Source of the DNA: an uncultured Chloroflexia bacterium
GTDB lineage: Bacteria > Chloroflexota > Limnocylindria > Limnocylindrales > CSP1-4
Direction: 5' to 3'
NCBI GenBank assembly: GCA_963838285.1
Contig: CAWIQP010000007.1
Span: forward strand, 194,193 to 258,192
Length of the DNA: 64,000 nt
Shown here: positions 1 through 64,000 of the stretch, piece after piece
Layout of the letters: each line of letters starts with the position of its first letter
How positions within the stretch are numbered: the stretch's first letter is position 1
The notes under the pieces: generated by a model
Database searches by the model: none
Told to the model about the DNA's origin: nothing
What the model saw: only the letters and a program-made list of their open reading frames with translations
Position numbers and translations under genes: made by a program

Positions 1-275
1 ATGAACGTTTCGACGACGGACGCGAGCGTCTCCTGGCGGGCCGCCCTTTTCAACTTCGGCGCCCGCATCCCGGTGGCCGTCACTCTGACCTGGCTGTACA
101 TGCGGCGCCGGTCGATCCTCGCCTCGGGGACGCTTGCACGTCGCATACAACGGTCTGATTACCCTGATCTCGTTCCTCTGAGAGCCTGTGCTGGAGAACG
201 CCGTCTCTTTCGGGCCAAGGCGGCGACAGTCATCATGTGAGACGAGGACGTAGTTGGGGAGCCGAGGGGAAGCCG

Positions 276-635
276 ATGAACGAGATCGCCACCGCCGAGC
301 CGGACGCACGCGGCAGAGGAATCGCGCGGAGACCCGCAGCGCGCATCCTCGTCGCGATATCGCTCGTGATCGCCGTGGTGTCGGGCGGGTGGCTTCTTGC
401 CGGAGATCTCAGGGCCGAGAGCCTTGCTCGCGACTACTTCTCACATGCGCACGGCGCGGCGACGGTAGCGAACGTAAGCGTGGAGTCCGTTTCACCTGCG
501 ATCCCGCCGTTCTGGGCAGTGAGGATCGGCGGCGATGTCATCGAGGCTGGGACAACCACGCCGGCGTATCGCTCCTACATGACCCTCTGGGTCGAGCCGT
601 TCACGGGCTTCGTGTTCGTGAACGGCGCCGGATGA
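276..635 (+). CDS. hypothetical small membrane-anchored protein (single N-terminal TM helix)
   Basis: ORF 237..635 in the table; probable ATG start at 276 (MNEIATAEP...). One hydrophobic helix (ILVAISLVIAVVSGGWLLA). No recognisable family. Confidence 0.3.
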   Translation: MNEIATAEPDARGRGIARRPAARILVAISLVIAVVSGGWLLAGDLRAESLARDYFSHAHGAATVANVSVESVSPAIPPFWAVRIGGDVIEAGTTTPAYRSYMTLWVEPFTGFVFVNGAG

Positions 636-907
636 CAGCCATCCGCCACTCCGCCGGCTCGGCCCGGAGACGCGCGAACAAGCAGGCGACGCCGGCGACT
701 TCGCGCCGTGTCGGCGCGCCCGGCCGCTCCGGGATCGGCGGCCGTCGCGGAAGTCTCCGATAAGCCGAAGTTGGGCCGCCGGTAAGCGGCGCGTCGTAGG
801 CTCCCGTCGTTCCCGGAGCCCGACGGCGGGGGAATCGGCGGGCTCCGTCGTTCGGCTCCGGGAGCAGTCGCGTCCAGCCGTTCGCCGCCGTCGGAGGATG
901 CGATTCG

Positions 908-1672
908 GTGAGTCGGCCGGATGGGCGGGTCGTGGGGTCCGAGAATCGGCGAGAGCCGCGGGCCGCGGCAGAGCGCCCCGTCGGCGCGACGGGGTACCTC
1001 CCTGAGCGCGAACGACCGCGGGAGCGCCTGGCCCTGCACGGCGCCGGAGCGTTGAGTGCCGCGGAGCTCATCGGCGTGCTGTGGGGATCCGGAACCCAGG
1101 GCCACTCCGCCGTGGACGCGGCCGCGGACGCCCTCCGCCGCCACGAGAATCTGGTCGGTCTCGCTCGCGCCACGGACGTCGAGCTCGAGGCGGTGCCGGG
1201 GGTCGGGCCCGTGCGGGCCGCGCAGCTGAGCGCCGCTTTCGAACTGGGCCGACGGGTCGTGACCGACTGGCCGCAGGGCCGCTGGACGGTTCGAGCGCCA
1301 CGCGACGTCGGCGAGAGACTCGTGCCGCAGATGGGCTACCTGGAGCGGGAGGAGCTTCGAGTCGTGCTGCTCAACACTCGCAACGCGGTCATCCGCCAGG
1401 TGACGGTCTACCAGGGCAACGTCTCGTCGAGCCTGGTCCGCATCGGCGAATTGTTCCGCGACGCCATCCGCCTCAACGCGACGGGCGTGATCCTGGTTCA
1501 CAACCACCCTTCGGGCGACTCCACGCCCAGCCCGGACGACCTCCGTCTCACGGCCGAGGCGCTCGCCGCGGGCCGCCTGCTCGACATCCAGCTGCTCGAC
1601 CACCTGATCGTCGCCGGAGACGGATTCGTGTCGTTACGCGACCGCGGCGTGGCGTTCGATCGAAACGTCTGA
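908..1672 (+). CDS. radC: RadC-family JAB/MPN-domain protein (UPF0758)
   Basis: JAMM motif 'ILVHNHPSGDSTPSPDD' with N-terminal HhH-like region. Sits immediately upstream of mreB, a conserved radC–mreBC arrangement. Confidence 0.8.
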   Translation: MSRPDGRVVGSENRREPRAAAERPVGATGYLPERERPRERLALHGAGALSAAELIGVLWGSGTQGHSAVDAAADALRRHENLVGLARATDVELEAVPGVGPVRAAQLSAAFELGRRVVTDWPQGRWTVRAPRDVGERLVPQMGYLEREELRVVLLNTRNAVIRQVTVYQGNVSSSLVRIGELFRDAIRLNATGVILVHNHPSGDSTPSPDDLRLTAEALAAGRLLDIQLLDHLIVAGDGFVSLRDRGVAFDRNV

Positions 1673-2031
1673 GCCGGGACTGCCGGTCGGTCGCGGCAGT
1701 TCGCCTGTGTCGGTCATGATCTATCGCGGCCGGCGCAGTCTCCAGGGAGGCACGGCGAACGCCCTGCCGCCGTTTGCGAGGGCGCGGTAAACTGCCGCAG
1801 CCCGCCGAGTCGGCTCGGCTGGCCAGGAGCCCGGACGTGATCGGGCGCGTATACTGCTTCAGCTTTCCATGATCGAAACGGGTTGAGTGAGCGCCCCGCA
1901 GAACGGATTGGGGCACGACCGTCACAATCCGAGGCCTCTGAGCCACTCGATCGTCCGAGTCTTCAGGCTGGTTGTCCCGTCCCCACTCTCGGGAGAGTCA
2001 GCGCCACGACAAGAAGGAACAGCCGCGAATC

Positions 2032-3090
2032 ATGTTCGGCTTGCACACCCTGCTCGGTCTGTTCTCCCGTGACATCGGGATCGATCTGGGCACGGCCAAC
2101 ACACTAGTCTGGGTTCGCGACCGCGGCATCGTCATCAGCGAGCCGAGTGTCGTCGCCCTCGAGGCGAAGACCAGGAAGGTTCTGGCTGTCGGCGCTGAGG
2201 CAAAGCGCATGGTCGGTCGGACTCCGGCCAGCATCATCGCGGTCCGACCGCTGCGCGACGGAGTCATCAGCGACTTCGACGTGACGCAGCAGATGATCGC
2301 CTACTTCGTCCGCAAGGTTCACGACCGGATCGGCATGGTGCCCCGTCCTCGGATGCTCCTCGGCATTCCCTCGGGCGTGACAGAAGTCGAGAAGCGCGCC
2401 GTCCGAGACGCGGCCATGAACGCCGGCGCTCGCTGGGCCGGACTGATCGAGGAGCCCATGGCGGCCGCGATCGGCGCTGGGCTGCCCATCAACGAGCCCA
2501 CCGGCAGCATGATCATCGACATCGGCGGCGGCACGACCGAGGTCGCGGTCATCAGCCTCGGCGGCATCGTCGTCTCGCGGAGCATCCGCATCGGCGGCGA
2601 CGAGATGGACGCCGACATCGTCGCGTACGCCCGCCGCGAGTACAACCTGTTCCTCGGCGAGCGCACGGCCGAAGACATCAAGATCGCCATCGGATCCGCC
2701 GCCCCGGGCGAGTGGGACGCCCAGCGCGTCACCCTTCGCGGCCGCGACCTGTTGACAGGCCTGCCGCGCAGCGTCGAGGTCGGGGGCGAGCAGATCCGCG
2801 AGGCGATCGATCCATCGTTGGCGCTCATCGTTGACACGATCAAGGACACGATCGAGGAGACGCCCCCGGAGCTGGTGGCCGACATCATGGACCAGGGCAT
2901 AGTCCTGGCCGGCGGCGGCGCCCTGCTGGCGGGTTTCGATCGCCGCATCGCCGAAGCCACTCAGATGCCGGTCCACGTAGCCAACGACCCGCTGACCTGC
3001 GTCGCGCGCGGCACCGGCGTGGTCCTCGAGGAGCTGGACCTGATGGAAGAAGTGCTGGTGGCGGACACGTACGCCCGCCCGGCGCGCTGA
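2032..3090 (+). CDS. mreB: rod-shape-determining actin homologue MreB
   Basis: MFGL...DIGIDLGTANTLVW...DIGGGTTEVAVISLGGIV matches the actin/MreB phosphate-1 and phosphate-2 motifs. ATG at 2032, preceded by a purine-rich RBS. Confidence 0.9.
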   Translation: MFGLHTLLGLFSRDIGIDLGTANTLVWVRDRGIVISEPSVVALEAKTRKVLAVGAEAKRMVGRTPASIIAVRPLRDGVISDFDVTQQMIAYFVRKVHDRIGMVPRPRMLLGIPSGVTEVEKRAVRDAAMNAGARWAGLIEEPMAAAIGAGLPINEPTGSMIIDIGGGTTEVAVISLGGIVVSRSIRIGGDEMDADIVAYARREYNLFLGERTAEDIKIAIGSAAPGEWDAQRVTLRGRDLLTGLPRSVEVGGEQIREAIDPSLALIVDTIKDTIEETPPELVADIMDQGIVLAGGGALLAGFDRRIAEATQMPVHVANDPLTCVARGTGVVLEELDLMEEVLVADTYARPAR

Positions 3091-3115
3091 CTGATCGAGT
3101 GGCCGGGGCGGCCGC

Positions 3116-4330
3116 ATGAACGCGATCACGGCGACTCGGCGGACGATCCGCAGGGAGTGGACGGCCTTCGGTGCCCTGCTGATCGTCAGCGTCGGCTTGA
3201 TGGGCATGTCCGGCACGCAGACGGCCCACGACATTCAGTCGGCCGCGAACTGGGCCGTGATGCCCGTCGAAACGTTCCTCAACAGCGCGGCGGACACGGT
3301 CGGTTCGTACTGGTCCGCTCTGACCCAGATCGACCGGCTGCGAACCGAGAACGAACAGCTGAAGCTCGAGAACCAGACTCTCCAGGAAGAGTTGGAGCGC
3401 GCTCCGGCCATTGCGAAGCTGAACGACGACTGGACGAAGATCACTTCCATTGCCTCGGGCGTGCAGTACCAGACGACGCCGGTTCGAGTAATCGTCCGGG
3501 ACGTCTCGGGAGTCAATCAGCGAACCCTGATCGTCAACAAGGGCAGCAACGACGGCCTCGTCGTGGACGAGGTGGTGATCGACGCCGGGGGAGCGCTTGT
3601 CGGCCGGATTCAATCCGTCGACGCCACCGTCTCGACCATCCTTCTCATCAGCGATCCGGCATCGGTCGTGGTCGGACGGGCGTACCTCGTCGGCACCGCC
3701 TCCGCGTCCGCGTCTCCGACGGCCGCCCCGTCCGCCGCCCCCGGCTCGGCAACCGGAACGGCCACGGGCACGATCAGCGGCACGATCAGCGGCCAGCTCC
3801 AGATGTCGAACATCGACGTCACCCCGGAGCAGTGCAAGACGCTCAAGGGCAAGTACGTGGTCACAGCCGGGGAGTCCCTTCCGGGCACGAACGACACGTC
3901 GCCCTTACCCGCCGGCTCTTCTGATCGGCACGATCACCGACGTCACGTGCGATCCCAACGCGGTCGTCCAGAGCGCGGTGGTCAGCCCCGCGGCCGAACT
4001 GAACGACGCCACGTTCCTGGCCGTGATCACCGACTACCAGGGCGGCTTCGGGCCGCCCATGCCGAGCGGCTGCCCTGGCATATCCGCGAGTCCGGGCAGT
4101 TCGGCGAGCCCGCGCGGCTCGGCCAGTCCGGGGACCTCCGCCGCCCCGGGCAGCTCCTGCGCCCCCGTCGGCTCCGCGTCGTCGTCGGTCGCGCCGCACC
4201 CAAACCGTCCGAGCACTGACGGCTCCGACGCGATCCCTCGCCGCCGGGCATCCGAGTCGCGCCCGGCGCGCGCGGCCCGGCCGGCGCACGGAGGCCGGCC
4301 GGCGCTGAGCGCCAAATCGAACCTGCTAAC
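3116..4330 (+). CDS. mreC: rod-shape protein MreC, interrupted by a +1 frameshift near 3906; 3' end uncertain
   Basis: N-terminal TM, coiled coil (LRTENEQLKLENQTLQEELERA) and MreC beta-domain in frame 2 up to about 3905. The conserved C-terminus (YPPALLIGTITDV...AVVSPAAELNDATFLAVITDY) continues in frame 3. The shift maps to a C homopolymer (tcgccc). A Ser/Pro/Ala-rich tail follows. Confidence 0.7.
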
Positions 4331-4359
4331 CTTGCAGCCTCGACGCCAACGGAGCCAGC

Positions 4360-5118
4360 TTGAAGGGTCTCGTTCTGGCGGGAGGCACGGCCACTCGCCT
4401 CTTCCCGCTCACCATCGTCACCAACAAACACCTTCTGCCGATCTACGACCGGCCGATGATCTACTACCCCATCGCCACGCTGGCGGGCATGGGGATTCGA
4501 GAGGTCATGGTCATCGTCGGCGGCAAGAGCGTCGGGGACGTGGTGGAACTCCTGGCCGACGGTGAGCACTTCGGCCTGCACCTGACGTACCGCTACCAGC
4601 GCGGAGCCTTGGGCATCGCCCACGCCGTCGGCCTGGCCCGCGACTTCGTCGGCGACGAGGCGTTCTGCTGCGTCCTCGGCGACAACGTCCTGCTGGGGCC
4701 GCCGCTGGCGGACGCGGCGCGCGAATTCGAGACCGGACCGTGGGGCGCGGGAACGCTGCTCTACGAGGTCGCCGATCCGGAGCGGTTCGGCGTCGCCGAG
4801 CTCGACGCGAGCGGGAAAGTCGTCGGCTTCGAGGAGAAGCCCGCGCAGCCGAAGTCCAACTTGATCCCGATCGGCGTGTACTTCCTGCGCCCGGATGCCT
4901 TCGGCGTCGTCGACCAGCTCGTCCCGTCCGGCCGCGGCGAGCTGGAAATAACCGACCTGCTGAACCACTACCTGCCCGGGCGCCTCTTCGCTCCCCGGTT
5001 CGAAGGCATCTGGACCGATGCCGGCACCGTCACTTCCCTGATTCGAGCGGCCGAACTGGCCGAGCAGGAATCGCGGGCCGGTCGCCTGGCCGCTCCACCC
5101 GCCAGGCCCGGCACGTGA
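4360..5118 (+). CDS. rmlA: glucose-1-phosphate thymidylyltransferase
   Basis: LKGLVLAGGTATRLFPLT...PIYDRPMIYYP is typical RmlA/RfbA. TTG start at 4360. Confidence 0.9.
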   Translation: MKGLVLAGGTATRLFPLTIVTNKHLLPIYDRPMIYYPIATLAGMGIREVMVIVGGKSVGDVVELLADGEHFGLHLTYRYQRGALGIAHAVGLARDFVGDEAFCCVLGDNVLLGPPLADAAREFETGPWGAGTLLYEVADPERFGVAELDASGKVVGFEEKPAQPKSNLIPIGVYFLRPDAFGVVDQLVPSGRGELEITDLLNHYLPGRLFAPRFEGIWTDAGTVTSLIRAAELAEQESRAGRLAAPPARPGT

Positions 5119-6206
5119 GCGAGTCCGGACCGCCGCGATTCCGCCGCCTGCTGGTGACCGGCGGAGCCGGCTTCATAGGGTCCTGCTTCGTCAGGGACAC
5201 GCTCGCCCGCCGCGACGGCACCAGGATCACCGTCCTCGACAAGCTGACCTACGCGGGCAACCGGATCAACCTGGCGCCCGCCGAGGCGGACCCCGAGCAG
5301 GCCGCGCGCCTCCGCTTCGTAGTCGGCGACATCGCCGACCCCGCGGCCGTGGCGCCGCTCCTCGCCGATGTCGACGCCGTCGTCAACTTCGCGGCCGAAT
5401 CCCACGTCGATCGTTCCATCCTCGATCCGGAGGCCTTTCTCCGCACCGACGTCATGGGCGTCCACATCCTCCTCGAGGCCTGCCGGGTCGAGCAGGAGCG
5501 GGCCGCGAAGGGACTCCGCGCCGCGGCGCCCAGGTTCGTCCAGGTCTCCACGGACGAGGTCTACGGCTCGGTCGAAACCGGCGAAAGCCGCGAGGACGAT
5601 CGGCTCGAGCCGCGCTCGCCCTACTCCGCGGCCAAGGCCGCCGGCGAGCTGCTGGCGCGCTCCTACTTCGTCACCTACGGCCTCGACGTGGTGATCACCC
5701 GCGGCTCCAACACGTACGGCCCCTACCACCATCCGGAGAAGCTGATCCCGCTCTTCATCACCAACGCCATGGACGACCAGAAGCTGCCTCTCTATGGCGA
5801 CGGCCTGCAACGCCGGGACTGGCTGTACGTGGCGGACCACGCCGGCGCGATCGGTCATGTTCTGGAACACGGGGCCGCCGGCGAGGTCTACAACGTGGCC
5901 GGCAACAACGAGCGCACCAACCGCGATGTCGTCACCGAGTTACTGACCCGGCTCGGCAAGCCGTGGTCGCTGGTGCGTCTGGTCGAAGACCGGCCCGGAC
6001 ACGACCGCCGCTACGCCATGGACAGTTCCAGGCTCGCCGCGCTGGGCTGGACGAACAGGATGCGCTTCGAGGACGGTCTGGCCGCGACCGTGGACTGGTA
6101 CCGGCAGAACCAGGACTGGTGGCGCCCCATCAAGTCCGGCGAGTGGGAGGCCTACTACCGTCGCCAGTACGAGGCCCGCCTGGCCGGCTCTCGAGAGGCC
6201 ACGTGA
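5115..6206 (+). CDS. rmlB: dTDP-glucose 4,6-dehydratase
   Basis: VTGGAGFIGS Rossmann motif, YSAAKAAGELL catalytic YxxxK, SDR-extended fold. GTG start at 5115 overlaps the rmlA stop. The N-terminal 125 aa of table ORF 4740..6206 is an alternate frame of rmlA. Confidence 0.9.
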   Translation: MSESGPPRFRRLLVTGGAGFIGSCFVRDTLARRDGTRITVLDKLTYAGNRINLAPAEADPEQAARLRFVVGDIADPAAVAPLLADVDAVVNFAAESHVDRSILDPEAFLRTDVMGVHILLEACRVEQERAAKGLRAAAPRFVQVSTDEVYGSVETGESREDDRLEPRSPYSAAKAAGELLARSYFVTYGLDVVITRGSNTYGPYHHPEKLIPLFITNAMDDQKLPLYGDGLQRRDWLYVADHAGAIGHVLEHGAAGEVYNVAGNNERTNRDVVTELLTRLGKPWSLVRLVEDRPGHDRRYAMDSSRLAALGWTNRMRFEDGLAATVDWYRQNQDWWRPIKSGEWEAYYRRQYEARLAGSREAT

Positions 6207-6222
6207 TCGGGGGTTTCCGCTG

Positions 6223-7224
6223 ATGCGCGTCGCCCTCACGGGAGCCGGTGGACGGCTGGGCAACGCCCTGATCGCCGCGCTGACGGCAGCCCCGTTCGTC
6301 GGCGAGGTGCTCGCCTGGGACATACCCGAGCACGACCTGGACGACCCGCTGTCGGCCGAGCGGCTGGTTTCCGCGCACCGGCCCGATATCGTCATCCACG
6401 CCGCCGCATGGACCGACGTGGACGGCTGCGCGCGGGATCCGGTCCTGGCCCTGCGCCGCAACGGAACCGCGGTCGGCGAGATGGCCGAGGCCTGCGTTCG
6501 GGCGGGGGCCGGCCTCCTGATGGTGTCGACCAACGAGGTCTTCGACGGTTCGCGCACGGACGGACGGCCCTACCGGCCGGCCGACGCACCCAATCCACCG
6601 AACCCCTACGGCGCGGCGAAGCTCGCCGGCGAGCAAGCGGCTCGGGCCGCGTACGGCGCGACCGGCGACGACTTCGCCGGCGCCGCGACGGTTTCCGCGC
6701 AGGCCGGAGCCGGCGCGGTCGAGGCCGAATTCGGCGCCGCGGCCGGGGCCGGGCGGATAGGCCTGGCTATCGTCCGGACGGCCTGGCTCTTCGGCCTCCC
6801 GGGCGCCGATTTCCCGCTGAAGATCATGGCAGCAGCGGAGGCCGCGCGCGCTTCCGGCTCGACGCTGAAGCTCGTGTCGGACGAGGTGGGCTGCCCGACC
6901 TACGCCGCCGACCTCGCGGGGGCGATCGTCGGTCTCGTGCGGGAGTGGGACCGGCCCGAGGGCCGAGGCTTCGCCGGCATCCACCACGTCGTCAACGCCG
7001 GTCGAGCGTCCCGGGCGGAGTGGGCTCGCGAAGTCCTGCGCCTCGCCGGCATCGACGTGCCGACCGAGGACGTGCCGATGACCACGTGGCCGCGACCGTC
7101 GAAGCCGCCCGCCTGGGGAGTCCTGGACCCGACGCCACTCCCCAAGGGTTTGCTGCGGCCGTGGCAGGATGCGACCGCGGAGTACTTGAGGCTGGCAATT
7201 CGAAGACCGGAGGCCCAGGGATGA
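6223..7224 (+). CDS. rmlD: dTDP-4-dehydrorhamnose reductase, with an Ala/Gly-rich internal insertion
   Basis: MRVALTGAGGRLG...STNEVFDG...PYGAAKLAGE matches the RmlD pattern. A roughly 35-aa A/G-rich insert (GATGDDFAGAATVSAQAGAGAVEAEFGAAAGAG) precedes the conserved IVRTAWLFG block. Confidence 0.8.
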   Translation: MRVALTGAGGRLGNALIAALTAAPFVGEVLAWDIPEHDLDDPLSAERLVSAHRPDIVIHAAAWTDVDGCARDPVLALRRNGTAVGEMAEACVRAGAGLLMVSTNEVFDGSRTDGRPYRPADAPNPPNPYGAAKLAGEQAARAAYGATGDDFAGAATVSAQAGAGAVEAEFGAAAGAGRIGLAIVRTAWLFGLPGADFPLKIMAAAEAARASGSTLKLVSDEVGCPTYAADLAGAIVGLVREWDRPEGRGFAGIHHVVNAGRASRAEWAREVLRLAGIDVPTEDVPMTTWPRPSKPPAWGVLDPTPLPKGLLRPWQDATAEYLRLAIRRPEAQG

Positions 7225-7805
7225 GTCATGAGGTGGCCGGTTCACGGCTGCGCGGCGTGCGCTACGGGCGCCTCAACGTCCTGGCCGACAGCCGCGGCTC
7301 CTTCGTCGAGATCTGGCGGGCTTCGGCCCTGGGCGAGCTGACCGCGGAAGAGACCGGATTGCCCGGGGCGCGCTTCGTCCAGGCCAACCTCTCGACCTCC
7401 GCGCCGGGCGTGCTGCGCGGGCTGCACTACCACCGCCGCCAGCTCGACTACTGGACCGTCGTGAGCGGCCGGGCCCTGGTTGCCCTCGTCGACGTGCGCC
7501 CCGTGCTGGCCGACCCTGAGGCCCACGCCCTGGTGGAGACGCGCGAACTGGGTCAGGGCGAGAACGTAACGATACCCACGGGCGTAGCCCACGGGTTCCT
7601 CGCGCTCGCGCCGCTGCAGCTTCTGTATCTGGTCACGAACGAGTACGACGGCAGCGACGAGCTGGGATTCGCCTGGGACGACCCGGCCGTCGGCGTGCCG
7701 TGGCCCACGCTCGCGGGCACGCCCGACGGGCGGCCGATCCTGTCTGATCGGGATCGCTCGAACCCGACGCTGGCCGAACTGGTGCGGAGTCTGCGCGTCG
7801 GCTGA
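7221..7805 (+). CDS. rmlC: dTDP-4-dehydrorhamnose 3,5-epimerase
   Basis: RGSFVEIWR...GVLRGLHYH...YWTVVSGRALVALVDVR cupin motifs of RmlC. ATG at 7221 overlaps the rmlD stop. The long table ORF 6408..7805 is an alternate frame of rmlD upstream of 7221. Confidence 0.85.
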   Translation: MSHEVAGSRLRGVRYGRLNVLADSRGSFVEIWRASALGELTAEETGLPGARFVQANLSTSAPGVLRGLHYHRRQLDYWTVVSGRALVALVDVRPVLADPEAHALVETRELGQGENVTIPTGVAHGFLALAPLQLLYLVTNEYDGSDELGFAWDDPAVGVPWPTLAGTPDGRPILSDRDRSNPTLAELVRSLRVG

Positions 7806-7976
7806 GGCGCCCGCCCGAGCCCATCCGCGACCTGACCCCGAGCGGCAGCGGCGACTCGAACCGTGTCGCGCATCCGGGGCCACTACCGCAGACGGCGTCG
7901 CTCGCTGTAGGCTGGCGCCAGCATTCGTTGCCGGCCGGCCCGGGAGGGTCGACTCACCGAAACGGAGAAGGACGAC

Positions 7977-8767
7977 ATGAGCGACGAGCCGGGCAGCAAG
8001 TCACAACCAGGGTCGGCAAGCGCGTCCGGCAGGCGCGGCCGGGCCGCGGCGGCCAGGCCGGCCGCCGGGGCTGAGCCCGGCGCCACAAAGCCGGCGGCCG
8101 GCAAACCACGGCAGGAGACGACCGGACACGCCGCACCGGCGGCCAGAAAGACGACCGCCCCCAGGGCCCGCCCGCCCGTGGAGCCGGTCGACGTCAAGAC
8201 GGCGGCCGCGGCGGTTCCGGCAGCCCAGGAGGCCGCGGCGGGGGGGTGGTTCCGGCAACGCTGGCCGGCGTGGCCAGAGCCCGCGTCGAGGCGACCACGG
8301 TATCAATACACCAGGGCGGCGCCGGTGAGGTTGAGGCCGAGTCGGTCAGCGTCACGCAGGGCGGCATCGGCGCCGCCTCGGCGGAGGACATCACGGTTTC
8401 CATGGGCGGCATCGGCCGCGCCCAGGCCGACGACATCGCCGTTCGACTCGGAGGAGTCGGCATCGCTCGGGGCGAACGCGTCTCGGTCGAGCTCGGCATG
8501 ATCGGCATGGCCGTCGGTGGCGACGTGTCCCTGACCCAGGGATATGCCCGGACGGTTCTCGCTCGCGACGTTCGGATCCGCCAGGGCGGCGCGCAGACTG
8601 TCCTCGCCGGCAACGTTTCCTTCGAGGGTCGGAGCGGCGCATTCCTGGTACTTGCCCGGAGAGTCGAAGGCAACGTGCGCACCGTGCTCGACTGGCGCGG
8701 AGCGCTCGCCGCCGGCGCGGCTATGGGCATCGTCATCGGGCTGCTGGCCCGACGCCGGCACGGCTGA
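7977..8767 (+). CDS. beta-helical repeat protein (bactofilin-like), probably one gene split by a frameshift at a G7 homopolymer near 8240
   Basis: ORF 7977..8501 has a basic Ala/Pro/Lys-rich disordered N-terminus. ORF 8246..8767 in another frame has about seven 15–17-aa repeats (V.V.QGG.G.A.A.D...) and a C-terminal hydrophobic helix (AAGAAMGIVIGLLARRRHG). The two frames meet at a 'gcggggggg' run. Confidence 0.5.
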
Positions 8768-8893
8768 GTCTCTCCACGCCCGCCGAAGGACGCCCGACCG
8801 CGTGCGCGGCGAGCCATCCGGTATACTCTGGAGCCGGCTGAGCGGCGTCCCGAGGATCCCTCCGCCAACTCCGATCCGCCACAGGAGTGCCTC

Positions 8894-9556
8894 GTGATCG
8901 ACCCCACGGCGAGGGTTCACGCGTCCGCAGAGCTCGAAGCCGACGTCACGGTCGGCGCCCGAACCAGCATCTGGAATCGGGCCGTGCTCCGGACGGGAGC
9001 CAGTCTGGGATCGGAGTGCATCATCGGCCGAGACGCCTTCATCGACGAGGGTGTCCGGCTCGGCGATCGGGTCAAGGTCCAGAACGGCGCCCTCGTCTAC
9101 CACGGAGTTACGGTCGGCAACGGCGTCTTCATCGGCCCGGGCGCGATCCTGACCAACGACCGCTACCCGCGCGCGGTTACCGCGACAGGCGATCTGGCGC
9201 GCGGTGACGACTGGACCGTCAGCCCGATCGAGCTCTGCGACGGCTGCTCGATCGGCGCCGGAGCCGTCGTCGTAGCCGGAACGAGGGTCGGCCGTTTCGC
9301 GACCGTCGGGGCGGGGGCGATCGTCACCCGCGACGTGCCGGACTACGCCCTGGTGGCAGGCAATCCAGCCCGCCGCCTGGGCTGGGTGTGCGCCTGCGGA
9401 ACTCGACTGACCGGCCCGACCGGCGCCAACGCCGTCCCCAATCCCTCCCCCGACGATCCGCTCGCCTGCAAGCGATGCGGCCGCGCATTCGCCTTCAACC
9501 CCGCAGCCGGCTCGCTCGTGGAGCGGCCGGCGACGAGCACAGGAGTCTCTGCATGA
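8894..9556 (+). CDS. hexapeptide-repeat (LbH) sugar N-acetyltransferase, WbpD/PglD-like, with a C-terminal Cys4 zinc-ribbon extension
   Basis: Left-handed beta-helix hexapeptide repeats (VGARTSIW..., IGRDAFI..., VGNGVFIGPGAIL, IGAGAVVVAG, VGAGAIV). C-terminus has CACG...(x17)...CKRCG. GTG start at 8894 with a CAGGAG RBS. Confidence 0.8.
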   Translation: MIDPTARVHASAELEADVTVGARTSIWNRAVLRTGASLGSECIIGRDAFIDEGVRLGDRVKVQNGALVYHGVTVGNGVFIGPGAILTNDRYPRAVTATGDLARGDDWTVSPIELCDGCSIGAGAVVVAGTRVGRFATVGAGAIVTRDVPDYALVAGNPARRLGWVCACGTRLTGPTGANAVPNPSPDDPLACKRCGRAFAFNPAAGSLVERPATSTGVSA

Positions 9557-10659
9557 TCCCGCCCGCCCGCCCCGATCTAGGTCCCGAGGAGGTCGCCGCC
9601 GTCACGGAGGTGCTGGGCAGCGGCATGATCGCCCAGGGTCGCAAGGTCGCCGAGCTGGAGCAGCGCTGGGCCGCCTTCTGCGGCGTCAAGCACGCGATCG
9701 CCGTGTCGAACGGCACGGTGGCTCTGATGTCGATCTTCGCGGGCCTCGGCCTGGGCCCCGGCGACGAGGTCATCACCGTCTCCCACACCTTCAACGCCAC
9801 GGTTAGTTCCATTCTGTTCACGGGGGCCTCCCCGGTCTTCGTGGACATCGAGCCGGACACGTACCTGATGGACGCCGGCCGGATCGAAGCCGCCATCACG
9901 CCACGGACGAGGGCCATATGCCCCGTCAGCCTGTTCGGCATCGTCGCAGACATGGACGCCATCCAGGCCATCGCCGATCGCCACGGCCTGACGGTCGTCG
10001 AAGACGCCTGCCAGGCCCACGGCGCGCTCTATCGCGGCCGGCGAGCGGGCAGCTTCGGTACCGCCGCCTTCAGCTTGTACGCGACGAAGAACATGACCAC
10101 GGCCGAGGGCGGCTTCGTCACCACGAACGACGACCGCCTCGCCGATTGGATCCGGCTGTACATCAACCAGGGCATGAAGGTCCGGTATCACCACGAGATC
10201 CTCGGCTACAACTTCCGCATGACGGACCTCGCCGCGGCCATCGGTCTCGTCCAGCTCGACAAGCTCGAGCGGAACACGGCCCGACGCCAGGCGATCGCCA
10301 AGCGCTACGACGAAGCATTCGCCGACCTGCCGATCCAGCTCCCCACCTGGCCCGACGGCCGCACGCACGTGTACCACCAGTACACGATCGGCGTGGGACC
10401 GGCCCGCGACGCGATCGTGGCCGACATGAAGGACGCCGGCATCCTCTGCGGCATCTACTACCCGATCCCGTGCCACCGCCAGGCCTACGTCATGGAGCTC
10501 GGCATCGAGGCGGACCTGCCCAATACCGACGCGGCCGCGGCCGGCAGCATGTCGCTGCCGATGTACCCCGGCCTGACGGAGGCCGAGCAGGATCAAGTCG
10601 CAGCGGCCCTGCGGGCGTCGGTCCTGCGCCACGCGGTCGCCGCCGGCAACCGCTCGTGA
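9553..10659 (+). CDS. DegT/DnrJ/EryC1/StrS-family sugar aminotransferase (WbpE-like)
   Basis: PLP-dependent aminotransferase motifs (DEVITVSHTFNAT, VEDACQAHGA, SLYATKNMTTAEGG with the PLP lysine). ATG at 9553 follows the acetyltransferase stop. Confidence 0.85.
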   Translation: MIPPARPDLGPEEVAAVTEVLGSGMIAQGRKVAELEQRWAAFCGVKHAIAVSNGTVALMSIFAGLGLGPGDEVITVSHTFNATVSSILFTGASPVFVDIEPDTYLMDAGRIEAAITPRTRAICPVSLFGIVADMDAIQAIADRHGLTVVEDACQAHGALYRGRRAGSFGTAAFSLYATKNMTTAEGGFVTTNDDRLADWIRLYINQGMKVRYHHEILGYNFRMTDLAAAIGLVQLDKLERNTARRQAIAKRYDEAFADLPIQLPTWPDGRTHVYHQYTIGVGPARDAIVADMKDAGILCGIYYPIPCHRQAYVMELGIEADLPNTDAAAAGSMSLPMYPGLTEAEQDQVAAALRASVLRHAVAAGNRS

Positions 10660-11681
10660 CCGCGCCCGTGCGGCTCGGCCTGGCCGGGCTGGGCTCGATG
10701 GGCCGGAACCACCTCCGCGTCATCTCCAACCACCCCGAAACGACGCTCGTAGCGATCGCGGACCCCGATCCGGCTGCTCTCGAGGCCGCGGTCTCGCAGA
10801 CCGGGGCGAAGGGCTTCGCCGATCCCCTGGCCATGATCGCGGGGGCCGAGATCGACGGCGTGGTGCTGGCCGCGCCGACCACGGCCCATGTCGCCCTCGC
10901 TCTCGCCGCCATCGAACGCGGCCTGGGAGTGCTCGTCGAGAAGCCGCTGGCGGCCACCGTCGACGACGGGCTAGTCATCGTGGCCGCCGCCCGCAAGCGG
11001 AACGTCCGCGTTCAGGTGGGGCACGTGGAGCGGTACAACCCCGCCGTGATGGAGATGGGGCGCCTGCTGCGAGCCGGCTGGCTGTCCACGATCTACGCCA
11101 TCACCAGCCGCCGAGCCGGTCCCTTCCCGGCTCGCATCCGCGACGTCGGCGTGACCGTGGACCTGGGCACTCACGACGTGGACATGCTGTGCTGGATCGC
11201 CGGCGAGCGGCCCGTCCGCGTCTACGCCGAGACGGCCCAGAGGCTCCATGCCAGCCACGAGGACCTGACCTTCGGACTGATGCACTTCCCGTCCGGCGCC
11301 ACGGGGTTCCTCGACGTCGACTGGCTCACGCCCGCGAAGCGACGCAGCCTCGTTGCCGTCGGCGAGGAAGGCATGTTCGAGCTCGACTACCTCACTCAGA
11401 AGCTGACCTTCACCCGCTCCAACGTCGAGCGGCCGCAGATGATCGGCGGCTACGCCACGACCTTCACCGGCGACGTGGCGGAAATTCCGGTCCAGAACGT
11501 GGAGCCGCTTCGAGCCGAGCTCGACGAATTCGTACGCGTTCTGCGAACCGGAGACCGGCCGTACGTGGACGGCGAGGACGGCCTGTGGGCCGTCGCCATC
11601 GCCAACGCGCTGCTGACCGCCGCCGCCGAGGGCCGTCCCGTCGACCTGTCCGACCTTCCATCGAGGCTAGCAGCCGAATGA
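10656..11681 (+). CDS. Gfo/Idh/MocA-family NAD-dependent sugar oxidoreductase (WbpB-like)
   Basis: N-terminal Rossmann fold (RLGLAGLGSMGRNHL) and the C-terminal domain of the Gfo/Idh/MocA family. GTG at 10656 overlaps the previous stop. Confidence 0.8.
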   Translation: MTAPVRLGLAGLGSMGRNHLRVISNHPETTLVAIADPDPAALEAAVSQTGAKGFADPLAMIAGAEIDGVVLAAPTTAHVALALAAIERGLGVLVEKPLAATVDDGLVIVAAARKRNVRVQVGHVERYNPAVMEMGRLLRAGWLSTIYAITSRRAGPFPARIRDVGVTVDLGTHDVDMLCWIAGERPVRVYAETAQRLHASHEDLTFGLMHFPSGATGFLDVDWLTPAKRRSLVAVGEEGMFELDYLTQKLTFTRSNVERPQMIGGYATTFTGDVAEIPVQNVEPLRAELDEFVRVLRTGDRPYVDGEDGLWAVAIANALLTAAAEGRPVDLSDLPSRLAAE

Positions 11682-13120
11682 CCATCGTCTCGCGCCCTTC
11701 GCGCGTCGTCAGCTTCCTGGGCGGCTCGATCAATCCGCCCGCCAATCCGTGCACCCACAAGACCCCGAAGTCGGTGCGTCCCTGGACCGGCGACCGCGGC
11801 ACCGTCGGCCGGGCCGTAGTGGTCGGCGCGGGCAAGATGGGACTGCCGCTGGCCGTCCAGTTCGCCCGCCACGGTTGGGACGTGACCGCGGTCGACGTAA
11901 ATCCGGACGTCGTGGCGGCCATCAACGAGGGTCGGTCCCACGTCGCCGAGGAGCCCGGACTGGCCGAGGGCGTAGCCGAGGTCCACACCGCGGGTCGCCT
12001 CCACGCCACGGCCGACGCCGCCACCGCGGTTCGCGAAGCGGACGTCGCCGTCCTCATCGTGCCCGTAATGCTCGACGACGCCCAGCAGCCGGACTACCGC
12101 TACATGGACTCCGCCGTGGACTCTATCTCCGGCGGGATTCACTCGGGCGTCACGGTCATCTTCGAAACCACTCTCCCGGTCGGGGACACGCGCGGGCGGT
12201 TCGCGCCCAGGCTCGAGGCGGCCAGCGGGCTCAAGGCCGACACGGACTTCTTCGTCGCCTTCTCGCCGGAGCGCCTCTACTCCGGAGCCGTGTTCGCCAA
12301 CCTTTCGACCTACCCCAAGCTCGTCGGCGGCATCGGACCGGAGTCCGGACGGCGCGCGGCCGAGTTCTACGACTCCGTCCTTGACGCCGAGATCGTGAAG
12401 ATGAGCTGCGCCGAGGCGGCCGAGTTCAGCAAGATCGCCGACACGACCTACCGCGACGTGAACATCGCCCTCGCCAACGACTTCGCCCTCTACGCCGACC
12501 GCGTCGGAGTCGACATCCAGGAGGTCATCGACGGCGCGAACAGCCAGCCGTACTCGCACATCCACCAGCCCGGCATCGGCGTCGGCGGCCACTGCATCCC
12601 GGTCTATCCTCACCTGCTTCTGAGCCGCGCCCCCGACCTCGAGGTCGTGGCGGTCTCGCGCCGCACCAACGACGCCCAGGTAGGCAACGCCATCAAGTCG
12701 CTCGAGACGCACCTGGGCGGTCTCGACGAAGTGCCGATCCTCGTTCTCGGCCTGACCTATCGCGAGAACGTCAAAGAACTCGCCTATTCGCGGGCCCTGC
12801 CGCTGATCGAGCGGCTCTCGTTCCACGGCGCCGACGTTTCCGCGTACGACCCGCTCCTCTCTGCGGCGGAAGTGGAGGAGCGCTGTTGCGCCACGCCGTA
12901 CGCCTGGGGCCGGCCGGCGCCGTTCAGGGCCATCGTGACCCAGACCGCGGACAAGCTCTGGAACGAGATCGACTTCTCGCTCTTCCCCGACCTCGAGCTG
13001 ATCCTCGACGGTCGGAATAGCCTGCGCGGGATCGACCTGCCGGCGGAAGTGCGTTACGTGGGCATCGGCGTTCAGGCCGCCACGAGGCGCCGAGCCGCCG
13101 ACGCCCCCGCCTCGAGCTGA
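11678..13120 (+). CDS. UDP-sugar 6-dehydrogenase (UDP-N-acetyl-D-glucosamine/mannosamine dehydrogenase; WbpA/WecC-like)
   Basis: VVVGAGKMGLPLAV NAD-binding fold and central GGHCIPV catalytic Cys motif. ATG at 11678 overlaps the upstream stop (ATGA). Upstream part of table ORF 11189..13120 is an alternate frame. Confidence 0.85.
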   Translation: MTIVSRPSRVVSFLGGSINPPANPCTHKTPKSVRPWTGDRGTVGRAVVVGAGKMGLPLAVQFARHGWDVTAVDVNPDVVAAINEGRSHVAEEPGLAEGVAEVHTAGRLHATADAATAVREADVAVLIVPVMLDDAQQPDYRYMDSAVDSISGGIHSGVTVIFETTLPVGDTRGRFAPRLEAASGLKADTDFFVAFSPERLYSGAVFANLSTYPKLVGGIGPESGRRAAEFYDSVLDAEIVKMSCAEAAEFSKIADTTYRDVNIALANDFALYADRVGVDIQEVIDGANSQPYSHIHQPGIGVGGHCIPVYPHLLLSRAPDLEVVAVSRRTNDAQVGNAIKSLETHLGGLDEVPILVLGLTYRENVKELAYSRALPLIERLSFHGADVSAYDPLLSAAEVEERCCATPYAWGRPAPFRAIVTQTADKLWNEIDFSLFPDLELILDGRNSLRGIDLPAEVRYVGIGVQAATRRRAADAPASS

Positions 13121-13130
13121 CCGGACCGGC

Positions 13131-14282
13131 ATGCGGATCGTCAGCGTCGTCGGCACGCGACCGCAGCTGATCAAGGCCGCCGCGCTCCAGCCCGTCCTTC
13201 GCCGGAGCCACGTCGAGACGTTCGTGGATACCGGCCAGCACTACGACGACGCCATGGCCGGGGACTTCTTCGGGGAGCTGGGGCTTGCCCGCCCGGACCA
13301 CACCCTTGGCATCGGCGGCGGCGGCCACGGAGACCAGACCGGCCGTATGCTCGTCGCCCTGGAGCCGTTGTTGCGGGACGCGGCGCCCGACGCCGTCCTG
13401 GTCTACGGCGACACCAACTCCACCCTGGCGGGGGCGCTGGCGGCGGCGAAGCTGGGCATCCCCGTCGCCCACGTCGAGGCCGGCCTGCGGAGCTTCGACC
13501 GGCGCATGCCCGAAGAACTGAACCGCGTCGTGGCCGACCACCTTTCGCGCTGGCTCTTCGCGCCCACTCCGGCGGCGGTGTCGAACCTGGCCGCGGAGGG
13601 GATCTCCTCAGGGGTGCTCGATGTCGGCGATTTGATGCTCGACCTGGCCGCGCGCGTCTCCGAGGAAGTCCGGAGCGCGGCCGTCCTGGAGCCCATCGCC
13701 GGGCGGCTCGGCGTGGCGCTCGCGCCTGGTCGCTTCCTCTTCGCCACAGTCCATCGGGCCGAGAACCGCGACCCGGCCGCGCTGGCGGCCTGGGCGGCGC
13801 TGCTGGGCGCCGTCGCGGCTCCGGATCGGCCGGTGATCCTGGCGCTCCATCCCGGAACGCGATCGGCGCTGGACGGCGCGGAGATCGCCCTTCCCGGCGG
13901 CGTGATCGTCGTGGGGCCGCAAGGTTACCGGACGTCCCTGGCACTGCAATTGCACGCGGCCGCCGTTCTGACCGACTCGGGCGGCGTCCAACGCGAAGCG
14001 GCCTGGCTGGGCGTCCCGTGCCTGGTCCTCCGAACCTCGACCGAATGGGTCGAAACCGTCGGCGGCGCCGGGAGCTCGGCCGTCCTGGTCGGACTCGATC
14101 GCGAGGCCGCCCTGAGGGAGCTTTCAGCTCGCGCTCCGCTCTCCCGAACGGTCGAGCAGGCCGTCGAGCGAGCCGCGAGCCTGCGCCTCACCGGCTCCGG
14201 CGCGGCCGAACGCATCTCCTCGGCCCTGACCTCCGGCGCCGCCACTGCCGCCCCATCCGCCGCCGCGGGAGCCCGGCGATGA
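13131..14282 (+). CDS. non-hydrolysing UDP-N-acetylglucosamine-type 2-epimerase (WecB/WbpI-like)
   Basis: MRIVSVVGTRPQLIKAAAL...DTGQHYD...VLVYGDTNSTLAGALAAAKLGIPVAHVEAGLRS matches the WecB signature. Confidence 0.85.
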   Translation: MRIVSVVGTRPQLIKAAALQPVLRRSHVETFVDTGQHYDDAMAGDFFGELGLARPDHTLGIGGGGHGDQTGRMLVALEPLLRDAAPDAVLVYGDTNSTLAGALAAAKLGIPVAHVEAGLRSFDRRMPEELNRVVADHLSRWLFAPTPAAVSNLAAEGISSGVLDVGDLMLDLAARVSEEVRSAAVLEPIAGRLGVALAPGRFLFATVHRAENRDPAALAAWAALLGAVAAPDRPVILALHPGTRSALDGAEIALPGGVIVVGPQGYRTSLALQLHAAAVLTDSGGVQREAAWLGVPCLVLRTSTEWVETVGGAGSSAVLVGLDREAALRELSARAPLSRTVEQAVERAASLRLTGSGAAERISSALTSGAATAAPSAAAGARR

Positions 14283-15517
14283 CCGCGACCCGGCCGCGCC
14301 GGCCGATCTGCATGATCGTCCACGCCTACTACGAGGAGGATCCTCGCGTTCGCCGCGAGGCGGAGTCTCTGGTCGCCGCCGGCTGGGAGGTGGACGTCTA
14401 CGGCCTGCGCCGGCCGGGCGAGGCGGAAACGGCCGTGGTCGCGGGCGTGAACCTGCGCCGTCTGCCGGTGGGCCGACACCAGGGCGCCGGCCTGCCGGTC
14501 TATCTCGTCGAGTACGGGGCGTTCCTCGTTCGGGCGCTCTGGGCCGCCACGCTCGCCCACCGCCGGCGGCGTTACGCGCTGGTCGAGGTTCACTCGCTGC
14601 CGGACTACCTGGTCTTCGCGGCACTGCCGATGAAGCTCGCCGGCGTTCCGGTGCTGCTGGACCTCCACGAGGCCATGCCGGAGTTCTTCCGAAGCAGGTT
14701 CCCGAAGGCGGCCAACCCGATCAGCTACCGGTTACTGCTGTTGCAGGAGAGGCTGTCCATCGCCCTGGCGGACGAGGTGATGACGGTCAACGAGCCGCTT
14801 GCCGAGCGCTTGCGCGGCCTGGGCGTCGAGCCGGACCGGCTTACCGTCGTCCTGAACAGCCCGGACCTGGGCCTCTTCGATCCGAGCGCCCGGCCCCGCC
14901 GCGACTTCATGGCCGACGGCACGCTCCGCATCGTCTACACCGGCGCCCTCACGCCGACGTACGAGCTGGACGTGGTCCTGCGGGCGGTATCGGAGATCGG
15001 GCGGAGACGGCCGGAACTGCCCGTGAGCGCGACTTTCTACGGCCGCGGCGACGCCCTGCCCGCGCTCGAGGCCCTGGCCTCCGAGCTCGGCATCGCCGAC
15101 CGCGTCACCTTCCCGGGCCGCATTCCCATCGAGGACGTGCCGGGGGCGGTGGCCGAGGGCGACATCGGCGTGGCTCCAACGCGTCTCGACCCGTTCACGG
15201 GCATGAGCCTGTCGACGAAGGTTCTGGAGTACGCGGCCATGGACAAGCCCGTCGTGGCTTCACGCCTGCCCACGGTCGAGCGGTACTTCAGCCCCGACAC
15301 GCTCTCGGTCTACGAGCCGGGGGACCCGGAGTCGCTCGCCGCGACCATCCTCGGTCTGGTCGACGATGCCCCGGGCCGCCTGGACCGCGTCGATCGAACG
15401 CGCAGGCGCATGGACGAGCTGAGCTGGACCCGCCAGGCCGAGGCCTACAGGCGGGTTGTCGATCGCCTTACGGCACGGCCTCGGACCGCGGCCGCCGGGC
15501 GGATTCCGCCACCCTGA
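14279..15517 (+). CDS. GT4-family glycosyltransferase
   Basis: GT-B fold with the C-terminal EX7E-type region (GVAPTRLDPFTGMSLSTKVLEYAAMDKPVVAS). ATG at 14279 overlaps the epimerase stop. Confidence 0.8.
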   Translation: MTATRPRRPICMIVHAYYEEDPRVRREAESLVAAGWEVDVYGLRRPGEAETAVVAGVNLRRLPVGRHQGAGLPVYLVEYGAFLVRALWAATLAHRRRRYALVEVHSLPDYLVFAALPMKLAGVPVLLDLHEAMPEFFRSRFPKAANPISYRLLLLQERLSIALADEVMTVNEPLAERLRGLGVEPDRLTVVLNSPDLGLFDPSARPRRDFMADGTLRIVYTGALTPTYELDVVLRAVSEIGRRRPELPVSATFYGRGDALPALEALASELGIADRVTFPGRIPIEDVPGAVAEGDIGVAPTRLDPFTGMSLSTKVLEYAAMDKPVVASRLPTVERYFSPDTLSVYEPGDPESLAATILGLVDDAPGRLDRVDRTRRRMDELSWTRQAEAYRRVVDRLTARPRTAAAGRIPPP

Positions 15518-15646
15518 GGCCCGTTCCGTAGCCCGGATCTGGACCCGCAATCCGCGGCCCGCCTTTTCAGCAAGCGGAATGCGGTAGCATACGGCTCCGT
15601 TACGCCGGCGTGCCTCGCCGGGTCACACACGCACCAGGACGCGTAG

Positions 15647-17443
15647 ATGACTTTCCGCACAAGAACGGCTCCCAGGCCCACACGCCGCCGAACACGTCGC
15701 GACGACACCCGCCGAGCGATCTACATCACGATCACCTTCACGCTCGCCATTGCTTGCGCCCTGGCGCTTCTGGGCGGCGTCTTCGCGGCCAACTGGTACA
15801 CGGACCACCTGGCCCCGATCGCAGCGGTCAACGGGCAGGTCATCAGCAAGGACGACGTTCGAGCCCGCGTGAGCGTCAACCTGGCGCGCGACGAACGGCT
15901 GCTCGCCGACTACCAGAAGCTGCGGAACCAGGGCCTGATCACCACCGACGACTACAGCTCCCTGGAGACCAAGATCCAGACCGACGAGGACCCGTCGACC
16001 GTCTACAGCAACGCCCTGACCCAGCTGACCAACGAGGCAGAGCTCGCGCAGTACGCGGCGCAGAACGGCATCTCGATCTCGGATCAGCAGGTCGACGCGC
16101 AGATCCAGACCGACGGCACGATTCCCGAGATGCGCCACGTCGAGATCATCGGCGTGGAAACCAAGCCCACGCCGCCGGCCAGCGCGACCGTCGCGGCGGA
16201 CTTCACCGCCGCCGAAGCCAAGGCAGAGGGCTACATCAAGGAGATCCAGGGCGGCAAGGCGTGGGGCGACGTCGCCACCGAGTCGGGCTCCACGGGCTCC
16301 GACGCGACCGGCAGCGTCGGCGATCTCGGCCTGATCACGAAGGACGCGCTCAACGTCGATCCGGATCTGGCGGATGCCATCTTCGCCCTGGCCAAGCCCA
16401 ACGACCTGACGACCGTTTTCAAGGGCACCGACGGAAACTACCGCTTCGCGACGGTGACGAGCATCGTGCCCAAGTACGTGGACACCGACTGGGAGAGCAC
16501 GATCGACGCCAACGCCAGCGCCGACCAGTACCGATCCATGGCCCGCGCCGAAGCGACCCAGAAGGCCGTCCAGGCCGCGGTCGAGGCCAAGTACATCACC
16601 GGCCCCACTCTCCAGAAGCACGTACTCGAGATCGCGATCGGCGCCGGCTACGGCCAGCCCGGGGACGGCGACGACGTCAAGATCAGCATCATGGTGTTCG
16701 CCCCGAACCACGACGAGGCGGACGCCACGAACGTGGCGACCACGGACTCGTCCTGGACGGATGCCAAGAGCCGTGCCGACGCGGCTGTGGCTACGCTGCG
16801 CGCGGATCCGTCGAAGTTCGCGACGATGGCGGAGGACAAGACCGTCAACGACGACACGTACTGGAACACTGCCGGCGGCGACATCCCCTGGATCCCGAGC
16901 GACCTGTTCAACGCGCAGACGTCCGGCGGCAGCCAGGGCCTTGGGCTGACCAACGTGCAGGCCGCCGTCTTCGCAACCGGCCTGACCCCCGGCACGATCC
17001 TCGACCCGATCCAGGAGCCCTCGCAGGGCTACGTAGTGGTCCTGTTCCAGGGCAGGCGGCCCGCTCCGGATCAGCGCATCGCCGACGCGATGCTCATGGT
17101 CAACGCCGGCACCGATTTCGCCACCGAGGCGACGCAGGCCTCCGAGGCGCCCGACGCCTCCACCGGCGCCGATCTGGGCTGGGTCTCGCCGTACATGCTC
17201 ACGGACGCGTCCCAACAGGCCATCAAGCAGACCCCGCTTGGCAGCGTGAGCAACATCGTGAGCAGCGGCGGCTACTACATCTACAAGGTCATCGACCAGC
17301 AGACCAGGACCCCGGACGCGGCTCAGCAGGCCAAGCTCAAGAACGTCGTGTACCAGCACTGGCTGAGCGAGTTCCAGGCGAACGCGCTCGTGTGGACGGA
17401 CTCGGCGGCGCTGACCGCGATGGCCCCGGCGTCTCCGACGTAG
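15647..17443 (+). CDS. membrane-anchored parvulin-type peptidyl-prolyl isomerase (PrsA/SurA-like foldase)
   Basis: N-terminal signal anchor (ITITFTLAIACALALLGGVFA), SurA-N-like region and two rotamase-like segments (HVEII..., GDLGLITKDALNVDPDLADAIFAL; GADLGWVSPYML...). Confidence 0.7.
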   Translation: MTFRTRTAPRPTRRRTRRDDTRRAIYITITFTLAIACALALLGGVFAANWYTDHLAPIAAVNGQVISKDDVRARVSVNLARDERLLADYQKLRNQGLITTDDYSSLETKIQTDEDPSTVYSNALTQLTNEAELAQYAAQNGISISDQQVDAQIQTDGTIPEMRHVEIIGVETKPTPPASATVAADFTAAEAKAEGYIKEIQGGKAWGDVATESGSTGSDATGSVGDLGLITKDALNVDPDLADAIFALAKPNDLTTVFKGTDGNYRFATVTSIVPKYVDTDWESTIDANASADQYRSMARAEATQKAVQAAVEAKYITGPTLQKHVLEIAIGAGYGQPGDGDDVKISIMVFAPNHDEADATNVATTDSSWTDAKSRADAAVATLRADPSKFATMAEDKTVNDDTYWNTAGGDIPWIPSDLFNAQTSGGSQGLGLTNVQAAVFATGLTPGTILDPIQEPSQGYVVVLFQGRRPAPDQRIADAMLMVNAGTDFATEATQASEAPDASTGADLGWVSPYMLTDASQQAIKQTPLGSVSNIVSSGGYYIYKVIDQQTRTPDAAQQAKLKNVVYQHWLSEFQANALVWTDSAALTAMAPASPT

Positions 17444-17456
17444 CCGCGCGGGATCG

Positions 17457-18680
17457 GTGCTCGACGCCTTCGTCGCCGAGGCTAGGATCCGCTGGGGACT
17501 CGATCCGGCGGCCGGGCTTCAGATTGCGACCCCCGAGCGGCTGACGGGCACGCCGGTGGAGCCGTCGCGGCCGCTCCTGCTCGTCCCGCAGGCTCTGCTG
17601 CGCGCCGGCGAGACGGCCGAGGTCGCGGACGTGGCGCTTCCGGGCCGGCACGCTCCGGCCGGGCGTGATGCCGTGAGCGTGCTCCGGCGCCTGTACCCGG
17701 CAGATCATGTCGTGGGCCGCATCGGCGCGGCCGAAACCACGACCGTGGGCGACCTGGATGAGCCGGCACTGGCCGGGCCGCTATACCTCGCGCCCGTATC
17801 ACCCGAGCTTGCCCTCGCGAGTCCCTGGGCCCTGCCCTGGATCGTGGATCGGCTCCGCCGGCCCGACGGCTGCCCCTGGGATCGCGAGCAGACGCACACC
17901 TCCCTCAAGAAGAACCTTCTCGAGGAGGCATACGAGGTGTACGACGCGCTGGACGCCGGCGCCACGCCCGACCTGGCGGGCGAGTTGGGCGACCTCTACC
18001 TGCAGATCGTCCTCCATGCCCAGCTGGCCGCCGAGGCCGGCGTCTTCGACATGACCGACGTCGAGGAGAAGATCGCCCGCAAGATCGTCCACCGCCATCC
18101 GCACGTGTTCGGCGACGCCCACGTCGAGACGGCGTCCGACGTGAACCGCCAGTGGGAGCAGATCAAGCGAGTCGAGCGCGAGGACGAAGCCGCCGCGGGA
18201 CTCGCCGGCGGAGTGGCCGCGGCCGAGGTCCGCAGCGCCCTCGATGGCGTCTCGCCGTCGATGCCGGCGCTCGCGGCGGCGCAGGAGATGCAGGAACGGG
18301 CCGCCCATCTCGGCTACGACTGGCCCGAGATCGTCGGCATTCTCGACAAGGTCCAGGAGGAGATGGACGAGCTGGCCGCGGCCACGACCGACGAGGAGAG
18401 GCGCGAGGAGGTCGGGGACCTGCTGCTGGTCATTTCGAACCTGGCCAGGCGCCACGGCGTCGAGGCGGAGGGGGCTCTGCGCGCCGCGGCCAACAAGTTC
18501 CGGGACCGCTTCCGGCGCGTGGAACGTATGGCCCGCGAGCGCAACGTCCAGTTCCGCGACCTGTCGTTCGCCGAACTCGACGAGTTGTGGGATGCTGCGA
18601 AGGCCGAAGCACGAGCCGAGGCCGCGGACCGCCAGACGGCGGCGCGCGACCTCCCGTCGCCGGAGGAGACATCGCGATGA
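17457..18680 (+). CDS. mazG: MazG-family nucleoside triphosphate pyrophosphohydrolase (tandem MazG domains, N-terminal extension)
   Basis: Two EExxE/D MazG cores (LLEEAYEVYDA...GELGDLYLQIV; KVQEEMDELAAA...EVGDLLLVISNLA). Confidence 0.75.
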   Translation: MLDAFVAEARIRWGLDPAAGLQIATPERLTGTPVEPSRPLLLVPQALLRAGETAEVADVALPGRHAPAGRDAVSVLRRLYPADHVVGRIGAAETTTVGDLDEPALAGPLYLAPVSPELALASPWALPWIVDRLRRPDGCPWDREQTHTSLKKNLLEEAYEVYDALDAGATPDLAGELGDLYLQIVLHAQLAAEAGVFDMTDVEEKIARKIVHRHPHVFGDAHVETASDVNRQWEQIKRVEREDEAAAGLAGGVAAAEVRSALDGVSPSMPALAAAQEMQERAAHLGYDWPEIVGILDKVQEEMDELAAATTDEERREEVGDLLLVISNLARRHGVEAEGALRAAANKFRDRFRRVERMARERNVQFRDLSFAELDELWDAAKAEARAEAADRQTAARDLPSPEETSR

Positions 18681-19411
18681 CCATCGGGGCTCAATCGACA
18701 CAGCGAGCCGACGGCCGCCTGCCCGGCGACCTCAGGCCTGTGACCCTCACGCTCGGCGTGCAGAAATGGGCCGAAGGCTCGTGCCTGATCAAGCTCGGTG
18801 GCACCGAGGTCCTGTGCGCCGCCACCATCGAGGACAGGATCCCGCCCCACCTGCGCGGCAAGGGCACGGGCTGGGTGACCGCCGAGTACAGCATGCTGCC
18901 CCGGGCCACCAGCGAACGGAGCATCCGCGAGGCCGCCAAGGGCAAGGTCGGCGGGCGAACGTACGAGATTCAGCGGCTCGTGGGCCGGTCGCTGCGCGGC
19001 GTCGTCGACATGGCCAAGCTGGGTGAGCGGACGATCACGGTCGACTGCGACGTGATCAACGCCGACGGCGGCACCAGAACGGCGTCGATCACGGGCGGCT
19101 GGGTCGCGCTGGCCGCGGCGATGCGGACGTACGGCATGGAGCGCTGCCTGATCGGGCGAGTCGCGGCCGTCAGCGTCGGCATCGTCGGCGGCGTGACCTG
19201 CCTGGATCTCGACTACTCCGAGGACTCCAGGGCCGAGGTGGACTTCAACGTCGTGGCGACGGACGCGGGCAAGTACGTCGAGCTGCAGGGTACGGCCGAG
19301 GGGAAGCCGTTCGAGCGGTCCGACGTCGATCGCATGCTGGACCTCGCGGGCACCGGGCTCGAGCGTCTCTTCGCCGCCCAGGCCGAGGCGATCGCCTCGG
19401 TCAAGCGCTAG
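18677..19411 (+). CDS. rph: ribonuclease PH
   Basis: RADGR...GSCLIKLGGTEVLCAATIE...DCDVINADGGTRTASITG is the typical RNase PH sequence. ATG at 18677 overlaps the mazG stop. Confidence 0.9.
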   Translation: MTIGAQSTQRADGRLPGDLRPVTLTLGVQKWAEGSCLIKLGGTEVLCAATIEDRIPPHLRGKGTGWVTAEYSMLPRATSERSIREAAKGKVGGRTYEIQRLVGRSLRGVVDMAKLGERTITVDCDVINADGGTRTASITGGWVALAAAMRTYGMERCLIGRVAAVSVGIVGGVTCLDLDYSEDSRAEVDFNVVATDAGKYVELQGTAEGKPFERSDVDRMLDLAGTGLERLFAAQAEAIASVKR

Positions 19412-19426
19412 CGGCGCGACTGCCAC

Positions 19427-20089
19427 GTGACGTCACGCGATACGGCTGCCACGGCGGGGCCCGATCGATCTCGCCTGCTGGTGGCCACCCGGTCGACGCA
19501 CAAGCTCCGCGAACTGCGTGAGTTGCTTGGACTGCGGGCCGAGCTGATCGACCTCGACGACGTGGGCATTTCGGCCGAGGCGGTCGAGGACGGCGAGACG
19601 TTCGAGGCCAACGCCGCGAAGAAGGCCCGATTCTTCGCCGCGCTGTCCGGCCTACCGACCCTGGCCGACGATTCGGGAATCGAGGTGGACGCTCTCGACG
19701 GCGGGCCCGGCGTTCGAACCCGGCGCTACGCGGGAGAGAACGCAACCGACGAGGAGAACAACGTCAAGCTGCTGGGCGCGCTGGCCGGCCTGGACGCGTC
19801 GCGGCGCGGAGCCCGCTATCGCTGCGTCCTGGCGCTGGTCCTGCCCGAGACGCGAGGGCCGCGCGGCGGGCTGCCGGTCCGGCTGGCGCACGGCACGTTC
19901 GAGGGGCGGATCGCGGCGGTGCCGAAGGGCAGCGGCGGCTTCGGCTACGACCCGATCTTCGAGCCGGCCGTGGAACCGTCCGGCGGCCGCACCCTGGGCG
20001 AGTGGACGGCCGAGGCAAAGAACCGCATCTCGCACCGCGGCAAGGCCGCGCGGCGGATGCACCGCATCCTCGCCGACCTGGGCTTCTGA
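19427..20089 (+). CDS. rdgB: dITP/XTP pyrophosphatase (Ham1/RdgB family)
   Basis: LLVATRSTHKLRELRELL...DDSGIEVDAL...GFGYDPIF matches Ham1. The rph–rdgB pairing is conserved. True start may lie slightly downstream. Confidence 0.85.
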   Translation: MTSRDTAATAGPDRSRLLVATRSTHKLRELRELLGLRAELIDLDDVGISAEAVEDGETFEANAAKKARFFAALSGLPTLADDSGIEVDALDGGPGVRTRRYAGENATDEENNVKLLGALAGLDASRRGARYRCVLALVLPETRGPRGGLPVRLAHGTFEGRIAAVPKGSGGFGYDPIFEPAVEPSGGRTLGEWTAEAKNRISHRGKAARRMHRILADLGF

Positions 20090-20364
20090 ACGACCCACGC
20101 CGCAGTCTCGATCGGCCGTACGTGGAGGGGTTCGCCATCTGGGCGGCCGGGCACGGGCGAAGGGCGGGTCGCGGGCGCGTGTCGGCGGGCAAGCCGGAGC
20201 GGCCACGTCCGGGCGAGCGTAGGACACCGGAGCAGTTCGACGTAGGGGTGGTCTGCGCCGAGCGCCCGAAGCTCCGCCTCGGCGGCGGCGATCCGGGTAT
20301 CGAGCTCATCGACGAGCTCGAGTGCTCCGCGGAGCGTGGAGGCCCAGGGCTCGGGGATCGCGAG

Positions 20365-20879
20365 GGAGGCCAGAAGCTCCCGTCCGGCCGACCCCGCAGA
20401 ATCCAGACCGGCACCGGATGACCAAAGGCGATGAGGGTGGCGTGGATCCGGTTCTTGAGGGCGGTTCGGTGATGGACGAGATGGAGTCGATAGCGAGCTC
20501 GTTCGCGCTCGGCTCGAACGGTCGGGTCGGGCAGCCAGATCGCCGGCACGAGATCGCGTCGGGCAAGTTCGGCGAGCACGCGAGCATCGATCTTGTCGGT
20601 CTTAGCAGCGAGTGGCGCAAGGCCCTTGGTCTTGACTGCATCGGCGATCGCCACGTCCCAGCCACAGAGCTCGAGCTGGTCGTGCACGAAGCGGGCGCCG
20701 TTCATCGACTCGATCGCTGCTTCGATGGGGTGTCCGAGCGTGTTCAGGCGCGCGGCGAGGGTGTGGAGGGCATCGGCATCGGGACGCACGGCGAGGACCG
20801 CGACCACTGCCCCGTCTTCATCGAGGACGTGGACATCGAGCCTCTGGCGCGACAGGTCCAATCCGGCGTACAACATACG
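20365..20879 (-). mobile_element. IS110-family transposase remnant (N-terminal DEDD domain only; C-terminal domain missing)
   Basis: MLYAGLDLSRQRLDVHVLDEDG...KTDKIDARVLAELARRDL...LKNRIHATL matches DEDD_Tnp_IS110. After about 175 aa the frame degenerates into Pro/Ser/Arg junk, with no Transposase_20 domain. Confidence 0.6.
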
Positions 20880-21248
20880 TGGGCCTCCTGGCTGGCTTTG
20901 GTTCCGTAGAGAACCCACTTTGCCGCCATGGGGCCCTCTTCATGGCAGTCAGATGCCGGCCGGAATAGCGCGGGGCGCGGATCGGCGCGCCAGTCACCCG
21001 ATTCCGTCGCCTTCAAGGACCGCGGGGCGGGTCCGCTCCTGGCCAGATGCAGGGCTGGACTGTCATCCGGCCAGAACATCAGAGGCTGCGGGCCCTGTCG
21101 GGTGCCTGCTCGGTCGTCGGCGGTCGCGAGGATCGGTCCTCGCGCTACGGGGGCCGGCATCTGGCCAAGACGCCGGCCTCCAGCTCGGCCGGCGACCCAC
21201 GCCGTAGCGTGAATCGGCCGGCGGGCAAGCCGCTGCCCCCGCGCGGCG

Positions 21249-21335
21249 CCGCGGCCTGGCGCGTCGAGCGGCCTGGCGCGCCGTAGCGGCCTGGCGCGCC
21301 GTAGCGGCCTTGCCGTGGCCTATACCGTACGGTAT
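21249..21335. promoter_or_regulatory. about 18-bp tandem repeat (GCGGCCTGGCGCG-N5) x3.5, followed by a perfect 14-bp palindrome ATACCGTACGGTAT at the TetR start
   Basis: Read directly from the sequence. The palindrome (21322–21335) sits 10 bp upstream of an in-frame GTG (21345) that gives a conventional TetR N-terminus, so it is a candidate operator. Confidence 0.4.
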
Positions 21336-21911
21336 GGTAGCGCCGTGGATAACCGGTCGATCCTGCTGGCGCGAGCGCTCGAACTGTGGAGCGAGCGCGG
21401 CTACGCCGAAGTCGGCGTCCAGGAGATCGTAGAGGCGGCAGGTGTCACGAAGCCGACCCTCTACCACTACTTCGGCAGCAAGCGTGGCCTGCTCGACGCA
21501 CTGATCGACGAGCGGTCGGCCGGGCTGCGCGACGCCCTCGGCGTCGCCGTGGACTACCGCGGCGACCTGGTGGCGACGCTCGAGGCGGTCGTGCGGGCCT
21601 ACTTCGGCTTCGCCCAGCAGAACGCCGCCTTCTACCGCATGCAGCTCGGGTTCTGGTTCGCGCCGCCGCGGAGCGACGAGCATCAGGCGGTCCTGGCCCG
21701 AAACCTCGGCCAGCACGCCGCACTGGAACGGCTCTTCGAGGCCGCGGCGGAGGACCACGGAAACATGCGCGGCCGCCAGCGGGCCTACGCGGCCACGTTC
21801 CTGGGGATGATCAACACGTACATTGGCCTGTGGCTCAACGGCTACGCGACCCTCGACGACGAACTGGTGTACCGGGCGACCCACCAGTTCCAGCACGGCA
21901 TCTACTCGTGA
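21315..21911 (+). CDS. TetR-family transcriptional regulator
   Basis: N-terminal HTH (GYAEVGVQEIVEAAGVTKPTLYHYFGSKRGLL) and C-terminal ligand-binding helices. Real start may be the GTG at 21345. Confidence 0.8.
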   Translation: MAYTVRYGSAVDNRSILLARALELWSERGYAEVGVQEIVEAAGVTKPTLYHYFGSKRGLLDALIDERSAGLRDALGVAVDYRGDLVATLEAVVRAYFGFAQQNAAFYRMQLGFWFAPPRSDEHQAVLARNLGQHAALERLFEAAAEDHGNMRGRQRAYAATFLGMINTYIGLWLNGYATLDDELVYRATHQFQHGIYS

Positions 21912-21937
21912 CGCCGCCCATTTCCTTTGCCCCTCGA

Positions 21938-23365
21938 ATGTACCGAGCGGTACCCACGCCCTGCCACGCATCTGCCACGCGCCCGCCGCGCGGCCGCCAA
22001 CCCGGAGGACGCCGATTGGTTGACTGGGCTCCCGACGCCATCTTCTACCACGTCTACCCGCTCGGGCTGTGCGGGGCGCCGCCACGCAACGAGTTCGGGG
22101 CGCCGCCGGTCGAGCGGCTGGACAAGCTGACCGGCTGGTTCGGCCACATCCGGCGGCTCGGCTGCAACGCGCTCTATCTCGGGCCGGTCTTCGAGTCGAC
22201 CGCCCACGGCTACGACACCGCCGACTACTGGCACCTCGACCGGCGACTTGGCACGGACGAGACACTCCGGCGGTTCGTCGCGGCCTCTCATGAGGCCGGC
22301 ATCAGGGTGGTGCTCGACGGTGTCTTCAACCACGTTGGGCGCGACTTCTGGGCCTTCCGCGACGTGCAGGCCAACGGCCGGAACTCGCCCTACCACGACT
22401 GGTTCGCCGGCCTGCGATTCGACGGTCGCAGCCCGTTCGGCGATCCCTTCGCCTACGAGGGCTGGCACGGCCACTTCGATCTGGTGAAGCTGAACCTGAG
22501 CAATCCGGACGTCCGCGGGCACCTCTTCGAAGCGGTCGAAAGCTGGATTCGCGACTTCGGTATCGACGGGCTCCGCCTGGACGCGGCCGACGTCGTGGAC
22601 CTGGACTTCCAGCGCGCGCTGGCGGCCTTGTGCCGCGGCACGAAGCCCGACTTCTGGCTTTTCGGCGAGGTCGTCCACGGGGACTACCGGCGCTGGGCGA
22701 ATCCGCAGACGCTCGATTCCGTCACCAACTACGAGGCCTACAAGGGGCTGTACTCGAGCCTGGCCGATCGCAACTACTTCGAGATCGCCTATGCCCTGAA
22801 CCGCCAGTTCGGGCCGGGCGGCATGTACGCCGGCCTGCCGCTCTACAACTTCGTCGACAACCACGACCAGGACCGCGTCGCCAGCCGGCTCGACGAGAAG
22901 CGGCTCCTCTACCCGCTCCATCTGCTCCTCTTCACGATGCCGGGCGTGCCTTCGATCTACTACGGCTCCGAATGGGGGCTCGAGGGGCGCCGAACGCCCG
23001 GCGACGACAGCCCCGTCCGGCCTGCGCTGGACCTCGAGGCGGGCCCGAGCCGGGGCGCCGAGCCTGCGCTATCGGCGGCAATCGAACGGCTCGCGGCAGT
23101 CCGATCCGAATCCACCGCCCTGCGGCGTGGCACGTACAGGCAGCTGCACGTGAGCCACGAACAGCTCGGTTTCGCCAGGGAGGCGAACGGCGAGGCGGTC
23201 GCGGTCCTGCTGAACGCGGCCGATCGCGCGATCGATATGACCGTCCCGGCCCCCCGCGACGGGGAGTGGCGCGATCTGCTGAACGGTGGCTCGTTCCGGA
23301 CCGCGGGCGACGTGCTCCGCGCGGACGTCCCCGCGAGCTGGGGGCGAATCCTGCGGCCCATCTAA
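21938..23365 (+). CDS. GH13 alpha-amylase-family glycoside hydrolase
   Basis: GH13 regions I–IV: DGVFNHVG, GIDGLRLDAADV, FGEVVH, FVDNHDQDR. Start is ATG 21938 or TTG 22016. The 5' part of table ORF 21386..23365 is an alternate frame of TetR. Confidence 0.8.
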   Translation: MYRAVPTPCHASATRPPRGRQPGGRRLVDWAPDAIFYHVYPLGLCGAPPRNEFGAPPVERLDKLTGWFGHIRRLGCNALYLGPVFESTAHGYDTADYWHLDRRLGTDETLRRFVAASHEAGIRVVLDGVFNHVGRDFWAFRDVQANGRNSPYHDWFAGLRFDGRSPFGDPFAYEGWHGHFDLVKLNLSNPDVRGHLFEAVESWIRDFGIDGLRLDAADVVDLDFQRALAALCRGTKPDFWLFGEVVHGDYRRWANPQTLDSVTNYEAYKGLYSSLADRNYFEIAYALNRQFGPGGMYAGLPLYNFVDNHDQDRVASRLDEKRLLYPLHLLLFTMPGVPSIYYGSEWGLEGRRTPGDDSPVRPALDLEAGPSRGAEPALSAAIERLAAVRSESTALRRGTYRQLHVSHEQLGFAREANGEAVAVLLNAADRAIDMTVPAPRDGEWRDLLNGGSFRTAGDVLRADVPASWGRILRPI

Positions 23366-23495
23366 GTGGGCAGGCCGCGCGCGAGCCGGCCCCGAGTGGG
23401 GGCGAGCCGGCCCGGAGCACGGGCGGGCCGGCCCGGAGCACGGGCGAGCCGGCCCCGAGCACGGGCGAGCCGGCCGCGAGTGCGGGCGCGCCGCC

Positions 23496-25214
23496 TCAAG
23501 GCGCTCCGGCTGCCGCCGCGCCCTCGACCGTCCCGCGCCGCGTCATCCGGTAGAGCGCGAAGGCGCTCCCCACCAGCACCGCCATCATCACGTAGTCCGA
23601 GGCCATGTTCCGCCACGGCCGGTACATGTCGCCGGCAAAGGCAAATCCCACGATCTGCCAGGACACCATCGCCGCCAGCAGGGCGCCGGCCATCAGCCGC
23701 GCCAGGGGATCGGGCGGTGCCCGGTACACCCGCCACAGAGCGAGGAACGCCGCCGCGTAGAGGATCAGCTCCGCCGCCAGCGCAGGCAGACCCAACTCCG
23801 CGGCGGCTTCCGGGTACATCGAGTGTGCCCAGTCGAGATCGTCCTTCGCCTCCGGCGGTTTGTAGCGGCCCGGCACGTACTGCGTCTTGAACTGGTCCAG
23901 GCCGATGCCCAGCAGCGGGTGATCTACGGCCATCTCGATACCGGCGCGCGTGGCGTACCAGCGTTCCAGCAGCGAGCCCTGGCCGGACAGGGTCGACGGA
24001 TTCCAGGAGTCGTAGCGGCTCTCGCCCATCAGCGAGACCATCGCGCCCCGGTAGGCCTGCTCCAGCGGCGGGACGACCTGCAGGAAGAACGCCGGCCAGG
24101 GAATCACGACCGTCGAGAGCACGCACGTTGCCAGGACGATCGCGCCGCGCCGGCGCCAGCTGTGCACGACCAGAAGCACCAGTACGAGACAGCCTCCGAA
24201 GGTCGCCAGATAAGCGCTCTTCGAGAACGTGAAGAAGAGGCTCGCCAGCGACACGAGGATCGCCGCGACCAGCAGGGCAAGGACGCGGCGCCGCAGGTTC
24301 AGGTACCGATGCGCCGCCAGCGCTGCCAGCAGGATCGGCATGGCCATCGCCAGCATCTCCCCGAAGAGGCCGACGTTGAAGTAGGTGATGCGCGAGAAGT
24401 ACAGCCGGTCGTCCTGCAGCACGGCGAGCGTCTTCATCGCCGGAATGCTCTGCAGCATGTCGAGGAGGCCGCCCATTGCGACCGAGACCGCCAGAACGAC
24501 CGCCAGCAGCGCCAGATCGCGCCACCTCGGACGGAGGGCCAGGAGCAGCAAGGCCATCGCCACCGGCTCGAGGATGCCGTGCAGCAGGATGGTGGCGCTC
24601 GTCGAGCGATCGGGTGAAACGGCGGTCGAGAGCGTTGCCAGGATCAGCAACGCGACGATCGCCACGCCCGCCACGCGGTCCGGCGCGATCCGGGCCGGCA
24701 GACTACGCGACCGAGCCGGCAGGCCCCGGGATGTGGCCGAGGACGCCCGCGGTTGAGGCGGCTCGGACGACAGAGAAGCCGGCGGCCGAGGTGCGCCCGG
24801 AGCGGATGCCGCCGAGGCGGCCGCTTCCCGGCCGGGCTCGCGCAGCGCCACGCCCAGCGCCAGCACGCCGACGAACACCGTCTGGGAGATGACCTGGATC
24901 GGGCCGGCGTTCACCGACATCTGGGCGACGTCGAGGACGGGCGTCAGGAAGAGGACCGCGAGGAAACCCCGCCACGGGCGCACGACGGCATACCCGGCCA
25001 GGGCCGCGGCCAGGAGCGGCACGAGCCCGGCCACCACTCGGGCCACGGGGCCGGCCTGGATGTCGTACGGAGCGTGCTCGTCGAAGGCGTAGACGAGGAG
25101 CGTCGCCACCGAGACGGAGACGGCCGCGACGGTCCTCGCCAGAGCGCGACCGCGCAGGGCGCGGAGGTCGAAAGCGCGTCGGGCAGCTCGCACGATACGT
25201 TCGAGTTCAGGCAA
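23496..25214 (-). CDS. O-antigen ligase/polymerase-family (Wzy_C) polytopic membrane protein
   Basis: About 12 predicted TM helices and a periplasmic loop with ...ERWYATRAGIEMAVDHPLLGIGLDQF..., the O-antigen-ligase signature. An internal Ser/Pro/Ala-rich cytoplasmic loop is present. Confidence 0.75.
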   Translation of the reverse strand: MPELERIVRAARRAFDLRALRGRALARTVAAVSVSVATLLVYAFDEHAPYDIQAGPVARVVAGLVPLLAAALAGYAVVRPWRGFLAVLFLTPVLDVAQMSVNAGPIQVISQTVFVGVLALGVALREPGREAAASAASAPGAPRPPASLSSEPPQPRASSATSRGLPARSRSLPARIAPDRVAGVAIVALLILATLSTAVSPDRSTSATILLHGILEPVAMALLLLALRPRWRDLALLAVVLAVSVAMGGLLDMLQSIPAMKTLAVLQDDRLYFSRITYFNVGLFGEMLAMAMPILLAALAAHRYLNLRRRVLALLVAAILVSLASLFFTFSKSAYLATFGGCLVLVLLVVHSWRRRGAIVLATCVLSTVVIPWPAFFLQVVPPLEQAYRGAMVSLMGESRYDSWNPSTLSGQGSLLERWYATRAGIEMAVDHPLLGIGLDQFKTQYVPGRYKPPEAKDDLDWAHSMYPEAAAELGLPALAAELILYAAAFLALWRVYRAPPDPLARLMAGALLAAMVSWQIVGFAFAGDMYRPWRNMASDYVMMAVLVGSAFALYRMTRRGTVEGAAAAGAP

Positions 25215-25403
25215 TCGAAATCGTCCAGTGAAGTGAAGGTGGGGCGACCGGTCGATCCGTGACCCGCTTCGCCCTGGGCTCCCTCCCGCGGCGGTCCGAC
25301 ACCATGGTGCGCGTCTCGATCGCGGAGGCCGCCGAGTCGCCCCGGATGGTACGGCAAGTGCGCCGTCCCGTGCCGCGGGCGCTTCCCCGGCGCCCGGCCT
25401 CGT

Positions 25404-27132
25404 CTAGACCTGAACGGCGGTGACCAGCGACACCATCTGGCAGGTCGAGGTAGTCCCGCACAGGAACCGCTCCTCGTAGCCCGCCGGCGTTGCGATCACG
25501 ACGCGCCACAGGGTCGGGTACTCGCGCCGGCACATCTGGCAGACCTTGCCCCGGCGGCCGAGCTGCGGACGACCGAGAGGGACCTGCGCCGGGTGCGGCC
25601 AGGCCGTCTGAGCGGGTGCGGGCGGGGGCGGGGGCGTAGCCGGTGTCGGCGGGGGCGGGGGCGCTACGGGTGCGGGCGGGGGTTTGGGCGCGACGGGCGG
25701 GGGAACCGGGGCGGGCTTCGGAGACGCGGGTGCCGCCGCGGCAGCCGGTGCCGCCGGGCCGGGTGCGGGCTTCTCAGCCGCGAGGGGCGCACGCTGGGTT
25801 GGCGCGGGGGCGGGAGCGGCGGGTGAGGACTCGGCGCCGCCGGCCTGGACACCCGTTTCGGTCGCGCCGGAGTCGAGCGTCTCGGTCGCGCCGGAGTCGA
25901 GCGTCTCGGCCACAGGCCCCGGCTCTGGCGTCGGCGGCCTGCGACTCGATCTCCGGTTCCACCGCCGGCTCCGGCTCGGGCTCCGGCAGCGACCAGACTG
26001 GCGCCTTGCCCGCCAGCGTTCGATAGTCGAACTTGCACTTGGGGCAGGTTCGCAGGACCACGTCCCGGGCCAGATCGGCGCATTTCGGGCAGAACGTGAC
26101 GATCCGCTCGTCCGCCTCCATGCCCTGGCAGCGCGAGCAGACGTACGCCGGGTCGAGCCTCTTGAGCTTGAACACCTGTCCCAGGACGAAGGTCGGCGAG
26201 ATGCCGCCCTTGCTGATCGTGGCGCCGACGCCCGCCATGATGTCGCCGATCTTTTCGTTCCGGGCCGCGATGCGCTGGTATTCCGGGTTGGTGATTTTCT
26301 CGAGCCGGCAGCTGCGGCAGATGTGGAGCTGCCGGAGCGGCAGCGCCGATCTGATCTCGGCCTGCTGGTTCAGAAAGTCGAACACCGGGAGTTGCGCGTC
26401 GGGCACTTCGACCGACGCGGCCTTGCCGCCCGCGGCGGTCAGCTTGATCTCGATGGCCGCGGCAAGCGCCTCCACGTCCCGGGCCAGGTTCGGCGGCATC
26501 GACCCGGGGTGGGAGGCGACCATGACGGCGACGCCGAGCCGGGCCTGCGTTTCCGCCAGAGTGAGCACCGCCACTCCGGCACTCGACGTGAACGTGACCG
26601 AATCCACTCCCTTCCAAACCCTGGGCGTGGTGCCGGCCTGGCCGTCCAAAGCCTTGCCCGCGACCCCCACCGCGCTCCCGACCGCCTTCGAAGTCAGGAC
26701 GCTGGTCTGCTCGAGGACGCCGACGTCCCCGGCCCTGCTCCAGAAAACCGGCTCGGCAAACGTCTGCGACGCGGCGCCGTCCAGCCTGGAGAAACCCAGG
26801 TCCACGCGGCGCTGAACCTCGTCGAAGAGGTCGCGGTACTGGCGGTTGATGCCGAAGGTCTTGCCCAGGTTCTTGACGTTGTCCGTCAGATGGCATCCCA
26901 CGCGGCAGGCCGAGGCGTCCGGCACGACCTCGAAGACGGCCAGCACCGGCATCTTCTGCTTCATCAGCAGCGAGTAGCCGATCATGCTGCCGCGCTTGGC
27001 CTCGATCCTCGTCAGCTGATCGACGGTGATCTCGAATCCCAGCTCGCGCAGGGCCTCCGAGATCGTCCGACGGACGTCGAAGGCAGAGGCCGACAGTTGG
27101 CGCTCGAAATCGAGCCCGCAGGTAGCCGACAC
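25404..27132 (-). CDS. hypothetical protein: ~310-aa unknown N-terminal domain, tandem CxxC zinc ribbons, PEPEPEP/Pro-Ala-rich linker, small Cys-containing C-terminal domain; a frameshift probably fuses two ORFs near 25915–25960
   Basis: ORF 25774..27132 (CRSC...CSRC...CPKC...CPKC) and ORF 25404..25913 (ETLDSGATETLDSGATE..., 110-aa P/A-rich region, ...KVCQMCRREYPTLW...CGTTSTC) overlap in different frames. A 24-bp direct repeat sits at about 25860–25910. Confidence 0.4.
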
Positions 27133-27145
27133 GTCGAGTCAGTGG

Positions 27146-27817
27146 CTAGAACGGAGATTCGTGTTCGTGCTCCGGTTCGGGCTCGCTCGACCCGCTGTCG
27201 ACCGTCCCCGACTCGCCCGTGGCGTAGTCGTAGGAACTCATGTCGGAGGCGCCGGCGTCGTACTGACCCGGTTCGTGCTCGGCGGCGGCGCCCGGAGCGG
27301 GGGCGTCGCCCGGAGCGGGCGCTCCGCCGGCGGTCTCACGATACTCGGCGGCCATCTCGAATTCGGCCTGGGCCATGACGGCGGACTCGGCTCCGAGCTC
27401 CGCGGCGACCTGGGCCTCGGCCAGCTCTTCGCGCGCGGCTTCGGGTTCGCCGTAGGCGGCCCATTCGCTGGCGGCCTGCAGATGCTCGGACGCGACTTCT
27501 TCCATTACGGCCGCGGTCGCGAGCGAGCCCTGACCCCACTCCTCCCAGGTGGCGGCCGAGTCGGGCAGAGCCGAGGCGGCGTCCGGGTTCGGTTCCGGCG
27601 TACCGGCAGCAGCGGCGCCGGCGGCCTCGGCCGGCTGGTCTGTCGCGGAGCCGGGTGCGGCGGCCGGCTCGTCCTGAGGTTGCGCGGCCCCCGCCGGCGC
27701 GTCCTGAGGTTGCGCGGCCCCCGCCGGCGCGGCGCCGGATGGGTCGTTGGCCGCTGGCGCCGCATTCTTGTCGCCCAACGTGTCCGCGGCGAACTGTCCC
27801 CGGTCTGCGTCAGCCAT
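27146..27817 (-). CDS. acidic Ala/Glu/Pro-rich low-complexity (probably disordered) protein
   Basis: 223-aa ORF, strongly acidic with no TM segment. Contains a perfect 30-bp tandem duplication at about 27668–27727 encoding PAGAAQPQDA/PAGAAQPQDE. Same strand as, and immediately upstream of, the zinc-ribbon ORF. Confidence 0.4.
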   Translation of the reverse strand: MADADRGQFAADTLGDKNAAPAANDPSGAAPAGAAQPQDAPAGAAQPQDEPAAAPGSATDQPAEAAGAAAAGTPEPNPDAASALPDSAATWEEWGQGSLATAAVMEEVASEHLQAASEWAAYGEPEAAREELAEAQVAAELGAESAVMAQAEFEMAAEYRETAGGAPAPGDAPAPGAAAEHEPGQYDAGASDMSSYDYATGESGTVDSGSSEPEPEHEHESPF

Positions 27818-28139
27818 CTGCTCGACTCCAGGAGGGCCCGGGGGCTCAACGCCCCGAGAGAGGCCACGTCCGGAATCCTAGCGACCCGCCCCCGCCATTT
27901 CCAGATGCAGGTTGCCCAGCACGGGCCAAGCGGCGGCGGGGCCGCCGGACCGACGGCCTCGGCCGGGTCGAGCCCCGGATTCTCCAGCCGATTGGCCCCA
28001 GCACTCAGCTGGAGGATTCGCGGCGCGCCGGGGCCGGGCCAACCACAAGCCAACCGTTCACGAGCGTGATGGCAAACGCCGGTGCGCCGGCTATCGTTCG
28101 CATTGAACCAGAACCCCCAAGCCACCGGCGAGGCATACC

Positions 28140-28898
28140 GTGGAGACCATCGATAGGCGGCCGGTCACGACGCTCTTCCTGATCCAGTCGGTGGACGGCA
28201 AGATCACCACCGGCGACGTGGACGAACTCGATACCGATCTCGACTTCAGCCGGCTCCACGGCGTCAAGGAAGGCCTGCACCGTTACTACGAGCTCGAGGA
28301 GCAGATCGCCGGCGTTTCACTCAACAGCGGCCGAGTACTGGCCAAGGTCGGTGTCAACGACCGGCGCTGGGAGAGCGACGAGCGCGACCATGTCACGTTC
28401 GTCATCGTCGACAGCCGGCCGCACCTCAGCCTGAGCGGCTGCGAGTACTTCGCCCGACGCTCTCGCGAGCTGTACCTGATCACCTCGAACGCGAGCCATC
28501 CGCTCCTGGGGCTGACCGATCGCTACAACCACATTCGGGTCCTGCTCTACCCGGACGGCATCGACTTCCGCGACGCGCTGGCTCGACTGCGGGGCGAGTT
28601 CGGCCTGGAGAAGGTCACGATCCAGACGGGCGGCGAGCTCAACGCGCACTTGCTCCGGCTCGGATTGATCGACTACGTCTCACTCGTCGTGGCGCCATGC
28701 CTGGTCGGCGGGAGAGACACTCAGTCGCTCATCGGCGGGGAATCGCTCCACGGCCAGGACGATCTCCGTCACCTCCGCGCCTTGCGCCTACTGGACTGCG
28801 AGCGCCTTGGCGACTCGTACCTGCACCTGCGGTACGAGGTCGACAACCATCCGGTGCTGGACAATGCCGGCGAGACGCGTGAACCGCCGACGAGCTGA
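28140..28898 (+). CDS. dihydrofolate-reductase-family protein (RibD C-terminal domain)
   Basis: LFLIQSVDGKITTGD...HVTFVIVDSRPHLS...KVTIQTGGELNAHLL matches the RibD_C/DHFR-like reductase fold. Confidence 0.75.
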   Translation: METIDRRPVTTLFLIQSVDGKITTGDVDELDTDLDFSRLHGVKEGLHRYYELEEQIAGVSLNSGRVLAKVGVNDRRWESDERDHVTFVIVDSRPHLSLSGCEYFARRSRELYLITSNASHPLLGLTDRYNHIRVLLYPDGIDFRDALARLRGEFGLEKVTIQTGGELNAHLLRLGLIDYVSLVVAPCLVGGRDTQSLIGGESLHGQDDLRHLRALRLLDCERLGDSYLHLRYEVDNHPVLDNAGETREPPTS

Positions 28899-28951
28899 CG
28901 CCGACTGGCGATGGGCGTGCGGGAGCCAAGCCGCCGTATCATTCGCAGGAC

Positions 28952-29026
28952 CGGGGTGTGGCCTAGCGGCAAGGCACGTGCTTTGGGAGCACGAGATCGT
29001 GGGTTCGAATCCCACCGCCCCGACCA
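28952..29026 (+). tRNA. tRNA-Pro (anticodon TGG)
   Basis: Hand-folded cloverleaf: acceptor CGGGGTG/CGCCCCG, D arm GCCT-AGCGGCA-AGGC, anticodon stem CGTGC/GCACG with loop TTTGGGA (UGG), T arm GTGGG-TTCGAAT-CCCAC, encoded CCA. Antisense table ORFs show the tRNA 'GFEPT' signature. Confidence 0.85.
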
Positions 29027-29049
29027 CACCCCCCATTTGAGAGCTGGAT

Positions 29050-29475
29050 CTACGCGCGGGCGCCCTGCGGCACGGCGCCGAGCTGCTGCATCAGCCCCAG
29101 GGCATCCATGACTCCCCAGTGCTCGGACACGCGACCCTTGTCGTCGAACAGGAACATGTCGATGAGCTGGACGTCGACGCGCTTGCCGGTCGCCGTCATG
29201 CCCATGAAGTCGCCCTTGTTGGTGCCCGTGTACCTGACTCGCGCGACCACCTTGTTGCCGCTCGCGATGACGTCTTCGGCGGCCATTCGCAGGTCGGGGA
29301 AGGCGGCCAGCTGCATGCGGAAGAAGGTCTTGACACCTTCCTTCGTCGGGTCGAGGCCCGGCGTGATTTCGTGCTCGACGAAGTTGTCCGCCAGGTGCTC
29401 GCTGAACGCGCCGATGTCGCCGGCGTTGATCAACTCGTACATGCGTCGCACCGTGGCCGCGTGATCTATTGGCAT
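29050..29475 (-). CDS. SnoaL-like ester cyclase (NTF2-like superfamily)
   Basis: MPIDHAATVRRMYELINAGDIGAFSEHLADNFVEHE...GDFMGMTATGKRVDVQLIDMFLFDDKGRVSEHWGVMD is the typical ester-cyclase pattern. Start taken at the internal ATG (MPIDH). Confidence 0.75.
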   Translation of the reverse strand: MPIDHAATVRRMYELINAGDIGAFSEHLADNFVEHEITPGLDPTKEGVKTFFRMQLAAFPDLRMAAEDVIASGNKVVARVRYTGTNKGDFMGMTATGKRVDVQLIDMFLFDDKGRVSEHWGVMDALGLMQQLGAVPQGARA

Positions 29476-29876
29476 CTCAAACGCCCTGATCCTTCTGGGC
29501 ACGACTGCGCCCGGTCCCGACGGCTCGGTCTCGCCATTGGCCCTGCGCGACGGTCGAGGCGACCGTGTGGGGACGCCGCGCTGGTGGGAACCCGAAGACT
29601 CCCGCGCCTGCCTGCCGTGTCGGCGGAGTGTGGGCGCTCTCCGGCCGACAGGATAGGCCGGGACCGGAGGGTGGTACCGGCGCGGCGATTCCGGGCATTC
29701 CGTTGCGCCGGCCGGACGGCAGCGGCGCTGTGCCGGCGGATGGACAGACGGCGCCCGAATCCGGGTAGATTCACGGACGACGCACGTTGGCGTGGCCGCC
29801 GCCCTGAGAGCGTCGGCCGAGCGCGACGAACCAGTCGCGCCACCGCGCGATCGCCTTGCCCGCCAGGAGGGAATCG

Positions 29877-30335
29877 ATGAGCGTCTCCTTCACGCACGTC
29901 CCCCATCCGCACATCGCCAAGCGCCGGCAGTCGGGGCCGCCGAAGACGACCGACGAGCACGTAGGCTTCAACGGGAAGATCGCTCTCACCCTCACGACGG
30001 TCGTGGGGACGATGTGGTGCGCCTACGCCTTCGCGGTGCTCGCGCTGGTCGCGCTGCCGTCGGCCCTTCAGGGAGGCTCGCTCCTCGACCTCATCCAGTG
30101 GATCAGCCAGACGTTCATCCAGCTGGTCATGCTCTCCGTCATCATGGTGGGTCAGAACATCCTCTCCCGGGCATCGGACAAGCGCGCCGACATGACCTAC
30201 CAGGACGCCGACGCCACCTTCCACGAGTCCGAACAGATCCAGGCGCACCTGCTCGAGCAGGACCACGCCATCAACGAGCTGCTCGACAAGATCGCGAGCC
30301 TCGAGGCGGCGCTGCTGAAGGCGAAGCAAGCCTGA
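29877..30335 (+). CDS. DUF1003-family membrane protein
   Basis: Two TM helices (MWCAYAFAVLALVALP; FIQLVMLSVIMVGQNIL) and the QNR/ILSRA...D motif. C-terminal coiled coil. Confidence 0.6.
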   Translation: MSVSFTHVPHPHIAKRRQSGPPKTTDEHVGFNGKIALTLTTVVGTMWCAYAFAVLALVALPSALQGGSLLDLIQWISQTFIQLVMLSVIMVGQNILSRASDKRADMTYQDADATFHESEQIQAHLLEQDHAINELLDKIASLEAALLKAKQA

Positions 30336-30502
30336 CGTTTGGGCCGCCGGTGGAAGCCGGCGACCTCCCCGGGTTCCGACCTAGCCGCTCGGCGGCTCGG
30401 CCGTTCGCGGCGGCGCCGGTTCGGCTCCGCGGCTCCCGCGCGGCTCGTCCGCTCCGGTTCCGAGGCGGCTCGGCCGTTCTGCCGTCGGGCCGCCGCACGC
30501 GG

Positions 30503-31087
30503 TCAGTCGCGGCGCCAGAGGTTCGAGATCGGCTCGCCGCGCCCCGCGATCGCCGCGACCTGCTCGACATGGGCCGCGCGCGTCTCCGGCCGTTTGGCCT
30601 GGTAGACCCAGGCGAGGGCGCTCCGGCGGACCGAGGCGGAGCTTGCGTCGAATAGCTCTCGCGCCCCCGGCCGTTCGGCGAGCGCCGCGGCGAGATCGTC
30701 GGGCACGACCAGGCCGTCAATGGCGTCCATCGATTCCCAGGAGCCATTGGCGCGGGCGAGGGCCACGGCCGCCAGCCCCGCCTCCGACATGAGGCCCGCA
30801 GCTTCGAGCCGCGCCACCCGCTCCTTGTTCGATCGGGCCCAGGTGCTCTTCGACCGGCGCGGGGCGAACCACTGCATCGAGCGGTGGTCGTCGACACGGC
30901 CGAGCACGCCGTCGACCCAGCCGAAGCACAACGCCTCCTCGACGGCGTCGTCGGAGGAGACGGTTGGCTTGCCGGCAGCCCGCTTCCACGTCACCAGCCA
31001 GACCCCGCTCGAGGCCCGATGGTTGGCGGCGAGCCACTCGCGCCACTCCGCGCGAGACGCCGGCTGGAACCTGGGCTTGTCGTCCAT
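30503..31087 (-). CDS. YdeI/OmpD-associated family protein (DUF1801-like)
   Basis: ...EWREWLAANH...GVWLV...EALCFGWVDG... matches the YdeI family. Confidence 0.7.
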   Translation of the reverse strand: MDDKPRFQPASRAEWREWLAANHRASSGVWLVTWKRAAGKPTVSSDDAVEEALCFGWVDGVLGRVDDHRSMQWFAPRRSKSTWARSNKERVARLEAAGLMSEAGLAAVALARANGSWESMDAIDGLVVPDDLAAALAERPGARELFDASSASVRRSALAWVYQAKRPETRAAHVEQVAAIAGRGEPISNLWRRD

Positions 31088-31184
31088 GCCGCGAAGTATT
31101 GGTCGAATCTCCCGCGCATGCCCGGATGTAGGCGAACCGCCGGCCCCTGAAGACGCGGATGGGACTCGCTATCCTGCGGCTATG

Positions 31185-32468
31185 ACTGAGCTTGCGTTTC
31201 CGGACGGATTCATCTGGGGCACCGCGACCTCCGCGCATCAGGTCGAGGGCGGCAATTCGAACAGCGACTGGTGGGAGTGGGAGCTGAAGCCGGACACTCC
31301 CTGCCGGGAGCCGAGCGGCGCCGCCATCGATCACTACAACCGCTACGGTCGAGACGTGGCCATGCTCGCCGGGCTGGGCTTCAACACTTACCGCTTCTCG
31401 GTGGAGTGGCCCCGCATCGAGCCGAGCGAGGGCAGCTTCGACGAAGCCCAGCTCGAGCACTACCGCCGCGTGGTCGAGGCTGTTCGCAAGAGCAATCTCA
31501 CCCCGATGGTCACGCTCTACCACTTCACGCTGCCCATCTGGGTGGCGAAGAAGGGCGGCTGGCTGGCGGACGAGACGCCGGCGCTCTTCGAGCGCTACGT
31601 CCGGCGCGTCGTCGAGGCCCTCGGCGACGGGGTCGACTGGTACTGCACGATCAACGAGCCCGGCGTCGTCGCCTACGGCGGCTACATGGGCGCCATCGGC
31701 TTCCCGCCCGGAACCCACGGCCTGACCAACTGGAAGCGGGCGGCGCGGGGCCTGGTCGACGCGCACAGACGGGCCCTGGCGGCCGCGAAGGAACTGCGCA
31801 CGAGCGCGCACGTCGGCCAGACCCATTCGATGCAGGAGTGGGAGAGCAACGCCGGCGGTCGATCGGCCATGGAGTACGCCCGTCGCATGAGCGAGGACGT
31901 CTACCTGGAGGCGTCCCGTGAAGACGACTTCGTCGGCGTCCAGACTTACACGCGCGCCCGGATCGATCTGCCCCGACCGGTCGGCTGGCTGACCAGGGCC
32001 GCCCTGGCGGTGGGCCCGATCGAGAAGGTCGTGGTGGCGCAGACCGTCAAGCGCCGCGACGACAACAACCCCGCTGCCGATCCTCGAGATGGCATCCGAC
32101 GGACGGAGATGGGCTACGAATACCGCCCCGAGGCAGTCGCCGCCACGGTTCGGCGAGTGGCGGCGCTCATGCCCGGCAAGCCGATCGTGGTCACGGAGCA
32201 CGGTGTCGCCGCGTCCGACGACGCCGAGCGCGTCGAGTTCATCCGGGGCGGCCTGGAGGCCCTCCACAGGGTTCTCGACGACGGCATCCCGCTGCGCGGC
32301 TACATCCACTGGAGCGCGTTCGACAACTTCGAGTGGGCGCTCGGCTACGCCATGCGGTTCGGCCTGATCGCGGTGGACCGGACGACTCAGGAACGCACGC
32401 CGAAGCCTTCGGCGCGGTTCCTCGGGGACGTGGCGAAAGCCAACAAACTGACGGTCCCGGATCGGTAA
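31185..32468 (+). CDS. GH1 beta-glucosidase
   Basis: FIWGTATSAHQVEG, catalytic acid/base TINEP and nucleophile region VTEHGV (I/VTENG-type) are the GH1 signatures. Confidence 0.9.
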   Translation, partial: TELAFPDGFIWGTATSAHQVEGGNSNSDWWEWELKPDTPCREPSGAAIDHYNRYGRDVAMLAGLGFNTYRFSVEWPRIEPSEGSFDEAQLEHYRRVVEAVRKSNLTPMVTLYHFTLPIWVAKKGGWLADETPALFERYVRRVVEALGDGVDWYCTINEPGVVAYGGYMGAIGFPPGTHGLTNWKRAARGLVDAHRRALAAAKELRTSAHVGQTHSMQEWESNAGGRSAMEYARRMSEDVYLEASREDDFVGVQTYTRARIDLPRPVGWLTRAALAVGPIEKVVVAQTVKRRDDNNPAADPRDGIRRTEMGYEYRPEAVAATVRRVAALMPGKPIVVTEHGVAASDDAERVEFIRGGLEALHRVLDDGIPLRGYIHWSAFDNFEWALGYAMRFGLIAVDRTTQERTPKPSARFLGDVAKANKLTVPDR

Positions 32469-32992
32469 TCCGGGCGTTGCCCGGGCCCAGACAGCACGAG
32501 ACCGGCGCCTTCGCGCCGGTCCTGGCTATCGCGTCGCGGCAGGAGCGCTGGCCCCTACCGCGCGGACTTGCCAGCGCGAGTGTCACCGCTGATGTTCCCC
32601 GCGCGAGGTCTCCATTCAAGGTTGAATGAGCCGCGGACCAGGCCGGCCGTGAACGGGTGTGCCCCGCCTTCACCGCGAGCAAGTCGCGAACCTTCGGCCG
32701 CCGTCGCTGCCTTCATCAGACCTCCAGAGAACCCTGGCGCGGATGAGACGACCCCACCGTACGCCCGCATATCGGCGATAGCAATACCCGATCGGATGGG
32801 GCCTGATAGGAAAGGCGTTTCCCCTCAAGATCGTTCTTCCAGCCGATGCAGCCGATGCCTCTCATGCGAAGACGGCGCCGCCGGAATCGCGTATGTTCCG
32901 CCGCCCGTGGCGGAACGTAGACTAGGCCGAAGTCGCGCACGCTCCGCCGCCCGTAGCGGAACGGCGATCAGGCGACAGGAGTCATCCGCACC

Positions 32993-34258
32993 GTGACGGA
33001 CAGCGCGCCTCAGCTCGGGCGATCGGCCTCTCCGGTCACCGAGTGGGCCCTCGACCCGACCGTGACCTTCCTGAATCACGGTTCGTTCGGGGCGTGTCTC
33101 AGGGCGATCCTCGAGGTCCAGCGCGGCTGGCGCGACAAGCTCGAGGCCCAGCCGGTCCGGTTCCTGGCCCGCGACCTCGAGGATCTGCTCGACTGGGCGA
33201 GGTCCGAGATCGGGGCGTTCGTGTCGGCGGACGCCGACGACCTGGCCCTGATGACGAACGCCACGGCCGGGGTCAACACGGTCCTGCGGTCGCTGCGCTT
33301 CGAAAAGGGGGACGAGATCCTGGCGACCGACCATGCCTACAACTCCTGCCTGAACGCGGTGCGGTTCGTCGCCGCCCAGTCCTCCGCCAGAGTCGTCCTG
33401 GCCCGCATCCCCTTCCCCATCGCCTCGCCGGACGAGGCGTTCGACGCGATCATGGGCGCGGTCACGCCCAACACCAAACTGGCGATGATCGAGCACGTCA
33501 CGAGCCCGACGGCGCTGGCCCTCCCCATCGAGAGGCTCGTGCCGGCCCTGACCGAGAAGGGCGTGGACGTGCTGGTGGACGGCGCCCACGGCCCGGGCAT
33601 GATGCCGGTGGGGCTGCGGGAGCTGGCCCCGCATTACTACGTCGGCACGACCCACAAGTGGATCTGCGCTCCGAAGGGGACGGCCTTCCTCTTCGTCCGG
33701 CGCGACCGCCAGGCCCTGGTCAAGCCGTTGTCGATCTCCAGCGGCGCCAACGACCTGCGCATGGACCGCTCGAGGTTCCGCCTGGAATTCGACTGGACGG
33801 GCACTTTCGACCCGAGCGCCTGGCTGACGATCCCGGCGGCCATCGACGGCCTGGGTGAGATGCTGCCCGGCGGATGGCCGACGCTGATCTCCACCAATCA
33901 CCAGCTGATCGTTGCCGCCCGGGACATGCTGGCCGAGGCCCTGCACACGGACGTCCAGGCGCCCGACTCGATGACGGGGTCGATGGCGACTCTGCGGCTG
34001 CCCGGCGGACCCTGGCCTCGGGACGAGGCGGCGCGAAGACTGTCGATGATCGACTCCGCCATGCGCGGCCGGCGATTCGAGGTGCCGCTGATGATGTGGC
34101 CGTCGCCGTGGCTGCTGGACTCGGGCGACCTGCCGGAGTCGACCGAGTTCGAGCTGATGGTGCGGATCTCGGCCCACGCCTACAACTACCTGGGCCAGTA
34201 CGAGCGCCTGGCTTCGATCCTGCCGGGTTACGCGGGAGTCAACCGCCCGACGAGCTGA
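32993..34258 (+). CDS. class V aminotransferase-fold PLP enzyme (isopenicillin-N epimerase / cysteine desulfurase-like)
   Basis: LNHGSFGA...MTNATAGVNTVL...VDGAHGPGMMP...TTHKWICAPKGTAFL (PLP lysine in the HK motif). Confidence 0.8.
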   Translation: MTDSAPQLGRSASPVTEWALDPTVTFLNHGSFGACLRAILEVQRGWRDKLEAQPVRFLARDLEDLLDWARSEIGAFVSADADDLALMTNATAGVNTVLRSLRFEKGDEILATDHAYNSCLNAVRFVAAQSSARVVLARIPFPIASPDEAFDAIMGAVTPNTKLAMIEHVTSPTALALPIERLVPALTEKGVDVLVDGAHGPGMMPVGLRELAPHYYVGTTHKWICAPKGTAFLFVRRDRQALVKPLSISSGANDLRMDRSRFRLEFDWTGTFDPSAWLTIPAAIDGLGEMLPGGWPTLISTNHQLIVAARDMLAEALHTDVQAPDSMTGSMATLRLPGGPWPRDEAARRLSMIDSAMRGRRFEVPLMMWPSPWLLDSGDLPESTEFELMVRISAHAYNYLGQYERLASILPGYAGVNRPTS

Positions 34259-34319
34259 CGGGCGCCGCGCCCGCCCGATGGGTTCCGCTCGCCTGCGCGC
34301 CATCCCATCCCGAACCTGG

Positions 34320-35624
34320 TCAGGTCGTCGCCAGCGGCCCCGCCCCATCGACGACCGCCACGGGGTAAACACGGCCCCGCAAGCCAGTCCTGCGGTCGTA
34401 GTCGCGGCCGACCGCCGCCTGGAGCGCCGGCACGGCATCCTCCAGCACGAGGTTGACCGTGCAGGCCCCGACGCCGGAACGGGTCATTCGGGCCGCGACG
34501 ACGCCGCGGATCGAGCCGGCGACCTCCAACATCGCCTCGATCGCCGGAGTGCTCACCTCGTACGTGTCCCGCAGAGACGCATGCGACGCGGCGAAGAGCC
34601 GGCCGAGTCGGTCCAGATCGCCCGCCTCCATGGCCGCGGCCGCCGCCATGACTCGTGCGCTCTCCGAAACCACGTGCTCGGCCCGCCTGGCCACGTTCTC
34701 AGGCAGGATGGCGCGGTGCCGGCGGAGCGTCGCCGCGTCCAGGTCCCGCAGCGAGCACAGCCCCGGAATGCGCTCCGCCAGGAGAGCCACCGCCCGGGCG
34801 CAATCGGCGCGGCGCGACTCCAGGACCGAGGTGCTCGTGCCCCGTCCGGAGCCGGTGTCGCAGACCACCACGCGAACCCCGGCAGGCAAGGCCACGTGGC
34901 GTCCCTCGAGGGAGCGGCAATCCAGGAGCAGCGCCGTGTCCTTGCGGCCGGCGGCGCTGGCAAACTGGTCCACGATCCCGCAGTCGACGCCGACGTAGTC
35001 GCGCTCGGCGCGCTGGGCCAGGGCCGCCAGAGCCGGAGGGGCCACCAGGCGCCTGTCGCCGATCAGGGCCATGGCGGAGGCCAGCTCCAGCGCCGCCGAC
35101 GAGCCGAGGCCGGTCCCATTTGGGATCGAGGAATCGACCACGCCGTCGAAGCCACGGACCGGGAGGGCGGCTTCCCTCAACGACCAGGCAATGGCGGCGA
35201 CGTAGTCGCTCCAGCGAGTCTTGCGGGGCGTGGCACTCGGGGCAGCGGCCGCGCCGGCGGCCGCTGCCGGGCTCGCGACCAAGGCCCTGTCCGCCGTCGC
35301 AAAGGGGCGGACGCCGCCGGACGCGCCGACCGGCGAAGGCGGCGCCAGGTCGTCGATCCAGAACGAGCCCGCATCGCGCGAGTGCCGCGAAGCGATCCTG
35401 ACCAGCCCGTCCCGACGGCGCCGAAACGCGACCCACATGTCCAGCTCGATCGCGGCGAGCAGGACGAAGGCCTCGTTTCCATCCGCGTCGTCGCCTATCA
35501 GGCCGACGCCCCCTGGGGCGCGAGCGATCTCGACGCGCTTCGAGTCGGTCGCCGGCCCGTATTCGGCCTCCAGGGCGGCCGTCAGCATGTCGATTCGCGT
35601 GCGGTCGGGCCTGGTGAGCACCAT
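34320..35624 (-). CDS. galactokinase-family GHMP kinase
   Basis: GHMP ATP-binding motif PNGTGLGSSAALELA and C-terminal GHMP domain (GARMTRSGVGACTVNLV). Confidence 0.75.
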   Translation of the reverse strand: MVLTRPDRTRIDMLTAALEAEYGPATDSKRVEIARAPGGVGLIGDDADGNEAFVLLAAIELDMWVAFRRRRDGLVRIASRHSRDAGSFWIDDLAPPSPVGASGGVRPFATADRALVASPAAAAGAAAAPSATPRKTRWSDYVAAIAWSLREAALPVRGFDGVVDSSIPNGTGLGSSAALELASAMALIGDRRLVAPPALAALAQRAERDYVGVDCGIVDQFASAAGRKDTALLLDCRSLEGRHVALPAGVRVVVCDTGSGRGTSTSVLESRRADCARAVALLAERIPGLCSLRDLDAATLRRHRAILPENVARRAEHVVSESARVMAAAAAMEAGDLDRLGRLFAASHASLRDTYEVSTPAIEAMLEVAGSIRGVVAARMTRSGVGACTVNLVLEDAVPALQAAVGRDYDRRTGLRGRVYPVAVVDGAGPLATT

Positions 35625-35626
35625 GG

Positions 35627-35839
35627 CACAGATGCTAGCGCCCCGGGACCCGCGCGATCTCCCCAGCGGGGCCTGTGGCCGTCGCCGGTGCGACGCCGGC
35701 GCTCACCGCTGGAGGCGACCGCCGCCATGGCAGCCACACGACGCGCGGCCGCTCCATCGGCGCCCCGCTGTGGCCCGCCGCAGGCGCGATCCCAGCGCTC
35801 ACCGCTGGAGGCGACCGCCGCCATCGGCTAGCATCTCCC
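35627..35839. repeat. intergenic nested repeat: 9-bp inverted repeat GATGCTAGC/GCTAGCATC flanking two about 33-bp direct repeats (GCGCTCACCGCTGGAGGCGACCGCCGCCAT) 97 bp apart
   Basis: Read directly from the sequence, in the divergent region between the GHMP kinase (−) and the Cys/Met PLP enzyme (+). Confidence 0.5.
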
Positions 35840-35840
35840 A

Positions 35841-37043
35841 ATGGCCCGCTTTTCGACTCGCGCAATTCTGGCGGCGACCCGGTCGCCCGAAGTCAACCAG
35901 ATGCCGTCCGCCGTCCCGATCTACCAGGCCGCAGCCTTCTCGACCGGCGACGCCGAGGAGCTGGGCGACGTCCTGACCGGCGCTCGGCCGGGCTATGCCT
36001 ACAGCCGAATCGACAATCCCACCACGGCGGCGCTTGGCGACGCGGTCGCCGATCTGGAAGGCGCGGAGGCCGGGCTTGCCTTCGCCTCCGGCATGGCCGC
36101 GATCCACGCCGCGATCCTCTCGACGGTCCATGCGGGCCAGACGATCGTTGCGACGCAGGCCGTGTACGGCACCACGCGCGACCTCCTGGTCCGGATTCTG
36201 GCCGGTCTCGCCATCGCGACCGAGTTCGTCGATCCCACCGACCTCCCCGCCGTCGACGCCGCCCTGGCGCGAACCGGCGCCCCGGTGCTGTACGTCGAGA
36301 CGATCTCGAACCCGACCATCGTCGTATCGGACATCGCAGAGCTCGCCGCGATCGCGCACCAGAGAGGGGCGCTGCTCCTGGTCGACAACACGTTCGCCTC
36401 GCCGTACGCCTGCCGGCCGATCGAGCGGGGCGCCGACCTGGTGATGCACTCCGCCACGAAGTACCTCTCCGGCCACGCCGACGCTCTGGCGGGCGTCGTG
36501 GTCGGGAGCCGCGAGCGAGTCGACGCCCTCCGCCCGATCCTGGTGGACGCCGGTGGCGCGCTCGCGCCGCTGGCCGCCTTCCTGGTGCTGCGCGGCCTTC
36601 CTACCCTCGCATTGCGGATGGAGCGGCACAGCGAGACGGCCCTCGAACTGGCGGCGTGGCTGCAGGGCCAGGACAACGTCGAGCGGGTTCACTACCCCGG
36701 GCTGGCGCAGGATCCCTGCCACGCGGTGGCGGTGAGGCAGCTCGACGTCTTCGGCGGCATGCTGGCCTTCGAGCTGAGCGGCGGCCGCGAAGCCGGTCGA
36801 GCGTTCCTGGACGCGATGCGGATCGCGGAACGAACCGCCTCGCTCGGGGCGGTGCGGACGATCACGACTCACCCGCCCTCAACCACGCACCGCCAGCTGG
36901 ACGCGGCCGCCCTGGCGGCGAGCGGCATCGCCCCGGGCCTGCTGCGCTGCTCGGTGGGCCTCGAGGACGTGGAGGACCTGCGCGAGGACTTCCAACGCGG
37001 CCTCGAGGCCGCCCGCGAGGTCGGCGGGGCGCCGTCCAGGTAG
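35841..37043 (+). CDS. Cys/Met-metabolism PLP-dependent enzyme (cystathionine gamma-synthase/lyase or methionine gamma-lyase family)
   Basis: ...VDNTFASPY...DLVMHSATKYLSGHAD... (PLP lysine in SATKY), the MetB/MetC/MGL fold. Real start may be the ATG at 35901. Confidence 0.85.
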   Translation: MARFSTRAILAATRSPEVNQMPSAVPIYQAAAFSTGDAEELGDVLTGARPGYAYSRIDNPTTAALGDAVADLEGAEAGLAFASGMAAIHAAILSTVHAGQTIVATQAVYGTTRDLLVRILAGLAIATEFVDPTDLPAVDAALARTGAPVLYVETISNPTIVVSDIAELAAIAHQRGALLLVDNTFASPYACRPIERGADLVMHSATKYLSGHADALAGVVVGSRERVDALRPILVDAGGALAPLAAFLVLRGLPTLALRMERHSETALELAAWLQGQDNVERVHYPGLAQDPCHAVAVRQLDVFGGMLAFELSGGREAGRAFLDAMRIAERTASLGAVRTITTHPPSTTHRQLDAAALAASGIAPGLLRCSVGLEDVEDLREDFQRGLEAAREVGGAPSR

Positions 37044-37529
37044 GGCCGAGGCCGCGAGGGCGGCGTGGCGAAGGGGCGCCGCGGAGCGTGGCGGGGTGCG
37101 GGCGGGGAGGGCCGCCGGACGGGACGGGGCCGCGAGGGGTGGCGCGCGGGCGTGGCGGGCGGCGCCACTCGGCGCGGGGCGTTGCAGGGCCGCGGGGCGG
37201 GGCGCGGGGGGCGCAGGGCGGCAGGGAGGGGCCGCGGGGCGGCGCGGGGCGTGGCGGGCGGCGCAACTGGGCGCGCAGGGCAGCCCAGACCCGACCACCC
37301 GACGCGATTTCCGAATTCACACCAGGACGACACCGAGCAAGACTCGACGGCCCGAGCCCAGCGAAGAACCTGCGACCGACTCGGTGGAAGGGTCAATCCA
37401 CGCTCAATCCGGTCGTCTCGGATGCTCCTGCGAGACACGGGCCCCGTCTGCCCCTCCGCGCACGACCCACCGCCTGCCCAATGTCGCTCTGATGTGAATT
37501 GGGAAACTTGCCCACGACGGGGCCGCACG

Positions 37530-37760
37530 GCGGACCCGGTGCCGCCACGGGATCCCCGGCACCCGCCCCGGGACCCGGCGCCGCCACGGGACCGGCCCCC
37601 ACGGAACCTGGCGCCGCCACGTAGCCTGGCCCGCCACGTAACCCCGGCACCCGCCACGTAACCCGTGCCCGCCGCGTAACCGGTGCCGGCACGTAGCTCC
37701 GGAATCCGCCACGTAGCCCGCGTCGGCCACGTGACCCGTGCCCGCCACGTAGCCACGGAA
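37530..37760. repeat. tandem array of about 12 degenerate 17–18-bp units, consensus (C)CGCCACGTARCC-N4–5
   Basis: Visible periodicity of CCGCCACGGGA/CCGCCACGTAGCC/CCGCCACGTAACC/GGCCACGTGACC every 17–18 bp. Lies between the convergent PLP gene and glnN. Preceded by a G-rich low-complexity tract (37044–37300). Confidence 0.6.
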
Positions 37761-37767
37761 CCCGGCC

Positions 37768-37818
37768 GGGCACAAAGAAGCCGCCTCCCCCGGCCGCAGG
37801 ATCGGGAGAGGCGGCTTC
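37768..37818 (-). terminator. rho-independent terminator of glnN (11-bp perfect stem GAAGCCGCCTC/GAGGCGGCTTC, 20-nt loop, T-rich tail on the minus strand)
   Basis: Hairpin about 10 bp downstream of the glnN stop (37829–37831). Minus-strand tail is TTCTTTGTG. Confidence 0.6.
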
Positions 37819-37828
37819 GAAACGTCGC

Positions 37829-39979
37829 TCAGTACTGGAAGAGCAACTCGCGGTACTTCGGGAGCGGCCACAGCTCGTCGGACACGAGCGTCTCGAGTTC
37901 GTCGGCTGCGTCTCGGAGCGCCTCCTGGGCCGGGATCACGTTCTCCTTGAAGGCCTTCGCCTCGGCGTGGACCGAGCCTGCCTCGTGGGCTGCGTGCTGG
38001 GCCTTCTCGAGGGCGTGGATCGCGTCGACGAGCTTGTCGGTCAGAGCCGCGACCGCGTCGGCGACCAGGGTCACGCCCTTCGACTTGCCGGCGCCGGCCA
38101 GCTCGCCCAGGTACTTCGCGGCCGCGGGCAGGATCATGGTCTTGGCCATGTCCAGTGCGCAGTTGGCCTCGATGTTCGAAACCTTGACGTAGCGCTCCCA
38201 GCTGATCTCGACGCGGGAGGCCAGCTCGCGCTCGGACAGGATGCCAAGCTTGGAGAAGAGCTTCTTCGCCTTCGCGGTCTCGAGGGACGGAAGGGCGTCG
38301 ACCGTGCTGGTGTTGTTGGGCAATCCACGCTTTGCCGCCTCGGCATGCCACTCCTCGGCGTAGTTGTTGCCCTCGAACAGGACCTGCTTGTTCTCCTTGA
38401 TGATCGTGGCCAGGATCTTCGAGAGACCGGCCATGTCGTTCGGCTTGAGCTTCTCCAGATCGTCGGCCAGCTTCTCAAGGGAGTCGGCGACGATCGCGTT
38501 GAGAGCCGTCTGCGGCCAGTAGATCGGCGCCGACGACCCCACCGCGCGGAACTCGAACTTGTTGCCGGTGAAGGCGAAGGGCGAGGTTCGGTTACGGTCG
38601 GTTGCGTCCTTCGGCAGCACGGGCATCGAGGTGACGCCCAGCTCCAGGGAGCCGCCCTTCTTGGAGGTCGAGGCCGTTCCGGCCTCCAGCTGCTCGACCA
38701 CGTCCTCCAGCTGCTCGCCGAGGAAGATCGAGACGATGGCCGGCGGAGCCTCGTTCGCGCCCAGTCGGTGGTCGTTGCCGGCGTCGGCGACGCTGGCCCG
38801 CAGGATGTCGGCGTTGACGTTGACGGCGCGGATGATCGCCGCCAGGAACGCCAGGAACTGCGCGTTCGCGTGCGGATCGTGGCCCGGGTCGAGCAGGTTC
38901 TCGCCGTCGTCGGTGCCCATCGACCAGTTGTTGTGCTTGCCCGAGCCGTTGATGCCCCGGAAGGGCTTCTCGTGGCTCAGGAACATCAGGTCGTGCTGGC
39001 GGGCGAGGCGCCGCATCGTGCTCATTACGATCATGTTGTGATCGGAGCCGACGGACGTGGCCTCGTAGACCGGGGCCATCTCGAACTGGGCGGGCGCCAC
39101 CTCGTTGTGGCGGGTCTTGGACGGGATGCCCAGGCGCCACAGCTCGCGGTCCAGATCCATCATGAAGGCCAGCATGCGCTCGCGGATCGAGCCGAAGTAC
39201 TGGTCCTCCAGTTCCTGGCCCTTCGGCGACGGGGCGCCGAAGAGCGTGCGGCCGGTGAGGATCAGGTCGGGGCGCTGCTCGGCCAGGCGGCGGTCGACCA
39301 GGAAGTATTCCTGCTCGGGTCCGATGTTGGTGAAGACGCGGTCGGTGGTCGTGTTGCCGAACCAGCGCAGGACGCGCAGCGCCTGCTTACCCAGGGCCTC
39401 CTGGGAGCGGAGCATCGGGATCTTGTGGTCCAGCGCCTCGCCGGTGTACGAGACGAAGGCGGTCGGAATGGTAAGCGTCACGCCGTTGGGCTCGACCTGA
39501 AGGAAGATCGGGCTCGTGAGGTCCCAGGCCGTGTAGCCGCGCGCCTCGAAAGTGGAGCGAATGCCGCCCGAGGGGAATGAGCTCGCATCGGGCTCGCCCT
39601 GTACCAGGCCCTTGCCCGAGAACTCCGCGATCGTCTTGGCTTCGCCCGCGGGATTGAGGAAGGAGTCGTGCTTCTCGGCGGTCGAGCCGGTCATCGGCAC
39701 GAACCAGTGCGTGTAGTGCGTGGCGCCGTGGGCCATCGCCCATTCCTTCACGCCCTGGGCGACGGCGTCGGCGATGCTCGAATCGAAGGGCTCGCAACCC
39801 TCGATCGTCTGGCGCAGCTTCTTGAAGACGGGCTTGGCCAGGTACTGGCGCTGGGCGTCCTCGCCGAAGACGTACTCGCCGTAGATGTCTCCGCCGGCGT
39901 GCTCGAGGTAGTTCTGGGTGGAGGCCACCTTGTGGCTGGCGATCGCCTCGATGGCCTTCTGACGAGCGGTCATTTGCAC
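37829..39979 (-). CDS. glnN: glutamine synthetase type III
   Basis: 716 aa with GSIII-typical N-terminal extension and a catalytic domain containing ...RLGANEAPPAIVSIFLG..., NRTSPFAFTGNKFEFRAVGSS. Confidence 0.9.
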   Translation of the reverse strand: MQMTARQKAIEAIASHKVASTQNYLEHAGGDIYGEYVFGEDAQRQYLAKPVFKKLRQTIEGCEPFDSSIADAVAQGVKEWAMAHGATHYTHWFVPMTGSTAEKHDSFLNPAGEAKTIAEFSGKGLVQGEPDASSFPSGGIRSTFEARGYTAWDLTSPIFLQVEPNGVTLTIPTAFVSYTGEALDHKIPMLRSQEALGKQALRVLRWFGNTTTDRVFTNIGPEQEYFLVDRRLAEQRPDLILTGRTLFGAPSPKGQELEDQYFGSIRERMLAFMMDLDRELWRLGIPSKTRHNEVAPAQFEMAPVYEATSVGSDHNMIVMSTMRRLARQHDLMFLSHEKPFRGINGSGKHNNWSMGTDDGENLLDPGHDPHANAQFLAFLAAIIRAVNVNADILRASVADAGNDHRLGANEAPPAIVSIFLGEQLEDVVEQLEAGTASTSKKGGSLELGVTSMPVLPKDATDRNRTSPFAFTGNKFEFRAVGSSAPIYWPQTALNAIVADSLEKLADDLEKLKPNDMAGLSKILATIIKENKQVLFEGNNYAEEWHAEAAKRGLPNNTSTVDALPSLETAKAKKLFSKLGILSERELASRVEISWERYVKVSNIEANCALDMAKTMILPAAAKYLGELAGAGKSKGVTLVADAVAALTDKLVDAIHALEKAQHAAHEAGSVHAEAKAFKENVIPAQEALRDAADELETLVSDELWPLPKYRELLFQY

Positions 39980-40238
39980 TCCTGTCGACCGATGTTGATG
40001 GTGTGGCCACGTCCCAGATTCCCCATGGTCGGCCGCTGAGGAACCTCATTCAGGATTCGTCCATTAAGGCTACCGGACCGAGTGGGGCAGGCCAAGACCT
40101 CGGCCTCGGATTGCCCGGAAATGTCCCGCAATTGAAACGGTTCGAGGGGCGCCGGATCGCAGACGCCGCCACCTTCATCGGCGGACGCCGCCGCCGTCCG
40201 TGGCAGATGCCACCACCGGCCCGGCAGCCGCGCCCGGC

Positions 40239-41666
40239 TCAGGGTTGGAAGAGGACGGCGTCCATGGGCCCGTTGTTCCAATCGCCCACGGCGAGGATCA
40301 GCGCGGCGCCGTCCGGAGACCAGGCCGAGTCGGGGATGGCGCCCGGCCCCAGGCTGGTCCCGACCGTGAACGTGACGATCCGTGTCGAGTCGGAGGTCGT
40401 GGTCGTCGAGGTGAACACGTGCGTGGTGTCGGACCCGATGATCACCGTGCCGTTACCGGACGCGCCCACGGTGTCGCCCTGTCCGTACAGAGAAAGCTGC
40501 TTGGTCGAGGCGAACCAGGAGTAGATCCCGGCCGGGGTGACTCCGTAATCGACCGACGCGTAGGCGAACAACAGCTCGTCGCTGCTCGCCCAGGTAAACG
40601 GACCGGACTGTGGGATCAGGCTCACGCGTCCGGACGGGATCTCGAGGACTCCGATCTGCACGGTGCCATCGGCGGTCTGCGGGTCGTCGATGAACGCCAG
40701 GCGCGCGCCGTCCGGGCTGAAGGCAACCTGGGGCTCGGCCATCTTGATCTGGCGCATCGAGACCACGCTCACGCCCGTGGACCGAACCACCTCGAGCCAT
40801 CCGAGATTCGCAAGCTGAACGCCGCTGGGCGCCGGAGCCAGTGCCGTCTGGTGCCAGACCGCGAGCATGCTGCCGTCGTGGGACCACGCCTCCGGCTCTC
40901 CGTCGCGTGGCTTGCTCAGGCGGCCGTCCGACGAGACCACGACGTAGGTCTGCGAAGCGGTCGCTCCCTCGTACCAGCGCGTCAGCGCCACCGAGCCCGA
41001 GCGACCGGCCACCAGCCAGTCGAACAGGCCGAGCTTTGTGAGGTCCGTGGATCTAACCCGGCCCATGTACGCGTAGCCGTCGCTCCGAATGACCACGAAG
41101 CTGTTCGGACTCAGCCAGGCGAAGTCCTCCGCCTCGACGGAACCGATCTCGTCGTTCGCCTGATCGAACAGCTGGACCACGTAGCTCTTGTCGCCGATCG
41201 CCTCGCCGATGGCATAGCGCGACCCGTCCGGCGACCATCCCCCAAATCCAATCCTCGGGCCGGTGAGGATCACTGGCAGCGTCTCGTCGAACGCCGAACC
41301 CGTCCGGATCGTTGGGCTGGGCATGGCGCTGGGCGCCGGCACGACGCTGGGCGTCGCACTGACGGCGGGCGCCAACGTCACTCTCGAGGGCGCCGGGATC
41401 GATACGACGGGCCGGCCCTGCAGATGACCGAAGATCGAGACCGCCACGACCGCGACGATCAGGATCACGGCGCCGACCACGGTGAATTCCGGGCGCCATC
41501 GCGGGACTAGCAGCGCCGAGATCGATCGGCGCAGGCGGAAGGCACGCGTCCAGCGGCGATCGGGAAGCCCGGCGATGGCGTCGCGGGCATCGAGAACGGT
41601 CGCGCGATCGACCTTCGCCAGGTCGGCGAGCGTTCGTTCGAGAGCGTCTTCGAGATGTTCGCTCAT
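40239..41666 (-). CDS. anti-sigma factor: cytoplasmic N-terminal domain, single TM helix, extracytoplasmic TolB/WD40-like beta-propeller
   Basis: TM helix VVGAVILIVAVVAVSIF. Repeated SPDG(S/A)(R/L) blade motifs. The start overlaps the stop of the ECF sigma gene (ATGA). Confidence 0.6.
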   Translation of the reverse strand: MSEHLEDALERTLADLAKVDRATVLDARDAIAGLPDRRWTRAFRLRRSISALLVPRWRPEFTVVGAVILIVAVVAVSIFGHLQGRPVVSIPAPSRVTLAPAVSATPSVVPAPSAMPSPTIRTGSAFDETLPVILTGPRIGFGGWSPDGSRYAIGEAIGDKSYVVQLFDQANDEIGSVEAEDFAWLSPNSFVVIRSDGYAYMGRVRSTDLTKLGLFDWLVAGRSGSVALTRWYEGATASQTYVVVSSDGRLSKPRDGEPEAWSHDGSMLAVWHQTALAPAPSGVQLANLGWLEVVRSTGVSVVSMRQIKMAEPQVAFSPDGARLAFIDDPQTADGTVQIGVLEIPSGRVSLIPQSGPFTWASSDELLFAYASVDYGVTPAGIYSWFASTKQLSLYGQGDTVGASGNGTVIIGSDTTHVFTSTTTTSDSTRIVTFTVGTSLGPGAIPDSAWSPDGAALILAVGDWNNGPMDAVLFQP

Positions 41667-42241
41667 CGACGCACCTCCGCGTCATAACCGGCACGCAGGC
41701 GCAGGAGCGCGTGATGCACCCGCGACCTGACCGTGCCTTCAGGTAGCCCGAGAAGCTGCGCGCTCTCGGCCACGGGCAGCCGCCAGTAGTGATGGAGCGT
41801 CAGCAGAACGCGATCCTTCGAGTCGAGGCGGGCGAACGCCCGCGCCAGCTGCCGCCGGTCGAACTCACGCTCCAGCGAGTCGGTCGAGCCAGGCCCGGCA
41901 AGGTCGAGATCGAGCTGCACCAGGTGCCTGCGCCGGCGCACGAACCGCATTGCCGATCGGATCACGATCCGGCGGAACCAGGCCGAAAAGAGCCGCGGAT
42001 CGCGCAGGCACTCGAGCGACTGCCAGCCGGCCAGCAGAGCGTCCTGGACTGCGTCCGCGGCGTCCTCGTCGTCACCGGTGATCAGTCGCGCGGCACCAAG
42101 GGCGACGACGAGGTGCGGCTCAACGAGCCGGTCGAACGCCCCGCGGTCCCCGCGAATGGCCCGATCGACAAGCGCCGCCAGGACCTGCCCGTCGCCTTCG
42201 CGGTCTCGATCCACCACGGCGTCGATGATGGCAGCGTTCAT
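41663..42241 (-). CDS. ECF (sigma-70 family group IV) RNA polymerase sigma factor
   Basis: Region 2 (...FDRLVEPHLVVALGAARLITGDDEDAADAVQDALLAGWQSL...) and region 4 HTH (LPVAESAQLLGLPEGTVRSRVHHALLRLR). Confidence 0.8.
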   Translation of the reverse strand: MNAAIIDAVVDRDREGDGQVLAALVDRAIRGDRGAFDRLVEPHLVVALGAARLITGDDEDAADAVQDALLAGWQSLECLRDPRLFSAWFRRIVIRSAMRFVRRRRHLVQLDLDLAGPGSTDSLEREFDRRQLARAFARLDSKDRVLLTLHHYWRLPVAESAQLLGLPEGTVRSRVHHALLRLRAGYDAEVRR

Positions 42242-42371
42242 GCCATTAAGAGGCATGAAGTCACGCGGCGTTCACTCTTCGACCCGCAGGACCCGGCGGC
42301 CGAGGACCCGGCGGCCGAGGACTCCGATCCCCCGCGACATCTCGTCCCGACCGCTCCGGGGCTGGTCCCGC

Positions 42372-44400
42372 CTAGAGCAGAGCCGGCCGCACCCACTCCT
42401 TCCGGAGGACGTGCTCGTCGAGGAAGGCCAGGACCGTCTCGTACCAGACGCGCGAGTTCTGCGGCTTCAGGACCCAGTGGTTCTCGTCGGGGAAGTAGAG
42501 GAAGCGCGCCTCCACGCCGTGTCGGTGCAGATCGGTCCAGAGCTTCAGCGCCTCGCTGACCGGCACGCGGAAGTCCTGCTCGCCGTGGATCACCAGCATC
42601 GGCGTCTTGATCGCGGCCACGTTCACGGCTGGCGACTGGCGGTCGTACCGTTCCGGCTCGGTGTACGGGTCGCCGATCTCGCGCTCCCAGGAGACGCCCG
42701 AGTCGGTGGTGCCGTGGAAGGGCCGCAGGTCCCACAGCGACGCGTGGGTGACGATCGCCCGGAACCGGTCCGTCTGGCCGGCAACCCAGTTGGCCATGTA
42801 GCCGCCGAAGCTGCCGCCCAGCAGCGCGGTCCGCGACGCGTCCAGGTCCGGCCGCTTCAGGGCCGCGTCCACGGCGGCCATCACGTCCGTGAACGGCGCG
42901 CCGCCCCAGTCGCCCCAGCCGCGCTGGACCATGCGCTGCCCGTAACCCAGCGAGATCGCCGGATCCGGCATCAGCACCGCGTAGCCGCGCGCGGCCAGGA
43001 GATTCGCGTTCCAGCGCCAGCTCCAGCCGTTCCACGACCCCAGCGGTCCGCCGTGCACGAACACCGCGAGCGGCGCCGGGTTCTCGGCCGAGGTTTCCGG
43101 CGGGAGGACGAGCCAGGATCGAATGGGCGTCCCGTCTGCGGCGGTCGCGGTCAGCCGCTCCACCACGGACCCGGCGGCTACGCCGCCCTCGTCGATTCCG
43201 TTGGGGAGCTCGACGGCCGATTGATCGGCCGTGCGCGAATCGAAGCGAACGATTCGAGCCGGGCTCGAAACCGTCGAGCGGAGGGCATAGATGGTCGAGC
43301 CGTCGGGAGACGGGCACAAATCGGAGATCGCCCCGTCCGAGACGAGTGTCGTGACCTTGCCGCCCGCCAGATCGACCCGCAGGGCCGCAACCCCGCCGTC
43401 ACGGTCGGCCGTGCAGAACACGGCGGAGGAGTCGTGCGCCCAGACGAGAGTCTCGGGCCACAGATCGAGCCCTGGCGTCAGATCGCGGCCCTCGCCGCCG
43501 GCCAGGTCGATCAGCCAGAGCGTGACCTCGGAGGCCTCGTCGGGTGAGCCGTAAGTGCCGCGAAGGCAGGCAAGGTAGCGGCCGTCCGGGGAGACGGCGG
43601 GCGCGGCGTACCAGGCGTCGCCGTTGGTCAGGAAGCGGCGCTCGCCCGTCGCCACGTCGATCGCTACGAGCTCCTCGGTGATCATCGGCGAGTCCGAGTA
43701 GTCGACCCAGCGCGTGTAGAGCGTCTTCCCGTCGGGCGACAGCTCGATCCCCGACTCGACCAGCGTCGCCGGGCCGGCGTCCCTCGTCAGGTCGCGCGGC
43801 TCCAGGCGCGCCTCGGGATCGACCGTCCCTTCGAAAGTCGCCGCGAAAGCGTGCCTCGACCGTGGAGCAAGCCACTCGTCCCAGTATCGGATCGGGTAGC
43901 TGTCGAAGAGGAGCGCCCCAACTCCGGCGTCCTTGCGAGCCTTCGCCCGTTCGGCGTCTTCGGCGAAGTCCTTGGCCGCGGGGTGGAGGCCCGCCCCGAA
44001 CGCGATCGCGTCGGCATCGCGAGCGGCTGCGACGCCGTCCACGCCACCGTCCGGCGCGAGCAGCAATCGGGCCTCGCCGCCGTCAGACGGCAGGCACCAC
44101 AGGGCATTGATCTTCTTGTCGGGGTCGGGCTTCGCGTCGGGGTCCGGCCGCGCCGAAGTGAAGAGCAGGGAGCCGTCGCGCAGGAAGCAGCCAACCGACT
44201 CGCCCGCCGCCGAGCGCGTGATCCGGCGCGGTTTGGCGGCGCCGGCCGCATCGACCTGCCACAGGGCGGTCTTGATGTCTTTGCCCTCGGGTCCGAGCCG
44301 GCCGACCGCCACTACGAGGCGATTGCCGTCCGGGGAGAGCTTCAGGGCCGAGAGTCGTGGAAGCGCCAGGAAACGATCGAAGGTGAAGGGCTCGCTCATG
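42372..44400 (-). CDS. S9-family serine peptidase (prolyl oligopeptidase / acylaminoacyl-peptidase type) with N-terminal beta-propeller
   Basis: Catalytic Ser in GGSFGGYM, the VIHGEQDFRVP Asp region and a C-terminal His. SPDG beta-propeller repeats. Start taken at MSEPF (44400). Confidence 0.85.
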
Positions 44401-44488
44401 GCGCGATCATCGCGCAACGGCGCCGAAACGGCACAGGGCGCGGGCCGGCGGCCCAGCGCGGCGCCCCGGGCGGCCTTTCGGGCCGCTA

Positions 44489-46443
<1,955 letters not shown>

Positions 46444-46524
46444 CGGCATTGTTTATCCATTACTTAACCAGTTTTAAATAAGGTTTTTCTTTAGATATTT
46501 CTGGGGCGTTTTTTTTACGGAGGA

Positions 46525-46773
46525 TTATTTTTTAATAATTTTTTCGTTTAAAATAGCATTTTTAGTTCGTACGGCGTTTATTATCGAAAAGATAATGACT
46601 GCTTTTTCCCACTCGGCAGAGCCGGAAAATTGCTCCACCTTTTTTTTGTATTTGTCCCACAAAGAGGTGAGGGAAGCTTCATCAATATGCAATATGATTT
46701 CGGCGATTTTGTTAAGCGAATTTTCTAAACTATTCATATAACAATTAATAACTTTACTTGGCAATAAAGTCAA
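46525..46773 (-). CDS. hypothetical small protein
   Basis: 82-aa ORF in AT-rich DNA; no recognisable family. Confidence 0.25.
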   Translation of the reverse strand: MTLLPSKVINCYMNSLENSLNKIAEIILHIDEASLTSLWDKYKKKVEQFSGSAEWEKAVIIFSIINAVRTKNAILNEKIIKK

Positions 46774-46937
46774 ATTAAAAGCTTTTTCCCCTTTAAGAAT
46801 ATTCGATTCTAAAGGAAAAATATCGTTCGTAACAGCCTTCTTACCTCATGCCCGGGTAATGGTATTTATTTACCGGCGAATTCATGGAAATAAAACTTGT
46901 TTTTTTGTCTTTTATCGCTAATAATTAAAAACGGTCA

Positions 46938-47435
46938 TTGGTTATGGAAGACAAAAAGATAAAAATTGGCGTCATTTCAGACACTCATCTGGAAGATTAT
47001 GATGATAAGATGAAAAAATGCATTGCTGAGCATTTCAGCGATGTTGATATGATTCTTCATGCCGGAGACTTGGTTGATGTTCGTGTTTTAGAGATTTTCG
47101 GGGAAAAGGAAATTAAGGTGATATGCGGTAACATGGACAATTCATCAGTTAAAGAACAGTTCCCCGATCATTTACTTTTTGAAATAAAGGGGTTTAAATT
47201 CCTCCTGATTCATGGATGGGGATCTCCTCAGGGTATTGAAGAAAGAATATCAGAGATGTTTAAAGATGTGGATTGTATTGTTTATGGACATACGCATAAA
47301 CCGGCAAATCATACAAAAGAAAACGTACTGTTCTTTAATCCCGGTTCGGCGGTGGACAGATGTTTTGCCTCTTCTAAAACCATAGGCATATTAGAAATTG
47401 ACAAAAATATAACAGGTAGGATAATAAAAATATAA
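46938..47435 (+). CDS. YfcE/MJ0936-family metallophosphoesterase
   Basis: IGVISDTHLED...ILHAGDLVD...GNMD...LIHGWG...VYGHTHKP are the calcineurin-like phosphoesterase motifs. Confidence 0.8.
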   Translation: MVMEDKKIKIGVISDTHLEDYDDKMKKCIAEHFSDVDMILHAGDLVDVRVLEIFGEKEIKVICGNMDNSSVKEQFPDHLLFEIKGFKFLLIHGWGSPQGIEERISEMFKDVDCIVYGHTHKPANHTKENVLFFNPGSAVDRCFASSKTIGILEIDKNITGRIIKI

Positions 47436-47502
47436 TTAGTGGAGCAACTTTCGGCAGGAGCCGGGGGATTCAAGTTGCGGGATAAAAAGGCTGGTTTTAA
47501 AT

Positions 47503-47988
47503 ATGGAAACAATTTTTGCGCCATGGCGCATGGACTATATTAAAGGGGAAAAACCTGACGGATGTGTTTTTTGCAAATGTTCCATCAGATGTGATGATTA
47601 TATTATATTTGAAGGTAAAACCGCCTACGTAATGATGAACAGATACCCTTATGTCAACGGTCATTTAATGATAATACCTCAGAGGCAGTACGGAAACATC
47701 GAAGAGTTGACTCAGGAAGAAAGAAAAGAAATATTTGATCTTCTGGAAATATCAGTCAAGGCTATGAAGGAAGCGATGAATCCTGATGGATTCAATATAG
47801 GTGTCAATATTGGCAAAGCCGCGGGCGCCGGTATTGAAGAACATTTTCATGTCCATGTAATTCCGCGCTGGGAAGGTGATACTAATTTCATGAGTGTTGT
47901 GACAAATGTCCGGGTTATTCCGGAGGCTGTGGCTACAACCGCGGCTAATCTTGCGCCTCTTTTTAAAAAATATCAAAAGGGGGAATAA
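47503..47988 (+). CDS. HIT-family hydrolase
   Basis: Histidine-triad motif HFHVHVIPR and the zinc-binding CVFC region. Confidence 0.85.
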   Translation: METIFAPWRMDYIKGEKPDGCVFCKCSIRCDDYIIFEGKTAYVMMNRYPYVNGHLMIIPQRQYGNIEELTQEERKEIFDLLEISVKAMKEAMNPDGFNIGVNIGKAAGAGIEEHFHVHVIPRWEGDTNFMSVVTNVRVIPEAVATTAANLAPLFKKYQKGE

Positions 47989-47992
47989 TGTA

Positions 47993-48316
47993 ATGAGAAT
48001 AATTTATTTAATTCTTGTTATAATTTTTTCTTTATTTATCGTTACTTTTTCTCAGCAAAATTTAACGACAATACAGTTGCATTATAATATTCTGGACCAT
48101 AATCTTTTGGGTAATTTAAAGTCCGTACCAACTTATTTGCTAATTTTTATATCCATTCTGATTGGAGTGATCATTACAGGTTTCTGGGGTATAGTAGAAC
48201 GCTTTCGTTTGAATCGCACAATCAGACGTTTGAACAAACTAGTTCGTGATTTGCGCAAGGAACTTCACGCCAATGAAGCGCCGCCAATAATCGATGAACA
48301 AAAAATACCCAAATAA
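47993..48316 (+). CDS. LapA-like (DUF1049) small inner-membrane protein
   Basis: Two TM helices (IIYLILVIIFSLFIVTF; YLLIFISILIGVIITGFWGIV) and a basic C-terminal coiled coil. GGGGGA RBS before the ATG at 47993. Confidence 0.45.
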   Translation: MRIIYLILVIIFSLFIVTFSQQNLTTIQLHYNILDHNLLGNLKSVPTYLLIFISILIGVIITGFWGIVERFRLNRTIRRLNKLVRDLRKELHANEAPPIIDEQKIPK

Positions 48317-48811
48317 TATCGACCCTTCCTTATTTGAAGATTTCAGATTTATTACCGACGCATCTTTAGGAAGGTTGGCTAAGTGGCTTCGGCTTTTAGG
48401 TTACGATACGGTTGTGTTTCCTGAAGAAGCCGGCAGGGCTTTGTTGCGACTTGCTGCCGCGGAAGACAGAATAGTTCTTACCAGAAGAAAAGATATGACT
48501 GAGCGCCAATTTTCAGGCGGCTCTGTTTATAATTACGGATATTGATGTCGGTAATCAGCTCAATAAAGTTATTGATAAAGTATTCTTTGAAGATAGACAG
48601 GCAAAAGATGTTTGGAATTTGTCTTGAGTGCAACCGGAAACTAAATCCTGTCAACAGGGAAGATGTTCGTGATTTAGTGCCGTTGTTTGTTTTTGAAAAT
48701 TGCACTGAATATAATCGATGCCCCCGTTGTCTTAAAATTTACTGGACGGGAACACATCAGCGCAACGCTTTAAGGTTTATGGAGAAGCACATTCCGAATC
48801 ATCTCCCTTGA
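48294..48811 (+). pseudogene. Mut7-C RNase-domain (PIN-like + zinc-ribbon) protein, split by a frameshift near 48545
   Basis: N-terminal ORF has RFITDASLGRLAKWLRLLGYDTV (Mut7-C signature). The next frame has CLECNRKL...CPRCLKIYWTGTHQRN (the C-terminal zinc ribbon). Confidence 0.55.
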
Positions 48812-48902
48812 TTTTTTCAACAGCATGTTTCAGCGCCGTTAAAATTACAGCAAGATTTTCTTTTGCGCCCCTGGGGCTTCCGGGAAGATTAATCAAAAAA
48901 AA

Positions 48903-48938
48903 TCCATAAATTCCCGCTGCGGTGCGGGAATTTATGGA
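48903..48938. terminator. bidirectional rho-independent terminator between the convergent Mut7-C and EF-G genes (perfect 15-bp stem TCCATAAATTCCCGC/GCGGGAATTTATGGA, loop TGCGGT)
   Basis: Hairpin flanked by an A8 run on the plus strand (a U-run for the minus-strand EF-G transcript). Confidence 0.6.
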
Positions 48939-48950
48939 TTGTGGATCATT

Positions 48951-51029
48951 TTATTCTTCTTCTTTTTTCGATTCGGCGATAATTTTCTCAGCGATATAGG
49001 CGGGAACTTCCTCATAATGAGATTCGGTATAGGTAAAGTTGCCGCGACCGCTCGTCATCGAACGTAAATCAGGCGCGTATTTGAGGATTTCCGCCAGAGG
49101 AACCTGTCCTTTAATAACCTGATTGGTGCCGTTGGTATCCATTCCCTGAACCCGTCCGCGACGGCTGTTGAGATCGCCGATCACATCTCCCATGTATTCG
49201 TCGGGTACTTCAATGTCAATATTGACAATCGGTTCCAGTAGAATCGGTTGACATTCCATCACGCCTTTTTGAAAGGCCATCGATCCGGCAATTTTAAAAG
49301 CCATTTCTGACGAATCCACCGTGTGGTAAGATCCAAACGTAAGATTTATTCTGAAATCCACCACAGGGTAACCGGCGATCACGCCTTTTGCTGCTGCTTC
49401 CACAATGCCTTTTTCGACAGCCGGACGGTATTGGCCGGGAATAACGCCGCCGACTATTTTATCCTTAAACTCAAAACCGCCGCCGCGCGGCAACGGCTCG
49501 ATATCTATCCAGCAATCACCAAACTGACCGCGACCGCCGGATTGCTTCTTGTATTTGCCTTGGACGTTGGTTTTTCCTTTGATGGTTTCCAGATAGGGAA
49601 CTTTCGGCGTATTCAGATTGACTTCCACGCCGAATTTCCTTTTCATCTTTTCGATATTAACTTCAATATGAACCTGGCCCATACCGGAAAGAATCATTTC
49701 CTTGGTCTGAACATTGCGCGAAAAAACAATCGTCGGGTCCTCTTCCGTCAGGCGGTGAATTGAAGATGCAATCTTGTCTTCATCACCGCGGGTTTTCGGT
49801 TCGATGGCAAAAGACATGATAGGATGAGGTATTTCCACCTTGTCAAAAATGACCGGCGCTTTTTCAAAGCAAAGCGTATCGCCTGTCACAGTATCCTTGA
49901 GCTTGGCCACACCCGCAATATCTCCGGGGATAAGGCCTTCCGCCTGTTTCTGTGTTTTTCCTTCGAGAAAAAAGATATGACCGAATTTTTCAGTGATTTT
50001 TTTGGTCGAATTATACACGGATGAATCGGGGTTGAGTTTGCCGGAATAAACGCGGAATAAAGTCAGCCTTCCGGCGTACGGATCGGCGATAGTTTTGAAG
50101 ACAATCGCTGAAAAAGGAGCGTCTTCGGACGGCTGCCGTTCTTCAATATCTTCTGTTCCCGGTTTTTTGCCTATTTTTGCTCCGCGATCGACAGGCGACG
50201 CGAAGGCATTGACAATTAAGTCCATCAGCATCGATATTCCAATGCCTTTAATCGCCGAACCGCACATGACAGGAATAAGGCTTCCCGAGGAAATGCCTTT
50301 TTTCAAACCAGCTTTTAGTTCATCTGCCGAGAGTTCACCGGCTTCGAGATATTTATTCATCAGCTCGTCATCGGCTTCAGCAATGTCCTCCACCATCGAT
50401 CCGCGCAAATTATTTACTTCTTCCTTCATATCCGCAGGTATATCTATAACTTTCCCCGCGCCTTTATTATCGGCGAATAAATAAGCTTTCATTTCGATTA
50501 AATCAACAATGCCGTTGAATTTATCTTCAGAGCCGATAGGCAGGCAAACCGGAGTTGCTTTTTTCTTTAATTTGGTATTGATGCTTTCCATCGCTGATTT
50601 AAAAATCGCGCGTTCTTTATCCATTCTGTTGATAAAAATGATGCGGGGCAGTTTGAATTCGTCGGCTAATTCCCAGACTTTTTGGGTTTGAAATTCAACA
50701 CCGCCGACAGCGTCAACTACGATAACGGCGTTTTCAACAACGCTCATTGAGCATTTTGTATCGAAGGTAAAATTAGAATCTCCCGGCGTGTCAATAAAGT
50801 TAATTTTATGTTTTTCCCACTCGACAAAATTTGCCGCCGAGCTAATGGATATACGTTTTTTTTGCTCTTCGGGTTCAAAATCCATACAGGATGTCGCGTC
50901 ATCAACTCTTCCTAATCGTTCGCTTTTTCCTGAAACAAATAAAAAAGATTCACAAAGGGATGTTTTACCCGTTCCGCCGTGTCCGGCTACCGCTAAATTT
51001 CTTAGAGATTTTGATTCGTATTTTGCCAT
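48951..51029 (-). CDS. elongation factor G paralogue (EF-G2-like translational GTPase)
   Basis: GTPase G1–G4 motifs (AGHGGTGKTS, DTPG, NRMD), EF-G domains II–V. A divergent P-loop (GHGGTGKT instead of AHIDAGKT) is typical of EF-G2 paralogues. Confidence 0.9.
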   Translation of the reverse strand: MAKYESKSLRNLAVAGHGGTGKTSLCESFLFVSGKSERLGRVDDATSCMDFEPEEQKKRISISSAANFVEWEKHKINFIDTPGDSNFTFDTKCSMSVVENAVIVVDAVGGVEFQTQKVWELADEFKLPRIIFINRMDKERAIFKSAMESINTKLKKKATPVCLPIGSEDKFNGIVDLIEMKAYLFADNKGAGKVIDIPADMKEEVNNLRGSMVEDIAEADDELMNKYLEAGELSADELKAGLKKGISSGSLIPVMCGSAIKGIGISMLMDLIVNAFASPVDRGAKIGKKPGTEDIEERQPSEDAPFSAIVFKTIADPYAGRLTLFRVYSGKLNPDSSVYNSTKKITEKFGHIFFLEGKTQKQAEGLIPGDIAGVAKLKDTVTGDTLCFEKAPVIFDKVEIPHPIMSFAIEPKTRGDEDKIASSIHRLTEEDPTIVFSRNVQTKEMILSGMGQVHIEVNIEKMKRKFGVEVNLNTPKVPYLETIKGKTNVQGKYKKQSGGRGQFGDCWIDIEPLPRGGGFEFKDKIVGGVIPGQYRPAVEKGIVEAAAKGVIAGYPVVDFRINLTFGSYHTVDSSEMAFKIAGSMAFQKGVMECQPILLEPIVNIDIEVPDEYMGDVIGDLNSRRGRVQGMDTNGTNQVIKGQVPLAEILKYAPDLRSMTSGRGNFTYTESHYEEVPAYIAEKIIAESKKEEE

Positions 51030-51362
51030 GAAAACTCCTTTCAATGCCTCTGTGCTGTTCTATAGAGCCGATGGATTTAAATGCAGGCTTTTAACGTATC
51101 CGGCAAGTTAAATCAAGACAAATTTAAACATGATATTTCCGGATCATTGCCGAAAAAAGCAGGGAATGAGTTGAATATTACAATGAAAATGACAGTTTTT
51201 ATAACAGGAATTATTTTATTAAATTTGAACATTCCGCCATCGCGTTTCTTAAAATAAAATTATTCACCGATTCCGGCTTGTATATATGAGTATTTTACTT
51301 TATAAACGCTCATCATTTGCAGGTATAAAAAATAGAAAATATTATTTTGGTATAATGTATAG

Positions 51363-53290
51363 ATGATTGATTATGAAAAAGAGCTTAATTCCGAACAATA
51401 TCGAGTTGTAATGGAAGAGGGCGGTCCGCTCCTGGTACTTGCCGGAGCGGGAAGCGGCAAAACCCGCACATTGACATACAGGGTTGCCCGTCTTCTGGAG
51501 AGTGGTGTTTCCCCCGAAAGCATATTGCTGGCGACATTTACCAACAAAGCCGCAAATTCCATGCTCAATCGCGTGGAGAGCCTTATCAATTCCTACACCG
51601 GCAGAATTATGGGCGGCACATTTCATCATATCGCTCACCGGCTGTTGAGAAGCAATGCGTATCTTCTCGGTTATAAAAGCAACTTTTCTATTGTTGACAG
51701 TGAAGATTCCCGCCAGCTTATTTCCACATGCCTGGCCGAACTTAAAATTGATACCAAAAAAAGTAAATTCCCCAAGAGCAATATTCTTGCCGAAATCATC
51801 GGATTGGCAATGAATACCCAAAACACACTACAAGATATTGTTGAATCAAAATATCCCTACTTCCTTCATCTGATTGAGGAAATTACCCAGGTAGCAATTC
51901 TGTATATTCAAAAGAAGAAAGATCTCTCCATAATGGACTTTGATGACCTGTTGTACAATTGCCGCTCACTTCTTCTTGATCATCCTGATGTCTTAAAAAA
52001 CATTGCGGGAAGATTTAAGTATGTGCTGGTGGATGAATATCAGGATACGAATATTATTCAAGCGGATATCGTCGATTTGCTGGCTTCATGCCATCGGAAT
52101 TTGATGGTGGTCGGAGATGATTCGCAAAGCATTTATTCATTTCGTGGCGCGAATTTCAGCAATATAATCAATTTTCCCGATCGTTATCCGGACTGTAAAA
52201 TATTCAAACTGGAAACGAACTATCGCAGTACGCCGGAAATACTGCATCTGGCGAATTTGAGTATAAACGAATAATGAAAAACAGTTCCCTAAAGAATTAA
52301 GAGCAGTGCGCTCAAATGGCATGCGGCCGGTTATGGTTTCCGCCGCAAAACGTTGTGAAACAGGCGGATTTTGTGACGCAGAGGATTACGGAATTGGTTC
52401 GTTGCGGTGATCCGCTGAAAGAAATAGCCATTCTTTACCGCGCGCATTATCATTCCATGGAAATGCAGATGGAATTTGTCCGGCGCGATATTCCCTTTGA
52501 TATCCGTTCCGGCATCCGTTTTTTTGAGCAGGCGCATATTAAAGATGTGACTTCCTATATGCGGTTATAGTCAATCCCGGCGATGAACTGGCCTGGCAGC
52601 GATTGCTGTTGATGTATCCGAAAGTGGGAAAGGTGACATTCAATAAAATTTGGAAATATTTATCAAAGCAGCAAAATCCTCTGGAGGCGATTTTTGACAA
52701 AGGAATTCATGCAGATTGTGCCCAAGCAGGGACAACCGCGGGATAGCGGAATTCCGTAAAACAATCCAATTACTTTTAGAGATGCCCGCGGTGACCGTAT
52801 GCCGGAAAAAATAATAGATGTTTTATTAAATAGAGGCAATTATCGCGTTTATTTACAGGATAATTATTCCGACACCTCCTCACGTGAAGAAGACCTGATT
52901 CAGTTGGGAAATTTTTCCGCCCAGTTTTTGCAAATGGAAGATTTCTTAAATGAGTTGGCTTTGCTCACTAATATGGCCAAGGAAGAGGGCGCAGGGGAAG
53001 AAAATGATGAGGACAAGGTGGCTTTGAGCACAATCCATCAGGCCAAAGGGCTGGAATGGTCTTATGTTTTCTTAATCTGGTGCGCGGACGGCATGATTCC
53101 GTTGCAGCGGGCGTTGAAAGAAGAAGGTGGCGAAGAAGAGGAAAGAAGACTCTTTTATGTGGCGGTGACCGAGCCAAGGATCAACTCTACCTGTGTTATC
53201 CTGCCTTGGATTATACACGCTCTTCCGGCGCTTTAAGTTGTCCCCTCGCGGTTTATCAGAGAAATAACGCCGCTTTCCGAATATGATGAG
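51363..53290 (+). pseudogene. UvrD/Rep/PcrA-family DNA helicase, broken into at least four frames
   Basis: 51363..52274 carries helicase motifs I–III (AGAGSGKT, ATFTNKAA, VLVDEYQDTN, GDDSQSIYSFRGA). Later motifs (TNYRS; ILYRAHYHS; TIHQAKGLEWSYVFL) are in other frames. Confidence 0.7.
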
Positions 53291-53682
53291 GAGCGGCCGT
53301 TTGAGCAATGGGCCATTTATGATGATTATTGATACCTGGTCGCATTCTTCGGTTAACTTTGTTGGCATCGTCGTCGGCTTCCGTGGGCGTATGTTCATAT
53401 ACGCCTCGTAGCCTCCTCCTTGCCGCCTCGTTATCCTTTGAATGCAATCAGGTATAAATGAATCATTCTAAATCTATATTATTAATTTGACATGATTAAT
53501 CAAGGAATAAGCAGCAACCATGTTTTATAAAAGGCGTTGCAGTTTGCCGCAAATAAGAGTAAAAATTATACACTATTGTATGCGCATTTCATAAATAGCA
53601 TTAAATCCGGTTACTAAAAAGATAACTGTTCGGGCGTCTTGTTTTTATCTGTTTTGTACTCAAATTTTTAAAGGATGATTAT

Positions 53683-54507
53683 ATGAAGAAAATAATTCTG
53701 CAGGGGCGTTCAACTTATGACGGAGCCGGAGTTAAATTGAAACGTATTTTCGCGCAGGATCATACAAAGCTTACGGATCCATTCCTCCTTCTTGATCATT
53801 TCGGTTCAGACAATCCTGAAGATTATATCAAAGGCTTTCCCTGGCATCCTCATCGCGGAATCGAAACTGTGACTTATATGCTTGGCGGAACCGTTGAGCA
53901 TGGCGACAATATCGGGAACAAGGGCACAATCGGGCCGGGTGATATTCAGTGGATGACAGCCGGCAGCGGTGTGATTCATCAGGAGATGCCGAAAGCTTCA
54001 AAAGAAATGATGCATGGTTTGCAGTTGTGGGTAAATCTGCCCGCGAAAAATAAAATGACAGGGCCGCGCTACAGAGGCATTCTGGATAGTGAGGTGCCCA
54101 TTGTAAAGATACCGGGCGCAGAAGTGCGGGTGATAGCAGGTTCTTACAAAAATGTAGAAGGGCCCGTACGGGAACTGATAATTGATGTTGAGTATCTGGA
54201 TATCCGGTTAAAGAAGGGAAATGCAACGTCGCATAAGGCTAAAAAAGGGTACAAAAGTTTTTGTTACCTTATTGAGGGAACGGGAGAATTTGATGAGATG
54301 AGGCTGGAAAAAGGAAATTTGATGCTGTTAACGGATGCCGGGAATATTGCCGTAAAGGCGATGGAAGATATTCATTACATATTTGTTACCGGCAAACAGC
54401 TCAACGAACCTATCGCGTGGGGCGGTCCGATTGTTATGAATACGCCCGAAGAGCTTGAACTGGCTTTCAGAGAGCTTGATGAAGGTACGTTTATCAGGAA
54501 AAAATAA
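53683..54507 (+). CDS. pirin-family protein (bicupin)
   Basis: HPHRGIETVTYMLGG...HGD metal-binding motifs in the N-terminal cupin, and a C-terminal cupin. Confidence 0.9.
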   Translation: MKKIILQGRSTYDGAGVKLKRIFAQDHTKLTDPFLLLDHFGSDNPEDYIKGFPWHPHRGIETVTYMLGGTVEHGDNIGNKGTIGPGDIQWMTAGSGVIHQEMPKASKEMMHGLQLWVNLPAKNKMTGPRYRGILDSEVPIVKIPGAEVRVIAGSYKNVEGPVRELIIDVEYLDIRLKKGNATSHKAKKGYKSFCYLIEGTGEFDEMRLEKGNLMLLTDAGNIAVKAMEDIHYIFVTGKQLNEPIAWGGPIVMNTPEELELAFRELDEGTFIRKK

Positions 54508-54660
54508 AAAAATGCCCGGGCTGTTCTGGGATAATGCAACTCATATGAAACAATTTGGAAGAAGCAGATCGAAACTGAATATTTTTGCACAAGCAGTATG
54601 ATTGCTCCAGCCCAAAGGAAGAAAGCACTGTTAAAGAATCAACGGCAGTATCCCTTGTCT

Positions 54661-56480
54661 TTAGTCGCTTCTAAAAGTTTGCAATTTCCCAATGCGCACG
54701 CTTTTTGCGCATCGCGGCAGCCGGTCTCTATATTTCCCTGATTTAAATAAACTGATCGCTCTGTTGTAGTAGGCATCGGCATAATCCGGGTTTAGCCGGA
54801 TGGCTTCATTAAAGTCCTCAAACGCACGTTGATACTGACCAAGTTTAACATAAACAACTTCCCCTGTTGTAGTAGGCATCGGCATAATCGGGTTCAGAGC
54901 GATAGCTTTATTATAAATCCTCGAAGCGCCGTTGATACTTGCCCAAGTTTAGAGTAAGCAATTCCCCTGTTGTTGTAGACGATCGTAATAATTGGGTTTT
55001 AGCCGGATTGCCTCATTATAATGATACGATAGCTTCCTCGATTTTGCCTTTTTTATACAGGGCAGCGCCTAAACTGTTATGCGCCATATAATTATTCTTT
55101 GTTACCTGCAAAGCATGATTAAAAAGCTCGATGCTGTCTCTCCAGTAACCGCATTGCTGCCATGTTAAAACCGCCAGGATGGCAAGAAAGGCTATGCCTG
55201 CCGGGAATAAAATCTTTTTGCGCATATCTTCGTGTTTAATCAAAAACGGAATGCCCCAGGCAAGCATAATGGCAAGGCCGATAGAGGGCAGGTAATGGTA
55301 GCGGTCGGCCATCGCGTAGGCATTTTAACGATACCTGAATGATTCCGATAACCGGTAAAAGGGTTATCGCGAACCACAACCATCCGACAAACAGATACGG
55401 CAGACGTTTTACCATTACAATAACGGCAGCGCTGATAACGATAATCAAAAGAGCGGCTCCTAAAACCTGCCAGACCGGAAGTTGATCGGAAAAAGGATAA
55501 AAAACAGCCAGATCATACGGCCAGAATGTTTTTTCCAGATAAGTCACAAAAGCAACAGGCGCGTTGGCCAGCCGGGAACCCAGGGAAAAGACTTTTAACG
55601 AAGTGTCTTGTTACTCGGAGTATAAAGCGTGATGATAGAAAAGACTGCCGATAAGATAAAAAAAGGTATTTTTTCCCAAAGCTGCCATACAGGAATTATT
55701 CCCGCAATTCTGGTTTCCGGTAATTTCTGCGCTATGGAGTGAAGATATATTTTTCTTTAAAGCTTCTTGTTTTGCTTTGTTTTTCTTTTTTTCTTTATTT
55801 GATGGCAACGGAAATAATTTCCGGTCATGTTTGTTACTGATTTTTCGCGACTCAAGACGGTTAAGCGGCCAGTAATCCAGAAGAATCAAAATCACAGGCA
55901 AAGTGACAACCATGGGCTTGCTCATAAGAGCCAAGACAAAGCAAAACACAACAAGCAGATATCTTTTTATAACCGGTTTTTCCGTGTAATAGACATACAG
56001 GCATAAAGTAAGCATCCAGAAAAATGCGCTCAAGACATCTTTGCGTTCAGATATCCAGGCAACCGATTCCACATGAAGCGGATGAAGCGCAAAGAGCGCC
56101 GCGACAAAGGCGCTCTTCCAGACGGCTCCTGTCATGCGGTTAAAAAGCCAGAAGAGCAATAATGTGCTGAGAATATGCAGGATAAGATTGGTTAGATGAT
56201 AACCGCCGGCATTCAAACCGTGAAGCTGATAATCGAACATGAAGGAAAGCCAGACGAGAGGATTCCATAAGTCGGCATATGTTGTGCTGAACGCCCAGCG
56301 AAATCCATCGAGCGTGATTCCGGATTGGATATGACTGTTCTCGGTGACATAAACATGATCATCGAAATTAATAAAGCCATATTGATTCACCTGCCAGTAA
56401 ACAGCCAGCGTAACAACTGTTAAAATGATATAAACGATCAGTTTTTGTTTTCTGGGACTAATATTTATTTTATTAAACAT
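54661..56480 (-). pseudogene. TMTC-like protein: N-terminal PMT/GT39-like polytopic membrane domain plus C-terminal TPR repeats, frameshifted
   Basis: ORF 55611..56480 is a multi-TM domain. ORFs 55236..55547, 55016..55312 and 54661..54885 carry TPR motifs in different frames. The DNA has three about 100-bp near-identical tandem units (54760–55010). Confidence 0.55.
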
Positions 56481-56711
56481 ATCCGGTTTTTAATTTCCTT
56501 TAATCACGCAAGTCAAACCTTTCACAAAACAGACGCCAAAAGTTCTTTTTTCTGTATCATGATGTTAAAGGAAATAAAAGCACATCAAGAGGGGAAGCTA
56601 AATAAACATTTTACACTATTGAATAATAAAATTTCATTAGTGAAAGCAATTCAATACCTGCATCCTTGTCGTAAGACTCACTTGATTCTTTAGGATTAAA
56701 TAAAGAATCTA

Positions 56712-57830
56712 TTATCGGAACGTCACGCGGAAACGCATCATGGCGCAAATAAATAACACGGTTCCGATGGCTGCCATAGCAAGGAGCTGCTGCCAGACGT
56801 CACCGATTCCCGCATTCCTGATGAGTACGCGGGAGCAGAATTCCATGTAGTGGGTGGTTGGGGCGAACTGCATAATGATCTGGAGGAATCTGGGCATGGA
56901 CTCTATAGGGGTTGTTCCGCCGTTGAGCATCGAGATGGGCACGATGATAGGTATGCTCAAAAGGCCTGCCTGGGGCTGATTCTTGGCGATGGTGGCAAGA
57001 AACACGCCGAGTTCGGTTGTCGCATAGAGAAAGACCATGGTTCCGAAGATGAACAGAATCGTTGACCCGTGAATGGGAGCCCCTATAATCCACTTTACGG
57101 CGAAAAAGAGCGAGAACATGGTGCCTATTAACACTATAAAGCTGTTGGCCCAGACCTTGGCGATGGTGATTTCCAGAGGGACCAGCGGCATGACGAGCAG
57201 ATGCTCCACGGTGCCGCGCTCCTTTTCTTTGATGAGGGCCGCGGAGGGCAGCACAATGGAAAGGAGTGTAATCATGTGGCCAAGCAGTACAATGCTCATA
57301 AACCAGGCGTTTTCGTTGTTCGGGTTATACATGATACGGGTATTCAACAAAATGGGAGGATCGGCGGGCTTCCGGGAGCCCTGCAAAAATGTATTTATCT
57401 CCCGGTTTATGATCTGGCTTAAGTAGGTCGTGCCGAGCTTGGCGTGGCCGACGACCGTGGCATCGACGTCGATGCTGATATCAGGGTTTTTCCCGGATTG
57501 CAGGTCATTCTGAAAGCCCGGCGGTATGTGGAGAACAAAGATATATTCCGCCCTGTCCATAACCCGGTTTATGTCGTGGTATGAGATGGGCTGAGGTTTC
57601 TGGAAAAAGGGCATCTGGATGGCGTCGATTATGCTCCGGGACAATGGGGACTGGTCTTCATCCACATAGGCGATCGATGAGTTGCGCACCTGCACGCCGG
57701 TGCCTTTCGCGGGGACTATGACCATGACTGTGAAGGAATAGATGACCATAATCACCAGTACATAGTCATAACGGAAGCTGATGAGTTCTTTTAAACCGAG
57801 CCGGTAGATGTGCCAGAGTTTTCTGATCAT
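56712..57830 (-). CDS. ABC-2-type transporter permease (YhhJ-like)
   Basis: Six predicted TM helices with the ABC-2 membrane domain. Immediately downstream of the fused ABC ATPase-permease. Confidence 0.8.
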   Translation of the reverse strand: MIRKLWHIYRLGLKELISFRYDYVLVIMVIYSFTVMVIVPAKGTGVQVRNSSIAYVDEDQSPLSRSIIDAIQMPFFQKPQPISYHDINRVMDRAEYIFVLHIPPGFQNDLQSGKNPDISIDVDATVVGHAKLGTTYLSQIINREINTFLQGSRKPADPPILLNTRIMYNPNNENAWFMSIVLLGHMITLLSIVLPSAALIKEKERGTVEHLLVMPLVPLEITIAKVWANSFIVLIGTMFSLFFAVKWIIGAPIHGSTILFIFGTMVFLYATTELGVFLATIAKNQPQAGLLSIPIIVPISMLNGGTTPIESMPRFLQIIMQFAPTTHYMEFCSRVLIRNAGIGDVWQQLLAMAAIGTVLFICAMMRFRVTFR

Positions 57831-57831
57831 G

Positions 57832-60585
57832 CTATTTCTCCTGTTTTTTCAGCAAAAAGACTGTCATGGTCTGAATGACCGCATAGATCATGGCCAGGTA
57901 GATGAAGTTCCACACAAGTTCAGGGAAACCGATCCCTTTGGTGAAGGTGCCCACGCTGATATTCAGTAAATAGCGCGCGGGAAAGATCCATGACATGAAC
58001 TTGGCCCCGCCGACGAGCGTTGAGGCAGGGGATGTGAGCCCAGATAAATCGAATGAGGGCACCAGGGTAATAACAAAGGCGGCAAGCAGGGCGGCGATCT
58101 GGGTCTGGGTGAAGGTCGATATGAGTAGGCCTAAACCGGTGCTGATAATAATATAGAGCGTTGCTCCGGCGGCAAGGGCGGGGAAACTCCCATGGAAGGG
58201 GATGTTGAACAAGAATTTGATTACCCCCAGAAGGATAACGAAGGTTATTGCCGTAATCACAATGTAGGGTATTTGCTTGCCCCAGAGAAATTCAAGCTTG
58301 GTCATAGGGCTTGAGTAGAAGTTGGCAATGGAACCGAATTCCTTTTCCCTCACTACACCAATAGCCGTGAGCATGGAGGGTACGAGCATGAGCACGACGG
58401 CCAGCAGGCCGGGTACGACGGAATACTTGCTTTTTATCAGCGGGTTATACCAGTATCGGGGCTGTACGTGTGTGGATGAAGCGGCCATGGGAATGGGTGA
58501 CCGATCGGCAAGATTCATGAGATAGGACAGATGCACGGCTTCTGCATAGTTTTTGGTAGTCTCCGCCCGAAAAGGCATTGTGCCGTCTATCCAGAGTCCT
58601 ACCGAAGGGTTCTTGCCCTTCTTGATGTCTTTTTCGAAACCTGGAGGGATTTCGACAACCACGTTAAACTCGCCGCTCTGAAAGCCCTTGTCTATTTCGG
58701 ACGGGGAGTTTATGGGCTTGTGTTGGCTGAAATACCGCGAACTGGAGAAAGACTCCAGGTATTCGCGGCTCAACGGCTTCTGATCGTAGTCAAGGGTGCT
58801 GTATTTGATGTTGTCAATATCTGTCGATATGCCGAAGCCGAAGACAATGAGGAGGAAAGGCGAGACGATGAATGATGTGATGAGCCTGACCGGGTCCCGG
58901 AACAATTCGATGGATTCCCTCCGGGCCAGGGCTGCCAGCCGGTAAATGTCAAAGAGGCGGCTGTGTTTTTTGATGCGTTCGGATTTCATCATGAACGGGA
59001 CGGTTTGTTTTTCATCATCTATCCCGCTGATGGTATTTTTGGCAATGTCATCTTTCATATAGCCGATAAAGGCCTCTTCGAGGGTGGAGCAGTCGCGCGC
59101 GCGGACAAGTTCTTTAGGTGCGTCGCAGGCAAGGACGCGGCCCATGCTCATGAGGGCGACCCTGTCGCAGCGGTCTGCCTCATTCATGTAATGGGTGGTC
59201 ACAAAAATGGTTACGCCGTCCTCTCTGGAGAGATTTATGAGCAGCTCCCAGAAGTGATCTCTGGCCACAGGATCGACGCCTGACGTAGGTTCGTCGAGGA
59301 TCAGGATTTCGGGCTTGTGAATGGCGGCAACAGCCAAAGAGAGGCGCTGACGGATGCCCAGAGGAAGGCGTTCAGTCCGGTCGTTCATGACATCGTTGAG
59401 TCCGAACTTGACAGCCATTTCCTTCACCCTGAAAGGAACATCCTCATTTGGTATATCGAAGAGATGCGCGTGCATTTCCAGGTTCTGCCGCACGGTAAGC
59501 TCACCATACAGCGAAAAACTCTGCGACATATATCCGATGCGCTTTTTCAGTTCGATGCTCCCGGTTTCCACGGAACTGCCGAAAATGTAGGCCTGACCAT
59601 GCGTGGGATGCAAAAGCCCGGTGAGCATCTTCATGGTTGTGGTCTTGCCGCAGCCGTTTGATCCGACAAAACCGAAGATCTCGCCTTTGGGTATGGTAAA
59701 AGAGACATCATCAACTGCTGTAAAGTTACCGAATTTTTTGGTCAGGTTGTTTGCCTCAATGGCGGAGCCGTCATCCGATGCTATTCTCGGCGGTGTCGTA
59801 AAGACTCTGTGCCCATACCGCATCTCTTCAGGAAGCATGGCGATGTAAGCGTCTTCTATGGTTGTCCTGCCGGTTTTTTTCTTTAATTCTCCGGGCGTTC
59901 CTGAAGCAAGGACACGGCCGCCTTCCATCATGACAAGCCAGTCAAGGTGTTCGGCCTCATCCATGTAGGCCGTCGCGATGATAATGCTCATTCCCGAGTG
60001 GTGGGTGCTCATGTCCTTGACGAGTTCCCAGAACTGGCGCCGCGAAAGGGGGTCGACACCGGTTGTGGGTTCGTCCATAATGAGCACATCAGGATTGTGG
60101 ATCAGCGCACAGCATAAACCAAGTTTCTGTTTCATGCCCCCTGAAAGCTGGCCTGCGGGCCTATGGGCAAAGGGTGCAAGATTTGTGGCCTTCAGAAGCC
60201 TCTCGATGCGTTCCTTTCTTTCGGCGCGGGAGAATCCAAACAGGCGTCCGAAAAAATCCACATTTTCATAGACGGAAAGCGTGGCATAGAGATTTTGGCC
60301 CAGGCCCTGGGGGATATAGGCAATCTCCGAGCATACATTATGGCGGTGGATGCCTGAACGCATGGAGCCGCTAAGCACATGAATGTCGCCGGTCTGTATC
60401 TTTTTCTGTCCTGCGATAAGGCCTAGCAGGGTTGATTTACCCACGCCGTCTGGCCCGATCAAGCCCACCTGGCATCCGGCGGGTATATGAAGATCAATTG
60501 AATCAAGGGCGATCTTCTTGCCGTAGCGATGTTTTACCCCTTCAATATGCGCGATGGAATCATGGCCGTTCATGCAGGTATTCAC
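57832..60585 (-). CDS. fused ABC protein with two ATP-binding cassettes and an ABC-2 permease domain (RbbA/YhiH-like)
   Basis: Two Walker A (GPDGVGKST; GSNGCGKTT), two LSGGM/Q signature motifs, two Walker B (LIMDEPT; LILDEPT) and a C-terminal six-TM ABC-2 domain. 917 aa. Confidence 0.85.
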   Translation of the reverse strand: MNTCMNGHDSIAHIEGVKHRYGKKIALDSIDLHIPAGCQVGLIGPDGVGKSTLLGLIAGQKKIQTGDIHVLSGSMRSGIHRHNVCSEIAYIPQGLGQNLYATLSVYENVDFFGRLFGFSRAERKERIERLLKATNLAPFAHRPAGQLSGGMKQKLGLCCALIHNPDVLIMDEPTTGVDPLSRRQFWELVKDMSTHHSGMSIIIATAYMDEAEHLDWLVMMEGGRVLASGTPGELKKKTGRTTIEDAYIAMLPEEMRYGHRVFTTPPRIASDDGSAIEANNLTKKFGNFTAVDDVSFTIPKGEIFGFVGSNGCGKTTTMKMLTGLLHPTHGQAYIFGSSVETGSIELKKRIGYMSQSFSLYGELTVRQNLEMHAHLFDIPNEDVPFRVKEMAVKFGLNDVMNDRTERLPLGIRQRLSLAVAAIHKPEILILDEPTSGVDPVARDHFWELLINLSREDGVTIFVTTHYMNEADRCDRVALMSMGRVLACDAPKELVRARDCSTLEEAFIGYMKDDIAKNTISGIDDEKQTVPFMMKSERIKKHSRLFDIYRLAALARRESIELFRDPVRLITSFIVSPFLLIVFGFGISTDIDNIKYSTLDYDQKPLSREYLESFSSSRYFSQHKPINSPSEIDKGFQSGEFNVVVEIPPGFEKDIKKGKNPSVGLWIDGTMPFRAETTKNYAEAVHLSYLMNLADRSPIPMAASSTHVQPRYWYNPLIKSKYSVVPGLLAVVLMLVPSMLTAIGVVREKEFGSIANFYSSPMTKLEFLWGKQIPYIVITAITFVILLGVIKFLFNIPFHGSFPALAAGATLYIIISTGLGLLISTFTQTQIAALLAAFVITLVPSFDLSGLTSPASTLVGGAKFMSWIFPARYLLNISVGTFTKGIGFPELVWNFIYLAMIYAVIQTMTVFLLKKQEK

Positions 60586-61553
60586 TTAAAGAGTTCCGTC
60601 CATTTCGCGGACGGATTCAACCGGATATACGCGACTCCCGGCATGCCCGGTTTCAGGCGAGGGTCATTAATTTCCTGAAAGCTGATTTTTACGCGGAAAA
60701 CGAGCTTTTGTCGCTCTTCTGTTGCCTCAACCTCTTTGGGGGTGAACTGCGCCTTTTCAGAGACATAAGCCACCCGCGCGGGAAATTGCATGTCCGGTAT
60801 GGCATCGAGCACAACCCTGGCATCACCGCCCAAGGGAATCATGCCGGCATATTGCTCTGACAGATAAACATTCATGTGAATATCTGAGAGGTCGACAATG
60901 GTCAGTATCTTGCCGCCATTGGGCATGACCTCACCGGGTTCCGCCAGACGCGACAGCACAGGTCCCTTTATGGGGCTTTTCAGTACACAGTCGTTGATCT
61001 CCGATTTTAATATCTCCGTCTGGGCAATCGCGGCTTCAATGGCGTTATCGGCCTCGGTGATGGATGATTTTGCCGCCGTATATTCCGCTTCATAAGTCTG
61101 CTTGACCGTCTGATCACGGTCGAGTTGCTGTTGCGTAAAAATACCTTTTGCAAAGAGTTTCTTGGACCGGTCAAGTTCCTTTACCGCGAACGCCATCTTC
61201 AATCGAATGCTTTCAGCCATGGACATGGCGGTTTCCCGCGCTTGCTTTGCCCGTTTAACCTCGGCCTCGGCCTGCTTCAATTGGGCCTGAAGGGTGCTTG
61301 TGTCTATCCTGGCCACAATCTGATTTTTATGACAGAGGTCCCCTTCTTTCGCGAGGACTTCCGTGAGACGCCCTGCAAGCTTTGCTGAAACATCCACCTC
61401 GGTTGCCTCAAGGCGGCCGTTGCCCATTACAAAACCTTTTGGAATGGCATTCTTGTCTTTATTGGTATACAGATAAAAAATAAGAGCCCCTGCTAAGAGA
61501 ACCATGACTACAAGCGCAGCTGACTTTTTAAGAACATTTCCCTTTTCGGACAT
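60582..61553 (-). CDS. HlyD-family membrane fusion protein (YhiI-like)
   Basis: N-terminal TM anchor, coiled-coil hairpin and beta-barrel/lipoyl-like domains. The stop overlaps the rbbA-like start. Confidence 0.85.
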   Translation of the reverse strand: MSEKGNVLKKSAALVVMVLLAGALIFYLYTNKDKNAIPKGFVMGNGRLEATEVDVSAKLAGRLTEVLAKEGDLCHKNQIVARIDTSTLQAQLKQAEAEVKRAKQARETAMSMAESIRLKMAFAVKELDRSKKLFAKGIFTQQQLDRDQTVKQTYEAEYTAAKSSITEADNAIEAAIAQTEILKSEINDCVLKSPIKGPVLSRLAEPGEVMPNGGKILTIVDLSDIHMNVYLSEQYAGMIPLGGDARVVLDAIPDMQFPARVAYVSEKAQFTPKEVEATEERQKLVFRVKISFQEINDPRLKPGMPGVAYIRLNPSAKWTELFK

Positions 61554-61949
61554 ACCTTCCCCTTTATGAAACTAAATTTAGTATAATCATCAAAGAACTG
61601 TTTGGACGATTCAATTCATCATATGGCTTAAGTACGTTGTCTTCTCAAAACATTAAGCAGACAATCCGTGGCGTTTTGGAATTCCTTTTCAAATTCAGAC
61701 CCGGAAAGGTATGATTGAAAATAGTAAAATTTAATAATAACTTTATTTTGTGATGGAGAGTATAGGAAAAGCAATCCTATATGTCAAGAAAATCTCAATA
61801 AACTGATCACCAGAATTGTCCTGTGAAAAATGATATTAAATGGGCGGATAAAAAAAGAAAGCATTATCCTTTGATGTTGCACAGCTGCGCGGCTGCCCAA
61901 CTGCCCGGCTGCCCAGTTGCATGGGTGAGCATAACGAGAAACAGGGAGA

Positions 61950-64000
<2,051 letters not shown>

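Follow-up and report, generated by a model that had tools for sequence, protein, structure and literature searches.

The window analysed here is a stretch of 64,000 nucleotides from a metagenome-assembled genome (MAG) of Candidatus Limnocylindrales (Chloroflexota); the organism is a bacterium of soil and peat and is uncultured. Gene boundaries were drawn from GC3 frame analysis together with ORF lists, and families were assigned with Pfam and NCBIfam. Six genes, all on the plus strand, span positions 8894–15517. They encode an LbH N-acetyltransferase of WlbB/WbpD-like type, predicted to act in C3 N-acetylation (8894–9556; Pfam Hexapep, PDB 3MQG); a DegT-family PLP aminotransferase, putatively C3-specific and in the role of WbpE (9553–10659; PF01041); a Gfo/Idh/MocA NAD-dependent oxidoreductase, a putative UDP-sugar C3 dehydrogenase in the role of WbpB/WlbA (10656–11681; Pfam GFO_IDH_MocA); an NDP-sugar 6-dehydrogenase in the role of WbpA or WecC (11678–13120; TIGR03026); a non-hydrolysing 2-epimerase, assigned as a UDP-GlcNAc3NAcA 2-epimerase of the WbpI/WlbD type by PDB match 8SXV and a residue triad (13131–14282); and a GT4 glycosyltransferase, the candidate transferase for the diacetamido uronic acid (14279–15517; Pfam Glyco_trans_4_4, Glyco_trans_1_4). 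Four overlaps of 4 nt (ATGA/GTGA) join acetyltransferase to aminotransferase, aminotransferase to Gfo gene, Gfo gene to 6-dehydrogenase and, as ATGA, epimerase to GT4, and a gap of 10 nt lies between 6-dehydrogenase and epimerase. An earlier note on this DNA had claimed the same gene order and four stop/start overlaps, and both stand; its cassette start at 7977 was wrong, as the acetyltransferase begins at 8894 and 7977–8767 (plus strand) is a separate conserved hypothetical gene.

This hypothetical gene is frameshifted in the window, being split by an 8-nt insertion (GGGGGTGG, at about 8240–8247) that is absent from two independent ENA assemblies (L001 and L002), each with a single 260-aa ORF. 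The protein matched nothing in Pfam or NCBIfam, and has an Ala/Pro-rich N-terminus, then a beta-solenoid and a hydrophobic helix at the C-terminus. The AlphaFold model of the residues encoded by 8246–8767 (pLDDT 85.9) has 11 strands followed by a helix at 150–171, and a fold search of the PDB with it gave nothing at E<0.1. The family counts 1062 representatives (E<=1e-3), and its gene adjoins the acetyltransferase on the upstream side in most of the 80 loci compared below. Since this separate gene intervenes, the cassette does not lie immediately 3' of rmlC, or "directly after" the dTDP-L-rhamnose operon as had been stated.

The upstream neighbours themselves, all on the plus strand, are those named in the earlier note: mreB (2032–3090; PRK13927 MreB, 508.6 bits, cutoff 293; a 352-aa gene in L001), mreC (3116–4219; Pfam MreC in L001, with NCBIfam MreC models as best matches, under cutoffs), an rmlA-like glucose-1-phosphate thymidylyltransferase gene (4360–5118; best match TIGR01207, 219 bits, under the cutoff of 360), rmlB for dTDP-glucose 4,6-dehydratase (5115–6206; TIGR01181, 422.7 bits, over the cutoff of 365), an rmlD-like dTDP-4-dehydrorhamnose reductase gene (6223–7224; TIGR01214, 188 bits, under 224) and, overlapping the rmlD stop by ATGA, a divergent rmlC-like 3,5-epimerase gene (7221–7805; TIGR01221, 94 bits, under 156; Pfam dTDP_sugar_isom in L001). 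Downstream, housekeeping genes (PpiC-type isomerase, MazG, RNase PH, Ham1, TetR and amylase) separate the cassette from a Wzy_C (O-antigen ligase/polymerase-like) membrane protein on the minus strand (23496–25214; PF04932, E 8.5e-17), the O-antigen-ligase-like protein correctly placed 8 kb downstream, which is so far an unproven candidate partner. The cassette holds a single GT4 gene, and genes for a priming transferase, a flippase, a polymerase and an LCP ligase are all missing from its immediate surroundings.

The most strongly supported enzyme assignment of the cassette is that of the epimerase, whose best PDB match is the UDP-GlcNAc3NAcA 2-epimerase of Thermus thermophilus (8SXV; E 4.9e-82, 280 bits, 53% identity), against 145 bits to Escherichia coli WecB. 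Ala18, Tyr96 and Trp307 set the UDP-GlcNAc3NAcA epimerase apart from UDP-GlcNAc epimerases, which carry Leu/Met, His/Gln and Arg at these places; the Arg, common to all UDP-GlcNAc epimerases, binds the 3-OH of UDP-GlcNAc, and the Ala and Tyr have been ascribed to making room for the C6 carboxylate of UDP-GlcNAc3NAcA (PMC10622841). In the alignment Ala16, Tyr92 and Trp306 of the cassette enzyme correspond to this triad, and E. coli WecB has Met/His/Arg. Among the window sequence and 35 orthologues, Ala and Tyr are each kept in 35/36 and Trp in 36/36; metagenomic WbpI-like enzymes carry Ala/Tyr/Trp in 67 of 78 cases and the Trp in 78 of 78. The enzyme also passes the generic wecB model TIGR00236 (245 bits, cutoff 210). 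The WbpI-like label given before is thus clearly upheld by the 8SXV match and the signature.

The WbpD-like label likewise holds, as the best PDB match of the acetyltransferase is WlbB (3MQG; E 1.4e-34, 40% identity, FTN motif retained). The next matches are FdtD and QdtC, which we take to be 3-N-acetyltransferases, and the enzyme falls under the cutoff of the NeuD/PglD model (89 vs 160.8 bits). The aminotransferase (PF01041, 411 bits) aligns its PLP lysine with that of WbpE and stands at 44% identity to this enzyme, against 43.5% for perosamine synthase and 43% for 7B0D, and it scores 260 bits against ArnB; its best NCBIfam matches are the ArnB and PseC models, both under cutoffs. In a neighbour-joining (NJ) tree it forms its own clade within a group of 67% support, to which WbpE and every WbpE-type enzyme verified by context belong but the second aminotransferases do not, and joins perosamine synthase weakly (49%). 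It thus falls in no PglE/PseC-like 4-amino clade, while its position inside the WbpE clade is not firm; a robust 4-amino placement, named beforehand as refuting, does not appear in the tree.

The two remaining enzymes are more divergent. The Gfo enzyme has the N- and C-terminal GFO_IDH_MocA domains, and its best specific model is NF040723, for archaeal UDP-GlcNAc 3-dehydrogenases (2e-77, 260.7 bits, full length, under the cutoff of 450), against 5.5e-39 for an inositol dehydrogenase model. Its best PDB matches are the WlbA structures 3Q2I and 3Q2K, to which it is 31% identical and in which the EKP lysine and the HxxD histidine have aligned equivalents; among the best 60 of 106 PDB matches (E<=10), the alpha-ketoglutarate-dependent WbpB class, which we take 3OA2 and 3O9Z to represent, is absent. 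Identity to WlbA, GnnA and context-verified enzymes is 20–31%, with a deep separate branch in the tree. NF040723 is also matched by Gfo enzymes beside WbpI-type epimerases in unrelated metagenomic clusters, in some of which the Gfo match and the LbH acetyltransferase match fall within one long ORF, so that the two seem to be fused. The 6-dehydrogenase carries the GGHC catalytic-Cys motif and exceeds the TIGR03026 cutoff (315 vs 189.8 bits); WecC models (254 and 201 bits) and TviB (132 bits) are matched under their cutoffs. Its best PDB matches are the UDP-ManNAc dehydrogenases 4R16 (3.8e-62) and Cap5O (7.9e-51), and it forms its own deep branch, at 26–37% identity to all references and marginally nearest the UDP-ManNAc dehydrogenases (37% to 4R16, 31% to E. 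coli WecC, 26–32% to enzymes of Wbp-like clusters). Phylogeny intended to tell UDP-GlcNAc from UDP-ManNAc dehydrogenases thus put it in neither clade. Together with the aminotransferase, both enzymes sit on deep lineage-specific branches that the trees nest in no 3-amino or 4-amino clade and in no GlcNAc or ManNAc dehydrogenase clade. The claim that all five enzymes for making a UDP-2,3-diacetamido-2,3-dideoxy-hexuronic acid are present, together with a GT4, is sustained, the profile-HMM assignments confirming the families; "WbpA-like" and "WbpB-like" apply at family level and not beyond it, with 20–37% identity to every reference and with NF040723 and the WecC models under their curated cutoffs.

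Relatives were found in GTDB representative genomes (314), and gene order was compared over 80 species-level Limnocylindrales loci. The order hypothetical gene, acetyltransferase, aminotransferase, Gfo gene, 6-dehydrogenase, epimerase is kept in every locus reaching those genes. The GT4 gene stays beside the epimerase in closer relatives, with other GT4 genes at that place in more distant ones, and adjacency to the rml genes is not kept. To our knowledge, the class Limnocylindria is known from MAGs only, and we know of no chemistry for any member.

The six genes form a tight operon that very probably supplies UDP-2,3-diacetamido-2,3-dideoxy-D-mannuronic acid (UDP-ManNAc3NAcA), a well supported product, for a cell-envelope glycan of this uncultured lineage. 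We consider it probable that this translationally coupled operon converts UDP-GlcNAc into UDP-ManNAc3NAcA and passes it to the GT4. In the most likely sequence that we infer, the 6-dehydrogenase would yield UDP-GlcNAcA; the Gfo-type dehydrogenase would oxidise C3, coupled to the DegT aminotransferase, which would give UDP-GlcNAc3NA; the WlbB-like LbH enzyme would acetylate N3; the WbpI-type epimerase would invert C2; and the diacetamido uronic acid would be taken up by the GT4 transferase. Counter-evidence to this reading is that three of the five enzymes (Gfo, 6-dehydrogenase and aminotransferase) lack a near relative among characterised enzymes, and that the aminotransferase is equidistant from WbpE and from perosamine synthase, a 4-aminotransferase. 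The sub-cutoff NF040723 and WecC matches and the lone GT4 with no flippase or polymerase beside it also weigh against it.

Because the 6-dehydrogenase and the Gfo enzyme form deep separate branches, more than one step order is possible. The same enzymes could reach the same UDP-ManNAc3NAcA by C3 oxidation, amination and acetylation on UDP-GlcNAc, then 2-epimerisation, with WecC-like C6 oxidation last, an order that we hold to be rather unlikely. NF040723 describes a 3-dehydrogenase of UDP-GlcNAc rather than GlcNAcA, the 6-dehydrogenase has 4R16 and Cap5O as best PDB matches and is nearer to 4R16 than to enzymes of Wbp-like clusters, and WecC-clade dehydrogenases stand beside WbpI-type epimerases in metagenomic loci L126 and L152; these model matches, however, are under their cutoffs, the 6-dehydrogenase is a separate branch rather than nested in the WecC clade, and the carboxylate-accommodating Ala16 and Tyr92 lead one to expect a carboxylate already at the epimerase step (PMC10622841). 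The leaning to WecC and Cap5O, the generic wecB match of the epimerase and the 10-nt gap that parts dehydrogenase from epimerase, after a fully overlapping block of acetyltransferase, aminotransferase, Gfo gene and dehydrogenase, would also agree with two products: UDP-GlcNAc3NAc from the first three enzymes (GnnA/GnnB-like plus acetylation) and UDP-ManNAcA from a WecB/WecC pair. This is very improbable, as the epimerase has Trp in place of the 3-OH-binding Arg and reaches 280 bits with the UDP-GlcNAc3NAcA epimerase but 145 with WecB, and the gene that the 6-dehydrogenase gene overlaps by ATGA is that of the Gfo enzyme rather than that of the epimerase.

An aminotransferase of the C4 type (perosamine synthase, ArnB or PglE-like), with a sugar bearing a 4-amino or 4-acetamido group as the product of the cassette and perhaps with dTDP-4-keto-6-deoxyglucose from the adjacent RmlB as its source, finds next to no credence with us. 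Its similarity to perosamine synthase and ArnB equals that to WbpE, and the weak NJ pairing and the sub-cutoff ArnB and PseC matches point the same way; yet the cassette has no SDR 4,6-dehydratase, the overlapping Gfo gene has a C3 dehydrogenase as best specific model, the residue triad of the epimerase calls for a uronic acid substrate with a 3-acetamido group, and adjacency to rml is not conserved. The acetyltransferase, moreover, is of the WlbB/QdtC/FdtD class, presumably for C3 N-acetylation, not of the PglD/VioB/NeuD class.

The pathway itself is already known and the kind of system is not new; what is new is its lineage, Limnocylindrales within the Chloroflexota. Pseudomonas aeruginosa WbpA/B/E/D/I and Bordetella pertussis WlbA-D comprise the same five enzyme families with the same predicted product, the closest likenesses being those of acetyltransferase to WlbB and aminotransferase to WbpE, and here too a GT4 follows. 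WbpH and WbpJ are GT4 enzymes. Those hosts are proteobacteria with LPS, whereas the cassette host belongs to the Chloroflexota and is probably monoderm; its C3 dehydrogenase shares only about 27–31% identity with the sequential-mechanism WlbA class, its 6-dehydrogenase belongs to neither of the two groups, TviB-like and WecC-like, that occur in Wbp-type clusters, and its cassette counts as a core feature throughout the taxonomic order, not serotype-variable like Wbp/Wlb. The archaeal NF040723 family offers a further parallel, with a match well under cutoff; going by the title of a 2015 paper by Siu et al., cited in PMC10117864, the sugar route of the Methanococcus maripaludis archaellin N-glycan reportedly follows the P. 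aeruginosa scheme, but that glycan is archaeal and N-linked to protein, and the cassette organism is bacterial. The WecB/WecC route (enterobacterial common antigen; Staphylococcus aureus Cap5P/Cap5O) shares two enzyme families and the nearest PDB matches of the dehydrogenase, and differs in the epimerase triad and in a WecC clade that excludes the dehydrogenase. The five-enzyme logic is established for P. aeruginosa and B. pertussis; for T. thermophilus, where the epimerase alone of the five is characterised, it is a proposal (PMC10622841). The epimerase of strain HB27 (8SXV) has the same catalytic residues and triad as ours; the Thermus 3-dehydrogenase, 6-dehydrogenase and aminotransferase show 49% identity to the P. 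aeruginosa enzymes (PMC10622841, Table 1), and their Limnocylindrales counterparts are far more divergent.

According to the earlier note, such a polymer had not been described from any organism of this composition, which is mistaken: in G+C-rich monoderms, ManNAc3NAcA occurs in the wall polysaccharide of Cutibacterium acnes (PMC6598116) and in the teichuronic acid of Streptomyces griseus, [4)-ManNAc3NAcA-beta(1->3)-GalNAc-alpha(1->]n, made from a Wbp-like utr cluster (PMC13274773). For Chloroflexota, no description of a ManNAc3NAcA polymer was found in the literature searched. The rhamnose plus ManNAc3NAcA co-polymer proposed before had adjacency as its sole basis, which relatives do not conserve, and nothing here links rhamnose to the polymer predicted to contain ManNAc3NAcA. 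The acceptor and the polymer are both putative; for the polymer, utr offers the best functional analogy, likened by description, not by sequence, across phyla: S. griseus, a monoderm of high G+C content, has an anionic ManNAc3NAcA polymer bound to its wall, and utr was predicted from structural modelling, on the same five-enzyme logic, to encode a dehydrogenase, an aminotransferase/oxidase pair, an N-acetyltransferase, a 2-epimerase and glycosyltransferases (PMC13274773). The utr locus differs between Streptomyces species, whereas the Limnocylindrales cassette is conserved across the taxonomic order; because its order is constant there, amid genes for housekeeping and cell shape, a core anionic polymer of the envelope (teichuronic-acid-like, or a secondary wall polymer of another kind) is a likelier glycan than a variable one of the O-antigen type.

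The six plus-strand genes of the cassette (8894-15517) probably encode a Wbp-type route leading from UDP-GlcNAc to UDP-ManNAc3NAcA, whose ManNAc3NAcA residue would then be transferred by a GT4 enzyme. Up to 45.6 kb the window has a G+C content of about 70%, at which many spurious ORFs are open, and gene boundaries were therefore taken from third-position GC together with the ORF list. The cassette comprises an LbH acetyltransferase (AcT, 8894-9556), a DegT aminotransferase (AT, 9553-10659; PF01041, 411 bits), a Gfo/Idh/MocA oxidoreductase (Gfo, 10656-11681), an NDP-sugar 6-dehydrogenase (DH, 11678-13120), a non-hydrolysing 2-epimerase (Epi, 13131-14282) and the GT4 transferase (14279-15517). 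ATGA or GTGA overlaps are found at AcT/AT, AT/Gfo, Gfo/DH and Epi/GT4, while 10 nt separate DH from Epi; lying on one strand with three 4-nt overlaps and a single 10-nt gap, the five pathway genes are predicted to form a co-transcribed unit. Scanning the region for promoters and terminators, Rfam families and repeats returned nothing relevant.

Upstream on the same strand are found mreB (2032-3090), mreC (3116-4219), rmlA (4360-5118), rmlB (5115-6206), rmlD (6223-7224), rmlC (7221-7805) and a hypothetical gene (7977-8767). Pfam and NCBIfam bear out the family assignments of the cassette, mre and rml genes. Only rmlB passes its NCBIfam cutoff, as a dTDP-glucose 4,6-dehydratase equivalog, with rmlA (219 vs. 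360), rmlD (188 vs. 224) and rmlC (94 vs. 156) staying below theirs; the dTDP-L-rhamnose assignment of 4360-7805 is likely, albeit less secure than the gene names suggest. On the other side, a Wzy_C gene (23496-25214, minus strand) is situated 8 kb from the cassette, behind genes of housekeeping type (PpiC-type isomerase, MazG, RNase PH, Ham1, TetR, amylase). Two ORFs without an assigned family adjoin it, at 25774-27132 (minus strand, 452 aa, weak zinc-ribbon match) and 27026-28069 (plus strand); since they overlap, probably no more than one of them is genuine where the two coincide. The gene set, order and four overlaps proposed in an earlier, sequence-only note agree with the ORF list, third-position GC and Pfam/NCBIfam results, and the rml, mreBC and Wzy_C neighbors which it named are present (2032-7805 and 23496-25214). 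Nonetheless, the acetyltransferase does not start at 7977, as had been read: 7977-8767 is a separate gene, and AcT begins at 8894.

The identity of the sugar is best supported by the epimerase and the acetyltransferase. The closest solved relative of the former is the UDP-2,3-diacetamido-2,3-dideoxy-glucuronic acid 2-epimerase of Thermus thermophilus (E 4.9e-82, 53% identity), with 280 bits against 145 for Escherichia coli WecB. With respect to UDP-GlcNAc epimerases, the Thermus enzyme carries Trp307 in place of the Arg binding the 3-OH, Ala18 in place of Leu/Met and Tyr96 in place of His/Gln (PMC10622841). In our alignment, Ala16, Tyr92 and Trp306 of the window epimerase match Ala18, Tyr96 and Trp307, whereas WecB has Met, His and Arg; the Arg used by WecB-type enzymes for the 3-OH of UDP-GlcNAc is therefore absent, with Trp306 in its position. 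The Ala/Tyr/Trp triad is conserved among the Limnocylindrales epimerase orthologues and occurs in 67 of 78 metagenomic WbpI-like enzymes, all 78 of which keep the Trp. The window protein thus has the features of a UDP-GlcNAc3NAcA-specific 2-epimerase (WbpI/WlbD), as which it is predicted to act. As for the acetyltransferase, its closest PDB match is WlbB (3MQG, E 1.4e-34), to which it is 40% identical across 169 aligned columns, keeping the FTN motif; next come FdtD and QdtC, both 3-N-acetyltransferases acting on C3 amines. It is classed as an LbH N-acetyltransferase of the WlbB/WbpD type, with a C3 amine as predicted substrate.

The remaining three enzymes are more distant from any reference. 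NCBIfam holds no equivalog models for WbpA, WbpB, WbpE or WbpD, and the specific matches obtained fall below their cutoffs, so that the profile-HMM assignment proposed in the earlier note confirmed the families but did not reach the WbpB, WbpE and WbpD level. The best specific profile for Gfo is the archaeal UDP-GlcNAc 3-dehydrogenase NF040723 (2e-77; 260 bits, below the cutoff of 450), followed by an inositol dehydrogenase profile (5.5e-39). Gfo shares 31% identity with WlbA, and both the EKP lysine and the histidine of the catalytic region align. DH scores above the TIGR03026 cutoff and contains the catalytic Cys motif; its identity is 37% with the UDP-ManNAc dehydrogenase of Pyrococcus horikoshii and 26-32% with the other references. 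In a word-indexed homologue search with DH, all matches were close relatives from Limnocylindrales bearing the name "nucleotide sugar dehydrogenase," which does not separate WbpA from WecC. The AT shows its PLP lysine aligned and nearly equal identities to WbpE (44%), perosamine synthase (43.5%) and 7B0D (43%).

Simple neighbor-joining (NJ) trees were computed for DH, AT and Gfo, with PDB fragments, E. coli WecC and WecE, and genes of 80 metagenomic WbpI-type loci as references. These loci, found by scanning metagenomes with the Thermus epimerase, provided context-verified enzymes, since in many of them DH, Gfo, AcT and AT genes adjoin the epimerase gene; their Gfo enzymes match NF040723 at 85-185 bits. 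In four of them (L093 2213-3871, L116 301-1926, L129 5255-6910 and L149 5411-6988), a single ORF of 525-552 aa covers both Gfo and LbH acetyltransferase matches, which suggests fused C3 dehydrogenase-acetyltransferases; if real, such fusions would tie the two steps together in Rosetta-stone fashion. The window Gfo forms a separate deep branch, at 20-31% identity to WlbA, GnnA and the context-verified enzymes. DH does likewise, outside the TviB-like group, the other dehydrogenases of Wbp-type clusters and the WecC/Cap5O clade, in a reference set without a characterized WbpA. The AT makes its own clade, weakly joined (49%) to perosamine synthase, inside a clade with 67% support that includes WbpE, 7B0D and all the context-verified aminotransferases, and outside the group of "second" aminotransferases from the metagenomic loci. 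A robust placement of the AT among PglE/PseC-like enzymes, named in the earlier note as evidence against its product, was thus not found. The dehydrogenase phylogeny which it also proposed was obtained, but with DH outside all reference groups UDP-GlcNAc and UDP-ManNAc substrates are not separated; as the three enzymes are separate deep branches, this phylogenetic approach settles neither substrate nor regiochemistry. The C3 assignment therefore rests on context: a Gfo gene that overlaps the AT gene by GTGA, a cassette without an SDR dehydratase, an acetyltransferase of C3 type, and an epimerase of 3-acetamido-uronic-acid type.

The same context bears on the other products that can be considered. 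A 4-amino sugar is highly improbable: the cassette has no SDR gene and the RmlB upstream is a dTDP-glucose 4,6-dehydratase equivalog, the acetyltransferase fails the NeuD/PglB/VioB model TIGR03570 (89 bits vs. a cutoff of 160.8), the gene overlapping that of the AT encodes the Gfo dehydrogenase, and the epimerase is of the 3-acetamido uronic acid type. Synthesis of two separate products, UDP-GlcNAc3NAc and UDP-ManNAcA, would leave the epimerase acting on a sugar with a free 3-OH, against which Trp306 speaks, and we hold it to be very unlikely. An altered order of steps, with the C3 chemistry first and the C6 oxidation last, would give the same end product, and the archaeal-type profile match of Gfo and the leaning of DH toward WecC both point to it; nonetheless, the Ala and Tyr of the epimerase pocket have been tied to the C6 carboxylate (PMC10622841), and we regard this order as unlikely, if deserving some weight. 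The Wbp-type route to UDP-ManNAc3NAcA with subsequent GT4 transfer thus remains our preferred reading.

Candidatus Limnocylindria are uncultured bacteria abundant in soils, peat and lakes, and to our knowledge nothing is known of their envelope chemistry. The class is known from MAGs only (PMC10608941). A Gfo protein of identical sequence is encoded on ENA metagenome contigs, including one of 248 kb, and relatives were found in 314 stretches of GTDB representative genomes; the best 80 of these 314 share 70-93% identity and all come from Chloroflexota MAGs (labeled Ca. Limnocylindrales, Limnocylindria or just Chloroflexota). In a tblastn synteny table over these 80 relatives' loci, the order hypothetical gene-AcT-AT-Gfo-DH-Epi is kept in each locus reaching those genes, and a GT4 orthologue follows Epi in the closer relatives only. 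As judged from this synteny, the cassette is a core, order-wide locus among housekeeping genes, and in this it differs from O-antigen clusters that vary with serotype. Some genomes have the rml genes next to the cassette, and in others these are about 7 kb distant or missing from the locus; the rhamnose co-polymer of the earlier note, which relied on their adjacency, loses its footing. In more distant Limnocylindrales (L052 144-7665 and 13742-20741; L063 16523-19257) the cassette lies within a larger glycan locus, in which GT2, GT4, DUF3048 and GH18-SH3 genes stand upstream of it and another three or four GT4 genes come after it.

The hypothetical gene lies directly upstream of the acetyltransferase gene across Limnocylindrales. 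It is a single 260-aa ORF in two independent ENA assemblies, with respect to which an 8-nt insertion (GGGGGTGG, about 8240-8247) frameshifts it in the window. Many genes are split in the sister assembly L002 (AT, DH, epimerase, GT4), which makes an assembly error plausible for the GGGGGTGG insertion; indel errors in these assemblies are likely. The protein has no match in Pfam or NCBIfam. An alignment-based AlphaFold model of its C-terminal 173 residues (pLDDT 85.9) shows a β-solenoid followed by a hydrophobic helix, the N-terminus being disordered and Ala/Pro-rich, and a PDB fold search with the model gave nothing at E<0.1. With neither a Hexapep match nor such a fold, an LbH enzyme is ruled out; its repeat pattern was probably behind the LbH misreading. 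By profile search of 1.84 billion proteins (1062 cluster representatives at E≤1e-3), the protein (7330-8112 in the ENA sister assembly L001) is a member of a small unannotated family. Two longer family matches (P0378, P0279) have terminal Hexapep or DegT fragments; in both, the gene call probably runs on into the adjoining gene.

The cassette annotation is sound; the pathway is already known, the host lineage is new to it, and no new mechanism is revealed. The ManNAc3NAcA pathway is well characterized in Pseudomonas aeruginosa and Bordetella pertussis; T. thermophilus has been proposed to share it, and the epimerase is the one of its five enzymes characterized in that work (PMC10622841). The cassette resembles the Wbp/Wlb route of the two former species in its epimerase and acetyltransferase class, whereas Gfo, DH and AT are unusually divergent, offering new sequence space for pathway enzymology. 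No report of such a polymer was found for Chloroflexota in the literature searched. The earlier note had stated that none was described for an organism of this composition, yet several are known from GC-rich monoderms: ManNAc3NAcA is found in the teichuronic acid of Streptomyces griseus, whose utr cluster is Wbp-like as predicted from structural modeling (PMC13274773), and in the wall and matrix polysaccharide of Cutibacterium acnes (PMC6598116), and a diacetamido-uronic-acid secondary wall polymer is attributed to Geobacillus stearothermophilus in a work cited in PMC2571106. The operon is a further case for the idea that this "rare LPS sugar" is widely distributed among monoderm and atypical envelopes (Streptomyces, Cutibacterium, Geobacillus, Thermus, methanogens). 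Its order-wide presence leads to a specific prediction that can be tested, namely an acidic wall glycan containing ManNAc3NAcA. The identity of the polymer itself we infer; no primer transferase, flippase or LCP ligase was found near the cassette. Speculatively, and with the whole reading rather doubtful, a core anionic wall polymer might stand in for teichoic or teichuronic acids across the order, in a class without a cultured member; it would be made by a lineage-specific C3 dehydrogenase, 6-dehydrogenase and aminotransferase, possibly in a step order unlike the Wbp scheme, working with the invariably linked, membrane-anchored β-solenoid protein encoded upstream, by mreBC.

Away from the cassette, a break in G+C content is found at about 45.6 kb, from some 70% down to some 40% over roughly 200 bases. 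It lies inside an apparent minus-strand ORF (44486-46081) in which a low-GC adenylation fragment of an NAD-dependent DNA ligase is fused to a high-GC "Recombinase" domain fragment. As both genes are cut mid-domain, the break points to a chimera joined from two unrelated sequences more than to an integrated island. A tRNA-Pro(CGG) gene (44543-44619) is situated just ahead of it, and the last high-GC gene encodes an S9 peptidase (42372-44537). Exact-sequence look-ups of this peptidase and of an EF-G-like GTPase from the tail (48951-51044, minus strand) found neither on record. The tail (46000-64000), which also encodes a fused ABC ATPase-permease (57832-60585, minus strand), has 37-52% G+C and probably comes from another organism than the Limnocylindrales part.

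Follow-up and report, generated by a model that had tools for sequence, protein, structure and literature searches.

The window analysed here, a stretch of 64,000 nt from an uncultured bacterium of the Chloroflexota, carries a row of genes recognized by Pfam, mreB-mreC-rmlA-rmlB-rmlD-rmlC, which starts at position 1972 and ends with rmlC. Downstream of rmlC lie two open reading frames, ORF1 and ORF2, each of about 174 aa, followed by genes for WbpD-, WbpE- and WbpB-like enzymes (Table 1). The location that an initial annotation had assigned to the pair, between the mreB/mreC/rmlABDC genes and a glycan cluster, agrees with the Pfam assignments, and the two overlapping frames and the string gcggggggg that it had placed at 8238-8246 can be read directly in the sequence, the latter containing a homopolymer of seven Gs (G7). 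No promoter or terminator was detected between 7700 and 9000 when this interval was scanned, and Rfam reports only two tRNAs in the whole window.

Table 1. Coordinates of the split gene, its encoded features and its neighbours in the window
Feature	Position	Strand	Remarks
rmlC (dTDP-4-dehydrorhamnose 3,5-epimerase)	7221..7805	+	Upstream neighbour; Pfam
Shine-Dalgarno-like GGAGAAGGA	7964..7972	+	4 nt 5' of ATG 7977; read from the sequence
ORF1	7977-8501	+	Frame 0; ATG start
Gene, 5' part (frame 0)	7977..8245	+	Residues 1-90; disordered Ala/Pro/Gly/Arg-rich N-terminal tail starting MSDEPGSKS
Basic motif TAPRAR	8154..8171	+	Residues 60-65; resembles K-V-[TV]-R-[AP]-[RK] of many relatives' tails
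AGGAGG in tail-coding region	8227..8232	+	13 nt 5' of GTG 8246, 7 nt 5' of the G heptamer; read from the sequence
G7 homopolymer, site of frame change	8240..8246	+	One G more (or two fewer) restores a single ORF
ORF2	8246-8767	+	Frame 2; GTG start on the final G of G7; stop codon 8765-8767
Gene, 3' part (frame 2, ORF2)	8246..8767	+	Residues 91-263 and stop
Beta-solenoid core (predicted)	8285..8668	+	Residues 104-231; about eight full 15-residue coils and a partial one, two strands per coil
LDWRG motif	8687..8701	+	Residues 238-242; most conserved stretch of the family, opens the C-terminal helix
C-terminal hydrophobic helix and basic end RRRHG	8693..8764	+	AlphaFold helix 240-261; predicted tail anchor
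Hexapeptide acetyltransferase, WbpD-like	8894-9556	+	Downstream; Pfam
DegT-family aminotransferase, WbpE-like	9553-10659	+	Downstream; Pfam
GFO/IDH/MocA oxidoreductase, WbpB-like	10656-11681	+	Downstream; Pfam

The region 7977-8767 is one gene for a protein of 263 aa, as the initial annotation had proposed, and its division into ORF1 and ORF2 is a one-base homopolymer indel, because tail and core share a common open frame in 80 of 86 related loci. In these 80 loci the frame could be traced from an in-frame start through a tail region of 44-141 aa into the core; five of the other six are ended by the end of the contig, and one (L077) lacks an in-frame start upstream of the core. Most of the relatives' tails start M[SNTA][DE].., and N-termini such as MSDEPESKS, MSEEPGSKS and MDEEPGSKS are like that of the window copy. 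By tblastn the frame changes between 8240 and 8252: residues 1-86 of the relatives align to 7977-8240 in frame 0, and the cores align from about 8252 onwards in frame 2, the core encoded by ORF2 being 70-82% identical to theirs. The GC content by codon position also passes from a frame 0 to a frame 2 pattern at G7: the 5' part has a GC3 of 0.85, frame 2 beyond the run has GC1/2/3 values of 0.76/0.55/0.81, and frame 0 there shows an off-frame pattern. With a single G added to the run, the 263 aa product contains QEAAAGGVVPATLAG. That two genes without any relationship overlap here by chance, a reading for which one could cite the length of both open frames, is refuted by the single frame of the relatives, and past G7 the frame of ORF1 yields an off-frame product rich in Arg, Pro and Ser, whose GC pattern by codon position is wrong; we give it practically no credence.

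An error of sequencing or assembly is the most probable source of the indel, in which case the run would in truth be G8. G7 is the only G/C run of seven or more in positions 1-46000 of the window (its 45.6 kb high-GC part), and the runs of orthologues are usually of 4-5, reaching 7 in only two of the 86, elsewhere in the gene. Exact DNA searches across the run in metagenome contigs gave no matches and found no DNA of the same species, and no record exists of a protein identical to ORF2. The less likely source is a real and recent mutation by replication slippage in the G-run, which would leave a pseudogene, or else only a tail-less product of 173 aa that could be started at GTG 8246 behind the AGGAGG, as far as the sequence can be read. 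The sequence as given does carry G7, ORF2 alone retains the entire solenoid and its anchor, and L077 likewise is without an in-frame start upstream of its core; however, apart from the break both halves of the gene are undamaged, their codon bias is normal and they contain no further stops, and the break falls exactly at the sole long homopolymer of the high-GC part, the classic place for an error in length calling. The window moreover joins stretches that are unrelated to one another and contains several truncated genes, which makes the quality of the assembly doubtful. We therefore consider a genuine lesion possible but clearly the weaker account.

A recoding or switching site is a further alternative, either by programmed -1 ribosomal frameshifting or by phase variation through slipped-strand mispairing. 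The run does constitute a slippery heptamer of the X XXY YYZ form (dnaX type), G GGG GGG at 8240-8246, in the appropriate phase (G8240 is the third codon position of frame 0), such that a -1 slip would yield a family-type fusion ...AAGGVVPATL, and the AGGAGG lies a short distance upstream. Against this, the stability of the downstream RNA does not exceed that of shuffled sequences (z = 0.44), giving no sign of a stimulator structure, and the shift site is not conserved among the 86 relatives, 80 of which encode tail and core in one open frame with no G-run kept at the site. Heptamers of G alone are not known to be efficient slippery sites, and we regard recoding as very improbable.

The restored protein is predicted by AlphaFold to have the layout that had been anticipated for it, a disordered N-terminal tail, then a repeat core and then a C-terminal hydrophobic helix. 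The core is predicted to be a beta-solenoid with 15-residue, two-stranded coils and the coil consensus [VI]-x-[VI]-x-Q-G-G-[IA]-G-x-A-x-A-x-D. Its pLDDT is 92-98 over residues 104-231, with strands interrupted every 15 residues at x-G and x-D, and the trimmed core has a mean pLDDT of 91.7 and a pTM of 0.78, although AlphaFold confidence may be inflated on repeat proteins. The repeat is also evident in the protein sequence, where BLOSUM autocorrelation at a lag of 15 gives z = 10.8 with 36% identity and harmonics at 30, 45 and 60. Thus the tandem repeat described in the initial annotation is real, but its count and period of seven units of 15-17 residues have to be revised to about eight full units and a partial one, with a period of exactly 15 and one unit of 16 residues. 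A search for tandem repeats at the DNA level did not see a 45 nt period, so that the repeats must be old, and the length of the core is constant at 134 aa over the family.

The same annotation had taken the core to be bactofilin-like, and this assignment fails. None of 106 family members matches PF04519 (IPR007607) even at E <= 1, the window protein has no match to it at E <= 10, and hhalign of the family profile against Caulobacter crescentus BacA and the Thermus thermophilus bactofilin, whose sequences were recovered from PDB alignments, gives a probability of 0.5% and an E value of 0.12. In Foldseek searches BacA (2n3d) ranks 39th and 41st, with E values of 1.9-2.6, TM scores of 0.25-0.30 and an rmsd of about 10 A. 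The protein is thus not a bactofilin, in spite of general likenesses in its small size, a beta-solenoid core of about 110-135 aa with a disordered flank, a membrane association and a cell-shape and cell-wall context. Bactofilins form a triangular right-handed beta-helix of about 110 aa and attach to membranes by an amphipathic targeting peptide at the N-terminus or, in rare cases, by a transmembrane helix there (PMC12448750), whereas here the predicted solenoid is of 134 aa with two strands per 15-residue coil, the N-terminus is hydrophilic and acidic (MSDEPGSKS) and the sole hydrophobic helix is C-terminal.

The core might still polymerize in the manner of bactofilins, whose non-polar filaments form independently of nucleotides, and as filaments bound to the membrane it would then direct the synthesis of the cell wall, with the C-terminal transmembrane helix taking the place of the N-terminal peptide. 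The flanked solenoid, the predicted membrane association and the mreB/mreC and cell-wall neighbourhood would suit such a polymer, and transmembrane helices are used by some 3% of the true bactofilins as well (PMC12448750). The absence of homology and the differing coil geometry (TM score 0.30 and E 2.6 against BacA) argue otherwise, as does the spacing of the helix, which follows the last coil by only about 8 residues, so that the C-terminal end of the solenoid would face the membrane and end-to-end assembly would be disfavoured. A filament of this type therefore seems improbable.

Comparison with other solenoids gave only distant likenesses. The best geometric superposition is with the C-terminal beta-helix of tapirins (PDB 6n2b / 6n2c), at a TM score of 0.54 normalized to the trimmed query, an rmsd of 5.9 A and a Foldseek probability of 0.84, but with 7% sequence identity and an E value of 0.5; tapirins are large adhesins for cellulose that are secreted and carry extra loops, and the resemblance is a generic solenoid likeness. 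The ice-binding protein of Lolium perenne (PDB 3ult), an example of the two-sided beta-rolls with coils of 14-15 residues, shares a coil length of about 15 residues, two flat sheets and small core residues; it ranks 8th in Foldseek, not significantly (E 0.6, TM 0.17-0.30, rmsd 8.9 A), has no sequence similarity and is a secreted plant protein of unrelated biology. The 'toast-rack' proteins of the DUF4097, DUF2807 and LiaF-C families, single-stranded beta-helix proteins associated with the envelope and with envelope-stress systems, likewise combine a transmembrane helix with a beta-helical repeat domain, and a link to the cell envelope is probably common to both. Their anchors are, however, usually N-terminal, none of the 106 members has a Pfam match to these families, and PDB 3jx8, presumably a DUF2807 structure, is a weak Foldseek match (E about 2, TM 0.2). 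A solenoid of 15-residue coils fused directly to a glycine-zipper tail anchor has no detectable counterpart among solved structures.

The C-terminal hydrophobic helix noted at the outset is present in the AlphaFold model, where residues 240-261 of 263 contain 17 hydrophobic or small residues and then RRRHG. Across 106 sequences D239, R241 and A243 are invariant and L238, W240 and G242 are kept in 90% or more; the family as a whole shows the pattern LDWRGALA.GAA.G...GL.RRR, in which G247, G251 and G255 form a glycine zipper, GxxxGxxxG. No relative has a hydrophobic N-terminus, and neither a signal peptide nor a Tat motif is conserved, the N-termini being hydrophilic and acidic (MSEEPG.., MADP..). 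Since a signal peptide is absent and the only hydrophobic helix lies at the extreme C-terminus, within the last 30 or so residues, computation places the protein in the class of C-tail-anchored membrane proteins, and we infer that it is one of them.

The closest parallel to this anchor is in Escherichia coli ElaB, YqjD and YgaM (DUF883), which also lack a signal peptide and whose only hydrophobic helix comes last in the chain, bearing W-x-G and a GxxxGxxxG zipper and closing with RR; ElaB, whose annotation is that of a tail-anchored protein of the inner membrane, has the ending KPWQGIGVGAAVGLVLGLLLARR, compared with LDWRGALAAGAAMGIVIGLLARRRHG in the window protein. In these proteins the glycine-rich tail-anchor helices mediate dimerization (bioRxiv 10.1101/2024.08.16.608256; PMC6389858). 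As in ElaB and YqjD, a functional N-terminal region would be kept off the membrane by a stalk, which is alpha-helical there and a beta-solenoid here. The likeness is limited to about 23 residues of the anchor and may be convergent: Pfam scans of the window protein and the 106 members found no DUF883 match, and ElaB-type proteins bind ribosomes, of which there is no hint in this family.

By this arrangement the glycine-zipper helix would lie in the membrane with only 3-5 basic residues behind it, and the solenoid would stand on the cytoplasmic face, holding the flexible tail about 4 nm from the membrane; the zipper would probably drive lateral self-association. The positive-inside rule mildly favours the reverse topology, in which the basic C-terminus would be within the cell and the N-terminal domain exposed. 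In an extracytoplasmic protein of this kind the helix would be anchored with its basic end inside, and the solenoid and the Ala/Pro/Thr/Ser-rich tail would reside in the wall, the tail perhaps as a substrate or binder of the glycan made by the neighbours. The RRR after the helix fits this orientation, the tail composition (A 20%, P 13%, T 9%, S 8%) is like that of wall-spanning or glycosylated linkers, the gene lies within a glycan cluster, and the succession of conserved motif, helix and basic end recalls C-terminal sorting signals. It is countered by the hydrophilic, acidic N-termini, devoid of a conserved signal peptide or Tat motif, by the emergence of a C-terminal helix from the ribosome only after termination, which leaves no known export route for the roughly 240 preceding residues, and by the ElaB-type anchors, which have an equal terminal RR and belong to proteins with cytoplasmic domains. 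We consider an outward-facing solenoid quite improbable and retain the cytoplasmic orientation.

The tail, with a pLDDT of about 50, is disordered as had been supposed, and in the window copy it is also basic, with a net charge of +8; as a family feature the basic character is rejected, since net charge has a median of 0 and exceeds it in only 45 of 106 tails. The expected length of 90 aa and the richness in Ala and Pro hold (about 90-103 aa; A 31, P 13), whereas the presumed richness in Lys does not, there being only 5 Lys, with G 11 and R 10 instead. Tail charge is not conserved, and the conservation of tail motifs is limited to subclades. A loose regular expression for the K-V-[TV]-R-[AP]-[RK]-type motif finds it in 46 of 106 tails, with KVTRAR and KVVRPR recurring, a sequence pattern that is suggestive only.

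The family is an unnamed and large one, almost confined to the class Limnocylindria of the Chloroflexota. A word-indexed search gave 132 matches at E <= 1e-3, mostly of 210-265 aa; among representatives at 50% identity there are 1136 at E <= 1e-3 and 609 at E <= 1e-10, and members occur in 194 species genomes, almost all of them Limnocylindria or Chloroflexota. Pfam, NCBIfam and PDB sequence searches gave no match for the family, and a sequence-profile search of the PDB gave none at E <= 10. An NCBIfam match to GspN is sub-threshold, at 18 bits against a cut-off of 50, and is noise. A homologue search seeded with a low-GC relative (P0251) recovered that protein alone.

The cell-shape and cell-wall neighbourhood recurs when synteny with mreB and rml is followed in the relatives. 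Family genes are always found within clusters for cell-wall glycopolymers, close to mreBC and rml, and in most cases WbpD/E/B/A/I-like genes come directly after them. Along the loci, mreB-mreC-rmlABD(C) is followed by a variable block (GH18, GT2, GT4, divergent DUF3048), the family gene, and then the Wbp-like genes with GT4; the acetyltransferase gene is immediately 3' in 66 of 83 loci, and the downstream order is that of the window, continued by UDP-sugar dehydrogenase, 2-epimerase and GT4 genes. The Wbp-like genes are missing beside some relatives; a more distant one has a cluster of TagF-like, TarIJ-like and ABC-transporter genes next to it, with mreBC adjoining, and in one low-GC relative the gene instead overlaps that of a dynamin-like GTPase.

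Because the gene heads or adjoins cell-wall glycopolymer operons near mreB and mreC, we infer that the protein may be a membrane scaffold or organizer for the otherwise soluble nucleotide-sugar enzymes and the glycosyltransferases of envelope glycan synthesis. It is this gene neighbourhood that points to the function, while topology and oligomerization are suggested by the features of the anchor. Taken as a whole, we think it likely that the locus is one gene with a changed G7 length, most probably in error, whose product is a C-tail-anchored solenoid on the cytoplasmic side acting as a scaffold for envelope glycan synthesis. A bolder proposal, which we hold to be unlikely, is that of a lineage-specific cytoskeleton-like scaffold, in which the tail-anchored solenoid would self-assemble on the cytoplasmic side of the membrane by means of its zipper helix, its solenoid faces or both, and the short motifs of the flexible tail would recruit cell-wall glycopolymer synthesis and arrange it spatially beside the MreB/MreC machinery. 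If this were true, a functional analogue of bactofilins would have arisen independently in the Limnocylindria.

For annotation, the gene should be called as a single ORF, the split reflecting not biology but either an artefact of the homopolymer or damage of very recent date, and the label 'bactofilin' should not spread. The Limnocylindria, uncultured members of the Chloroflexota, abound in soils, peat and lakes, and their cell envelope is essentially unstudied; a strictly conserved, un-annotated membrane protein that heads wall-glycan operons beside mreBC offers a handle on how that envelope is built and organized.

Two overlapping frames meeting at a run of G residues had been described in the initial annotation, and the composition of the sequence bears this out, since the frame switch in codon-position GC falls at the G7 homopolymer (coordinates are given in the table). 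Third-position GC is highest in the frame of the 5' part (ORF1) upstream of the run; downstream of it the frame of the 3' part (ORF2) has a coding signature (GC1/2/3 of 0.76/0.55/0.81), and the ORF1 frame is an off-frame translation rich in Arg, Pro and Ser. Addition of one G gives a 263-aa product containing ...AAQEAAAGGVVPATLAGVARARVEATTV....

A search of 5.8 billion proteins at a cut-off of E <= 1e-3 recovered 132 relatives, all unnamed and, among the 120 matches listed, mostly 210-265 aa long. No relative has a Pfam domain of its own, the sole domain being that of the neighbouring DegT aminotransferase in the frameshift chimera P0040. Their N-termini resemble that of the window copy (MSDEPESKS.., MSEEPGSKS.., MDEEPGSKS..), the disordered tails that follow are variable and of low complexity, and the repeat cores and C-termini are 60-80% identical to ORF2. 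In tblastn comparisons, residues 1-86 of the relatives align to 7977-8240 in one frame, and their cores align in the other from about 8252. The core frame is open upstream, across the tail region, up to an in-frame start in 80 of 86 related loci; a contig end cuts five of the others, and the sixth (L077) has no in-frame start. From these comparisons, the fused form is the family norm, to which the window copy is the exception. The proposal of one gene split at the G-run, as opposed to two unrelated ORFs, thus stands, and we hold the gene model and architecture with high confidence.

Across the 45.6 kb of high-GC sequence in the window, no G/C homopolymer other than this G7 reaches 7, and only five runs reach 6; the longest G/C runs in orthologues are usually 4-5, and a 7-run is present in only 2/86, elsewhere in the gene. 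Both gene halves are otherwise intact. Such a break is typical of a wrong homopolymer length or of very recent slippage, and not of a conserved site of recoding. Programmed frameshifting and phase variation are alternatives, the heptamer G GGG GGG being in phase for a -1 slip that would yield exactly the fused protein, but RNA downstream of it folds no better than shuffled sequences (z = 0.44) and the site is not conserved among relatives, and we consider these alternatives highly improbable. The split is an ordinary homopolymer indel, most likely an artefact. An exact look-up of the ORF2 protein found no match on record, and the exact DNA pattern across the run had 0 matches in metagenome contigs. 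The metagenomic database 'proteins' P0040 (373 aa) and P0248 (383 aa) are chimeras, joined by a frameshift to the DegT aminotransferase or hexapeptide acetyltransferase encoded downstream, which suggests that assemblies of this GC-rich locus often contain indel errors.

Within 200 bp at about 45,600 (junction 45,580-45,640), the window passes from a GC content of about 0.70 to one of about 0.39, and the low-GC part (45,600-64,000) carries housekeeping genes of another organism (EF-G, ABC-2 transporters, an HlyD-like protein). A LigA adenylation-domain fragment ends at the junction, only the N-terminal half of UvrD and a C-terminal fragment of an SdhA-like protein are present, and a 531-aa ORF reads straight across. 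The window therefore resembles a join of two unrelated sequences; the junction looks like bin concatenation or a chimeric contig and not a genomic island, and with several genes truncated, assembly quality is a live concern. Of two tRNA-Pro genes, the one with anticodon CGG lies about 1 kb ahead of the junction.

In the window copy the tail takes up about the first 103 residues (A 31, P 13, G 11, R 10; net charge +8) and has an AlphaFold pLDDT of about 50. Family tails are 44-141 aa long (median 69), enriched in Ala, Pro, Thr and Ser, and have a median net charge of 0, so that the basic character noted originally holds for the window copy and is a subclade trait, not a family one. A K-V-[TV]-R-[AP]-[RK]-like motif occurs in about 40% of family tails (TAPRAR in the window). 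The core (residues 104-237) is 134 aa throughout the family, with strong similarity at lag 15 (z = 10.8; harmonics at 30, 45 and 60) and the repeat consensus [VI]-x-[VI]-x-Q-G-G-[IA]-G-x-A-x-A-x-D. As anticipated, AlphaFold predicts a beta-solenoid for it, with pLDDT 92-98 (106 sequences); the trimmed core has a mean pLDDT of 91.7 and pTM of 0.78 (37 sequences). Strand breaks in these models recur at x-G with a spacing of 15 residues, and the middle coils have a second break at x-D (6 + 2 + 5 + 2 residues); the core so modelled is a flat solenoid of two sheets with Val/Ile opposite Ala/Gly inside. Conservation in the family is highest in LDWRGA (D239, R241 and A243 invariant), which leads into a predicted C-terminal helix (240-261) with a GxxxGxxxG zipper and the end RRRHG; the family pattern is LDWRGALA.GAA.G...GL.RRR.

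Three features define bactofilins (PMC12448750): a right-handed triangular helix of about 110 aa, membrane targeting by an N-terminal peptide, and polymerisation; the protein described here is predicted to have neither that helix nor that peptide. Pfam gave no significant match for the window protein and no bactofilin domain in any of 106 members, even at E <= 1, NCBIfam gave only a sub-threshold match to GspN, and a PDB sequence-profile search returned 0 matches at E <= 10. Aligned with BacA (2n3d) and the T. thermophilus bactofilin (6ria), both recovered from PDB alignments, the family profile had an hhalign probability of 0.5%. Foldseek found nothing in the PDB below E = 0.1 with either model; BacA ranked 39 and 41 (TM 0.25-0.30, rmsd about 10 A), and the best superposition was the tapirin beta-helix (TM 0.54, 7% identity). 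With Pfam, hhalign and Foldseek all against it, we reject the bactofilin-like assignment; the label is wrong.

Relatives are encoded in 194 genomes (pattern scan, one genome per species), nearly all labelled Limnocylindria, Limnocylindrales or Chloroflexota, the few with other labels being probably mis-binned; when 1.84 billion representatives were searched exhaustively with an HMM, 1136 clusters were found at E <= 1e-3. Synteny with mreB and rml genes is kept in close relatives, where, as in the window, the gene is preceded by radC, mreB, mreC, rmlA, rmlB, rmlD and either rmlC or a gene for a 662-aa unknown protein. It is followed by genes for a hexapeptide acetyltransferase (immediately 3' in 66/83 loci), DegT aminotransferase, GFO/IDH/MocA oxidoreductase, UDP-sugar dehydrogenase, 2-epimerase and GT4, a set that we take to be WbpA/B/E/D/I, making UDP-2,3-diacetamido-2,3-dideoxy-mannuronic acid. 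More distant relatives have an upstream block of GH18, GT2 and GT4 with a divergently transcribed DUF3048 gene, and the partner cluster at locus L089 comprises TagF-like and TarIJ-like genes, a pyruvyl transferase and an ABC transporter, with mreB/mreC again adjoining. What these settings have in common is the synthesis of cell-wall glycopolymers, with varying sugar chemistry. In the window (1972-4219) rmlA directly follows mreB and mreC, with no recognisable mreD between, as also in L001 and L089.

The DUF3048 gene of the more distant relatives (about 420-560 aa) stands head-to-head with the family gene, and the two products may work together. In L085, L090 and L091 the corresponding genes (about 390-410 aa) are unannotated in that position; the window subclade has no DUF3048 neighbour, rmlC or the 662-aa protein being in its place. 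On a 4.9 kb contig the gene of P0251, a low-GC orphan relative, overlaps the end of a dynamin-like GTPase gene by 23 nt, a single case that points to coupled translation with a membrane-remodelling protein.

Coordinates of features in the window and in related loci (L0xx)
Feature	Location	Strand	Remarks
G7 homopolymer	8240-8246	+	within gcggggggg at 8238-8246; read from sequence
ORF1	7977-8501	+	ATG start; GGAGAAGGA upstream at 7964-7972
ORF2	8246-8767	+	-1 frame relative to ORF1; first possible start, GTG, begins on last G of run
531-aa ORF	44486-46081	-	crosses GC junction
tRNA-Pro	44543-44619		anticodon CGG
tRNA-Pro	28952-29026		anticodon TGG
DUF3048 gene	L084 8098-9792	-	
DUF3048 gene	L086 8551-9810	-	
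DUF3048 gene	L089 6631-7890	-	
Dynamin-like GTPase gene	L088 1835-3589		584 aa
P0251 gene	L088 3567-4172		201 aa; same repeat-plus-anchor architecture

The protein is laid out like a C-tail-anchored one, with no signal peptide and a sole hydrophobic helix within the last 26 residues. The E. coli protein ElaB, whose annotation is tail-anchored, ends KPWQGIGVGAAVGLVLGLLLARR and has W-x-G, a glycine zipper and terminal RR in common with it; in the ElaB family dimerisation is driven by the glycine-rich helix and the N-terminus carries function (PMC6389858). By analogy, the solenoid would be a stalk standing on the membrane at its cytoplasmic side, roughly 4 nm high from about nine coils of about 0.48 nm, presenting the flexible tail with its short motifs, and the glycine zipper may mediate self-association. 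We favour this cytoplasmic, tail-anchored topology with moderate confidence only, because the positive-inside rule argues the opposite way. The gene context leads us to propose, as a tentative best guess, a scaffold that would organise soluble nucleotide-sugar enzymes and glycosyltransferases at the membrane. The family is real, un-annotated and widely conserved, with a distinctive combination of fold and anchor in an understudied lineage, and, while not a major surprise, it merits modest follow-up.

Follow-up and report, generated by a model that had tools for sequence, protein, structure and literature searches.

A polymorphic non-coding minisatellite beside a covarying inverted repeat between two convergent genes of an uncultured Chloroflexota bacterium

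Organization of the spacer between the PLP-enzyme gene and glnN

The window in this study is a stretch of 64,000 nucleotides from the genome of an uncultured Chloroflexia bacterium of the Limnocylindrales, and the locus analyzed is the spacer between two of its convergent genes. The left neighbor, on the plus strand, encodes a PLP enzyme of Cys/Met metabolism (35841–37043; Pfam PF01053 Cys_Met_Meta_PP, E = 8.7e-118), and the conspecific contigs L081 and L082 code for the identical protein. The right neighbor, on the minus strand, is glnN, which encodes a type III glutamine synthetase (37829–39979; Pfam GSIII_N, Gln-synt_C, and Gln-synt_C-ter). Its nearest homologues come from MAGs of uncultured Chloroflexi or Ca. 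Limnocylindrales, at 77–85% identity. The immediate gene neighborhood consists of the PLP enzyme, the glutamine synthetase (GSIII), a GHMP kinase, an aminotransferase, and a sigma factor. Between the two genes we found, from left to right, a G-rich low-complexity tract (37044–37285), recognized by its base composition, G4 motifs, and internal direct repeat; the two 32-nt arms of a long-range inverted repeat (37308–37339 and 37475–37506) around a variable interior of about 135 nt (37340–37474); a minisatellite made up of a proto-unit, 12 complete units, and a partial unit (37521–37761); and an intrinsic terminator hairpin (37777–37818). Among these features, only the terminator is assigned to a strand (minus). 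The order given in the initial annotation, a G-rich tract followed by a 12-unit array and then the glnN hairpin, was confirmed by TRF, by reading of the units, and by an inverted-repeat search.

The hairpin has a 16-bp stem (37777–37792 / 37803–37818; 16 nt, 94% complementary) and a 10-nt loop. A terminator scan showed that its tail on the minus strand is TTCTTTGTG, and the plus strand has no U tract. Since only the minus strand provides a U-rich tail, the hairpin is the terminator of glnN. It consists of a GC-rich hairpin followed by a U tract, as expected of an intrinsic terminator, and it stands directly after the array, as had been described. Homologous hairpins are located 3' of glnN in six contigs of related lineages (L005, L083, L166, L169, L175, and L181). 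For the PLP gene, no separate terminator lies upstream of 37777. In the same window, a second convergent-gene spacer (23381–23493) is likewise occupied by a tandem array (21 bp × 5.4).

TRF detected a period-18 array at 37532–37764, in which single rows comprised 5–10 copies with 69–75% matches and 12–15% indels. A higher-order period of 55 bp × 3.0, corresponding to three units, was also detected. With a score of 170, it ranked second among all TRF arrays of the window and first within the high-GC part. When the units were delimited by hand, 12 complete head-to-tail units of 15–20 bp were obtained at 37536–37753: U1 (37536–37554, 19 bp), U2 (37555–37574, 20 bp), U3 (37575–37592, 18 bp), U4 (37593–37607, 15 bp), U5 (37608–37625, 18 bp), U6 (37626–37642, 17 bp), U7 (37643–37662, 20 bp), U8 (37663–37680, 18 bp), U9 (37681–37697, 17 bp), U10 (37698–37717, 20 bp), U11 (37718–37735, 18 bp), and U12 (37736–37753, 18 bp). 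A degenerate proto-unit (37521–37535) precedes them, and a partial unit (37754–37761) follows. The period and copy number that were to be established with TRF are thus a period of 18, with 15–20-bp units in 12 complete copies by hand count. Each unit contains a 12-nt core, CCGCCACG(T/G)RRC, and a variable stretch of 3–8 nt separates one core from the next. The core carries CGTA/CGTG in U5–U12 and CACGG/CCCGG in U1–U4, and among the 12 units it is clearly more conserved than the 3–8-nt spacer. All 12 units are in direct orientation, and ACGT is their only self-complementary part. On the plus strand the array contains more C than G (skew about -0.23; G about 29%), and it includes a G4 motif on the minus strand at 37554–37576 (four runs of at least 3 G, 1–7 nt apart).

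The array is confined to this locus in all the DNA that was searched. At up to 2 mismatches, CCGCCACGTARC had 27 matches in the window compared with 15.5 ± 4.1 expected, a count higher than in all 100 shuffles. Ten of these matches lie inside the array, and the remaining 17 correspond to the chance expectation. No second copy of the spacer was found in the window by BLAST, and a motif search of the window and 80 loci did not find the unit dispersed. The initial annotation had pointed out that a unit scattered over the genome would be a generic repeat, and all sequence searched (the window and the 80 loci) was negative for such scatter. It had also stated that the array is not a CRISPR. This was borne out by the period of 15–20 bp and by the absence of both cas genes and a leader from the neighborhood; the stretches of 3–8 nt separating the cores are too short for unique spacers, and CRISPR repeats of about 23–47 bp would be expected. 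The position outside any convincing ORF was also upheld. Overlapping ORFs, e.g., one of 295 aa at 36869–37756 on the minus strand, fail the GC3 criterion; neither the unit lengths nor the allele indels are multiples of three; and tblastx between lineages matched all frames, with stops, and showed no frame-specific conservation. The translated spacer center had no match in a protein-database search. Head-to-tail units within the 10–100-bp range of minisatellites, beyond chance, are present in 12 copies with TRF scores of 116–170. These results, together with the allele comparison below, show that the array is a real, local, non-coding, and polymorphic minisatellite (VNTR).

The left tract has a GC content of 86–94% and a GC skew of +0.27 to +0.49 at 37050–37250. 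Canonical G4 motifs were found on the plus strand at 37093–37111 and 37176–37258, in agreement with the earlier suggestion that the G tract is G4-capable; this is at the level of the motif, and the folding is predicted. A direct repeat of about 30 bp, spaced by about 100 bp, had been described in this tract. The repeat is present, but it is longer than claimed: BLAST aligned 37086–37176 with 37192–37275 at 80% identity over 92 nt. We also considered whether the left tract is a specific inverted copy of the array, with CGTGGCGGG facing CCCGCCACG. This was rejected, as the left tract and the reverse-complemented array had no more k-mers in common than did dinucleotide-preserving shuffles (p = 0.17–0.6 in the window and 0.05–0.08 in L082). 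The mirror resemblance of the two segments arises because they have opposite base compositions.

Variation of the spacer within the species and among related lineages

Three conspecific contigs (L081, L082, and L194) were obtained by exact-protein look-ups and compared with the window; their flanking genes are at least 99% identical. The four alleles represent four independent assemblies from three studies, of which L194 was recovered from an unrelated JGI sample. Because the neighboring genes are frameshifted in L081, an assembly of poor quality, we relied mainly on the window, L082, and L194. With such frameshifts, some of the allele differences could be sequencing errors.

The spacer is 785, 727, 728, and 725 bp long in the four alleles. 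The PLP gene of the window is 99.3% and 99.1% identical to those of L081 and L082, which are 99.75% identical to each other, and the window values for glnN are 99.9% and 99.8%. In the spacer center the window is 93.7% identical to L081/L082 (98.8% between L081 and L082). The corresponding values are 70% in the left tract (100%) and 60–62% in the right array (88.6%). The left tract of this other allele type consists of about 4–5 copies of the unit GGCGCCACTCRGCGCGGGG, and the G-rich tract, like the array, evolves fast and bears repeats. Alignment of the arrays of the window and L081/L082 required unit-sized gaps of 15–17 and 33–35 bp. In the other allele type, the array is made up of about nine units (TRF 18 bp × 9), and 9–12 units are present across the four assemblies. 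L194 has a left tract (1 SNP) and a center (2 SNPs) of the L082 type, and its array is again different. The window and L082 have 29 differences in 6.2 kb of the left flank (about 99.5% identical), and other intergenic regions of the same strains differ by 0.5–1%. Relative to this genome background, divergence is about 10 times higher in the interior of the spacer and about 70 times higher in the arrays. The spacer is unusually variable and prone to tandem repeats.

An artefact of assembly, i.e., collapse or expansion of the repeat or long-read error, would also produce arrays of different lengths. The frameshifted neighbors in L081 are typical of an unpolished long-read assembly, and the short-read contig of a related lineage, L178, breaks inside its array. 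However, four independent assemblies from three studies place the array, with 9–12 units, at the same position between intact and collinear flanks, and the differences include many substitutions in addition to changes in length. We regard an artefact as extremely improbable. Both copy number and sequence are polymorphic among the four conspecific alleles, as assembled, which is the behavior expected of a VNTR.

We then compared the same spacer in related lineages. The nearest other species is represented by L181–L190 and L193, in which the PLP gene is 86.6% identical at the nucleotide level. Six lineages are at about 80% nucleotide identity (L163, L166, L169, L172, L175, and L178), and the same convergent gene pair is present in the more distant L083, L005, and L017. 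A metagenome scan with the PLP enzyme had two close relatives among the matches listed. Different arrays occupy the position between the central element and the glnN terminator: L166 has CCGCGCCACGG (12 bp × 8.5), L178 has GGGGCGGGGCG (12 bp × at least 6.6, where the contig ends inside the array), L163 has GCGGGCGCGG (10 bp × 5.1), and L175 has three CGCCACTC units. L181 has only one CCCGCCACGA, together with a 31-bp repeat × 2.4. No array was found in L169, L172, L005, or L017. The spacers of these lineages measure 134, 156, about 100, and about 20 bp, respectively, and contain at most the terminator hairpin. The spacer of the L181 type was identical in nine of ten samples and had 1 SNP in the tenth; instability of the array accompanies its copy number, and this few-copy spacer is stable. 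The CACGTA core was found in the species of the window only. A CGCCAC(G/T) motif recurs beside the terminator in L166, L175, L083, L169, and L181, and the arrays of L163 and L178 do not contain CGCCAC. Since sister lineages have different arrays or none, the CACGTA array appears to be a recent, species-specific expansion from a CGCCACG-type seed. Among the three possible explanations in the initial annotation, a minisatellite prone to slippage agrees with these data: the number and sequence of units differ among the four alleles, and the arrays of sister lineages are unrelated or missing.

It had also been proposed that the array is a set of binding sites for a regulator recognizing CACGTG. 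In a broader form of this explanation, the units would be iteron-like sites for a protein recognizing CCGCCACGTA, which could be a regulator or a polymerizing protein of the centromere or partition type. The conservation of the core relative to the spacer among the 12 units and the recurrence of CGCCAC(G/T) beside the terminator in five lineages would fit such sites. However, the unit sequence is not conserved among the lineages that share the central element: the core is restricted to one species, CCCGCCACG occurs just once in the nearest species, and CGCCAC is missing from L163 and L178. The copy number is unstable, from 1 to 12, and the 15–20-bp spacing is irregular and off the helical repeat; with such unit lengths, neither a reading frame nor helical phasing is kept. 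The array lies at two gene 3' ends and not at a promoter, and outside it the window shows no enrichment of the motif. A Pfam scan of five flanking genes recognized no DNA-binding protein except an ECF-type sigma factor, whose gene is about 4 kb from the array. Plasmid iteron and centromere arrays (R1 parC, F sopC, and P1 parS) are likewise tandem short direct repeats, sometimes in two blocks around a center. They differ in having a fixed unit length and phasing, adjacent rep or par genes, and conservation along with a binding protein. None of these is seen here, where the unit changes with the lineage and Pfam identified no adjacent rep, par, or regulator gene. The regulator proposal was not supported, and we consider binding sites in the broader form very unlikely.

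The inverted repeat in the spacer center

The only conserved part of the spacer is the inverted repeat in its center, which was absent from the initial annotation. Its 32-nt arms (37308–37339 / 37475–37506) are 78% complementary and 135 nt apart, and the whole element is about 200 bp long. The arms have no differences between the window and L081/L082, compared with about 13 differences in the 135 nt of the interior; L194 has 2 SNPs in the left arm. Homologous arms in the same orientation are present in L181, L166, L163, and L178, which makes five lineages together with that of the window. A triplet in the arms changes in a compensatory manner, being ACA/ACA, TCA/TCA, and CCG/CCG in three lineages. 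Covariation was examined in a 7-sequence alignment with a 25-pair closing stem. In this stem, 90% of the cells were paired compared with 22–46% when the partners were slid, 5 pairs were altered on both sides, and only 2 of 500 shuffles equaled the covariation score. RNAalifold recovered the same closing stem. The spacer center also folds better than shuffles on both strands (z = -2.8 to -5.3). These results show that the arms are conserved and covarying. The interior can be aligned between the two closest species only, and AATCCACGCTCAATC is the sole stretch that they have in common. In L175, the corresponding place is taken by another inverted repeat, of 35 nt, which is arranged in the same way. 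The hairpin element is absent from the close relatives L169 and L172, which indicates that it is dispensable.

Pairing of the arms was equal on the two strands (107 of 132 cells each). An assignment to one strand by G·U pairs was attempted and rejected, as the strands tie and the preference by minimum free energy varies among lineages. A promoter in the arms was also rejected: there is no sigma-70-type match, and a TTGCCx-N16-GAATNx pattern noticed by eye does not have the invariant T at its end. Patterns for sigma-54, ECF, CRP, GlnR, or TnrA were not consistent across the lineages. Mutagenesis of the DGR type does not account for the interior, where the differences are mostly ordinary transitions and are not adenine-specific. 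A trans-acting antisense regulator of glnN or the PLP gene was rejected as well, since the duplex energies at the 5' regions of these genes are unremarkable compared with those at 24 other gene starts. The element is not an inverton by the features examined: the interior had the same orientation in 15 of 15 distinct contigs of the two closest species, Pfam found no recombinase among five flanking genes, and no sigma-70-type promoter was found. A replication origin was considered, as a cumulative GC-skew minimum lies at about 37 kb, and was rejected. This minimum tracks the switch in gene orientation, DnaA boxes, an AT-rich region, and dnaA are lacking, and the element is absent from close relatives.

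The arms could also be the terminal inverted repeats of a decayed, non-autonomous mobile element (MITE- or REPIN-like) inserted beside the glnN terminator, with the arrays as subterminal repeats or insertion scars. Terminal inverted repeats, as in a MITE, are provided by the 32-nt arms, which covary within each lineage like the matched ends of a transposon. The element is patchily distributed among equally distant relatives, and the different inverted repeat of L175, with its identical layout in the same place, would also fit. However, fuzzy and nhmmer searches of 1.47 Mb of fetched sequence, 45 kb of it from this genome, found the arms at this locus only. The exact arm consensus had no match in metagenome contigs, and BLAST against plasmids and phages found none. 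There is no target-site duplication at the arm boundaries and no transposase nearby. Moreover, the lineages share both the orientation of the element and the adjoining GGAAACTT…CCACGACGG, as would be expected under vertical descent. A mobile origin is accordingly given a low probability, similar to that of the binding sites.

A structured 3' UTR had been the third explanation offered in the initial annotation. Next, we examined the folding of the arrays and of the whole spacer. On their own, the arrays did not outperform shuffles in folding (plus strand of the array, z = 0.21). The one exception was the minus-strand transcript of the array, in which structure was modest (z = -2.1) and CUACGUGG is self-complementary with G·U pairs. 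In the predicted fold of 37040–37830, the left tract is paired with the array. This would fit the possibility that selection acts on the whole spacer as RNA, with the arrays as part of the element. The G-rich and C-rich flanks could pair and lengthen the central hairpin, giving a long structured 3' UTR or a bidirectional termination zone, or the C-rich array could be a Rho loading site for plus-strand transcripts. Such selection is also consistent with the lack of a terminator for the PLP gene before 37777, where the U tail is on the minus strand only, with the excess of C over G in the plus-strand array, and with the modest structure of the minus-strand array RNA. On the other hand, the whole-spacer folds do not stand out from those of shuffles (z = -1.0 and -1.8), the k-mer sharing of left tract and array in the window is explained by composition alone, and the arrays alone are unstructured on the plus strand. 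The G content of about 29% is high for a rut site. Among the relatives, L166 resembles the window in the C-rich plus strand of its array and lacks a left array, and in L163 and L178 the plus strand of the array is G-rich; this reversed composition argues against a strand-specific RNA role for the arrays. We regard selection on the whole spacer as RNA as unlikely. None of 4227 Rfam covariance models reached its gathering score in the spacer, and at E ≤ 10 nothing was credible (best E 0.33, an animal miRNA model).

Interpretation and relation to known repeat systems

The explanation that we favor, with just better than even confidence for the package as a whole, is a non-coding minisatellite next to an arm hairpin that acts as a 3'-end structure or insulator; its descriptive part is firmer than the functional part. 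The array would have arisen by slipped-strand mispairing or unequal recombination on a CGCCACG-type seed adjoining the glnN terminator, and it would keep gaining, losing, and mutating units, so that its exact sequence is unlikely to matter or to be selected. The 32-nt arms closing a variable loop of about 135 nt would be the part under selection. RNA copied from either strand would fold, through the arms, into the same long hairpin, and the spacer may be a strand-symmetric 3'-end structure or insulator between the converging transcripts of the PLP enzyme and glnN. The GC-skewed arrays would then supply length and composition, prone to G4 or R-loops on one strand and C-rich on the other, and not specific sites. 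We infer both the slippage origin and any role in transcript ends from the comparison of sequences. Some observations count against this explanation. The hairpin element is missing from L169 and L172, and the strand composition of the arrays varies among the lineages. In addition, the core of the units is better conserved than the spacer, which may reflect a constraint on the core as a binding site or an RNA motif and not neutral drift. For this last reason, we retain the binding-site and selected-RNA explanations at the low levels given above, the latter being the less unlikely of the two.

The central element could have a more active part in the formation of the arrays. It may be an undescribed functional non-coding element of Ca. 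Limnocylindrales, restricted to this lineage and acting as RNA or as a DNA site where glnN and the PLP gene meet, which nucleates repeat formation. Such an element would locally raise mutation and the formation of tandem repeats: a different array has arisen beside it in each of five lineages, and divergence of the interior exceeds that of other intergenic DNA in the same strains about 10 times. The arrays could then be functional as well, e.g., as a repeat-built RNA that titrates a protein. We consider this doubtful. Our literature search found nothing on such repeats in this lineage.

Among known systems, the array qualifies as a bacterial intergenic VNTR. Like the mycobacterial MIRU-VNTR and ETR loci, it consists of head-to-tail, non-coding units of tens of bp that vary among strains in number and sequence, with higher-order periodicity, and slippage or unequal recombination is the likely driver. 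It differs in its irregular units of 15–20 bp compared with 40–100 bp, in having no dispersed family and no small overlapping ORFs, and in its position at convergent 3' ends beside a conserved inverted repeat. REP/BIME clusters of Proteobacteria are GC-rich, are located at gene 3' ends and often between convergent genes, and have a proposed role in transcript ends or mRNA stability, as outlined in a preprint (bioRxiv 10.64898/2026.03.23.713779). In a REPIN, two inverted copies form a long hairpin, like the arms here. REP units, however, are imperfect palindromes in alternating orientation, with tens to hundreds of copies per genome and a RAYT transposase. The units here are all direct, with only ACGT self-complementary, and no second copy of unit or arm, and no dispersed family of the REP/BIME/REPIN kind, was found in 45 kb of this genome and 1.47 Mb of loci. 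Copies and target-site duplications of the MITE kind were likewise not found in the DNA searched. Bidirectional intrinsic terminators also have an inverted repeat between converging stop codons that gives the same hairpin on both strands. They have a short loop and a stem of 5–15 bp, compared with a stem of about 25–32 bp closing an interior of about 135 nt here, and a conventional hairpin is already present at 37777–37818.

As an ordinary bacterial minisatellite, the array is a potential strain-typing marker for an abundant, uncultured lineage of soil Chloroflexi, and spacers of this kind break or distort metagenome assemblies. The context may be more important than the array itself, namely a covarying hairpin between convergent metabolic genes beside which different arrays have arisen repeatedly. 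If this pattern is general, spacers between convergent genes in high-GC bacteria would be hotspots of repeat birth, possibly linked to transcription collisions, R-loops, or G4 DNA.

Divergence and shared layout around the inverted-repeat element

The inverted-repeat element in the spacer between the PLP-enzyme gene and glnN has 32-nt arms (37308–37339 and 37475–37506). Its interior was compared with that of three contigs of the same species, L081, L082 and L194, used as alleles. Over positions 37286–37530 of the window, the interior differed by approximately 6–10% between strains, and other intergenic regions of the same strains differed by 0.5–1%. In the PLP gene, the differences clustered in the 3' two-thirds, which is the side nearest the spacer. 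This divergence could reflect either a locally elevated mutation rate or recombination that imported a divergent allele.

A lineage of the same clade, L175 (approximately 80% nucleotide identity), carries an inverted repeat of 35 nt at 3768–3802 and 3940–3974, with arms that are 74% complementary and 137 nt apart. Its position corresponds to that of the element in the window and the layout is alike, but the sequence is different. It is flanked by GAGTGGCG on the left and by three CGCCACTC units on the right.

In four related MAGs (L002, L008, L019 and L023), the glnN match extended over 3.0–3.2 kb, compared to the approximately 2.15 kb expected. A tblastn check returned glnN of normal length; in L008 the gene was offset by approximately 1 kb, and in L019 it fell into two segments. 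The extra matched DNA may be a partial duplicate.

Composition break near position 45,625

At approximately 45,625 (junction within 45,600–45,650), the GC content falls abruptly from approximately 70% to 36–52%, and the low-GC stretch continues to 64,000. The drop lies approximately 1 kb beyond a tRNA-Pro(CGG) gene (44543–44619). The ORF across the junction (44486–46081, minus strand) is a fused reading frame, in which the low-GC DNA contributes the N-terminal 152 aa. These residues make up an NAD-dependent DNA ligase adenylation domain that is truncated, covering positions 63–208 of the 253 in the Pfam model. Housekeeping genes, namely those for EF-G and an ABC transporter, are also found on the low-GC side. 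Rather than a genomic island, the break appears to be a chimera, in which two unrelated genomes were joined by an assembly or binning error or by concatenation.

Tandem arrays in the window and in a sister lineage

In the sister lineage L178, contig Ga0486829_002092, which comes from a short-read metagenome, terminates within its (GGGGCGGGGCG)n array (4902–4980). Such arrays break assemblies, and therefore they are probably more frequent than public short-read MAGs suggest.

Further repeats were present in the window. An 18-bp array of 3.4 copies (21241–21310; unit GCGGCCTGGCGCGCCGTA, 95% matches) lies directly upstream of an ORF starting at 21315, and its unit bears a loose likeness to units of the main array, CGCCACGTAGCCTGG. 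A near-perfect 30-bp direct repeat of 2.3 copies (27663–27731; 97% matches) is located within or at the 5' end of a minus-strand ORF (27146–27817). In the gap separating two minus-strand genes (23496–25214 and 25774–27132), a G-rich array of approximately three 27-bp copies with G4 motifs (25611–25715) broadly resembles the G-rich left tract (37044–37285). This array possibly codes for a proline-rich segment of a small ORF on the minus strand, and hence may not be non-coding.

A 21-bp array of 5.4 copies (23381–23493; unit GCGAGCCGGCCCCGAGCACGG, TRF score 156) occupies almost the whole of a second spacer bounded by two convergent stops. The left bound is the apparent TAA stop of a plus-strand ORF at approximately 23363, as judged from the sequence, and the right bound is the stop codon of the gene at 23496–25214 on the minus strand. 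Convergent-gene spacers with tandem arrays may be a recurrent trait of this genome.
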